A DNA stretch of 41,951 nt from sequence record DRR723986_6593; one strand, given 5' to 3'. Position 1 is the stretch's first letter, and the number at the start of each line of letters is the position of its first letter. Below are positions 1 through 41,951 of this stretch, piece by piece. A program made the position numbers and the translations under genes. A model generated the notes under the pieces. It ran no database searches. It worked only from the letters and a program-made list of their open reading frames with translations, and was not told where the DNA came from.

Positions 1-2
1 GA

Positions 3-170
3 ATTTTCGAAAAATTATACAGAGTTCCGACCGGTGATGTACACAATGTAAAAGGATTTGGTTTGGGACTTAGTTATGCCAATGCAATAGTTGGTTTGCA
101 TAATGGTACGATAGAAATTGAAAGTGAAGAGGGGATGGGTTCAACTTTTAAAATACAACTAGAAAAATGA
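3..170 (+). CDS. Sensor histidine kinase, C-terminal HATPase_c fragment (5' truncated; RprX-like)
   Basis: Frame 3 reads [55 protein letters not shown], with F box and G2 box (GFGLGL). The stop overlaps the response-regulator ATG (ATGA, 167-170). Confidence 0.92.
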
Positions 171-853
171 GCGACAAAGTAAAAATATTATTGGCTGAAG
201 ATGACACCAATTTGGGCATGTTACTCTCAAATTATTTAAAGGCAAAGAATTTTGATGTTACCCTGTGTGTAGATGGGGAAATTGCCTTAAGACGCTTTAA
301 AGAACAGTTGTTCGATTTTATTATTCTTGATGTGATGATGCCGGTAAAAGATGGGTTCACCGTAGCTAAAGAAATTCGGTCAGTAGATACTGAAATTCCG
401 ATTTTATTTCTGACGGCTAAATCTATGAAAGAAGATAAGTTGACCGGTTTTGAAGCTGGAGGAGATGACTATTTGACGAAGCCATTTTCAATGGAAGAGT
501 TGTTGGCACGTATCAATGCTATTTTGAAAAGATCCTACAAAGAAGGAAAGAAAGAAACTGTATTTTCTGTAGGTGATGTACAGTACGATTATCTTCAACA
601 GTCCATTATCATTAAAGCGGATACCAAAAAATTGACAACTAAAGAAAACGAGTTATTCTATTTGTTGGTGAAGCAAGATGGTGAAGTGTTGGATAGAAAT
701 GAAGCCTTGAATCACGTTTGGGGTGATGATAATTATTTCAATGGACGTAGCATGGATGTTTACATTACCAAATTGAGAAAGTATTTATCGGATTCAGAAA
801 AAGTTGAAATCATAAATGTTCACGGAAAAGGATTTAGGCTCCTTGTAAAATAA
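167..853 (+). CDS. rprY: OmpR/PhoB-family response regulator (RprY-like)
   Basis: Receiver motifs LLAEDD, LDVMMP, FLTAK and DDYLTKPF; winged-helix C-terminus with the RprY-type [21 protein letters not shown] and NVHGKGF. Confidence 0.88.
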
Positions 854-868
854 TTCTTGAAATCCTGT

Positions 869-876
869 TAATTTTG
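869..876 (+). promoter_or_regulatory. Bacteroidota primary-sigma -7 element upstream of menD
   Basis: TAATTTTG matches TAnnTTTG and ends 4 nt before the ATG at 881. Confidence 0.65.
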
Positions 877-880
877 TACC

Positions 881-2575
881 ATGCGTTCAACAGATAAACG
901 TCAGGTAGCAATTTTGGCAGAGCATTGCTATCAAGCAGGGGTAGAGGAAATAGTAATTTCTCCGGGCTCTAGAAATGCCCCGTTAATTATTGCTTTTCAG
1001 GCTCACCCTAAAATTCAATGTTATTTGATTCATGATGAACGCGCTGCTGCCTTTTTTGCTTTAGGCTTGGCGCAAGCTAAAAATAAACCAGTTGCACTGA
1101 CCTGTACATCTGGGTCGGCCTTGTTAAATTATGCACCCGCAGTTGCTGAAGCATATTATCGACAAATTCCATTGTTAGTATTGTCTGCTGACCGACCAGT
1201 TGAGTTGATCGATCAAGGTGATGGGCAGACCATGCGACAGTCAAATGTTTACAGTAATTACATTAAAAAATCTGTTGACCTAGCCAATCATGATCAGGAC
1301 AATCAGGTTGAGCAATCGGTAAAACAAATTCAAAAAGGATTTAGTGAATTGGTTAATGAACCGAAAGGTCCAGTTCATATTAATGTTCCGCTTGCCGAAC
1401 CCTTATATAATGAGGTAGAAATAGAACCTATAAAACATTTAGAAATTTCTGAATGCCCTAAACATGAGCTGAATACATCTGAAATAGAAACGATAACAAA
1501 TGCTTGGAAAAGCTCAGAAAAAAAGTTAGTCATCATTGGACAGACTTTTCCTGACCCAGGATTTGAGCAATTAATTTTAAAATTGTCCGAAGATCCTTCA
1601 GTAGCAATTCTCGTAGAGAATACATCAAATGTGCAACATTTTCCAAAAGTTGTACATTCTATAGATAGAACATTAGCCAATATTAATGAAGATGAAGTAA
1701 AAGATTTTCAGCCCGATTTATTAGTCAGTTTTGGAGGTGCCATTATTTCTAAACGAATTAAATCCTTGCTCAGAAAGGGGAGTCCAACTTATAATTGGCG
1801 TGTGGGGGAGTTTTTGATTCAAGAAGATACCTATCAAAGTTTAACTTGCGCATATCCAGTGCAGCCTTCTGTATTTTTGGATGTTTTATTAAAATGCCCT
1901 GTGACTAACTTGAGCAATTACGGAGGTAAATGGAAGCAGAAAGATTTCCTTGCGCAAGATGTTCATCAGAGTTATTTGTCACAGTTGTATTATTCCGATT
2001 TGAAGGTGTTTGAATTTATTTTAGATGCATTACCCGAATCAATCAACTTACATATGGGTAATAGTTCTGTGGTGAGGTACTGTCAGCTGTTTAATCCCGT
2101 AAAATCGTTTAACTATTTCTCTAACAGAGGATTGAGTGGGATTGATGGCTCGACTAGCACAGCTGCTGGTCATTCAATTTATGAAAATGAAAAGTTGAAC
2201 CTTTTGATTTCGGGAGACACGTCATTTTTCTATGATTCAAATGCGTTATGGAATCCTTATTTGAAGGGGAATTTCAAAATTATCGTTATTCGTAATGGTG
2301 GTGGCGGTATATTTCAAATTATTGATGGTCCAACAAAATCAGAAAGGTCAGAGACATTTTTCGCACCTTTCGAAGCTTCCGTAAAAGGGATTTGTGCCGC
2401 TTATGACGTAAATTATCTTTTTGCAAATGATCTTGAATCTATTGAAAACGTATTTTATCAATTCATGGAGCGATCAGAGAATGACCGCCCAACGGTTTTA
2501 GAAATCGACACCAAAGACTGCAAAAACGGAGAGGCATTAAAAGGCTACTTTGAAGCAATAGCTGAGCGCGGTTGA
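881..2575 (+). CDS. menD: SEPHCHC synthase (menaquinone biosynthesis, ThDP-dependent)
   Basis: SPGSRNAPL, HDERAAAFFALG, CTSGSA, LSADRP, GPVHINVP, NRGLSGIDGSTSTA and the ThDP motif GDTSFFYDSN...NGGGGIF. Confidence 0.96.
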   Translation: MRSTDKRQVAILAEHCYQAGVEEIVISPGSRNAPLIIAFQAHPKIQCYLIHDERAAAFFALGLAQAKNKPVALTCTSGSALLNYAPAVAEAYYRQIPLLVLSADRPVELIDQGDGQTMRQSNVYSNYIKKSVDLANHDQDNQVEQSVKQIQKGFSELVNEPKGPVHINVPLAEPLYNEVEIEPIKHLEISECPKHELNTSEIETITNAWKSSEKKLVIIGQTFPDPGFEQLILKLSEDPSVAILVENTSNVQHFPKVVHSIDRTLANINEDEVKDFQPDLLVSFGGAIISKRIKSLLRKGSPTYNWRVGEFLIQEDTYQSLTCAYPVQPSVFLDVLLKCPVTNLSNYGGKWKQKDFLAQDVHQSYLSQLYYSDLKVFEFILDALPESINLHMGNSSVVRYCQLFNPVKSFNYFSNRGLSGIDGSTSTAAGHSIYENEKLNLLISGDTSFFYDSNALWNPYLKGNFKIIVIRNGGGGIFQIIDGPTKSERSETFFAPFEASVKGICAAYDVNYLFANDLESIENVFYQFMERSENDRPTVLEIDTKDCKNGEALKGYFEAIAERG

Positions 2576-2584
2576 TTGCATATC

Positions 2585-2609
2585 CCAACCTTTTTCGGTA
2601 ACTTGCGTT
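2585..2609 (+). promoter_or_regulatory. Putative ECF-type promoter CCAAC-N16-CGTT
   Basis: CCAAC 2585-2589, 16-nt spacer, CGTT 2606-2609, about 40 nt upstream of ATG 2649. The same geometry occurs at 4587-4611. It overlaps a weak TAACTTGC -7-like element. Confidence 0.5.
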
Positions 2610-2648
2610 TACTCAAATACTATAAAAACCTTATTTAAACCTATTACC

Positions 2649-4508
2649 ATGAAAAGAATCTTACTCTCTTTGCTTGCTTTAAGTGCAGTTTCAAGTTTCG
2701 GTCAAATGACCATGGCAGGAGCGGCAACTCCTTTTGGAGGATCATGTAATTGTTATGAATTAACTTCAACGACTAACCAAGCAGGTGCTATTTGGAGTCC
2801 TGATCCAATTGATTTGACCAATGGGTTTGACATGACTTTCAAAGTTTATTTAGGTACGGCCAATGGTGGCGCAGATGGAATGACCTTTGTTTTGCAGCAA
2901 AACCCAGATGGATTGGGCTTGTTAGGTCATGGTTTAGGTTACAAAACACCATCTCCAAATCCAAATCCGATTAGTGCACAGTCGTTGGCAATTGAGTTAG
3001 ATACGTGGAATAGCGGCGTTTCTGCTCCTGGCGATATTGGAGATGATCATATTGCGATCAACGAAAACGGATCTGTTTCTCATAACGTTCAGGCACCTCA
3101 AACTTTTCCAGGGGCCATAAATATCGAAGATGGAAATTATCATGATTTTAGAGTAGTTTACATTGATGCCATCAAGACCCTTTATGTTTATTGGGATGGA
3201 AATGCATCTCCTTTGGTGACTTATTTTAACCCAACTTTTATAAATGATCATTTTTCTGGAAATCCCAATGTATATTTTGGTTTTACCGCAGGAACTGGTG
3301 GTGCTTGGAATGCACATAGAGTTTGTGCTTACGGAGCTGCAACTTTCACGACTGATTTAAGTTCTGTATGTCCAGGAACTCCTATTCAATTTACAGATGG
3401 ATCTTCAAGTGATACACAAATATTATCTGATTGGTCTTGGGATTTTGGAGACGGTTCTCCTTTGAATACTACTCAAAGTCCTTCATATACTTACACAACA
3501 CCTGGAAACTATACAGCAGAATTAACAATGACTGACGGATTTGGTTGTGATTATCAGGCTACCACTCCTATTACAGTTCTTCCAGATTTGCTATTGGATA
3601 TGGATTCAACAGATGTTACTTGTTTTGGAGATATGGATGGAGTAGGTGTTGCAACATCTACAAATGGGTCAAGTCCTTATTCTTATCAATGGAATGATGG
3701 AAGTTCTCAAACTTCACAAACGGCATCAGGATTAACTCCTGGAGTTTATACAGTAACTGTTACAGATGCATTGGGTTGTACTGGAACAGATTCTATAACA
3801 ATCGTTGAACCTTTAGAATTTACGGTGGATGTAACGGGTAATGATATCGTGTGTTATGGTGATAGTACAGGAGATGCAACAGCCAACTTAACGAATGGAA
3901 TTGCGCCTTTCACTTACAGCTGGAATGATTATTTAAGTCAAACAACAGCAACAGCAAGCAATTTATTTGCTGGCTCGTATACGGTAACTGTGACTGACGA
4001 TAAAGGTTGTGTTGCATCAAATTCAATCAGTTTAACCGAGGGGCCAGAAATCGTGGTAACAGGAGTTACAACGCCTGATGACGGTTCATCAAATGGTACG
4101 ATTGATATCACTGCAACTGGTGGTGTGCCTCCACTTTCATACAGTTGGGGAGCGGTAGGGTCTACTGAAGATTTAACCGATTTGGCAGCTGGAACCTATC
4201 AAGTAACAGTAACAGATGATAATGGATGTGAGAAAAAAGTAATTTTCGAAGTGGGTTCATCTGTTGGTTTTGAATCTTTTTCTGAAATTAATTTTAATGT
4301 TTATCCGAATCCAGCAACAGATCATTTTGTGGTTGAAGGAATCGGTGATTTCAACCTTCAAATCCTTGATATGAGTGGTCAATTAATCTATGCAGGCATA
4401 CATTCTGATTTTGTGAATATTGACAGAAACTCAATGGAGTCAGGTCTTTACATGATTGTCTTAGAGGTAGAAGGTCAAAAATTCGTTGAAAAGTTGATTT
4501 TAAAGTAG
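2649..4508 (+). CDS. T9SS cargo: L-type (ConA-like) lectin domain + PKD + SprB repeats + type A CTD
   Basis: Signal peptide ending FG/Q; lectin motifs GADGMTFVLQ, LAIELDTW and VYFGFTAGTGG; PKD WDFGDGS; SprB-like repeats (YQW...GVYTVTVTDALGC); CTD VYPNPATD...KLILK. Confidence 0.88.
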   Translation: MKRILLSLLALSAVSSFGQMTMAGAATPFGGSCNCYELTSTTNQAGAIWSPDPIDLTNGFDMTFKVYLGTANGGADGMTFVLQQNPDGLGLLGHGLGYKTPSPNPNPISAQSLAIELDTWNSGVSAPGDIGDDHIAINENGSVSHNVQAPQTFPGAINIEDGNYHDFRVVYIDAIKTLYVYWDGNASPLVTYFNPTFINDHFSGNPNVYFGFTAGTGGAWNAHRVCAYGAATFTTDLSSVCPGTPIQFTDGSSSDTQILSDWSWDFGDGSPLNTTQSPSYTYTTPGNYTAELTMTDGFGCDYQATTPITVLPDLLLDMDSTDVTCFGDMDGVGVATSTNGSSPYSYQWNDGSSQTSQTASGLTPGVYTVTVTDALGCTGTDSITIVEPLEFTVDVTGNDIVCYGDSTGDATANLTNGIAPFTYSWNDYLSQTTATASNLFAGSYTVTVTDDKGCVASNSISLTEGPEIVVTGVTTPDDGSSNGTIDITATGGVPPLSYSWGAVGSTEDLTDLAAGTYQVTVTDDNGCEKKVIFEVGSSVGFESFSEINFNVYPNPATDHFVVEGIGDFNLQILDMSGQLIYAGIHSDFVNIDRNSMESGLYMIVLEVEGQKFVEKLILK

Positions 4509-4542
4509 ACTAAAAAGGTAGATTTCTGGGGTACTTCGGAAT

Positions 4543-4575
4543 ATTGTTAGGATTCAAAGAATCCGCAGTTTTATT
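4543..4575 (+). terminator. Possible weak intrinsic terminator after the lectin gene
   Basis: GGATTC-AAA-GAATCC (4550-4564), extendable by G-U pairs and followed by T-rich sequence. Confidence 0.3.
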
Positions 4576-4586
4576 TGATTTTTAAA

Positions 4587-4611
4587 GCAACCAGTTACTC
4601 TTAGGAACGTT
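4587..4611 (+). promoter_or_regulatory. Putative ECF-type promoter GCAAC-N16-CGTT
   Basis: GCAAC 4587-4591, 16-nt spacer, CGTT 4608-4611. Confidence 0.55.
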
Positions 4612-4631
4612 AATATTTCAAGAAAATGTTT

Positions 4632-4663
4632 TAGTTTTGTTAAATCATTGTGAATCAATGATT
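4632..4663 (+). promoter_or_regulatory. Primary-sigma -7 element followed by a perfect 8-bp inverted repeat (operator or 5' hairpin)
   Basis: TAGTTTTG 4632-4639; AATCATTG-TGAAT-CAATGATT 4643-4663. Confidence 0.55.
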
Positions 4664-4738
4664 GCTACTACTTCTACAAATTCTCTCGAAAAACGAAATT
4701 AAGCACTGGCTAGTGCTGAAAAAATTAAAAACAAGAAA

Positions 4739-7700
4739 ATGAAAAAAATTCTTGGTATTGCTACTTTGTTATTGGGATCAATGATGGTTCAAGCGCAAAG
4801 TACTCCAGTAGTAATGAATGCTGCAACTGATGGCACAACTGTTAATACTTGTCTTGGAGGATTGTTTGATTCTGGTGGAACAGCTGCCGCAGCTCCATAC
4901 AGTAATAATGAAAGTTATGTTGTAACTGTTTGTCCAGACGTTCCTGGAGATTACATGACGATATTGTTTACAATTTTCAATTTAGATTGTACAGATAACA
5001 TTCCTGGACCAGGTTCAGATGCTGATAACATTACGATTTATGATGGAAACAGTACGGCTGCGCCTACATTAGGTACTTATACTTGTGGACAGTTAGCTGC
5101 AGGTTCACTTTTTTCTGCTACTAATCTTAATCCGACTGGCTGTTTAACAATTGAATGGAATTCTAATGCCAACGGAACTGGAGACTTTAATGCTACACTT
5201 TCTTGTGAAACACCATGTGATCCACCAACTTCGGCTGGTGAAATCGTAAATGGTGATGCTCCTGACTCAACAGCTGTTTGTATAGGAGAACAAGTTACTT
5301 TTCAAGATGCTGGGTCAACACCTGGCCCTTCAGGATTATTCACAATTCAACAATGGGTTTGGCATTGGTTTGACGGTTCACCAGATGATACTTTAAATAA
5401 TCCGGGTCAAGTAAATCATACATTTACTCAGCCAGGACAGTATGTGGTACAATTAGAGACAATTGATGATAACGGTTGTTCAAATACCAATGCTACCGAT
5501 ATTCAAGTATTCGTTGCTACTTATCCAACTTTTGATCCATTCCCTTTAGATACTGTCCTTTGTGATGGTGAACAGGTTACTTTAACAGCGCAGCCTGATG
5601 CTTATGAAGTGCAATGGTCTGGTTTCCCATTGAGTGTTCAAGATGATGATAACTGTATGGTGGATACCCAAATTGGAGTTGCTCAAAATACACCAATGAC
5701 GATAACAGGTTATGATTCAAATATTTCGTTGAACAGTGCAAACCCAGATGTATTTAGTATTTGTTTAGATATTGAGCACTCTTTCTTAGGGGATTTCGTT
5801 TTACAAGTGCAATGTCCAACAGGGGCGATTATGACTTTACACCAACAAGGTGGCGGTGGAACAAATTTAGGTGATCCTGATCAAGGACAGATTGACTGTG
5901 CTGACCCAAGTACTTTCGGAAATCCTTGGAATTATTGTTTTACACCTACAGCAACTGATACATGGGTAGATGCTGTAGCGAATGGTGCAGCTATTCCAAA
6001 TGCAACTGGAGGTCAATCTTTACCAGCTGGAAATTATGCGCCCGTAGATCCTTTAGGTTTTGCAGCTCTTGATGGTTGTCCAATTAACGGACAATGGACA
6101 TTGATATTTATTGATAACTGGGGAGGTGATGACGGTTCTATTCCGGGCTGGTCAATTAACTTCGACCCAGCTTTGAACCCACCGGTAACTGTATTTACTC
6201 CAGACATTGGTGCTGGAGCTGATTCATCTTGGTGGGATTTAACAACTCCTGGTATTATTGCGAATACCCCTGATGGTAACTCAATTACTGTTCAGCCATC
6301 TCCAGGAGTTTATAACTATACGTATAACGTTGTAAACAACTTTGGTTGTGCGCATGATTCTTCGGTACAAGTTACAGTAACTGCTAATGCACCAATTGAT
6401 GCCGGATTAGATACTGCTCTTTGTAATGGATTAGCAGGGGTAGTTATTGGACCATCATCAGTTTCAGCGTCATGTGATTATACATTAGACCTATTTGATT
6501 CTTTCGGTGACGGCTGGAATGGAAATACGATTACGATTACAGTAAACGGTGTTCCTACAAACTATACAATTAATGCTGGTTCAGCAGCCTCATTTACAAT
6601 TCCTGTAAATCATGGTGACGTTATTGATCTTACTTGGAATGCAACAGGTTCGTGGCAAAGTGAATGCGAGATCACATTTATAGATGCAGACGGTAACATT
6701 ATACATCAAGACGGACAAAATGGAGCAACCCCAAGTACCAATACTTTCTCATTCACGGGAGATTGTTTGGGAGGTTTAACGTATTCTTGGACTCCGGCTG
6801 CGACACTAAACGATCCAAGTATTCCTAATCCAACTGCAAATCCGGTTGGGACAACGACATATACTGTGACTGCATTCCCAGTTGGTCATCCAGATTGTGC
6901 GGTTACTGATGATATTACGGTATCTATTGGTGGTGGTCTTGATACGGGTACTGATAGTACGGCTATGTTCTGTTTAGCTGATGCTCCGGCAGATTTATAT
7001 GGATGGTTAGGTGGAACTCCACAACCAGGTGGAACTTGGTATGACGCTACGGGAGCAGTATTCCCTATGCCATTAGATCCTGCTACGGCAACTCCAGGAC
7101 TGTATGAATACAGAAAAGACAGTGCCGGATGTAGTTCGTCATCATTCATAGATGTTCAGATTTTCCAAACTACTGTGACTGCTACCATTTTAGAATCTGA
7201 TTGTCAAGCAATGAACGGAGAAGTTACGATAACCGTTACATCAGGTATTAATCCTGTACAATACAGTATTGATGGAGGAGCATTACAAGCGAATAATGTA
7301 TTCACTGGATTAGGTGGAGGAACACTATATACTTTCTTAATTGAAGATTCTTTAGGTTGTCAGGCAACTTTTGATACGACCGTGATAGATATTAATGTAC
7401 CAACATTAGATCTTGTAACGCCAGTTGATGCCTCTTGTTTTGGAGTATGTGATGGTACTGTAGACTTACAGGCTACGAATGTGACTCAATTTTCAATTGA
7501 TAATGGTGTTAACTTTCAGCCAACAGGTAATTTTACTGGACTATGCACAGGTACTTATGATGTTATTGTAGATAACGGATTTGGTTGTACGGATGCAGGA
7601 ACGTTTACCATTAATGAGCCTCCAGTATTAAGTATTACCTCTATTTCTCCGGATGTTGTTTTATGTCCTGGTGAAATTGCCACGGCAACGGTAACTGGTC

Positions 7701-8674
7701 AAAACGGAATAGGAAATGTTGAGTTTACATGGGAGTCTAACGGTACTGTTTTAGGAACAGGAACACCATTGGATATTACTGCGACAGGTGCAATGCTAGT
7801 TTGTGTGACTATGTCAGATGATTGTCCAACAACCGATAATGCTTGTTTCAATATTACCGAGCCTACACCAGCAGTTCCAGCAATGGGTGCGACTGTGGTA
7901 AGTGGATGTGATCCGTTAATTGTGAAATTTGGTAATAATACCAATGTTCCTTTGGCTTCAACTACTTGGATATTTTCTGATGGATCGTCAATTACTGTGA
8001 ACGGTAGTGACTCTGTTCAACACATATTTGACGGAGCAGGATTGTATGATGTGACAATGGAGGTTACAACGCAGGACGGATGTTTTGCAACATTAACAAA
8101 TACGAATTATATAGAAGTCTTTGAATTACCTGAAGCGAATTTCAATTGGGGACCAATTCCTGCAACTATCTATGATACTGAGATAAACTTTACCAATTAC
8201 TCTTCTGATGACGTAACAACTTGGAACTGGGTATTTGGTTCAGGACCGAATCCAGGCTCATCATCTGCAGAGAATCCAACCGTGGCATACCCTGAAGGAA
8301 TTCCTGGAGAATATCCATTCACTTTAACAGTATTAAATGATAATGGATGTATGGATAGTTTATCAGCCCAAGTAAGTATTGTGAATGATGTGGTTATTTA
8401 TGCTCCAAGTGTATTTACTCCTGATGGTGATGAGCTTAACCAAACTTGGTATGTACACATTTCAGGAATTGACATTTATGACTTCCATTTAACCATGTTC
8501 AACCGTTGGGGAGAACCGGTTTGGGAATCATACAACCAAATTGCTGGATGGAACGGACAATACGGAGGCGGAGGTCTTGTTCAAGATGGTACTTATGTTT
8601 GGGTGATAGAAGCTAAAGACAGCTACAATGACAAAAAGTATGAATTTAGAGGTCATGTAACTGTATTGAAATAA
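4739..8674 (+). CDS. Large T9SS surface protein: CUB-like, PKD, proprotein-convertase P-like, SprB-like repeats, type B (gliding-motility/CHU_C) CTD
   Basis: Signal peptide AQA/Q; CUB-like LFDSGG...ITIYDG; P-domain-like EHSFLGDF...NGQWTL..DNWGGDDG; DSFGDGWNG module; CTD YAPSVFTPDGDELN...FNRWGE...WNG...GTYVW. Confidence 0.88.
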   Translation: MKKILGIATLLLGSMMVQAQSTPVVMNAATDGTTVNTCLGGLFDSGGTAAAAPYSNNESYVVTVCPDVPGDYMTILFTIFNLDCTDNIPGPGSDADNITIYDGNSTAAPTLGTYTCGQLAAGSLFSATNLNPTGCLTIEWNSNANGTGDFNATLSCETPCDPPTSAGEIVNGDAPDSTAVCIGEQVTFQDAGSTPGPSGLFTIQQWVWHWFDGSPDDTLNNPGQVNHTFTQPGQYVVQLETIDDNGCSNTNATDIQVFVATYPTFDPFPLDTVLCDGEQVTLTAQPDAYEVQWSGFPLSVQDDDNCMVDTQIGVAQNTPMTITGYDSNISLNSANPDVFSICLDIEHSFLGDFVLQVQCPTGAIMTLHQQGGGGTNLGDPDQGQIDCADPSTFGNPWNYCFTPTATDTWVDAVANGAAIPNATGGQSLPAGNYAPVDPLGFAALDGCPINGQWTLIFIDNWGGDDGSIPGWSINFDPALNPPVTVFTPDIGAGADSSWWDLTTPGIIANTPDGNSITVQPSPGVYNYTYNVVNNFGCAHDSSVQVTVTANAPIDAGLDTALCNGLAGVVIGPSSVSASCDYTLDLFDSFGDGWNGNTITITVNGVPTNYTINAGSAASFTIPVNHGDVIDLTWNATGSWQSECEITFIDADGNIIHQDGQNGATPSTNTFSFTGDCLGGLTYSWTPAATLNDPSIPNPTANPVGTTTYTVTAFPVGHPDCAVTDDITVSIGGGLDTGTDSTAMFCLADAPADLYGWLGGTPQPGGTWYDATGAVFPMPLDPATATPGLYEYRKDSAGCSSSSFIDVQIFQTTVTATILESDCQAMNGEVTITVTSGINPVQYSIDGGALQANNVFTGLGGGTLYTFLIEDSLGCQATFDTTVIDINVPTLDLVTPVDASCFGVCDGTVDLQATNVTQFSIDNGVNFQPTGNFTGLCTGTYDVIVDNGFGCTDAGTFTINEPPVLSITSISPDVVLCPGEIATATVTGQNGIGNVEFTWESNGTVLGTGTPLDITATGAMLVCVTMSDDCPTTDNACFNITEPTPAVPAMGATVVSGCDPLIVKFGNNTNVPLASTTWIFSDGSSITVNGSDSVQHIFDGAGLYDVTMEVTTQDGCFATLTNTNYIEVFELPEANFNWGPIPATIYDTEINFTNYSSDDVTTWNWVFGSGPNPGSSSAENPTVAYPEGIPGEYPFTLTVLNDNGCMDSLSAQVSIVNDVVIYAPSVFTPDGDELNQTWYVHISGIDIYDFHLTMFNRWGEPVWESYNQIAGWNGQYGGGGLVQDGTYVWVIEAKDSYNDKKYEFRGHVTVLK

Positions 8675-8693
8675 AAAGAATTCAAAAAAATGT

Positions 8694-8727
8694 AATCCCG
8701 TTACGCATTGGCGTGACGGGATTTTTT
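8694..8727 (+). terminator. Intrinsic terminator
   Basis: AATCCCGTTACGC-ATTG-GCGTGACGGGATT followed by a T tract, 20 nt after the stop at 8674. Confidence 0.85.
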
Positions 8728-8734
8728 ATTTTTG
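8727..8734 (+). promoter_or_regulatory. Primary-sigma -7 element for the 8749 gene, abutting the terminator T tract
   Basis: TATTTTTG, 14 nt upstream of the ATG. Confidence 0.55.
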
Positions 8735-8748
8735 TGCCTGAATAAGTT

Positions 8749-9351
8749 ATGCCAAAATTAATAGGAGATCGAATTAGTACTGAAGACCACGAGAAGTCTA
8801 CTACTGTAGTTATCACCCCTAAAAGAGTTTTATGGAAAGAAGTGTTGCTCATCTCATGGGTGGTGGCTTTTACTTTCACGGGCTTTTACTTCATTTATTT
8901 GCTCTTCTTTGGTGGAATTGATGAACTTGAGACAGGAGTTAATTTTGACCAATCGGTAAGAGATCAACAACTCATTTATCTCACTATTTTAATAGCTTTT
9001 TGGGGTTACTTTGAATACTTAACGGTGAAAGCTGTGTTGTGGAATCTTTTCGGAAAAGAATTGATCATGATAGATACAGAGGCCTTATCTGTCAAGAAAT
9101 CTATTCTCGGATATGGAAAAGCAAATCGGTATTTCTTTGATAACATTAAAAAATTCAGATACGAAAAACCTGACAGCACTTCGTTAAACACTTTTCTGGA
9201 TAATGCGTATTGGAGCTCAGGGTCTGAGGTTTTTAAGTTAGAGTACTTAGGCAAAAACAAAAGCTTTGGTAAAAAAGTTGAAGAGAAAGAGGCCAATTTA
9301 TTATTACGATTTTTAAATGATCGAATAAAAAAATGGCGCAAGAAGGCTTAA
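8749..9351 (+). CDS. Hypothetical membrane protein (2 predicted TM helices, basic C-terminal domain)
   Basis: 200-aa ORF with its own promoter; hydrophobic segments VLLISWVVAFTFTGFYFIYLLFF and LIYLTILIAFWGYF. The stop overlaps that of the convergent gene. Confidence 0.75.
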   Translation: MPKLIGDRISTEDHEKSTTVVITPKRVLWKEVLLISWVVAFTFTGFYFIYLLFFGGIDELETGVNFDQSVRDQQLIYLTILIAFWGYFEYLTVKAVLWNLFGKELIMIDTEALSVKKSILGYGKANRYFFDNIKKFRYEKPDSTSLNTFLDNAYWSSGSEVFKLEYLGKNKSFGKKVEEKEANLLLRFLNDRIKKWRKKA

Positions 9352-10403
9352 GCCTTTTGAATAGAGTAGGCCACTGTTTTTACTCGTTTTCCTGCCTCGT
9401 TTTCCAACAATAATCGCTGAGTTTCTTCTTTTTTAAATAGTTGTTCTAAATCATTTATAACCGCAACGGGGATATTGCGTTGAATCAAATCACGTTCGAT
9501 TTCTTGCGCGATTTTATCTTTAATGACTGCTGCAAGACTTTGTTCAATCTCCTTTCTGTTTTTCACCCTTGACTGATTCGTTGGAAATTTTTGATGGATA
9601 TCGAGATTAAAATAGATAGAAAGTTTTTCGAATTGTTTATCGCTTCCAATAGCTAAGGTTAATTGGCGATTGTCTTTGGTGCGGAACAATTCGCCATAAG
9701 GAGCAATATTAGGATGTTTGCTTCCCATTCTTTGAGGAACATGTCCAGCAATGAGATAGTTGGTTGCCTGATTCGCTAAACTTGCCACTGCAGCATCAAA
9801 AAGTGAAACGTGGACATGATAAGCACCCGGACTCTCTTTTTGCTCTAACAATGCTTCCAATAAGCCTTCTTTCATTTGATGAGCGGCGAAAAGATCTATA
9901 AACGCTACTGGCATTTTAACCGGGCCAGAATCAGGTGTTCCATTCATAGACATAAATCCTGCATCTGCTTGCAAGATAAGGTCAAACGCCACCCGATCTG
10001 AGTCAAATCCATATCCAGAGATTTCACCCAGAATAATTGAAGGTGATTGTTGGCTTAATGATGTAAAATCTAAACCAAATTTTTTAGCATCTCCTTTCTT
10101 GAAATTAGTTAAAACAATATCTGCATCTGCGATTAATTCGTTTAAGCTTGAAAGATCAGATGGGTCATTAAAATCCAGAAAAACATGATTTTTCCCCCAA
10201 TTCACCGAATTAAAATAGGCAGAGTCTTTTTTTTCTTTTAATTCTGATGGCAATTTCCATGATCTTGTAACATCTCCTCTGGAGATTTTATTTTCAATTT
10301 TTGTCACGGTTGCTCCCCTCTCTGCAAAATACATTCCTACTGCAGGACCCGCTAATACACTGGCCACTTCAACAACTTTCAATTTTGATAAAACAGAATT
10401 CAT
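9348..10403 (-). CDS. CaiB/BaiF family III CoA transferase
   Basis: LKVVEVASVLAGP, GATVTKIE, YFNSVNWGK, ADIVLTNF, AFDLILQA.AGFMSMNG, the FIDL catalytic Asp region and HPNIAPY. Confidence 0.93.
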   Translation of the reverse strand: MNSVLSKLKVVEVASVLAGPAVGMYFAERGATVTKIENKISRGDVTRSWKLPSELKEKKDSAYFNSVNWGKNHVFLDFNDPSDLSSLNELIADADIVLTNFKKGDAKKFGLDFTSLSQQSPSIILGEISGYGFDSDRVAFDLILQADAGFMSMNGTPDSGPVKMPVAFIDLFAAHQMKEGLLEALLEQKESPGAYHVHVSLFDAAVASLANQATNYLIAGHVPQRMGSKHPNIAPYGELFRTKDNRQLTLAIGSDKQFEKLSIYFNLDIHQKFPTNQSRVKNRKEIEQSLAAVIKDKIAQEIERDLIQRNIPVAVINDLEQLFKKEETQRLLLENEAGKRVKTVAYSIQKA

Positions 10404-10524
10404 AGTCGTAAAAGTAGTTGATAATATGAGAATTATCTCAAACCAATTATTCAGTTTTACTAAACAGATTCTAATGATTAGCCATATAAAACCATTTAGA
10501 AGTCAAATTGGTTTTATTAATTCT

Positions 10525-10532
10525 TATTTTTG
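10525..10532 (+). promoter_or_regulatory. Primary-sigma -7 element
   Basis: TATTTTTG 22 nt upstream of ATG 10555; it supports that start over 10426. Confidence 0.6.
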
Positions 10533-10554
10533 TATTAAACCTCAACAACAGATA

Positions 10555-11979
10555 ATGTCTGAAAAAAGGAGATTAACTACAGAAGAAAAAGCACTTAAAG
10601 TAAATTTGACCCCTGATATTTACGGGTCATTTGCAGAAATTGGAGCAGGGCAAGAAGTGGCAGCTAATTTTTTTAAAGCTGGGGGGTCTTCCGGAACCAT
10701 AGCCTATACCCATTCTGCTTACGATATGAAAGTGAGTGACAGCTTTTATGGAGAATGTTCGCGTTATGTTTGTGAAGATCGTTTAATGCAAATGTTGGAT
10801 AAAGAATATTCAACCTTAGAAGAAACAATTGGAGATAAGCAAAAAGACGCACGTTTTTTTGCATTCGCAAATACTGTAGAATCACTTAATTACCATAAAA
10901 CAAATCAAGGTCAAGGTTGGATTGGTTTGAAAATGCAATTGGAGGTAGGTCATGACCCCAACGAAGTTGTTTTTCACGTTAAAATGCATGATACTAGTCA
11001 TAAAAGACAGCAAGAGGCGTTGGGGATATTAGGAGTGAACTTGATTCATGCAGCATATTTCGAACGTGAAAATATTGATTTGTTTCTTGAAGCTTTGACT
11101 TATCGTTTACCGAGGGAAAGAGTTGAAATAGATATGCTGAGGGTATCGGGTCCTAATTTCGAGCATGTAGATAATAGAATTATTGCGCTTAATTTGGTTA
11201 AAAACGGATTGACAGATGCGACAATATTTGATCAAACAGGAGCCGTCTTGCAAGCAAGTAGCGCTTTATACAAAAAGAATGTTTTATTGATGCGAGGTAG
11301 GTTCAGACCTATGACTAAAGTGCATGTTGATGTGATTCAAGAGGGAACAAAGTTGTACCTTCAAGAAGAAGATGTAGAGGCAGAGAACGTATCAGTTGTG
11401 CTAGAGTTGACTTTAAAGGACCTAACCGCTGATGGTAAAATATCAGATAAAGATTTCATTGATCGAGCAGAATTATTGTGCTCAATGGGATACACTGTAA
11501 TGATCTCTAATTATTTGAAACACTATAAGATGATTGAATACTTGTCATCATTTACCAGAGGTAAGAAAATTGGTGTTTTGTTAGGGATCTATAATTTGCA
11601 AACCATTTTTGACGAGAAGTACTACAATACCTTAAATGGAGGATTGTTAGAAGCTTTCGGTAGAGGATTTGGTCACAATATCAAAATGTTTGTTTATCCG
11701 GCATTGCAAGCAGACTCTGATGAATTATATAACGTTAGCAATTTTGAGATCCCAGATCATTTGAAAGGATTGTTAGATTATATGCTCAAAACAAATAAGG
11801 TAGTAGATATTGAAACTTACGATAGGGACTTGCTACATATCTTATCTGACCATGTATTATCCAATATTCAGCAAGGTAAAAAATGGGAAGATGATGTGCC
11901 TGAAAGTGTGATGAAGGCAATTAAATTCTACAAATTGTTTGGATATCAAGAAGAGACCGTAAAAGAGCTGGCTGATTAA
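10555..11979 (+). CDS. Conserved cytoplasmic protein: PncC/CinA-like N-terminal domain + HxGH-type nucleotidyltransferase-like domain (putative nicotinate/nicotinamide nucleotide adenylyltransferase-like)
   Basis: Start moved to MSEKRR (10555). N-terminal AEIGAGQEVA...GGSS...Y pattern; C-terminal RGRFRPMTKVH resembles GxFxPxHxGH; the end ILSDHVLSNIQQGKKWEDDVPESVMKAIK resembles the NadD C-terminus. No signal peptide. Confidence 0.7.
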   Translation: MSEKRRLTTEEKALKVNLTPDIYGSFAEIGAGQEVAANFFKAGGSSGTIAYTHSAYDMKVSDSFYGECSRYVCEDRLMQMLDKEYSTLEETIGDKQKDARFFAFANTVESLNYHKTNQGQGWIGLKMQLEVGHDPNEVVFHVKMHDTSHKRQQEALGILGVNLIHAAYFERENIDLFLEALTYRLPRERVEIDMLRVSGPNFEHVDNRIIALNLVKNGLTDATIFDQTGAVLQASSALYKKNVLLMRGRFRPMTKVHVDVIQEGTKLYLQEEDVEAENVSVVLELTLKDLTADGKISDKDFIDRAELLCSMGYTVMISNYLKHYKMIEYLSSFTRGKKIGVLLGIYNLQTIFDEKYYNTLNGGLLEAFGRGFGHNIKMFVYPALQADSDELYNVSNFEIPDHLKGLLDYMLKTNKVVDIETYDRDLLHILSDHVLSNIQQGKKWEDDVPESVMKAIKFYKLFGYQEETVKELAD

Positions 11980-12587
11980 TGATACGTTGTAATTAACTCG
12001 CCCATTTCATACTTTTCTGTATACATCTTTGAACCATCCTTTTTGTAATAGGTAGTTCTGCCATCTAAAAGTCCATTCTTATAATTTACTTCCATGTAAA
12101 TATTTGATGAGTCTGGGTAAAACTTTTGACATGTTCCAGTATAAGGAATATCATCTAAAACATATCTGGTTTTGCCATCTGCCGAAAGGCTGTTATTTTT
12201 TATTAATTCAGAGCAATCACAAGTTAATGGCATTACATCACCAGAACGCTTCTTTTTACCTTTATCATAGATTTCTTCAACCAAAAGTTTTCCGTTTTTA
12301 TCGTAGAAACTACTTTTTCCATGAAGAAGGCCACTGAGAATACTTTTCTCCATGTATTTACTTTCAGTTCCTGGATAATTCTCTATGCAAATACCAGTAT
12401 ATAAAGCATCTTTTAAATAATGCGTTCCGTTTGAATCTATGTCCAAATCCTGACAAAAACAAGTATCCGAAAATTCACCTTGTTTCAATGAGCCTTCATT
12501 ATTGGTGATGTTTTTTTTATCACCTGAGTTGCCTTCAGAGCAACTAAACAGCGTGAAAATGAAAAGTACGGGAATTATTATTTTCAT
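11976..12587 (-). CDS. Lipoprotein with two MORN-variant (YwqK-like) repeat units
   Basis: Lipobox LFSC (Cys16); two units of CxC...YTGxC..xYP....YME....GLLxG...Y.K.G....E.Y..G. Confidence 0.75.
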   Translation of the reverse strand: MKIIIPVLFIFTLFSCSEGNSGDKKNITNNEGSLKQGEFSDTCFCQDLDIDSNGTHYLKDALYTGICIENYPGTESKYMEKSILSGLLHGKSSFYDKNGKLLVEEIYDKGKKKRSGDVMPLTCDCSELIKNNSLSADGKTRYVLDDIPYTGTCQKFYPDSSNIYMEVNYKNGLLDGRTTYYKKDGSKMYTEKYEMGELITTYH

Positions 12588-13078
12588 GAATTCAAGACAT
12601 TAATAATTCGTAAAAATCGTTTTTCGTACCCGCTAGCATTGTAGCGTGTTATCGTTACTCCGAAATGTTTTTTAGAAGAAGAACTGTGAATGAAATCAAT
12701 AATTCCATCCTTGTTTTGAAGTACTATACCAGCATGTCCTACTTTTCGAATTTCTGGTTTTGTCCCAGTGAATAACATGATGTCCCCAGCAAGGGCACTT
12801 TCAAAATCTCTCTTTTCACCGACATTTTCGTATCCCGAACTTGCTCGGGAGACTTTGATGCCAAATTTTTTAAACACAAAATAAACGAATCCTGTACAGT
12901 CAAATCCTGAGGTGGTTGCTCCACCCCATTTATAAGGAATTCCAATAAACTCCTGCGCATAATCTACTATGCTGTCCCTTAATATTAATTCGGGTTCAAT
13001 AATTGAATCTACTTCCGTTTTTGCAGAAAATCCAATTAATGAAAAAAACAAGAGTGATATGCAGATAAGTGCTTTCAT
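12584..13078 (-). CDS. NlpC/P60 (C40) cell-wall peptidase, exported
   Basis: Start moved to MKALIC (13078), which gives a signal peptide; GIPYKWGG, GFDCTG (catalytic Cys), GDIMLF, VGHAGI and FIHS. Confidence 0.92.
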   Translation of the reverse strand: MKALICISLLFFSLIGFSAKTEVDSIIEPELILRDSIVDYAQEFIGIPYKWGGATTSGFDCTGFVYFVFKKFGIKVSRASSGYENVGEKRDFESALAGDIMLFTGTKPEIRKVGHAGIVLQNKDGIIDFIHSSSSKKHFGVTITRYNASGYEKRFLRIINVLNS

Positions 13079-13086
13079 GCTGATGA

Positions 13087-13112
13087 CAAAATTAATATGT
13101 TTTATAACTTTA
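13087..13112. promoter_or_regulatory. Back-to-back divergent promoters in a 51-bp intergenic gap
   Basis: Minus-strand TAATTTTG (13087-13094) for NlpC/P60; plus-strand TAACTTTA (13105-13112) for the WYL gene. Confidence 0.55.
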
Positions 13113-13129
13113 AAAAAATAAAAAATTAC

Positions 13130-14140
13130 ATGTCTAAAATTAAAAATGCACAATTACGCTACCGAGTAATAGATAGGTCTTTACGAAATCCGTATAAGCC
13201 ATATCCAACAAAGGAAGATTTAAGACAGGCCTGTGAAGAAGCAATTTTTGGTAGTAGCATAGGAACCGATATTTGCGATTCAACAATTGAGAAAGATATG
13301 TTCGCAATGCGAATGGAATTTGATGCTCCAATTAAATATAGTAAACGAGAGAAGGGATATTATTACGAAGATGAGGATTATAGCATAGATAAAATCCCTT
13401 TATCAGAAGATGATATTGAAGCTATAAAATTTGCCACCAATACCCTAATGCAATTTAGGGATGTAAGTATTTTTAAGCAGTTTGGATTCGCTATTGATAA
13501 GATTTTTGATCGTGTTCATATTGCGAATAATCCAACAGATGATTCGGTTGATAATTATGTTCAATTTGAGTCAATTCCTGATACATCTGGATCTGAGATG
13601 TTACCTGATTTATTGAAGGCCATTAAAGACAAATTAATTGTTGAGTTCGCTTATACCAACTTTAATAACGGTAAGATTAAGGATCGCCGAGTTCTACCAT
13701 TGTTGTTGAAGGAATATAGTAATCGTTGGTATTTAATATCATTCAATCCTTCTAAATCTAAAATCATGACTTTTGGTTTAGACCGAATGGATAAATTAGT
13801 AATTACCGAAGATCATTTTCTCGATAAATTCGATTTTAACGCAGACAATTATTTTAAGCATTCTATTGGAATCACGGCTAATGATAGTCAACCTGAAGAA
13901 GTTGTGTTTAAAGTTGAAAAGATCGGTTCTAAATACCTAAAATCACAGCCTTTGCATAAAAGTCAAAAGGTGATTAAAGAAGGAAACAATAGGGATACAT
14001 TTAGTTTGAATGTCCTGATTTCTGAAGAGCTAAAAAGAATTATATTGTCCTACGGTTCTCAAATAGAAGTACTTAAGCCAGAAAAGTTGAGAACCGAAAT
14101 TCAAGTAAGAATTTCAGAAATGGTTGAAAACTATGGATAA
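13130..14140 (+). CDS. WYL-domain transcriptional regulator (wHTH-WYL-WCX)
   Basis: Start moved to MSKIKN (13130); N-terminal LRYRVIDRSL...TIEKDMFAMR HTH; PLLLKEYSNRWYL, TFGLDRM; WCX ILSYGSQIEVLKPEKLR. Confidence 0.92.
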   Translation: MSKIKNAQLRYRVIDRSLRNPYKPYPTKEDLRQACEEAIFGSSIGTDICDSTIEKDMFAMRMEFDAPIKYSKREKGYYYEDEDYSIDKIPLSEDDIEAIKFATNTLMQFRDVSIFKQFGFAIDKIFDRVHIANNPTDDSVDNYVQFESIPDTSGSEMLPDLLKAIKDKLIVEFAYTNFNNGKIKDRRVLPLLLKEYSNRWYLISFNPSKSKIMTFGLDRMDKLVITEDHFLDKFDFNADNYFKHSIGITANDSQPEEVVFKVEKIGSKYLKSQPLHKSQKVIKEGNNRDTFSLNVLISEELKRIILSYGSQIEVLKPEKLRTEIQVRISEMVENYG

Positions 14141-14199
14141 ATCTTTATGGTTTAAATCGATTAAATAAGTAAATTTAGATTCTCAAATTAAATTAAAAC

Positions 14200-16374
14200 A
14201 TGAAAAAAATATTACTATCTGCCTTAACGGTATGCTTCATGATGGGCGCACAAGCTCAAATAAGTGAAGGAGGCTTGCCAACAAGCTTTATGAAACACGA
14301 AAGTGTTAAATCAGGCTTGTTTGTTGAGCGTTATGAAATAAAAGAAGTGCCAAAACCAGATGTGGCTGCTGCTCAAATCGAAGATGCACAAGATAATTCT
14401 AAGCAAACGTACAGAGTTGGATTAAACACATTTGTAGATTTCAACATATTGAATTCAGGAACTTGGCTGAGTCTAGATAATGGAGATAAAATTTGGAGAT
14501 TAGGCATTAAAAGTGAAGGAGCTAAAGGGATAGCACTTTATTTTGCTTCTCCAGTAAGTATACCTGAAGGTGGTAAATTACATGCGTATAACGAAAGAAA
14601 ATCGCAATATATTGGTGCGTATACGTCTAACACTCCAGGATTTCAATCTATGGAAGTTGTTCAGGGAGAAGTGGTAACTCTTGAGTATTATATGCCAGCA
14701 GGATCAACAGAACTTCCAACTATTGAGATTTCAGAAATAGCTCATATTTATAGAGGTTTTGAAAGTAGGTTAGGGGTATTTGAAACAGGTAATGTTCAGG
14801 ATCAGAACAGAGCAGATGCTTGTCAAGTTGATGTAGCCTGTTCTGAAATTAACGGATGGGAAGATCAAAGAGATGCAGTTGTTCATTATTCATTCGTTTC
14901 AGGAGGTACTTATGTATGTACGGGTTCTGTGATGAATAATACTGATGAGGACTGTAAGCCATATATTCTATCAGCGAACCATTGTGGTGAGCCAACGAGT
15001 AGTTCAAATATTACTCAACATACTTGGTATTTTAACTACCAAAGACCAACTTGTTCTCCAGGGAATACGACACCATACAATGGTTCTTTATCACAGACCA
15101 TGTCGGGAGGAACTTTCAGGGCATCTTCTTCTTTAGGAAATGAGCCGGCTTCAAACGGATCTCAAGTTGATGGTTCTGATTTTGTTCTGGTTGAATTAAA
15201 TTCAGCTATTCCAGCATCTTATAATCCGCATTATGCAGGATGGAATAGAAGTGCTAGTGCTTCAGGGTCTGGTGTAAGTATTCACCACCCAGCTGGTCAT
15301 GAAAAGAAAGTTTCGACTTATACTTCTGCATTGCAAAGTTCAACTTATAATGGAGGCTGGTCAGGAGCACATTGGTATGTAGTATGGGCTGCAACAACTA
15401 ATGGTCATGGAGTTACTGAAGGGGGATCATCTGGATCACCAATTTTCAATGCGAATGGTCAGGTAGTCGGACACCTTTCTGGTGGATCATCATACTGTAC
15501 TGCGACAAGCAGTCCTGATTTATATGGTAAGTTCAGAAATGCTTGGGATTTAGAAGGCTCGAATGCTAATCAACAATTAAAAGCGTGGTTAGATCCAGCA
15601 AATACAGGAGCAACCTCAATGAACGGTTCTGATAATCCTTGTGCCGGTGGTGGAGGAGGTTCAGGTCCTTGTGCTGCAACTTCTACAAGCTGTGATGAGT
15701 TCATTTCTAATGTTACATTAGGATCAATAAATAATACAACCACGTGTACAAATTATGCTGACTATACTAGTCAATCTAACAGCATGGCGTTAGGTGCAAG
15801 TGCAACCATGACAATCTCTACTGAGAATGCTGGAGGTAATGCAGGGTATACTGATGATCAAGTTGCAGTTTGGGTGGATTGGAATAATGATGATGATTTT
15901 ACAGACGCAGGAGAGGAAGTTTATTTAGAGACTTTTTCAACATCAACAACATTCCCATTATCTTTTACTTTGACGGTGCCTTTAACAGCTACTGTTGGAG
16001 ATCATGTAATGCGAGTTAGAATGGTGTATCAACCAGATGATGGTAACATCACACCTTGTGGAACTTCTCAATGGGGTGAGGTTGAAGACTATAAATTAAC
16101 GGTGACTGCTGCACCTACTGCGGTTGAAGAGAATGAAACTGATCAGCTATCAATTTATCCTAATCCAACGAATGGGGAGATTGTAGTTAGCATGTCTAAT
16201 TTTACAAATTTTCAAACGGTGGAAATTACAGATTTAACAGGTAGAATTATCGCTGTTCAAAACGCAAACTCAGCAATCATGTTGTTTGATTTAACTGATC
16301 AACCTGCTGGAGTTTACTTGGTTAACTTTAAAGGAGAGACTTCTATCGCTACAAAAAGAGTAGTGAAGTTTTAA
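14200..16374 (+). CDS. T9SS-secreted lysyl endopeptidase-like S1 serine protease with GEVED domain and type A CTD
   Basis: Signal peptide AQA/Q and propeptide; triad LSANHC, SDFVLVEL and TEGGSSGSP; IHHPAG; PDLYG (Asp at the position expected for Lys specificity); WVDWNNDDDFTDAGE...GEVEDY; IYPNPTNG CTD. Confidence 0.9.
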   Translation: MKKILLSALTVCFMMGAQAQISEGGLPTSFMKHESVKSGLFVERYEIKEVPKPDVAAAQIEDAQDNSKQTYRVGLNTFVDFNILNSGTWLSLDNGDKIWRLGIKSEGAKGIALYFASPVSIPEGGKLHAYNERKSQYIGAYTSNTPGFQSMEVVQGEVVTLEYYMPAGSTELPTIEISEIAHIYRGFESRLGVFETGNVQDQNRADACQVDVACSEINGWEDQRDAVVHYSFVSGGTYVCTGSVMNNTDEDCKPYILSANHCGEPTSSSNITQHTWYFNYQRPTCSPGNTTPYNGSLSQTMSGGTFRASSSLGNEPASNGSQVDGSDFVLVELNSAIPASYNPHYAGWNRSASASGSGVSIHHPAGHEKKVSTYTSALQSSTYNGGWSGAHWYVVWAATTNGHGVTEGGSSGSPIFNANGQVVGHLSGGSSYCTATSSPDLYGKFRNAWDLEGSNANQQLKAWLDPANTGATSMNGSDNPCAGGGGGSGPCAATSTSCDEFISNVTLGSINNTTTCTNYADYTSQSNSMALGASATMTISTENAGGNAGYTDDQVAVWVDWNNDDDFTDAGEEVYLETFSTSTTFPLSFTLTVPLTATVGDHVMRVRMVYQPDDGNITPCGTSQWGEVEDYKLTVTAAPTAVEENETDQLSIYPNPTNGEIVVSMSNFTNFQTVEITDLTGRIIAVQNANSAIMLFDLTDQPAGVYLVNFKGETSIATKRVVKF

Positions 16375-16395
16375 CACATTCAATAATTAAATTAA

Positions 16396-16436
16396 GACAT
16401 CCCTTTTTCTCACTGAGAATTAGGGATGTTTTTTTT
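16396..16436 (+). terminator. Intrinsic terminator
   Basis: GACATCCCT..TTCTCA-C-TGAGAA..AGGGATGTT followed by a T tract. Confidence 0.8.
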
Positions 16437-16467
16437 GATGTTTAGTACTTCAATCTATTTCTTTTAC

Positions 16468-16475
16468 TATTTTTG
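16468..16475 (+). promoter_or_regulatory. Primary-sigma -7 element for SRP RNA
   Basis: TATTTTTG ending 4 nt before the 5' stem GGGTAAG. Confidence 0.65.
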
Positions 16476-16479
16476 TGGC

Positions 16480-16577
16480 GGGTAAGTCCTGTACGACCAG
16501 CTCCTGTTTAATCCCCCAGGGTGGGAACACAGCAAGGGTAGACGGTTGTAGCGGTGCGATACAGGTAGCTTACCCAC
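16480..16577 (+). ncRNA. ffs: Signal recognition particle RNA (4.5S, small bacterial type)
   Basis: ~98-nt rod closed by GGGTAAG/CTTACCC; apical CAGG-GTG-GGAA-CAC-AGCA (GNRA tetraloop and the conserved CAGG/AGCA symmetric loop); upstream promoter and downstream T tract. Confidence 0.9.
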
Positions 16578-16651
16578 TTTTTTCCCTTTTTTTCGTTCAA
16601 ATATTTTCCATTCTGTTGATAACATTTTATCAGCTTCAGCCATTCTGAGTG

Positions 16652-16659
16652 TATATTTG
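16652..16659 (+). promoter_or_regulatory. Primary-sigma -7 element for transaldolase
   Basis: TATATTTG 18 nt upstream of ATG 16678. Confidence 0.6.
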
Positions 16660-16677
16660 TATTCAAATAATTGAACT

Positions 16678-17334
16678 ATGAAATTTTTTATCGATACAGC
16701 TAATCTTGACGAAATCAGAGAAGCAAATGACCTTGGGATTCTTGATGGCGTAACTACTAATCCTTCGCTAATGGCAAAAGAAGGAATTACAGGCAAAGAG
16801 AACATTTTAAAACACTATGTTGACATCTGTAATATTGTTGATGGAGATGTTAGTGCTGAGGTAATTTCAACAGATTTTGCTGGCATGATAAAAGAAGGAG
16901 AAGCCTTGGCCGATTTACATGATAATATCGTAGTAAAAATTCCAATGATTAAAGACGGAATCAAGGCAATTAAGTACTTCACTGACAAAGGCATTAAAAC
17001 GAATTGTACATTAGTGTTCAGCCCTGGTCAAGCCTTATTGGCAGCAAAAGCAGGAGCAACTTATTTATCTCCATTTGTTGGTCGATTAGACGATATTTCT
17101 TCTGATGGATTGTCATTGATTGCTGAGATCAGAGATATCTACGATAACTACATGTTCGAAACTCAAATATTGGCGGCATCAGTAAGACATACTATGCACG
17201 TGATTGATTGTGCAAAAATCGGTGCAGACGTAATGACGGGGCCTTTAAGTTCAATTACTGGTTTATTAAAACATCCATTAACCGATATCGGATTAGAAAA
17301 ATTCTTGGCAGATTACGCTAAAGGAAATAGCTAA
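16678..17334 (+). CDS. tal: Transaldolase, small TalC/FSA family
   Basis: [20 protein letters not shown] (Schiff-base Lys) and NCTLVFS. SAEV (Glu) and SPFVGR (Phe) are the transaldolase residues, not the FSA residues (Gln/Tyr). Confidence 0.9.
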
Positions 17335-17353
17335 TTCAACGTAAAATAAAATT

Positions 17354-17391
17354 AGAAGCCTCTTGTGAATCAGTTTGCAAGAGGCTTTTTT
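17354..17391. terminator. Intrinsic terminator between convergent genes (probably bidirectional)
   Basis: AAGCCTCTTGTGAA-TCAG-TTTGCAAGAGGCTT followed by TTTT, with an A-rich 5' side. Confidence 0.85.
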
Positions 17392-17403
17392 ATCACATTG
17401 AAA

Positions 17404-18486
17404 TTAAATCAACCCTAAACAAATTTTCAATCTGATGATTTTGCGAACTGTCGCATAGATTTGCTGTTTGAATTGAGCATCTTTTTCAAGCTCAGCAACA
17501 ATATCAAACAATGCCTTTTCTTCGTTAATGGGCATCAGAATTAAATCGCAACCTGCTTTTGCCGCTTTTAATTCACAGTTTGGAATAGATGCAACCCCGC
17601 CCATGTTCATAGCATCAGTCACCACCAATCCTTTAAAATCCATTTCATTTTTCAATAGATCAGTGACAATTTTACGTGAAACGGAGGAAGGCATATCGTT
17701 GGTGTTGTACTCAGGATTGTTTTTAATAGCGATATGAGCGATCATAATTGATAAAACGCCTGCTTCTATCAGAGGATCGTAATTATGAACCTCACGCATG
17801 TCTCCGTCTATATAAACTAATTTTTTATGCGTATCTCCCACAACATAGCCATGACCCGGAAAGTGTTTTGCCGTAGCAACAATTCCCTCTTTCTGAGTTT
17901 CTTCAATAAAAATGCGAGACCAAATTTGAGCGGTATCAGAATTGTCTCCAAATGCACGATACGAAATAGCCTCGTTTGGTGACATGTCAACTACAGGAGC
18001 ATAATTGTAATTGATTCCGATATCATTTAAATCATTGCAGATGGATAAAGCAAATTTTCTTACTTCCTCGCGACTCACCATCAAATTCGCTTTCTTAACA
18101 GGGGTACAGTTTTTTATTTTATATCCTATTAAACTAGGCTCAGCGTCTGCTGAATACAGCATAGGTAAGCCGCCGTTTGCTTCGTTCAAAGCGTTAAAGT
18201 CATTGACCATTTTGGTAAACCCCTCTTTTGTGCCATTGAGTAAGAGAATTCCGCCTATGTAGTTTTTCTCTAATAATCCATTCAAGTGCTCTTGTGATTT
18301 TCCGTGACCTCCAGCAGCAGGAATAATCATCTGACCGACTCTGCTCGTGTCGTTCAATTGATCAAATACACTGTCAATTTTTTGTTCTAGAGCAGCATCA
18401 TATTTAAAGAAATCAGATAAATCATATTCCTGTGTAAATCCTAGAGTACTAGCTAAAGTTGTTAAATAGAGTAGGAGTGTCTTCAT
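17404..18486 (-). CDS. GH3 beta-N-acetylhexosaminidase (NagZ-like, single catalytic domain, exported)
   Basis: Signal peptide; KHFPGHGYVVGDTH (NagZ-type KHFPGHGxxxxDSH), NYAPVVD, RAFG and VTDAMNM; no C-terminal GH3 domain. Confidence 0.88.
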   Translation of the reverse strand: MKTLLLYLTTLASTLGFTQEYDLSDFFKYDAALEQKIDSVFDQLNDTSRVGQMIIPAAGGHGKSQEHLNGLLEKNYIGGILLLNGTKEGFTKMVNDFNALNEANGGLPMLYSADAEPSLIGYKIKNCTPVKKANLMVSREEVRKFALSICNDLNDIGINYNYAPVVDMSPNEAISYRAFGDNSDTAQIWSRIFIEETQKEGIVATAKHFPGHGYVVGDTHKKLVYIDGDMREVHNYDPLIEAGVLSIMIAHIAIKNNPEYNTNDMPSSVSRKIVTDLLKNEMDFKGLVVTDAMNMGGVASIPNCELKAAKAGCDLILMPINEEKALFDIVAELEKDAQFKQQIYATVRKIIRLKICLGLI

Positions 18487-18491
18487 ATGGT

Positions 18492-18521
18492 AAAAAAAAA
18501 GGTCACGTTGTAGCGTGACCT
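18492..18521 (-). terminator. Intrinsic terminator after the PorE-like gene, directly before the GH3 start
   Basis: Minus strand reads AGGTCACG-CTACAA-CGTGACCT followed by T8. Confidence 0.8.
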
Positions 18522-18543
18522 GAATTAATATTTTAGTAAAAAG

Positions 18544-20661
18544 TTATTCTCGAATAACTTTTACAACTGTTCTTCTGTTTTTTTGGTGTCCTGCGTTTTT
18601 GGCATTCCATCCTTTCATTTCTTTGATTTCTTCATCTGATACTTCAGGAGAAGATTCACCGTATCCTTTTGTTTGAATACGTGATTTGTCTATGCCTTTA
18701 TTCACTAAATAATCCCTAGCAACGTTAGCTCTAGCTTCAGACAGCCATGTGTTGTATAATGCATCACCTCTTGTGTCTGTATGTCCTCCTAATTCAATCA
18801 CCATTGTCGGATGATCTTTCATGATTTTTACCAACTTATTCAATTCATCAACTGAAACATTTCTTAAATCAGATTTATCAAAGTCAAAATAGATATTTCG
18901 TAATGTAAATGTTTCACCTTGTGTTGGAGGAAATAATTCAAAGTTCACCGTTTTTTCTGTATTCGCATCTTTCTTATTGCTTACTACATTTTGTGATGCA
19001 ATTGTATAAGCATCTTTCGATACAGTGAATGCATAAGACTCTCCCGCTTCCAAAATGACACTATAAGTTCCATCAGGGTTAGTGATTAATTCTTTAACCT
19101 TTTCGTTTGTTTTAGAATTGATAATAGATAAGTTAGATGAAATACCATTTTTGGTTTTACCATCAACTACTTTTCCTTTAACTACAAATGTTTTATTGTT
19201 GTTAGTGAAATTGTCCACTACATTGTTTTGGTTATCCGCTATTTCTTCATCATCCATTACGTCTGTTTCTAATAGCCTAGCTTCAGCCAATAACGGATCT
19301 TTACGATCTCCTAAGAAGGTAATTTGATAGATATCCTTTTCACCTAGACCATCAGCTCTATAAGAAGAATAGTAAGCATATCTTTCATTTCCTGTTACCA
19401 CAAAGTAAATGTCATCATCAGGAGTATTGATTGGGTATCCAATATTTTCAGGTTTAGACCATTCACCACTTTCAGCATCATAAACTGATTTAAAGATATC
19501 TAGTCCACCAATATTGTTGTGACCGTTTGATGAAAAATAAAGAGTTCTGTTATCTGGATGGAAGAATACACCTTTTTCTTCGTATTCAGTATTTATCGTT
19601 TCTCCAAGATTCTCGGCAACTCCCCATTCTTTTAATTCCTCATCCCAATATGAAACGTAAATATCGTGTTGACCAAAACCATCTGGCTTGTCAGATACAA
19701 AGAATAATGTTTTTTCATCAAAAGACAAACTTGCAGAAGATTCGTGGAATTCACTGTTAATATTATCTCCTATCGACTGAGGTTCTTCCCAAGATCCATC
19801 TGCTTTTTCTTTGGTGATAAAGATATCTCCATTTTTGCTGTTGATTCCCTTATAGATTAACAATGATTTACCATCAGGGGCTAACCCAACTGTGGCATCA
19901 TGTGATTCTGTATTCACTGGGTCTGAAACATTAGTAGATGTTGACCAATTTCCTCCAAAGCTTCTTTTAGAAACGTAAACATCCTCATAAAATAATCCTG
20001 ACTTATCTGTTTTTCCGCCTTTCGAGTCAGGTCTACGGCCTGTGAAAAATAACACTCTGTTATCTGCAGAAATTACCGGAGAAAACTCCGAATACTCTGT
20101 ATTGATTGAGTCTCCAAGATTATCTATCCAAACACGTACCGGGTTGGCTTTCATTTTCATCCCATTTCTGCATTCCTGAATTTTTTTTACGATAAACATT
20201 CGTTGTGCATCATCATTCGGTTTAATTTGGTCCTTAAATTCACCATAATATTTAATGGCCTCCTCAAAATTTCCATCCAATTGATAGGCCTGAGCTAAAT
20301 AAAATTTAATGTTTTCATCAACTTCAGGATTCACTTTATAAGCAAATTTAAGGTGTTCAAGACTGTTAAATTTTTGATTTGAATTGAGGTAGCATACACC
20401 AATTCTAAAATTTAAAATGGAACTATATGGGTTGAATTCTTGAGCTACCAAATAATGTTGAAGTGGTTCCGACAAGTCGTTTGAAGACCCATCAAAAAAC
20501 TTGTAGTCACCTAATTTAATTTCCTTGGTCGCTTTGTTGAATCCTTCTTTATCGCCTTCAAATAACCGCTTGTCAAATGGGATGTCTTTATCTTGCGATA
20601 TTGCAGTTTGTCCAACAAGTAGAGCAACTAATAAAACGATATTTTTAATATAGCTATTCAT
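18544..20661 (-). CDS. PorE-like protein: TPR + PD40 beta-propeller + carboxypeptidase-regulatory-like + OmpA peptidoglycan-binding domain (copy 2)
   Basis: Likely start ATG 20661 (MNSYIK), overlapping the upstream stop. PD40 repeats (NLGDSINTEYSEFSP, LFFVSDKPDGFGQHDIY, LYFSSNGH..IGGLDIF); OmpA NIYFDFDK, IELGGHTD, LSEARA, GYGES and NRRT. Confidence 0.88.
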   Translation of the reverse strand: MNSYIKNIVLLVALLVGQTAISQDKDIPFDKRLFEGDKEGFNKATKEIKLGDYKFFDGSSNDLSEPLQHYLVAQEFNPYSSILNFRIGVCYLNSNQKFNSLEHLKFAYKVNPEVDENIKFYLAQAYQLDGNFEEAIKYYGEFKDQIKPNDDAQRMFIVKKIQECRNGMKMKANPVRVWIDNLGDSINTEYSEFSPVISADNRVLFFTGRRPDSKGGKTDKSGLFYEDVYVSKRSFGGNWSTSTNVSDPVNTESHDATVGLAPDGKSLLIYKGINSKNGDIFITKEKADGSWEEPQSIGDNINSEFHESSASLSFDEKTLFFVSDKPDGFGQHDIYVSYWDEELKEWGVAENLGETINTEYEEKGVFFHPDNRTLYFSSNGHNNIGGLDIFKSVYDAESGEWSKPENIGYPINTPDDDIYFVVTGNERYAYYSSYRADGLGEKDIYQITFLGDRKDPLLAEARLLETDVMDDEEIADNQNNVVDNFTNNNKTFVVKGKVVDGKTKNGISSNLSIINSKTNEKVKELITNPDGTYSVILEAGESYAFTVSKDAYTIASQNVVSNKKDANTEKTVNFELFPPTQGETFTLRNIYFDFDKSDLRNVSVDELNKLVKIMKDHPTMVIELGGHTDTRGDALYNTWLSEARANVARDYLVNKGIDKSRIQTKGYGESSPEVSDEEIKEMKGWNAKNAGHQKNRRTVVKVIRE

Positions 20662-21688
20662 TACAAGTGGCACTGTTTAAGTATTCTTCGGCTTTCTCCG
20701 ACCCTAAAATAAAGGCTTGTTCCCAATCAGAGCATGCTTCAGCTACATTACGCAGCATTTCGTTAGCAATTCCTCTATTGAAATAAGCCTCCATCATTTC
20801 ATTTTCAATGTCCAAAGCCTTGTTGCATTTATCTAAGGCTGATTCAAAATTATCCTGCTCTAAAAATATCGCTGCTTGATTAACGAGAATCACTGGGTTG
20901 TCAGCGTCTAAACTTTCAGCCTCATTGAAAACCGTTGCTGCTTCATCAATTTGACCAGTAGAATGCAGATAGTTCCCTTTTAAAATTAGCAGATTCACTT
21001 TTTCACTGTGATTAGCATTTTCTGCCGCTTTTGACATATAATCAAGCGCAGCAGTTGAATCCCCTTGCTCTAAAGCAACATTTGCTAAGTTTGATAAAAT
21101 GACAGCAGACTTTGGTTTAATGGTTAAGGCTTTTTCAAAATCTGCTCTAGATTTATCTAGCTCTACCATATTGTAATATGCACTGCCTCTAGCGTTTAAT
21201 GCTGACACACTATTCGGGTTTGCAGCAATAAATTTGTTCAAATTTTCAATGGCATCCCCATATTCTTCGTTCTTAGCCTGACTTTTACCTAAGTACAATA
21301 AATCCGTATTATCGTTAGAACCTAATTCAATTCCCTTTTGTAGGTAATAAGCCGCACTGTCGTAACTGTGGGTCTTGTAAAAACACTTGCCCAATTGACT
21401 GTAAATTGGGGCTTGAAATGGGTTGTTTGAAAAAGCACTCTTTGCATTTGACAATGCAGAAATGTAATCTTTCTCGCCGAATTTAATGTTTGATATACTC
21501 AGGTACGCTTCAGCATACCTTGGCTCGGCCTTAACGCACTCTTCAAAGAGATTCAACGCCTCAGAAGTATTACCATTTTTATATTCTTTTAACGCCTTGT
21601 TGTAGAGCTTTTTAGATTCAGACGAATATTTCGTCTGGCTAATCCCTACTAAAGGCAAGAACATCAATATGATAAGTAATCTTCTCAT
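20654..21688 (-). CDS. Exported tetratricopeptide-repeat protein (copy 2)
   Basis: Likely start ATG 21688 (MRRLL), signal peptide GIS/Q; successive 34-aa TPR units; C-terminal ACSDWEQAFILGS. Confidence 0.87.
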   Translation of the reverse strand: MRRLLIILMFLPLVGISQTKYSSESKKLYNKALKEYKNGNTSEALNLFEECVKAEPRYAEAYLSISNIKFGEKDYISALSNAKSAFSNNPFQAPIYSQLGKCFYKTHSYDSAAYYLQKGIELGSNDNTDLLYLGKSQAKNEEYGDAIENLNKFIAANPNSVSALNARGSAYYNMVELDKSRADFEKALTIKPKSAVILSNLANVALEQGDSTAALDYMSKAAENANHSEKVNLLILKGNYLHSTGQIDEAATVFNEAESLDADNPVILVNQAAIFLEQDNFESALDKCNKALDIENEMMEAYFNRGIANEMLRNVAEACSDWEQAFILGSEKAEEYLNSATCNE

Positions 21689-21708
21689 GAGCAATTAAAT
21701 AATAAGTG

Positions 21709-21716
21709 CGAATTTA
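21709..21716 (-). promoter_or_regulatory. Possible internal -7 element for the second TPR/PorE-like module
   Basis: Minus-strand TAAATTCG (one mismatch to TAnnTTTG), 20 nt upstream of ATG 21688. Confidence 0.4.
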
Positions 21717-21771
21717 ATATTTTCTCGCATAAAAGCTTTAAAATAATCGACTAGACTGCATTTTTTTTTGA

Positions 21772-23862
21772 TTAAATACTCAAGATCTTAAATTCAGTTC
21801 TTCTGTTTTGTTGATGAGCATCTTCTTTTTCAGTTTTAGATTTCATCCTAGATATTTCTTCATCACTGATCAAAGGTTTGGATTCTCCATATCCAGCGAA
21901 CTCTAGTCTCGATTTGTCAATGCCGTGAGAAATTAAATAGTCCACCACTGATTTTGCTCGATTCTGAGATAAGACCTGGTTGTCTGTTACTGATCCACGC
22001 GTATCTGTGTGCCCTGCCAATTCTATTCTCATTGTAGGGTTTTCATTCAGTAATGCAATTAACCTTTCTAATTCGTTAATAGATGCATCTCTCAATGAAT
22101 ATTTTGCATAATCATAGAAGATATTTCTGAGTACAATTGTTTGACCAACTTCGACTTTTTTCAAATCAACATCCTTTTTGTACTGCTTAAATCCACTAGC
22201 TTCAGGAATAACAAAATTCTCAGAGTGGAATAAATAGCCGTCCTTCTTTACAGCAATTCCATAGTTTTTACCTGCCGGAAGAGAAACCAAGTATTTTCCA
22301 GTTTTACTATCACTCATGAATTCTGCAATGATTTCATTTTTATCGTTATCAACCAGAACTACTTGAGCCTGTAATGGTTGTTTGGTTTTTTCGTCTCTTA
22401 TAATTCCAGTTAGAATAGCCATATTTGAACCTTCAACTACTAATTCTGGCTCTTTAATTTTTTCTTTAATCGGTTTAGCTATTGAGGCGATTAGATTGTC
22501 CTCATTCGAAAGCATTGGCGGTTTTTCAGGACCTAAAAATGTAATTAGGTAAATGTCTTTTTCACCGTATCCACCCTGTCTATACGAAGATGCATAACCA
22601 TATCTTCCGTTACCTGCAACAACTAACTGAACGTCATGATCAGGAGTGTTTAGAGGTGGTCCTAAGTTTACTGGTTTTTGCCATTCACCGTCAACAAGTT
22701 TCGAATAAAATAAATCCAATCCACCCATTGTATTGTGTCCGGTTGAAGAAAAATACATGGTTTCTCCATCAGGGTGGATAAATACAGATCTTTCTTCATA
22801 AGGTGTATTCAATACATTCCCAATGTTTACTGCTTCACCCCATTTTTCTTTTTCTTCGTTCCAATCGGCATAATAGATGTCGTGCATTCCAAATCCTGAT
22901 GGTCTATTTGAAGTAAAGTACAGACGCTTACCATCAAATGAAAGTGAGGCATCAGGTTCGTGTGCATCCGTATTGATCGTTTTTCCTAGCTGCTCTGGTT
23001 TAGACCAAGAGCCATCTTCGTCTGACGAGATGTAGATATCCCCATTTCCTTTTTTATCATTGTAAATGAACAAGGTGTGGCCATCAGGCGAAAGTCCGAT
23101 CGTTGCATCATGTTGACCTTGAACATTCAATGGTTTACCCATGCTCACTGATTTTGACCATTCTCCATTTACGCGTTTCGACTCGTACAGGTCTTCAAAA
23201 TATGCCCCGTCAGGAGATAGATCCTCGGATCCAGGTCTTCTTGCTGTGAATACCATAATAGCCTCATCTGCCGAAATTACGGGACCGTAATCAGGATACT
23301 TTGTGTTAATGTTTTCTCCTAAATTATCAATCCAAACTCTAGCTTTTTTATCAGCTAATTCTTGACCGTTTTTACATTCTTGCACCTTTTTAAACGCTGC
23401 TGTCTTCAAGGGTTGCAGTTCTGGAGCAGTTGCTTTTCCTGCAAATTGATTATAATAATCAATTGCTTTTTGCCACTCACCTTCAATGTGGTAAGATATT
23501 CCTATGTAAAAAAGAATATCGTTAGATACGGTTGGTTTCAAGCTATATGCCTTCTCAAAGTAGGGTTTCATTTTGTACTTGTCAAAGTTGAAATAGCACA
23601 TTCCAATTTTATAATTCAATTCTGAACTGTTAGGATTGAATTCATTGGCTTGAAGATATTCGGCCACGGCTTTTCTATAATCAACGGAATATGCCATAAA
23701 ATAAGCATCTCCCTCTTGTAAGTGTTTTTCGGCCTCTTTAAATTGGTCTTTTTGTTCTTTGAATAGTTTTTTATCAAATGGCGTTTCTACTTGTGAGTAA
23801 ACTGATGCTGCTAAGAAGAATACAGCCAAAGTAAGTCCTAAATTTTTCATTCTAATTCTCAT
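21772..23862 (-). CDS. PorE-like protein: TPR + PD40 + carboxypeptidase-regulatory-like + OmpA (copy 1)
   Basis: TAATG-coupled to the upstream TPR gene (alternative start 23850); signal peptide VYS/Q; PD40 repeats; OmpA NIFYDY, IELAGHTD, LSQNRA, GYGES and NRRTEF. Confidence 0.9.
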   Translation of the reverse strand: MRIRMKNLGLTLAVFFLAASVYSQVETPFDKKLFKEQKDQFKEAEKHLQEGDAYFMAYSVDYRKAVAEYLQANEFNPNSSELNYKIGMCYFNFDKYKMKPYFEKAYSLKPTVSNDILFYIGISYHIEGEWQKAIDYYNQFAGKATAPELQPLKTAAFKKVQECKNGQELADKKARVWIDNLGENINTKYPDYGPVISADEAIMVFTARRPGSEDLSPDGAYFEDLYESKRVNGEWSKSVSMGKPLNVQGQHDATIGLSPDGHTLFIYNDKKGNGDIYISSDEDGSWSKPEQLGKTINTDAHEPDASLSFDGKRLYFTSNRPSGFGMHDIYYADWNEEKEKWGEAVNIGNVLNTPYEERSVFIHPDGETMYFSSTGHNTMGGLDLFYSKLVDGEWQKPVNLGPPLNTPDHDVQLVVAGNGRYGYASSYRQGGYGEKDIYLITFLGPEKPPMLSNEDNLIASIAKPIKEKIKEPELVVEGSNMAILTGIIRDEKTKQPLQAQVVLVDNDKNEIIAEFMSDSKTGKYLVSLPAGKNYGIAVKKDGYLFHSENFVIPEASGFKQYKKDVDLKKVEVGQTIVLRNIFYDYAKYSLRDASINELERLIALLNENPTMRIELAGHTDTRGSVTDNQVLSQNRAKSVVDYLISHGIDKSRLEFAGYGESKPLISDEEISRMKSKTEKEDAHQQNRRTEFKILSI

Positions 23863-24962
23863 TATTTGTCTGTATTACAAGCTGGTCCATTAACATAATT
23901 TTCTGCGTTTTCCGACCCTAAAATAAATGCGTCCTCCCAGTCGGCGCAGGCTCCTTTTAAATCCTTCAACATTTCTTTGGCAATTCCTCTGTTTACAAAA
24001 GCTTCCATATACTCTGGTTCAAGCTCAAGCGCTTTATTGCAGTTTGAAACCGCTTCAGTATAGTTTTCCATTTTAATGAATACTGAAGCTTTGTTGTTGT
24101 AAGCATATGCGTATTTAGAATTGATTTCAATGGCTTTAGAATAATCACTCAAAGCTTCCTTATAATCTCCCTTTTCAAATCGAGCTGTTCCCCTGTTGTT
24201 ATAAGCCACGTAATACTTCGGGTCTCTTTTGAGCGCTTCAGTATAGTATTTTTCGGCGTTGGCAAAGTCTTTTTTTGCTTTGTAAGCTGAGCCTAAATTG
24301 TTATACGCGAAACTCAGGTAATTATCAAACTTGACAGCGTTTTTATAATCACTAATTGCACCATCTATATCTTCTATTTGCATTTTTGCTGAACCTCTGT
24401 CATTGTAGGCATAAGCGTAATCTGATTTCCTTTTTATCGCTTCATCAAATGATTTAATGGCCAATTCATACTGTTCCATCTGAAATTCAGCAACTCCTTT
24501 AAAATAAGGGTACTTTTCATCAGATTTATTTAAATCTGATGCCTGATCAAATGCTTTAGCTGAATTCTCGTAGTCCCCTTGATCCATATAACATTTTCCT
24601 TTGAAATAAGCGGCCTCATGAATGTTCGGGTCAATTAAAACTGTTTTGTTAAAATCTTTGATGGCCTCATCAAATTTTTCTAAACCTTGAAACGCTTGTC
24701 CGCGGTAAAAGTAGGCGTCAACGTACATTTCGTCCATCAAAATCACTTCTGTGAACAACTGAACTGCCTCCATGTATTTGTTAGCTGTGAATGCTGTAAC
24801 TCCAGAATTATATTTCTTCTGAAGGACTGGGTTTACAAGTCCCAAAGAGTCCATTGTTGATTGATCAACCTCAGATCCGCCAAGCGCTGTAGAATCTTGC
24901 TGAGCATGAGATGCCAACCCTGTCAATATTAAAGACAAGGCAATCGTAATTTTTTTCACCAT
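23862..24962 (-). CDS. Exported tetratricopeptide-repeat protein (copy 1)
   Basis: Signal peptide SHA/Q; many canonical TPRs (YAYAYNDRG, AYNNLG, AYNNRG); C-terminal ACADWEDAFILGS. Confidence 0.9.
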   Translation of the reverse strand: MVKKITIALSLILTGLASHAQQDSTALGGSEVDQSTMDSLGLVNPVLQKKYNSGVTAFTANKYMEAVQLFTEVILMDEMYVDAYFYRGQAFQGLEKFDEAIKDFNKTVLIDPNIHEAAYFKGKCYMDQGDYENSAKAFDQASDLNKSDEKYPYFKGVAEFQMEQYELAIKSFDEAIKRKSDYAYAYNDRGSAKMQIEDIDGAISDYKNAVKFDNYLSFAYNNLGSAYKAKKDFANAEKYYTEALKRDPKYYVAYNNRGTARFEKGDYKEALSDYSKAIEINSKYAYAYNNKASVFIKMENYTEAVSNCNKALELEPEYMEAFVNRGIAKEMLKDLKGACADWEDAFILGSENAENYVNGPACNTDK

Positions 24963-25036
24963 AATTTAAGCGTAATAGTCACTGCTAATTTATACTTTTA
25001 ATAGGTATATTGCAATTTTCGTACTAAAAATCACTC

Positions 25037-26128
25037 ATGGCTAAACAAAAGACTCTTTTAAATAAATCAAGTAATCAATTTTTAGAAAAATATTTAAATA
25101 ATCCTTCACCAACAGGTTTTGAAAAAGAAGGGCAAAAGATATGGCTCAAATATATGAAGCCTTATATAGATGATTATTGGGTTGATAATTACGGATCTGT
25201 TGTTGGAATCATTAACCCTAAAGCAAAGTACAAAGTGGTTATTGAAGCTCATGCAGATGAAATTTCTTGGTTCGTTCATTATATCACACCAGAAGGGTTT
25301 ATTTACTTAAGAAGAAATGGCGGTTCAGATCATCAAATTGCCCCTTCAAAAAGAGTTAATATCCATACGGATAATGGAATTGTGAAAGCTGTTTTTGGAT
25401 GGCCTGCTATTCATACTAGAAGAGGTGCTAAAGAACAGGCACCCACTTTAAAGAATATTTTTCTAGATGTTGGATGTTCAACGAAAGAAGAGGTTGAAGA
25501 ATTGGGTGTTCATGTTGGATGCGTAATCACTTATGAGGATGAATTTATGATTCTCAATAAAAACAATTATGTAGGTAGAGCATTAGATAATAGAATTGGA
25601 GGATTCATGATTGCTGAAGTGGCTAGATTGTTAAAAGAAAATAATGTCAAGTTGCCTTTTGGATTGTATATCACGAATTCGGTGCAAGAAGAGGTTGGAT
25701 TAAGAGGTGCGCAAATGATTGCAGAAAAAATTCAACCAGACGTGGCGATTGTTACAGATGTTTGTCATGATACCAGTACTCCAATGATTGATAAGATTGT
25801 ACAGGGAGATTTAAAATCTGGATTAGGACCGGTTTTAACTTATGGACCTGCCGTGCAAAATAATTTATTAGATCTGGTAATTGCTGCTGCAACCAAAAGT
25901 AATATTCCTTTTCAACGTGCTGCGGCATCTAGGTCAACCGGCACAGATACGGATGCTTTCGCATATTCAAATGCCGGAGTACCTTCGGTGCTCATTTCAA
26001 CTCCTCTTCGTTATATGCATACCACAGTTGAAATGGCACATAAATCAGATGTAGAAAACGGAATTCGATTAATCTATGAAAGCCTCCTTCAAATTAAAAA
26101 CGGGCATGATTTTAGATATTTTAAATAG
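25037..26128 (+). CDS. M42 family metallo-aminopeptidase
   Basis: PSPTGFE, EAHADEI, ALDNRIG, VQEEVGLRGA, VTDV, TGTDTD and PLRYMHT carry the metal ligands. Confidence 0.93.
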   Translation: MAKQKTLLNKSSNQFLEKYLNNPSPTGFEKEGQKIWLKYMKPYIDDYWVDNYGSVVGIINPKAKYKVVIEAHADEISWFVHYITPEGFIYLRRNGGSDHQIAPSKRVNIHTDNGIVKAVFGWPAIHTRRGAKEQAPTLKNIFLDVGCSTKEEVEELGVHVGCVITYEDEFMILNKNNYVGRALDNRIGGFMIAEVARLLKENNVKLPFGLYITNSVQEEVGLRGAQMIAEKIQPDVAIVTDVCHDTSTPMIDKIVQGDLKSGLGPVLTYGPAVQNNLLDLVIAAATKSNIPFQRAAASRSTGTDTDAFAYSNAGVPSVLISTPLRYMHTTVEMAHKSDVENGIRLIYESLLQIKNGHDFRYFK

Positions 26129-26131
26129 CTA

Positions 26132-29100
26132 ATGAACAAATCTTTATTGCTCATATGTCTATTTTTTGTGGCGCACATTTCTCTTGCAGATGTTAAGCCA
26201 GAAGTTGTCTTAACAACGGGTCATTCTGATCAAATTAATGCTATGGTTACCAGCCCCAACGGCAGGTTTTTAGCTTCATCAGGAAATAATAAAATCATAA
26301 AAATATGGGAGATTGCCACCACCCAAGAATATCGAACTTTATCAGGGTATGATGGCAGAATGAATGAGATAATATTTAGCATGGATAATCGGCATTTAGC
26401 TGGCTTGTCTGATCAAGGAGAATTAATAGTTTGGGATGTATTATCTGGAGAAGAAAAATTTAAGTTAAATACAAGCACATCTTCGTTACAAGGCCTTGGG
26501 TTTTCAAAAGATGGTAAAAAGGTTTATCACGCTGGAGAGCGCAATACACTATCAGTATCAGTCTTAGCCACTGGTCAAACAACCTCGACAGAAATGTATT
26601 CAACGGCAATGGTGCTTGATACGAATAAACAGATTATTTACTCCTTAGATCACTTAGGTAAACTCAACTACTTTAACGTTGAATCTGAGTCATTTGTGAA
26701 AGAAGTGCAATTGTTCAAAGAGTTCAATTATCCTTTTTCCGGTATAGAGGTTTCTCCAGACGGTAAATATTTGGCATGTGGGTTCAATGATGATAAATTG
26801 AGGATTTATGATACGGACAAGCATCAGTTTGTTTATGTTTCGTCAAAGTTTGGTTCTAAAATTCAAGACATTGTTTTCGACCCTAGAAAACCTTATTTAT
26901 ACATTTCGGATGCTACAGGCTTAGTTACTGTTTTTGATTATAAGAAACAGAAATTGCTTCAAGAACATCAATCAGAAACGTTCACCGCTCAGTGTATTAC
27001 AGCTCATCCTGTTGGTGAGGTAGTTATTCTAGCCAACTTCGCAAGTATTAATTTCTATGATGTAAAGCGTAAAAAAGTATTCAAACAACTGAGTGGGAAA
27101 ACGACCAGAATCAGTTGGGTGGCACATAATCCTCAAAAAGAATACCTGGCTGTGGCCACGGATGATGTTAATATCCAGCTATGGGATTTAAAATTGAATA
27201 AGGTTGTTGAAAAATTCAGAGGATTTAAACCATGTGAATTTAGTTCTGATGGAAGGTTCTTGTTTTATCAAAACAGTCAGCTTGAAATTGGGATTTACGA
27301 TATAGATAAAGGAGTTGAAGTTCAAAGTTTAAAAACGAATTATCAACTGCAAATGTCTATGGCTGTTTCAGATGATGGGAAATATCTTGCAGGAGGTGGG
27401 TTGTCCACAGGAATTAATATCTGGGATTTAGAGAAAAACAAGTCGATAGGAATGTTAACAGGACATGCTGGAATTGTGACTTCTGTTCATTTTCATCCCA
27501 CCTTGCCTCTGCTAGTCTCAACTTCTTATGATCAAACTACACGAATTTGGGATATCAAAACCATGAAGGAAATTCAACGTTTTGAAGATCAAAAAATCTG
27601 CGTTTCAGAAGGAAAATTTTCTCCTGATGGCAAACTGTTAGCAACGGCAGCCTGGGACAAGACTATTTACATTCGAAATGTTGCAGATTGGACAACTAAG
27701 TATGTTCTTGAAGGTCATAAAAACATGATTAACTCTCTAGACTTCAATCAAGAAAGTTCCATTTTGGCCTCCGCAGCAGGCAATAACGCAGTTGCAGAAT
27801 TTGACAATTCGGTAATCACTTGGAATATGGCAACGGGAGAGCAATATTGTCAAATGAATGACCATAAAACCGCCTTGACTAAATTGATTTTTGATCAAAA
27901 TAATGGTCGGATTTATTCATCTTCAGAAGACGGAGAAATAAAAATTACTGAACCTAAAACGTGTGAAGTTGTTGCGACTTATGTTGGTACAACTGAAAAT
28001 GAATTCGCAATTTATACCCCAGACAATTATTACATGTCTTCTAGAAAGGCTCTTCAGGGAATGGCATTCAGATTAAACAACCGTTTGGTTGCTTTTGAAC
28101 AATTTGATATTTATTTGAACCGTCCTGATATCGTTGCCGAAAGGCTAGGGAAATCTTCTAGTCAGGTTATAAAAGCTTATAACTACTTGTTTAAAAAACG
28201 TCTTCGTAAATTGAATATTGAAGAAGGTGATCTCCAAATTGATTATGCAATTCCTAACATTTTGATTGAAACAAAACCTGAGTTGGTGACTGCGGAGCCT
28301 ATTCAAAAAATCTGGATTTCTGCTTGGGATGAAAAATATCACATACAGCAAATCAACGTTTTTGTAAATGATGTCCCCATTTTCGGTGAAGATGGATATC
28401 GACCAAATGGGAATGTGAAGTCACTTAAAAAAGAATTTGAAATCCCGCTGGTTGAACAAAACAATAGAATTCAATTTTCATGTGTTAACTCAAACGGTAC
28501 TGAATCTCTGTATGAAACTGTTGATGTTATTCGAGAAGGATCTGATGAAAAACACGACTTGTATATTGTGTCAATTGGCGTGTCTAACTATCAGGATAAC
28601 CGTTTTAATTTGACCTATCCGACTAAGGATGCCACGGATGTAATTGAAAAGTTGTCAGGAAGTACAATGGGTTATGGAAATGTTTATAAAAAATTATTGC
28701 TCGATTCGGACGTGACAGTTACTAATTTTAGAGAACTTTCAGATTTCTTTAAAGATTGTTCTCATGAGGATTTAGCCATAATTTTTATTGCCGGACATGG
28801 GGTACTTGACGCGAATTTCGACTATTATTACGGGACCTATGATATGGATTTTAATGAACCAGATAAAAAGGGATTAGCTTATGATCAAATTCATTCACTG
28901 CTCAATTCAATAAAGGCATATAAAAAGTTGTTGATTATGGATACATGTCATTCTGGAGAATTAGATAAAGAAGAAATTGAAGAAGGTCCTGCTCCTGAGC
29001 TTATTGAAGGAGATATTCAATTTAGGTCAGCAGGGGCTGGTGTAGCTAAAAAATCCGGGATGGGATTCGATAATTCAATATCATTGGTGCAAGATATTTT

Positions 29101-29383
29101 CTCGGATACCAGAAAAGGTTCCGGAGCAACAGTGATTTCGAGTGCAGGTGGGGCAGAATATGCTTTAGAATCTGATCAATGGAAAAATGGATTATTCACC
29201 TATGCATTACTTTCAGGATTGTCTAATTATCAAAAGGTTGGGAACGGAGATCCTCAAATATTGGTGTCTGAAATACGAGCCTATGTCTATAGCGTTGTTG
29301 AAGAACTTTCTAAGGGTAAACAAATTCCTTCATCACGAGAAGAAAATATTACACAAGATTACATTATATTTGGAAATAATTAA
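26132..29383 (+). CDS. Exported WD40-repeat + caspase-like (peptidase C14) protein
   Basis: Signal peptide; many WD40 repeats (GHSDQIN, LTGHAG, LEGHKN); C14 dyad FIAGHG (His889) and IMDTCHSG (Cys939); EYALES...NGLFTYALL and GKQIP. Confidence 0.9.
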   Translation: MNKSLLLICLFFVAHISLADVKPEVVLTTGHSDQINAMVTSPNGRFLASSGNNKIIKIWEIATTQEYRTLSGYDGRMNEIIFSMDNRHLAGLSDQGELIVWDVLSGEEKFKLNTSTSSLQGLGFSKDGKKVYHAGERNTLSVSVLATGQTTSTEMYSTAMVLDTNKQIIYSLDHLGKLNYFNVESESFVKEVQLFKEFNYPFSGIEVSPDGKYLACGFNDDKLRIYDTDKHQFVYVSSKFGSKIQDIVFDPRKPYLYISDATGLVTVFDYKKQKLLQEHQSETFTAQCITAHPVGEVVILANFASINFYDVKRKKVFKQLSGKTTRISWVAHNPQKEYLAVATDDVNIQLWDLKLNKVVEKFRGFKPCEFSSDGRFLFYQNSQLEIGIYDIDKGVEVQSLKTNYQLQMSMAVSDDGKYLAGGGLSTGINIWDLEKNKSIGMLTGHAGIVTSVHFHPTLPLLVSTSYDQTTRIWDIKTMKEIQRFEDQKICVSEGKFSPDGKLLATAAWDKTIYIRNVADWTTKYVLEGHKNMINSLDFNQESSILASAAGNNAVAEFDNSVITWNMATGEQYCQMNDHKTALTKLIFDQNNGRIYSSSEDGEIKITEPKTCEVVATYVGTTENEFAIYTPDNYYMSSRKALQGMAFRLNNRLVAFEQFDIYLNRPDIVAERLGKSSSQVIKAYNYLFKKRLRKLNIEEGDLQIDYAIPNILIETKPELVTAEPIQKIWISAWDEKYHIQQINVFVNDVPIFGEDGYRPNGNVKSLKKEFEIPLVEQNNRIQFSCVNSNGTESLYETVDVIREGSDEKHDLYIVSIGVSNYQDNRFNLTYPTKDATDVIEKLSGSTMGYGNVYKKLLLDSDVTVTNFRELSDFFKDCSHEDLAIIFIAGHGVLDANFDYYYGTYDMDFNEPDKKGLAYDQIHSLLNSIKAYKKLLIMDTCHSGELDKEEIEEGPAPELIEGDIQFRSAGAGVAKKSGMGFDNSISLVQDIFSDTRKGSGATVISSAGGAEYALESDQWKNGLFTYALLSGLSNYQKVGNGDPQILVSEIRAYVYSVVEELSKGKQIPSSREENITQDYIIFGNN

Positions 29384-29799
29384 TGGATCATTACGAAATC
29401 ATAAAGCCCAATATTCCAACCGGTCAGGTCTATCACTTTATAACTGATTATGATGTTGAATATGAAGTAAGGTTTGCCAGAAAGAAAGAAAACATCCTTC
29501 ATGCAGTCATTGCTTTTGGTGTGTTGAATGAAGAATATGAAGGAGAAGAATATGCTCTAACGAATAAGGGTGATGTCTTTAAAGTAATGAGAACAATAAT
29601 TACAATCATTGATTATTACGGTGAAAAACATCCAAATACGCAGGTATTCGAATTTACGGGTGTTTTCAAAGAGGGTGAGGATACAGAACTTTCGCAAAGG
29701 ACGAAATTGTACTTGAGATATCTACCAAGGATTTTTGACCATACTTGGCAAATCACAATGGAGGGTAATAAGATTTTCGTCACCAAAAAACGTAAGTAA
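29383..29799 (+). CDS. Hypothetical protein (resembles small Bacteroidota DUF6934-like proteins)
   Basis: 138 aa, TAATG-coupled to the caspase gene; motif [13 protein letters not shown]...HPN...FTG...RTKLYLRYL. The family resemblance is from memory only. Confidence 0.6.
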
Positions 29800-29840
29800 A
29801 TTACGCTTTACCTTTATTTATTTGTTCAAAATTCTATAGC

Positions 29841-31127
29841 ATGCAAAACATGAATGAAATTATCTGTCCGAACTGTTCCAAAGCTTTCAAAATTGATGAA
29901 ACGGGTTTTGCAGATATTGTGAAGCAGGTGCGCGATCATCAATTTGAAGAAGAATTAAACAGCAGACTTGATCTTGCTAAAAAAGACAAGGAAAATGCAG
30001 TTGAACTAGCCAAGGCGAATACGATAAATTCAATGCAAGAAGAATTGGCTAAAAAAGACAAAGAATTAGCTGAGTTAAAAGCTAAAAGTGATTCAGAACT
30101 TGCCCAAAAACTGGCCAAAAAAGAATCGGAAATTGCCGAAATGAAAGCACAAATTCAAAGTGCAGAAGTACAAAAAAAATTGGACGTTTCAGAAGCAGTT
30201 AAACAAATCGAAAAAGAAAGAGATGATCTTGCAAACGTTTTAAGAATAAAAGAAACCGAGACTCAGCTCCTTGAAAAATCAATAAAAGAAAATTACTCAA
30301 ATCAATTGATTGTAAAGGAAGAAACGATTAAAATGAAAGATGATGAAATAGCTCGTTTGAAAGAGTTTAAACAGAAACTTTCAACAAAAATGGTCGGAGA
30401 AACCTTAGAGCAGCATTGTGAAACTGAATTCAATAAACTACGAGCCACTGCATTTCAAAATGCATATTTTGAGAAAGATAATGATGCTAAATCTGGAAGT
30501 AAAGGAGACTATATCTATAAAGAATCTGATGATTTAGGGAATGAAATTATTTCGATCATGTTTGAAATGAAAAATGAAAATGATGAGACGGCTACTAAAA
30601 AAAGGAATGAAGATTTCTTTGCTAAACTTGATAAAGATAGAAGGGATAAAGGCTGTGAATATGCAGTGTTAGTTTCGCTTTTAGAATCAGAAAATGAATT
30701 CTACAATACTGGAATAGTTGATGTATCGCACAGATATGAAAAAATGTATGTGATCAGACCTCAGTTTTTTATTCCAATTATTACGCTATTACGCAACGCC
30801 GCTATGAATTCTTTGCAATATAAGGCGGAGTTGAATTTAATGCGGAATCAAAATATTGACATCACAAATTTTGAAGAGAAAATTAATACGTTCAAGACGG
30901 GGTTTGCAAAAAACTACGAATTAGCAAGTCGTAAATTTAAAACGGCTATTGAAGAAATTGACAAAACAATTTCACATTTAAATAAAACGAAAGAGGCTTT
31001 GTTGTCATCTGAAAACAACCTGCGTCTTGCAAACAATAAGGCAGAAGATTTAACAATCAAAAAATTGACTTATGACAATCCCACAATGAAAGCTAAATTC
31101 AATGATGAATCAGATAATCAGGAATAG
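29841..31127 (+). CDS. DUF2130 family coiled-coil protein (RmuC-like architecture)
   Basis: N-terminal IICPNC...FKIDE, long coiled coil, [41 protein letters not shown] and [12 protein letters not shown]. Confidence 0.88.
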
Positions 31128-31131
31128 ACCA

Positions 31132-34100
31132 TCACTGAATTACCAATTTCAGAATACTCAATTCCCCAGAGTTTAGATCCTTAAATCTAATAAAGTAGGT
31201 TCCTGATGCTATATTTCCAGTTAGATCAATGCTTGTAGATCCTGAATTTGAAAGAACCGAGTGAATTAATTTTCCACTTAAATCTACAATTTCGGCATTC
31301 CAACTTGATACATCCGTAATGATACTTAAGTTGCCTTTTGTTGGGTTTGGATAAACTTCAAAAAGATGTTGAGTCAATTCACCAATACCCGCACAGTCAC
31401 TTACCGCAATACCCATTGTTGATTGAGAAGGACAATTTCCAGCAATTGAGTAGGTGATCACCCATGCCCCCGTTCCAGCTAAACTCGGATCAAATTCACC
31501 TGTTGATGCATCAATACAAGAACCGCAATCTGCTGTCCATGTTCCGCCAGGAGTTGTTGACATCAATTGTTGAACACCTTCATAAATACAAAACGGCCCC
31601 GCAGGTTCCATGCTTGCGTCTTCAGCCTCATCAACTACAATATCCTCAGTATCCGTATCGCCGCACGAACCACTGATTGTATAAGTTACTGTATGTGTAC
31701 CTATGCCCGCAGCACTCGGGTCAAATTCACCTGTTGATGCATTTGTAATACCTGTTCCAGACCAAACGCCACCATTATCAACAGCAGTCAAATTAATTGG
31801 GCCAGATCCTAAACAAATAACTGAACTTGGATTGATTGTTGCATCATAACTCGTTGATACAACAACATCCAATTGGTCAGTGTCTCCGCACATTCCGGTA
31901 ATATCATATTGAATAGTGTGTGTTCCAACACCAGCCACAGCTGGGTCAAAATCAGTTCCTGAAACACCAGTGCCTGACCATGTTCCTCCTGCGTTTGCTG
32001 CTGTAAGGGCAACAATGCCGTCCGACAGGCATAGTGGCGCAATCGGGTCAATCGTTGCATCTGATTGTGGAGTTACCGTTGCAATAACTTCGGTTCTCTC
32101 TGATGTACATCCAGGGCTTTCTATCTCCCAATTGTAGAAGAAATAGTACCAATCTAATCCAGGGCTGGCTTGAGTAATAGTCACTTCGCCACCTCCAACT
32201 GTATATGGGTAAGATGGACCTGTATTGTTTCTATACAGGTCTTGCTGTGACCCGTTCAATGTTCCTAATTGTAAGTTAACTCCGACAGGAATATTAAAGT
32301 TTAATGTAATCGTTTGTTCTCCATCTGGAATATTCACAACTGCAGACTGGATGACTGATCCTGCATTATCTCTTAATTCAATGGTTCGGTTGCCAGCACC
32401 GTTTGCGTAAACTTTTACAGTTTTTAATACAACAGGAGCAACACAATCAAATACTAAATGCTGGTCTCCGTTAAAGAAACCGCCACCACCAAATGTGTTG
32501 TCAGCAGGGCCTAAATTTTGAGTGGCACCTGGGAATTGTTCCTCTACATAAAATGAAGTAGTAGTAGTTAACGGTGAAGTGTTATAGCTAGCTCCAGTAG
32601 ATAAAATTGGTCCTCCGTTTTGAGCAGCATACCAATTTAACGAACCGGAAGATCCAGTTGCCGTCAAAGCAGCTGAGTTACTTTCACAAACATTGTCACC
32701 AAGTCCAGTTGGAGCAGGAGGTAAATCGACATGAATGTAATTCACTTTTGTCACAACGTCAGAACCGTTAACATTCGTTGCGGTTAAAACTACAGTATAG
32801 TCACCGTTTACCGTATAGTCATGTGTTGGATGTTGGGCCGTAGATGAATTTCCATCACCGAAATCCCATAACCACTGACTCGGACCATCAGTACTTAAAT
32901 CTGTAAAGTTGATTTCACCATTACAAGTCGTATCTGCATCTGCCGTGAAATCTGCGGTCGGTGGTACTGTAGGTAAATTACAAGACCAATCAATTTGATA
33001 ACCTGCGTCTTCCACACCACCATCTGAATGGAAAACTATTGTAATTGAGGCGCCGGTTGAGCTGACAGTTGTTGGAATATTATTATTGCAATACGTATCG
33101 ATTAGTGGAGAGGCCGCTGAAGGACCGTCATAAACCTCTAAATAATCATAATTACAACTTCCGGATTGACCAGCCTCTACATCAAATAGCACAAAGTTTA
33201 AATCTACTGTAGCAGCGCCAATAGGAGATATTGTGATTTGTGCATCCTCATCAGCTCCATAATTCCCTGACGCTCCACCTGAATCGAATAATGTTCCGTC
33301 ACATTTAGTTTGTGTGGTTCCTGTTCCATTATTCGGCATATTTACGATACAAGCAACAGCCGTGTCAATCGTAATATAGTTCACAAATGTTGTTGTATCT
33401 ATTCCGCATAACCCACCGTCAGCAATTAATTGAACAGTATACTGACCTAAATTATTATAGGTGTGTGAAGGACTGATTGCCGTTGAACTGTTTCCATCAC
33501 CGAAATCCCAAGTGAAAGTAGTTCCGTTACTACTCAAGTTATTAAAATTAAACGTGGCTGGTGCAGCACAAGCCGAAGTAATCGGTGTGTCAAAATTTGA
33601 AATGATGGTCGATACATATGGCGTTCCAACTCCAACCGCATACCAAGCATTAGTTGTAGCTTCCACTTCCGGAGTACATCCACCAAATAAATCAATTGCC
33701 GATTGAATTGCGTAGAATCTAGCATCAGCGAATCCAGAACTTGCCGTTAAATACACCGTTAAATTTCTGAAAGCAATATCACTAGCATTATCGAATCCAA
33801 TTCCATTGACCGTATAAGCGTCTCCATTATCATTTGTGCCTGTTCCCCCGGTTACTAATAGGTAGTACCAAAAGTTTTGAACACCACTATTGGTATGAAC
33901 ACCACCATTATCTGCTCCTCCAAGAGGCGCCCAGTTATTCCCGAAATAAGTATCAGGATCTCCGTACGACCCAGGATTTGACATAGATCTTAAAGCAGAT
34001 CCGATATCTTCGCCGATCAACCAATTCCAATTCGTTGGACGCGCAAAGTTTTCTATAGATGTACCAAAAATGTCAGAGAAAGATTCGTTCAATGCCCCAG

Positions 34101-35310
34101 ACTCGTCTTGGTAAACAAGGCCCGCCGTGAAAGTTGTTAGCCCATGTGATACCTCATGACCCGCAATATCTAATGCTGTTAACGGGTTCCAACTTGCATT
34201 TCCATCCCCATAAGTCATCCTTTGGCCATCCCAGAATGCATTGGCATAATTCACATCATAATGCACATAGCTGTTCAATGCAAACCCATTTCCATCAATA
34301 GAATTTCTTTGATGTTCTAACCAAAAATAATCATAAGTCATTTCTGCCCCCCAGTGCGCATCCGTAGCATATTCATCTAGTTGCGGATTCACATTATCCC
34401 AAAAGTTATCGGTATCAGTGAAATCAACTGAAGCACCATAACTTGTTCCTTGTTGCATATTATAGGTGTTGACACCGTTTCCTCTGCCGCTTTCTCTCAA
34501 TCTGTAACTACCTCCAAAACTATCAGCAATTATTGTTTGTACACCGCTGTAGGCAGTTTGTGCAGTTCCTGTAACATCAACATGATGGAATACTTCGTCT
34601 TCATAAATAATTTCACCAGTAGAAGCATCAACATAGATATATGCTCTTGAAACTGGTTCATGGGCATAAATGTTAAATTTGTAAGCCAATCTAAAAGACC
34701 CATTCGTGTGCTGACCGTGTTTACTAATATTTACCAATTCTCCTGAAGGATAATAGGTTGCAGTCTCATCTCCTGTTTCTCTTTTTAAATGCGCTTCTTC
34801 TTGAGGTAATTCCCATTTGTAGATGTTGGCTCCAACGTGATCTAATGCCTTTTGCATAGCTGCCTGTTCTGTGATTGATGCGGCATTGGACTGAGCCAAT
34901 TGTGCATATATCAGTCCATTCATAGAATAAACTTTACCATTTTTGGAGTGTAAAATCCACACAGCATGTTCAACTGGTTTGCCATTATAGGTTTGCTGAT
35001 ATCGGTAATGTTTGTGCCCTAGTTGATCATTTTCAATATTGATCAACTTAAAGTCCATTGAAGAACTCAGTTTAAAACTGCTTTTCATCCAAGGCATGCA
35101 ATCATCCAAATCTAGTTCCTTACCCTGCTTAAATTTAAGGTAGGATGGAACTGAAGAGTGGTTGCTGGTTCTTACCATTTCAGCACTGCCAAACAAGTTA
35201 GCCGCTGCAGGACCTGTTAATACCTCTTGTGCAAATGATTGATGAGATTGGGCAAGAATAAGCATGCAAATAGCATACTTTAAACTTGTAAAAAGTTTAT
35301 TTTTTTTCAT
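31132..35310 (-). CDS. T9SS-secreted M4 (thermolysin-like) metallopeptidase with PKD, CUB, Ig-like repeats and type A CTD
   Basis: FTP/PepSY-like propeptide; NAFWDG, HEVSH, GALNESFSD and GGVHTNSG; two WDFGDGNSST PKD domains; CUB (YDYLEVYDG, FHSD); CTD VYPNPTKG...KLVIQ. Confidence 0.93.
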   Translation of the reverse strand: MKKNKLFTSLKYAICMLILAQSHQSFAQEVLTGPAAANLFGSAEMVRTSNHSSVPSYLKFKQGKELDLDDCMPWMKSSFKLSSSMDFKLINIENDQLGHKHYRYQQTYNGKPVEHAVWILHSKNGKVYSMNGLIYAQLAQSNAASITEQAAMQKALDHVGANIYKWELPQEEAHLKRETGDETATYYPSGELVNISKHGQHTNGSFRLAYKFNIYAHEPVSRAYIYVDASTGEIIYEDEVFHHVDVTGTAQTAYSGVQTIIADSFGGSYRLRESGRGNGVNTYNMQQGTSYGASVDFTDTDNFWDNVNPQLDEYATDAHWGAEMTYDYFWLEHQRNSIDGNGFALNSYVHYDVNYANAFWDGQRMTYGDGNASWNPLTALDIAGHEVSHGLTTFTAGLVYQDESGALNESFSDIFGTSIENFARPTNWNWLIGEDIGSALRSMSNPGSYGDPDTYFGNNWAPLGGADNGGVHTNSGVQNFWYYLLVTGGTGTNDNGDAYTVNGIGFDNASDIAFRNLTVYLTASSGFADARFYAIQSAIDLFGGCTPEVEATTNAWYAVGVGTPYVSTIISNFDTPITSACAAPATFNFNNLSSNGTTFTWDFGDGNSSTAISPSHTYNNLGQYTVQLIADGGLCGIDTTTFVNYITIDTAVACIVNMPNNGTGTTQTKCDGTLFDSGGASGNYGADEDAQITISPIGAATVDLNFVLFDVEAGQSGSCNYDYLEVYDGPSAASPLIDTYCNNNIPTTVSSTGASITIVFHSDGGVEDAGYQIDWSCNLPTVPPTADFTADADTTCNGEINFTDLSTDGPSQWLWDFGDGNSSTAQHPTHDYTVNGDYTVVLTATNVNGSDVVTKVNYIHVDLPPAPTGLGDNVCESNSAALTATGSSGSLNWYAAQNGGPILSTGASYNTSPLTTTTSFYVEEQFPGATQNLGPADNTFGGGGFFNGDQHLVFDCVAPVVLKTVKVYANGAGNRTIELRDNAGSVIQSAVVNIPDGEQTITLNFNIPVGVNLQLGTLNGSQQDLYRNNTGPSYPYTVGGGEVTITQASPGLDWYYFFYNWEIESPGCTSERTEVIATVTPQSDATIDPIAPLCLSDGIVALTAANAGGTWSGTGVSGTDFDPAVAGVGTHTIQYDITGMCGDTDQLDVVVSTSYDATINPSSVICLGSGPINLTAVDNGGVWSGTGITNASTGEFDPSAAGIGTHTVTYTISGSCGDTDTEDIVVDEAEDASMEPAGPFCIYEGVQQLMSTTPGGTWTADCGSCIDASTGEFDPSLAGTGAWVITYSIAGNCPSQSTMGIAVSDCAGIGELTQHLFEVYPNPTKGNLSIITDVSSWNAEIVDLSGKLIHSVLSNSGSTSIDLTGNIASGTYFIRFKDLNSGELSILKLVIQ
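31390..32061 (-). repeat. Three tandem ~75-aa Ig-like repeats in the M4 peptidase
   Basis: Units DA....C......L....GG.W.......FDP..AG.G...I.Y.I.G.C. The 22-mer TCAAATTCACCTGTTGATGCAT is identical at 31490-31511 and 31721-31742. Confidence 0.8.
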
Positions 35311-35512
35311 GGAAATTAATTGAGACTCTCAAGATACCGATAAATTAGTCCTTATCCAACGAATCTGTTCGGATAAAGGATTTTTAGACAGAGTATTCTT
35401 GGATTGTTAAAAAAAAATGGATGATTTTTAATTTGGACTAACATCTCCTCAAAAAGAGCTTAAATAATTTATATCTTTAGCTCTTCATTACTGCACAAAA
35501 AACAGCTAACCT

Positions 35513-36682
35513 ATGCCAAAGATTTTAATTATTGATGATGAGAGAAGTATCAGACGAACACTGAAAGAAATTTTAGAGTTTGAAAGTTATGAAGTAGAAG
35601 CCGTTGAGGATGGAATTGCGGGGGTAAAAGAAGCAATGGCTAATCAATATGATGTGATTTTTTGTGATATTAAAATGCCACAAATGGATGGTATTGAGGT
35701 ATTGACAAAGTTGAAAAATGATGGTTTAGAAACGCCAATCATTATGATTTCTGGACACGGAAATATCGAAACTGCTGTTGAATCGATAAGAAGTGGAGCT
35801 TATGATTTTATTGAAAAGCCGCTTGATTTAAATAGAATTCTGGTTACAATAAAAAACGCTCTTGAAAAAACTGATTTAGTTGAAGAGACAAAAGTGTTGA
35901 AAAAAGTAATCAAGAGTCAATCAAAGCATTCGGCTATTGTGGGTGATTCAAAACCTATTCAAGCTATTCGTGAAATGATTGAGAAAGTTGCACCTTCAGA
36001 TGCGCGTGTTATGATAACGGGTCCAAATGGTTCTGGTAAAGAGTTAATAGCTCGTCAATTGCATGATCAATCAAATCGTAAAAAAGGACCGTTTGTTGAG
36101 GTGAATTGTGCTGCTATACCATCAGAATTAATTGAATCAGAATTATTCGGACATGAAAAAGGTGCCTTTACATCTGCTGTTAAACAAAAGAAGGGAAAGT
36201 TTGAATTGGCATCAGATGGAACATTGTTTTTAGATGAAATTGGTGACATGAGCGCTTCTGCTCAAGCTAAAGTGTTGCGTGCTCTGCAAGAGAATAGAAT
36301 TACCAGAGTAGGTGGAGAAAAAGATATTAAGGTGAACCCTAGAGTTGTCGCGGCAACAAATAAAGATTTACGTAAAATGATTGCTGATGGACAATTCAGA
36401 GAAGATTTGTTCCATAGATTATCAGTTATTGTAATTGAAAACCCTTCGCTTAACGATCGTTCTGACGATATCCCTTTGCTGGCTAATTATTTTATTGAGA
36501 AATTGTGTCAAGAACATGGAATGCCGCAAAAAACTTTCACAGATTCTGCCTTGAAAGCGTTACAAGCTGTTAACTGGACTGGTAATATCAGAGAGTTAAG
36601 AAATATTGTTGAACGTCTTATCATTCTGTGTGATGCAGAGATTTCAGACAAGGACGTAAAGACTTTCGTAACAACTAAATAA
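35513..36682 (+). CDS. NtrX-like response regulator (receiver + sigma54-type AAA+ domain, no evident C-terminal HTH)
   Basis: IIDDE, CDIKMP and FIEKP; Walker A GPNGSGKE, ESELFGHEKGAFTSA, LFLDEIG, FREDLFHRL and WTGNIRELRN; the protein ends shortly afterwards. Confidence 0.9.
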   Translation: MPKILIIDDERSIRRTLKEILEFESYEVEAVEDGIAGVKEAMANQYDVIFCDIKMPQMDGIEVLTKLKNDGLETPIIMISGHGNIETAVESIRSGAYDFIEKPLDLNRILVTIKNALEKTDLVEETKVLKKVIKSQSKHSAIVGDSKPIQAIREMIEKVAPSDARVMITGPNGSGKELIARQLHDQSNRKKGPFVEVNCAAIPSELIESELFGHEKGAFTSAVKQKKGKFELASDGTLFLDEIGDMSASAQAKVLRALQENRITRVGGEKDIKVNPRVVAATNKDLRKMIADGQFREDLFHRLSVIVIENPSLNDRSDDIPLLANYFIEKLCQEHGMPQKTFTDSALKALQAVNWTGNIRELRNIVERLIILCDAEISDKDVKTFVTTK

Positions 36683-36689
36683 TTTCCTA

Positions 36690-37556
36690 ATGAACATCAT
36701 TCCAGATGAATCTCAAATTCTTGAAATTGTTGAGATTGCATTAAAAGAAGATATCGGTGATGGAGATCATACCTCTTTATCAACAGTGCCAGCAAACGCA
36801 ATTGGTAAGGCAAAGTTGTTAGTTAAAGATTCAGGCGTTTTAGCAGGAGTTGAGCTAGCGAAAATGATATTTAAGCGAGTTGATCCTAATTTGAAGATGG
36901 AGCAATTGCTGAATGATGGTGATCATGTAAAACCAGGTGATATAGCTTTTCACGTTTCAGGTTCATCAAGGTCAATTTTAAGTTCTGAGCGTTTGGTGTT
37001 GAATTTTATGCAACGCATGTCGGGGATTGCGACAAAAACATATGAATTAGCATCTTTAATAGAAGATTTACCAACACAATTATTGGATACACGTAAAACA
37101 ACTCCATGTGTGAGATTAATGGAGAAATGGGCTGTTAGAATAGGAGGGGGGAACAATCATAGATTTGCGCTATATGACATGATCATGATAAAAGACAATC
37201 ATGTAGATTATGCAGGTGGTATTAAAAATGCAATTCTTAGAACAAATCAATATTTGAGAGAAAACAATAAAGATTTAAGAATTGAAATTGAAACAAGAAA
37301 CTTGGATGAGGTGAAAGAGGTGTTAGCAGTAGGTGATGTTGATCGCATTATGTTAGATAACTTTTCTCCCGCTCAAATATCTGAAGCCTTAAAATTAATT
37401 GATCGTCATGAATTTGAAACGGAAGCTTCAGGTGGAATAAATGCTGATACCATCCGGTCTTATGCTGAAACCGGTGTTGACTTCATTTCTTCAGGTGCTC
37501 TGACACATTCATACCAAAGCCTAGATTTAAGCTTGAAAGCAGAATTTGAATTATAA
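36690..37556 (+). CDS. nadC: Nicotinate-nucleotide diphosphorylase (carboxylating), QAPRTase
   Basis: EDIGDGDHT, ERLVLNFMQRMSGIAT, LDTRKTTP, NHRFALYD.IMIKDNH, IMLDNF, EASGGI and GVDFISSGALTHS. Confidence 0.96.
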   Translation: MNIIPDESQILEIVEIALKEDIGDGDHTSLSTVPANAIGKAKLLVKDSGVLAGVELAKMIFKRVDPNLKMEQLLNDGDHVKPGDIAFHVSGSSRSILSSERLVLNFMQRMSGIATKTYELASLIEDLPTQLLDTRKTTPCVRLMEKWAVRIGGGNNHRFALYDMIMIKDNHVDYAGGIKNAILRTNQYLRENNKDLRIEIETRNLDEVKEVLAVGDVDRIMLDNFSPAQISEALKLIDRHEFETEASGGINADTIRSYAETGVDFISSGALTHSYQSLDLSLKAEFEL

Positions 37557-37581
37557 AAAAAGGAGATGTTTCCATCTCCTT
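37555..37581 (-). terminator. Intrinsic terminator between convergent nadC and acyl-CoA ligase
   Basis: AAGGAGATG-TTTC-CATCTCCTT with an A run on the left, which is the U tract on the minus strand. Confidence 0.8.
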
Positions 37582-37585
37582 GATT

Positions 37586-39352
37586 CTATTTTTTACTGTA
37601 AATTTTTTGAACCAGATGGTCATACTTTTGCATGATCACTTTTCTTTTTGGTTTCATAGTTGGTGTAAGTTCTCCACCTTCAACAGTCCAAGCGCCGGCA
37701 ACTATTTCGAAAACTTTAATTTGTTCCCATTTCCCAAAGTTTTCATTGAATGAAGCTATTTCTTTAGCTATTCTATCTTTTAGTTCTTCACTATTTGCCA
37801 TTTCTTCGTAAGTCGATCCAAAGTTCACACCTTTTCTGCTAGCCCATTCTTTAACAAATTCAATATCCGGAACAACTAAAGCTGCAGGCATTTTTTGGTT
37901 TTCACCTATTACCATAATTTGCTCAATAAAACGAGATTCCTTGAATTTGTTCTCCATTACTTGTGGAGCAATATACTTTCCTCCTGAAGTCTTGAACATT
38001 TCTTTTTTACGATCCGTAATTTTCAAATACTCGCCTTCAACAAATGTTCCAATGTCTCCGGTATGGAACCAACCATCCTTATCGATAACTTCTGCAGTTT
38101 TTTCTGGTTGATTGTAGTATCCCATCATCACATTTGGTCCTTTGACCAAAATCTCTCCATCTTCAGCAATCTTTACGGTAACCTTATCAAGAACGGTACC
38201 AGTGGTCCCAATTCTAACTTTATTGTCCTTCTCCATGTTTACAGATATAACTGGAGATGTTTCGGTTAAACCATATCCTTCCATCACTGGAATTCCAGCT
38301 GCCATAAAAACACGAGCCAATCGAGGTTGAAGAGCGGCAGATCCACAAGCTACGGCCTCTACATTTCCACCTAATCCTTCTTGCCATTTCGAAAAAACTA
38401 ATTTTCTTGCAATTCCCAATTTGAATTTATACCATCCAGATTTTCCTACTACATCATATTCTTCACCTAACGACAAAGACCAAAAGAATAATTTTCGTTT
38501 TATTCCGGATAATGCGTCTCCTTTAGCAACAATTTTGTCATAAACCTTTTCAAGTAATCTTGGAACCGCCGTAAATACATTAGGTTTTACATCTTTCAAA
38601 TCATCCCCTATTGTATCTAATGATTCGGCAAAATAAATGGATACGCCAGTATATTGATACAGGTACATGATCATTCTTTCATAAACATGACAAACTGGTA
38701 AAAACGACAGTGATTTTGCATCTCTACCGACTGGTAATCTTGGTTCGCAAGCTTTAACATTCGACAATAAATTGTCGTGGCAAAGCATAACGCCTTTAGG
38801 GTTTCCAGTAGTTCCAGAAGTATAAATTAGTGTGACTAAGTCTTCACCTTTAATGGCTGCTTTTCTCTTTTCAACTTCGGCATCCAATTCCGCGTTAGGT
38901 GGCTCGCTTAACACTTTCCAGTTCGTTGCTCCTTTACAGTCAACAAAAGAATAAACATCTGTTAAGGTCGCAACCTCTCCCTTAATTGCATTGACTTTAT
39001 CTGCTAATTCCTGGTCTGACACTATACATAGTTTAACTGATGCATCATTGAAAATATAAGCGTATGATGCTGAATCAATAGTAGGATAAACCGGAACGCT
39101 TATTGCACCAACCTGCTGAATGCCGATATCGCATATATTCCATTCAGATCGATTATTAGAAATCATAGCAATTTTATCTCCAGGTTGGATTCCTAGTTTG
39201 ACTAAAGCACGACTGACACTATTCGCGTAGTTGATATAATCTTGTGTTGAAACTTTTACCCAATCTCCGACAACCTTATCTGCAAATGCATCTTCTTGTG
39301 GAAATTTTTCGTTTTGATAATAAGGTATATCAAATAATCGTTCTACGTTCAT
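37586..39352 (-). CDS. fadD: Long-chain fatty acid-CoA ligase (AMP-binding)
   Basis: IYTSGTTGNPKGV, SFLPVCHVYER, EGYGLTETSP, GWFHTGDIG, ITDRKKEMFKTSGGKYIAP and ELTPTMK. Confidence 0.92.
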   Translation of the reverse strand: MNVERLFDIPYYQNEKFPQEDAFADKVVGDWVKVSTQDYINYANSVSRALVKLGIQPGDKIAMISNNRSEWNICDIGIQQVGAISVPVYPTIDSASYAYIFNDASVKLCIVSDQELADKVNAIKGEVATLTDVYSFVDCKGATNWKVLSEPPNAELDAEVEKRKAAIKGEDLVTLIYTSGTTGNPKGVMLCHDNLLSNVKACEPRLPVGRDAKSLSFLPVCHVYERMIMYLYQYTGVSIYFAESLDTIGDDLKDVKPNVFTAVPRLLEKVYDKIVAKGDALSGIKRKLFFWSLSLGEEYDVVGKSGWYKFKLGIARKLVFSKWQEGLGGNVEAVACGSAALQPRLARVFMAAGIPVMEGYGLTETSPVISVNMEKDNKVRIGTTGTVLDKVTVKIAEDGEILVKGPNVMMGYYNQPEKTAEVIDKDGWFHTGDIGTFVEGEYLKITDRKKEMFKTSGGKYIAPQVMENKFKESRFIEQIMVIGENQKMPAALVVPDIEFVKEWASRKGVNFGSTYEEMANSEELKDRIAKEIASFNENFGKWEQIKVFEIVAGAWTVEGGELTPTMKPKRKVIMQKYDHLVQKIYSKK

Positions 39353-39432
39353 GAGTGTTTTTTTATTTGGATTTTCGTTATGACCAATTTACTACAAAAA
39401 TCCTTTGTTTCGAACACTTTGACTTAATTTTC

Positions 39433-39504
39433 GTAACTTGTAATTAATATATCGTTAAAAAAAATATTCGATAGTGTAACTTTTAGAGTAGTTAGATTGT
39501 TTTA
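39433..39504 (+). promoter_or_regulatory. Candidate autoregulatory ECF promoter(s) upstream of the sigma gene
   Basis: TGTAAC (39475-39480)-N17-TGTT and GTAAC (39433-39437)-N15-CGTT. Confidence 0.4.
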
Positions 39505-39547
39505 GCTGTTTGAAAGGGAATAATTAAATTGAATTTAAACCAATTTT

Positions 39548-40036
39548 TTGACTAGAAGAGAGTACAATACCACTGTTAATGAGTTCTCAGGAAGACTGTA
39601 TGGTTTTTCTGTGAAGTATCTTCAGAACTCAGAAGACGCAAGTGATATTGTGCAGGATGTATTCGAGAAATTGTGGAAGAACAGAAAAAAGGTGGAATTT
39701 GAAAAAGCGAAGTCTTGGTTATTTACTTGTGCACATAATGCCATGATTAATTTTATTAAGAAAAAAAGTCGCATGACTTATTCTGATGAAATGGTTTCAA
39801 ATGAGGTGCAAGAATCACATGCAAAATCTTATGAGATGCAAGAGGTGATTGAAAAAACCTTGAGCCAATTACCTCCTGTTCAAAAATCAATTATCCTACT
39901 AAGAGATTTAGAAGGATACAATTATAAAGAAATAGGTGAAATCTTGGACCTCACTGAGGCCCAAGTAAAAGTTTACCTTTTCAGAGCCCGCAAAAAAATT
40001 AAAAAACAGCTAAAAGATTTAACGATACTCGTATGA
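39548..40036 (+). CDS. ECF RNA polymerase sigma-70 factor
   Basis: TTG start; region 2 DASDIVQDVFEKLW...KSWLFTCAHN; region 4 LPPVQKSIILLRDLEGYNYKEIGEIL...VKVYLFRARKK. Confidence 0.94.
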   Translation: MTRREYNTTVNEFSGRLYGFSVKYLQNSEDASDIVQDVFEKLWKNRKKVEFEKAKSWLFTCAHNAMINFIKKKSRMTYSDEMVSNEVQESHAKSYEMQEVIEKTLSQLPPVQKSIILLRDLEGYNYKEIGEILDLTEAQVKVYLFRARKKIKKQLKDLTILV

Positions 40037-41793
40037 ATATTCCTGAAAATTTTGACAGGTGGATGTTTGATTACAACGAAGGAAACCTCTCTGGCGCAGA
40101 GATGGAGGCCTTTGAGAATTTCATGATTCAAAATCCGCAATTTGATGTTGACGCAGACGCTTGGAATCAAGCTTTTGTTGCCAACGAAGAATTTGTCTAT
40201 CCAAATGCTAGTGCATTACAAAAGGACAGAAAAGTTGCTGCCGCCTGGTATGGTTGGTCAGCTGCTGCGATTATCGCTATCTTATTAGGTTCGGTTTACT
40301 TTCTTGCGCCAAGTACAACTGAATTATCTACAAAACAAAACTCATCAACTGTTGAAACTGAAAAACAGCTACTACACTCTGCACTTACTCAATCAGAATT
40401 AAATGAGGATGAAATTAAAGCCAATTTATTGAATAGTTTGAATCAGTTTAACACCTCTAATTCAGGGGTAATGGCAGAAAATTCTGTAAATAATGTATTG
40501 CAGAATCCAAGCGTTGGAGTTAATTACTCGAATTCAAATGGATCTGATCCTTCAAATAATCAAACGGTGATTTATAATGGAGGTACTAATTTGGTTGACA
40601 ATGTAAACGGATCTACATCAACTGATGATCAAGCATTGATTGCTATGAATGATAATGTTGATAATTCTGTAACCTCCAATGGGACAAGCGTTAATAATGA
40701 CGCCTTAATTCAAGAAATCAATAAATTTGACTCAGAATTGAACAATTCCAAATATCAAGGAAATCCAGCAATTTCAGAGTCAGAATTTGATTTTAGCAAA
40801 AAAGAAAGCTACGATCATTCTTCTTGGCAAAATAAAGTCAAGAAAGTCTACCGAAAAATTGAAAGAATGTTCGACTATCCTGTAGGAATTACCAACTTGA
40901 GAGATCCAGAGTTACTGTTGCCAAACTCTAACATTGTAGCATTTAACCCAGCTTTTACAGGTGGAATGCTCTCTCCTAGGTTTGAATTGAATTATAGAAA
41001 TCAATGGTTAGGGTCTGATATGAATTCACAACAAATGAGCTTATCATTCGATAACTACGTGTATCAAATGAGAGGTGGTATTGGAATTACTTTAAATGCA
41101 AAAGATTATGGATTAGGAAAAATGGGAGATTATAGCGTAAATTTAACTTATTCTCCAAAAATCCTGCTCAGCAAAGATGTGGTTTTTGAACCTGCGGTAA
41201 AATTAACTATGGGAGCGCTCAACGTAAATGGAGATGCTTTAGAGTCTAACACTGCTTTTGAAATCGACAGAGGGCAAGTGTTTACTTCTCCAGAACAGGG
41301 AGCCTTGACTGGTAACCAGCAAATGTTCTATAAAGATTTCGGTTTAGGCTTTGTGTTGAATACGAAATGGTTTTACGCTGGATTCTCTGCTGACAACTTA
41401 AGCAAACATTACGCACAAGTATTTAATGAAGAAGGATCAACTACACCTCTTTTAACACCGGTTCAATATTCTGGGATAGTAGGATTCGATTATGAAGCGA
41501 AGAGAAGACCAAAAGATAAACCTCTTTCATTTAGTCCATTTGTTGCCTATCAACAATTTGGAACTAGAAAAGAACTTTGGGCAGGATCAAACTTTAGATT
41601 TAATTCATTCACTTTCGGTGGTTCAGTATCACAGAAAAAAGACTTTACAGCATCCGTAGGGATGAAATTCGAACGATTCAAACTCGTTTATCATTACGAT
41701 CACACACACTCTGCCGTGTTAGACAAGCAAATAGGCTCACACAACATTGGAATCAGAATTAACGGTAGAACAAAAAAGTCACGCATTAAATAA
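40033..41793 (+). CDS. Putative anti-sigma factor fused to a PorP/SprF-family outer-membrane barrel
   Basis: ATGA-coupled to sigma. N-terminus DYNEGNLS...FENFMIQNP; TM helix ~aa 68-92; N/S-rich linker; from aa 291 DPE...FNPAFTG...LNYRNQW...SFD...GGIG...DFGLG...FYAGFSADNL...SHNIGI. Confidence 0.8.
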   Translation: MNIPENFDRWMFDYNEGNLSGAEMEAFENFMIQNPQFDVDADAWNQAFVANEEFVYPNASALQKDRKVAAAWYGWSAAAIIAILLGSVYFLAPSTTELSTKQNSSTVETEKQLLHSALTQSELNEDEIKANLLNSLNQFNTSNSGVMAENSVNNVLQNPSVGVNYSNSNGSDPSNNQTVIYNGGTNLVDNVNGSTSTDDQALIAMNDNVDNSVTSNGTSVNNDALIQEINKFDSELNNSKYQGNPAISESEFDFSKKESYDHSSWQNKVKKVYRKIERMFDYPVGITNLRDPELLLPNSNIVAFNPAFTGGMLSPRFELNYRNQWLGSDMNSQQMSLSFDNYVYQMRGGIGITLNAKDYGLGKMGDYSVNLTYSPKILLSKDVVFEPAVKLTMGALNVNGDALESNTAFEIDRGQVFTSPEQGALTGNQQMFYKDFGLGFVLNTKWFYAGFSADNLSKHYAQVFNEEGSTTPLLTPVQYSGIVGFDYEAKRRPKDKPLSFSPFVAYQQFGTRKELWAGSNFRFNSFTFGGSVSQKKDFTASVGMKFERFKLVYHYDHTHSAVLDKQIGSHNIGIRINGRTKKSRIK

Positions 41794-41801
41794 GTAGAGG
41801 T

Positions 41802-41951
41802 ATGAAGAGAATTTTTACAATTTTAGCAGTAGCGGTCTCGTTTCAGGGCATGGCTCAAGATCCGGAATTTACACAGTTCTATGCCAATCCAATTTACTTG
41901 AATCCGGCAATGGCTGGTACTCATGGATGTCCTAGAGTAAATATTAATCAC
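41802..41951 (+). CDS. PorP/SprF-family T9SS membrane protein (3' truncated)
   Basis: Reads MKRIFTILAVAVSFQGMAQDPEFTQFYANPIYLNPAMAGTHGCPRVNINH: a signal peptide plus the canonical QDPxFTQFYxNPxYLNPA N-terminus. It is absent from the ORF track. Confidence 0.92.
   Translation, partial: MKRIFTILAVAVSFQGMAQDPEFTQFYANPIYLNPAMAGTHGCPRVNINH

Follow-up and report, generated by a model that had tools for sequence, protein, structure and literature searches.

A conserved sigma factor module in Crocinitomicaceae that joins an anti-sigma-like domain to a predicted PorP/SprF-family barrel

Organization and conservation of the module

Three consecutive genes at the 3′ end of the analyzed DNA, a stretch of 41,951 nucleotides referred to here as the window, form a module that recurs in Crocinitomicaceae with its order kept: an ECF sigma factor, a fusion of an anti-sigma-like region to a barrel, and a normal PorP. 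All three lie on the plus strand. The sigma gene (39548..40036) starts with TTG and encodes 162 residues, in which Pfam matches both Sigma70_r2 and Sigma70_r4_2; the NCBIfam model NF058625 (sigma_PG0214 / GFO_1088) assigns it to a family, at 142.3 bits, above the cut-off of 130. Its TGA stop and the ATG of the fusion gene share the letters ATGA, a 4-nt overlap at 40033, and the frame then continues unbroken to 41793 to give a product of 586 residues. The 5′ end of a stand-alone PorP/SprF gene follows at 41802..41951 (PorP_SprF, E 1.4e-8) and extends beyond the window edge; it encodes a signal peptide and then a mature end with Gln in first position, QDPEF. A preliminary description of the locus had reported the overlapping stop and start, the lack of a frame break ahead of the barrel and a canonical PorP gene 8 nt downstream, all of which the ORF analysis bears out.

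The same description raised the question of whether the fusion, and the sigma-fusion-porP order, would be found in relatives, and a survey of 80 related genome loci shows both to be common. A sigma gene of this kind lies directly 5′ of the fusion in all 80 loci, and in 71 of 79 its stop overlaps the fusion start, mostly by 4 nt (55 loci) or 1 nt (15 loci). The fusion reads as one uninterrupted frame in 75 of the 80, 74 recovered by phmmer and one (L078) by a barrel profile at E 7.6e-15; a Pfam search of the L078 protein and of P0192 gave no match. It is split in two loci (L021, L055) and cut by contig ends in three. A stand-alone PorP lies 3′ of the fusion in 65 of the 66 loci that have enough downstream DNA. 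Among the homologue matches listed, 110 of 120 align over 98% or more of the query length, and the motif of the N-terminal domain is present in 118 of 120. Cultured organisms with a one-ORF fusion include Crocinitomix catalasitica, C. algicola and Putridiphycobacter roseus. The idea that the fusion arose as an artefact of assembly, or as a pseudogene merging two genes, gains no real support from the two split copies, and it is opposed both by the intact ORF in 75 independent genomes, cultured species among them, and by the grouping of the fused barrels as one clade with support of 1.0. We regard it as vanishingly improbable; the homologue listing and the 80-locus survey together rule it out.

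The fused barrel and its stand-alone neighbor

The C-terminal part of the fusion (aa 291-586 with the stop codon, 40903..41793, plus strand) is recognized by both family models. PF11751 (PorP_SprF) aligns to aa 299-575 across profile positions 14-272 of 273 (E 4.3e-34, 118.7 bits, cut-off 22.3), and the NCBIfam model TIGR03519 scores 120.2 bits, above its cut-off of 90.55. AlphaFold2 predicts a barrel at aa 316-577 with pLDDT of about 90 and, by our own count of DSSP elements in the model, approximately 14 strands; the Foldseek matches for this prediction are FadL, TbuX, OmpG and PorV (chains 6h3i_F, 8gl6_F), at E 3e-6 to 7e-5. Profiles and model together support assignment of the C-terminus as a predicted outer-membrane barrel of the PorP/SprF family, and they agree with the complete PorP/SprF-like domain that had been proposed to start at 40903. 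The gap-free alignment previously drawn between the two barrel starts also holds, with RDPELLLPNSNIVAFNPAFTG of the fusion and QDPEFTQFYANPIYLNPAMAG of the stand-alone PorP sharing 9 of 21 residues.

PorP/SprF proteins are barrels that act in the T9SS as carriers of type B CTD cargo, as exemplified by the pairs SprF-SprB and PorP-PG1035 (PMC9143113, PMC12635249). The 296 C-terminal residues of the fusion resemble these carriers in passing both family models, in their predicted FadL/PorV-like fold and in retaining the DP and NP motifs at the domain start. They differ in what comes before: in place of a signal peptide and mature Gln stand an anti-sigma-like domain, a transmembrane (TM) helix and a tether, such that 290 residues precede the domain and Arg occupies the position of the Gln. 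A further difference is that no adjoining type B CTD cargo gene was seen beside the module, as judged from the window and from ORF strand in 12 loci, a view that leaves room for a cargo gene nearby; the next ORF after the module is on the opposite strand in 9 of those 12 loci.

The two barrels of the module also differ from one another. Full-length orthologues of the stand-alone protein have 320-330 residues, score 194.3 bits for PF11751 and keep conserved cysteines that are not kept in the fused barrel; 57 of 75 fusions, and the window protein with them, contain no cysteine at all. SprF requires a Cys-x-Cys tail for bonding to GldK, a property of SprF and its close homologues rather than of the whole family (PMC12635249), and the C-terminal tail of the fusion has no Cys. 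Mean identity is 35% among fused barrels versus 67% among stand-alone PorPs, indicating faster evolution of the former. Together with the lost cysteines, this rate suggests that the fused barrel may not act as a working carrier.

Membrane anchor, tether and juxta-barrel region

Hydropathy and AlphaFold2 place a single transmembrane helix at aa 68-92 (40234..40308, plus strand), in line with the one helix described earlier at about these positions. The best Kyte-Doolittle window is at aa 74, and the predicted helices span residues 69-90 in the full model and 68-95 in a domain-only model. Across 72 homologues, the mean number of Lys plus Arg residues is 4.11 in the 12 positions N-terminal to the helix and 1.03 on its C-terminal side, a positive-inside bias from which we infer an N-in topology. 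This charge bias and the 66 conserved residues that precede the helix exclude its being a cleaved signal peptide, a possibility on which the preliminary description had made its own reading depend.

The helix is followed by a predicted disordered periplasmic tether (aa 93-221, 40309..40695, plus strand), rich in Asn and Ser, in which AlphaFold2 gives pLDDT below 50 at residues 92-121 and 131-219. The whole linker of the window protein has 190 residues (16.3% Asn, 14.2% Ser), close to the estimate of about 200 low-complexity residues made at the outset. Its sequence is variable and its length conserved, at 149-267 residues with a median of 178 in the 72 homologues. No second hydrophobic stretch lies ahead of the barrel: the highest 15-residue hydropathy within aa 96-300 is 0.22, as compared with 2.44 in the TM helix, and the earlier statement that no internal signal peptide precedes the barrel is upheld by this value.

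Between tether and barrel, conservation and the AlphaFold2 model delineate a juxta-barrel region (aa 222-290, 40696..40902, plus strand) composed of a helix at 222-233, a Y..NP motif, an amphipathic basic helix at 265-281 and the motif YPVGL.NL. Among 35 sequences P245 and N288 are invariant, and K231, N244, P283 and L289 occur in at least 90%, a degree of conservation that suggests a specific contact.

The N-terminal domain as a candidate anti-sigma

Residues 1-66 (40033..40230, plus strand) constitute the most conserved part of the fusion, with invariant W10, F12, Y14, E16, G17 and L19. A domain-only model predicts three helices (7-16, 21-33 and 35-47, pLDDT 91-96), which would lie in the cytoplasm. 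The preliminary description took this N-terminus to be of anti-sigma type. The part of that claim that stands draws on gene coupling and remote similarity; direct recognition by a library profile did not materialize, as no Pfam or NCBIfam profile, anti-sigma ones included, matches the window N-domain. Specifically, PF13490 (zf-HC2) does not match the window protein, is reached by only two of 28 family members at E 0.13 or worse, and has no counterpart to its H-x3-C-x2-C zinc motif, there being no His/Cys motif in the N-domain alignment. A profile search of PDB sequences with the N-domain retrieved DotF alone (E 1.2), and Foldseek on the N-domain model returned nothing at E ≤0.001, its best three matches being chains of RslA and RsiW at E 1.9-3.2.

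One distant relative, P0279, matches zf-HC2 at 26.4 bits, above the Pfam cut-off of 22.2, and this match (aa 7-28) falls within the segment matched by the N-domain (aa 2-62). Five of five multi-repeat relatives score, below threshold, to the N-terminus of the anti-sigma model NF010501 (E 8e-7 to 8e-3). ESM Atlas leads for the domain are DUF4880, zf-HC2 and RseA_N, at 0.81-0.87, under the level that the tool sets above a lead. One relative bears the JGI name anti-sigma factor RsiW.

An anti-sigma function for the N-domain is thus partly supported, by similarity to zf-HC2 and anti-sigma N-termini that is remote and mostly sub-threshold and by the coupling to a sigma gene. The domain might instead have no anti-sigma role, in which case the fusion would be a PorP barrel tethered to the inner membrane whose task is structural, for example to connect components of the T9SS or of gliding across the envelope, and the sigma gene would simply be co-transcribed. 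The lack of a direct match to anti-sigma families is compatible with such a protein, as is the occurrence of the N-domain in many other proteins as two to five tandem copies, an arrangement atypical of anti-sigma domains that we count against the anti-sigma reading. A structural role nevertheless leaves unaccounted for the sigma gene 5′ of the fusion in every locus surveyed and the overlapping stop and start in most, the placement of the P0279 zf-HC2 match exactly on the N-domain, and the direction of the weak structural and language-model leads, which all point towards anti-sigma N-termini. We judge it very unlikely. The family to which the N-domain belongs is large and uncharacterized, comprising 7546 representative proteins at E ≤1e-3, often as tandem arrays, and may represent a widespread anti-sigma module of Bacteroidota.

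A promoter motif and its putative targets

A putative ECF-type promoter, TGTAACTTTT-N13-TTGTTTTA, lies at 39475..39504 on the plus strand, 73 nt 5′ of the sigma start. In its GTAACTT -35 element and 17-nt spacer it resembles ECF promoters. The window contains it a single time, against an expectation of 0.01 matches, and it is absent from the remainder of the 42 kb, even though T9SS cargo genes are present there. Three additional window matches to a relaxed pattern all fall within coding regions and were dismissed; a scan of 39300-41951 for sigma-70-type promoters and terminators yielded results at chance level.

The motif precedes the sigma gene in 78 of 78 upstream regions, with TGTAACT at the same place. 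Over 1.24 Mb it has 82 matches, of which 78 are at the sigma gene and three of the other four precede a third PorP gene. All four loci that possess such a third gene have the motif in front of it, the L016 copy with one mismatch. Occurrence at its own operon and at a further PorP paralogue suggests that the output of the circuit is most likely the supply of PorP-type carriers.

Relation to known envelope regulators

The FecA-FecR-FecI system likewise links an outer-membrane barrel, an inner-membrane anti-sigma and an ECF sigma into one path from surface to transcription. In Fec, which is also taken up in the discussion of PMC10927553, the signal passes between two distinct proteins, barrel and anti-sigma, via the extension of a TonB-dependent transducer, whereas here they would be one polypeptide with a barrel that is not a TonB-dependent receptor. 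In the PorXY-SigP system of Porphyromonas gingivalis (PMC7712824), an ECF sigma is again tied to genes for T9SS components, but under control of a response regulator rather than of a membrane anti-sigma; SigP, moreover, is of another sigma family, the model matched by the window sigma being that of PG0214 and not of SigP.

The closest likeness is to Dma1 of Bacteroides thetaiotaomicron, for which experiments have established a single polypeptide whose barrel is found in outer-membrane vesicles and which binds its own sigma (PMC10927553). The preliminary description had pointed to Bacteroidota anti-sigmas with other C-terminal barrels (EcfO/Reo), correctly, if with understatement in light of the Dma1 precedent. 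The likeness is one of part order: a sigma-binding N-terminal region (a candidate in our case), one TM helix, a long disordered tether, a C-terminal outer-membrane barrel and an adjoining ECF sigma gene, both systems being from Bacteroidota. The Dma1 barrel is an 8-stranded OMP_b-brl_2 (PMC10927553), in contrast to the PorP/SprF-family barrel with some 14 predicted strands described here. Dma sigmas are ECF21 (PMC10927553), and the window sigma, placed by its NF058625 match, may still fall within that group. The Dma1 regulon concerns vesiculation (NigD1) (PMC10927553), and the visible targets here are PorP-family genes. No PorP-type barrel in a Dma-like role was found in the literature searched, the supplementary Dma homologue list of PMC10927553 lying outside that scope. 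The fusion would be of a kind known from Dma1, distinguished, as its sequence suggests, by the T9SS carrier-family barrel that it bears and apparently also by its N-domain and the family of its sigma.

By analogy with Dma1, the barrel could be a generic sensor of envelope or barrel-assembly stress that simply reports on outer-membrane/BAM function, its PorP ancestry irrelevant to the signal; a barrel left unassembled would expose the tether to degradation and so free the sigma, as in the Dma1 proposal and as with RseA and unassembled porins. Dma proteins have been proposed to sense outer-membrane perturbation (PMC10927553), the fast evolution and lost cysteines of the fused barrel would be expected if foldability alone mattered, and the module has no adjoining cargo gene in the loci examined. 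We consider this reading unlikely, however, given that the motif, where it occurs away from the sigma gene, mostly precedes a third PorP gene and that a PorP carrier is almost always part of the operon, two features that argue for a PorP-specific circuit over a general stress regulon. The specific contact suggested by juxta-barrel conservation weighs against it as well.

Constitutive processing offers another possibility, in which the tether is always cut after export, leaving the barrel to serve as a type B carrier of the usual sort and the N-terminal stub to be broken down. One sigma would then be released per molecule, and the module would be a feed-forward loop coupled to synthesis instead of a sensor. 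Such cleavage could draw on the C-terminal Dma1 fragments of ~20 and 17 kDa, which alone are found in vesicles (PMC10927553), and on the strength with which the fused barrel retains its family signature. It leaves the conserved N-domain and conserved tether length hard to explain, and a plain signal peptide, as in the neighboring PorP gene, would suffice for the purpose. We hold a pro-protein of this kind to be decidedly unlikely.

A proposed regulatory circuit

We favor, by a modest degree of belief, a regulatory circuit in which the state of the barrel releases the sigma from the fusion and thereby raises the supply of PorP carriers. The three-helix N-domain would retain the sigma on the cytoplasmic side, the one TM helix would anchor the fusion in the inner membrane, the tether, with at least 149 disordered residues, would cross the periplasm, and the fused barrel would be inserted in the outer membrane as in Dma1. 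A change in barrel state would then lead to proteolysis of the tether followed by intramembrane cleavage; candidate triggers are failure of barrel insertion, contact with T9SS parts or cargo, and displacement. Once free, the sigma would drive its own operon from the putative promoter, so that more of the co-transcribed PorP is made; in those genomes with a further PorP paralogue behind the same promoter, the output of that gene would rise as well. We infer that the barrel may in this way sense T9SS status. Counting against the circuit are the missing anti-sigma profile match of the window N-domain, the tandem copies of this domain elsewhere, the lack of an adjoining cargo gene in the loci examined, the restriction of the motif within the window to the sigma gene, and the lost cysteines and fast evolution of the fused barrel.

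The outer-membrane part has a job defined by its family, as PorP/SprF proteins are carriers of type IX secretion and gliding. A barrel of this family, combined with PorP genes as the targets visible for the sigma, yields a hypothesis, concrete enough to test, on what the fusion senses and controls. The module may couple gene expression to the machinery of type IX secretion, and it suggests a possible route by which Flavobacteriales adjust the supply of T9SS carriers.

A more specific version, which we rate as quite unlikely, casts the tethered barrel as a decoy that engages the T9SS translocon or track in the manner of a normal PorP/SprF carrier; there the pull of the motor or a failure of release would expose the tether to cleavage and free the sigma. 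If so, sigma activity would be a mechanical readout of T9SS throughput and would govern how many genuine PorP carriers are supplied. The fusion would then be an anti-sigma that senses force or engagement, and the first example of a regulator that follows the working state of a secretion motor via a tethered copy of the motor's own carrier.

Upstream flank

A divergent AMP-binding gene lies 5′ of the module in the window. A functional link between the two, by a FadD/FadL-like analogy, was considered and dropped upon finding the gene in only 36 of the 68 loci with enough upstream DNA, a distribution that fits clade synteny.

Architecture of the three-gene unit

ORF calling places three tightly packed genes at the 3' end of the window, all on the + strand. 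The first (39548-40036) encodes an ECF sigma factor of 162 aa with Pfam Sigma70_r2 and r4_2 domains, which scores 142.3 bits against NCBIfam NF058625 ("sigma_PG0214 / GFO_1088 family"; cut-off 130). The second (40033-41793) encodes a 586-aa fusion of a small N-terminal domain to a PorP/SprF barrel, and the third, beginning at 41802 and running off the window, is the 5' part of a stand-alone PorP gene, with a signal peptide and a match to the start of PorP_SprF. The preliminary description had reported a sigma stop overlapping the next ATG, an ORF uninterrupted up to its barrel, and a canonical PorP gene 8 nt downstream, and its sequence statements hold without exception: the sigma TGA and fusion ATG share an ATGA, 8 bases separate the fusion stop from the PorP start, and neither a frame break nor a second hydrophobic segment was found ahead of the barrel by ORF and hydropathy analysis.

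The fusion begins with a hydrophilic, helical N-domain (aa 1-66), whose helices at 7-16, 21-33, and 35-47 are modelled at pLDDT 91-96 in a domain-only AlphaFold2 prediction. The sole strongly hydrophobic stretch of the protein follows, a TM helix at aa 68-92 (modelled as helix 69-90). Lys and Arg average 4.1 over the 12 residues ahead of this helix versus 1.0 behind it, a charge bias that places the N-domain, by prediction, in the cytoplasm. Hydropathy, composition, and the AlphaFold2 model also bear out the proposed Asn/Ser-rich linker, which spans 190 residues (Asn 16.3%, Ser 14.2%) at pLDDT mostly <50. Its final 70 residues are conserved, with P245 and N288 invariant, K231 and N244 near-invariant, and a basic amphipathic helix at 265-281. 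Across 72 homologues, the tether is variable in sequence and varies little in length (149-267 residues, median 178), which fits a spacer required to cross the periplasm. The remaining residues, aa 291-586, score above the cut-offs of both family models for PorP/SprF (PF11751, 118.7 bits; TIGR03519, 120.2 bits), as the preliminary description had anticipated, and are modelled as a barrel at pLDDT ~90, with FadL, TbuX, OmpG, and the T9SS carrier PorV as closest structural matches.

Conservation and origin of the fusion

The fusion gene is real, old, and conserved, and it looks functional. A search at the protein level gave 317 relatives; among the 120 listed, 110 align over ≥98% of the query length, and the N-terminal motif is present in 118, the two exceptions (P0041 and P0093) being shorter pieces. 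Scanning species-representative genomes for this motif gave 88 confirmed places, 80 of which were kept as loci, nearly all from Crocinitomicaceae or other Flavobacteriales and including the cultured Crocinitomix catalasitica, C. algicola, and Putridiphycobacter roseus. The survey recovered the same fusion and gene order that the window displays. A sigma gene lies directly upstream in all 80 loci, overlapping the fusion start by 4 nt in 55 of 79 and by 1 nt in 15; the fusion is a single ORF in 75 of 80, while two loci (L021 and L055) have it split and in three it is truncated by the end of a contig; and 65 of the 66 loci with downstream DNA have a stand-alone PorP next. The ORF beyond this PorP is on the opposite strand in 9 of 12 loci examined. 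With the gene order kept and the next ORF often reversed, the unit therefore comprises sigma, fusion, and stand-alone PorP. A tree of 132 barrel sequences unites the 73 fused barrels in a single clade (support 1.0), which indicates one fusion event.

L078, the one locus of those 66 without the downstream PorP, holds the most divergent member (8113-9900), an N-domain followed by a barrel that lacks a Pfam match and is matched only by our own profile (E 7.6e-15). The MAG is labelled Saccharospirillaceae, and the bin may be mixed.

The N-domain as a putative anti-sigma domain

The preliminary assignment of the first 65 residues to an anti-sigma type stands in part: direct profile matches did not materialize, but indirect evidence is consistent with it. 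No Pfam or NCBIfam model matched the N-terminus of the window protein, zf-HC2 touched only 2 of 28 family members (E 0.13 or worse), and an N-domain profile found nothing among PDB sequences. A domain profile reaches 7546 representative proteins at E ≤1e-3, and 102 of the 138 new proteins listed carry two to five tandem N-domain copies and then a single TM helix, without a PorP barrel. All five multi-repeat proteins compared give sub-threshold matches to positions 1-40 of the anti-sigma model NF010501, and three of five do so to zf-HC2; in P0279, a more distant relative, residues 7-28 score above the zf-HC2 cut-off and lie within its N-domain match. Foldseek with the domain model ranks RslA and RsiW, both solved bound to their own sigma factors, at the top, yet only at E 1.9-3.2, and the ESM Atlas points to DUF4880, zf-HC2, and RseA_N as leads (0.81-0.87). 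Our reading, of moderate confidence, is that the N-domain is zinc-free, related to the class I anti-sigma domain, and a putative sigma binder.

Tandem anti-sigma-like domains are unusual. In the tandem proteins, which are among P0121-P0258 and encoded outside the window, a tail of ~200 aa behind the TM helix ends in a short strand-like motif and then basic residues.

Fused and stand-alone barrels

The two barrel types share only ~21% identity, and mean identity within each set is 67% for stand-alone PorP versus 35% for the fused barrel. Stand-alone PorP (41802-41951 in the window; 11709-12683 in locus L002, and orthologues) has a signal peptide and a mature QDPEF start, whereas the fused barrel has 290 residues ahead of it and Arg in place of the Gln. 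The stand-alone form also has three conserved cysteines, one in a GCPR motif near the N-terminus and two spaced C-x11-C in a C-terminal tail ending FRTISCPSF; 57 of 75 fused barrels have none. The tail may, like that of SprF, serve in disulfide bonding: Liu et al. 2025 (PMC12635249) showed that SprF is joined through its tail cysteines, by a disulfide, to GldK, which belongs to the moving track. The stand-alone barrel may, by analogy, be track-linked and the fused barrel held by its tether instead.

A promoter motif and likely targets

A bipartite motif, TGTAACTTTT-N13-TTGTTTTA, lies 40-85 nt ahead of the sigma start in all 78 upstream regions. Its GTAACTT element and 17-nt spacing recall ECF promoters. 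The window holds a single match, at 39475, versus 0.01 expected, and the 1.24 Mb of window and loci hold 82, of which 78 lie at the sigma gene and 4 at other sites. Three of these four precede a third PorP-family gene (regions 8851-12004 of L007, 7271-10400 of L068, and 13002-14153 of L015), and L016 (region 12997-14148), which also has such a gene, carries the motif with one mismatch; the motif sits 175-360 nt upstream, and the genes score 193-203 bits against PF11751. The motif's constant presence at the sigma gene makes it very likely that the sigma-fusion-PorP operon is autoregulated. PorP-family genes are the only further visible sigma targets in the window and loci.

Behind the third PorP gene of L007 comes an ORF of 586 aa that encodes a DUF900 alpha/beta-hydrolase domain; an ORF of 578 aa occupies the equivalent position in L068.

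Comparison with Dma anti-sigma factors

The fusion is a variant of a recently described anti-sigma/barrel kind. Dma proteins, whose member Dma1 has the B. fragilis orthologue Reo, run from a sigma-binding region at the N-terminus through a TM helix and a disordered tether to an 8-stranded barrel at the C-terminus (Pardue et al., PMC10927553). Dma1 is made as a single polypeptide, and its barrel reaches outer-membrane vesicles; signal-triggered proteolysis is those authors' proposal (PMC10927553). The fusion is alike on every structural count tested, the likeness being one of predicted architecture. It differs in its barrel, which has ~14 strands and belongs to a T9SS carrier family, in the NCBIfam family of its sigma factor, and in its apparent regulon. 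Our literature searches of article texts found no paper on a PorP-type barrel carried by an anti-sigma factor, and the Dma2 preprint text mentions neither PorP nor T9SS. The barrel family hints at a possible signal, and herein lies the interest of this fusion. The balance tips slightly toward a module in which the fusion would control an autoregulated operon supplying PorP-type carriers; sensing of T9SS status would be a plausible further role, as a proposal only.

Other genes in the window

An AMP-binding (acyl-CoA synthetase-like) gene (37586-39352, - strand) lies divergently upstream of the sigma gene. A functional link to the module was considered and rejected: of 68 loci whose upstream sequence reaches far enough, 36 have the gene, a distribution that fits closer-clade synteny instead. 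A 389-aa sigma-54 activator (35513-36682, + strand) has receiver, AAA+, and lid domains, with no match to a DNA-binding HTH at E ≤1e-5. Four genes encode T9SS cargo (2649-4508, 4739-8674, 14200-16374, and 31132-35310). Three of the products, a lectin/PKD/SprB-repeat protein, a trypsin-like/GEVED protein, and a thermolysin-like M4 protease (1392 aa), bear type A CTDs (Por_Secre_tail). The fourth product carries a type B CTD (CHU_C); its gene is followed by a 200-aa ORF without a Pfam match, not by a PorP. A 1083-aa protein (26132-29383, + strand) has WD40 propellers and, at its C-terminus, a caspase domain (Peptidase_C14); a DUF6934 ORF comes next. Finally, two tandem pairs at 18544-24962 (- strand) each encode a TPR protein and then a PD40 beta-propeller/OmpA protein, a domain set that recalls the T9SS protein PorE, as its domains are listed in PMC12773672, yet is split across two genes and duplicated.
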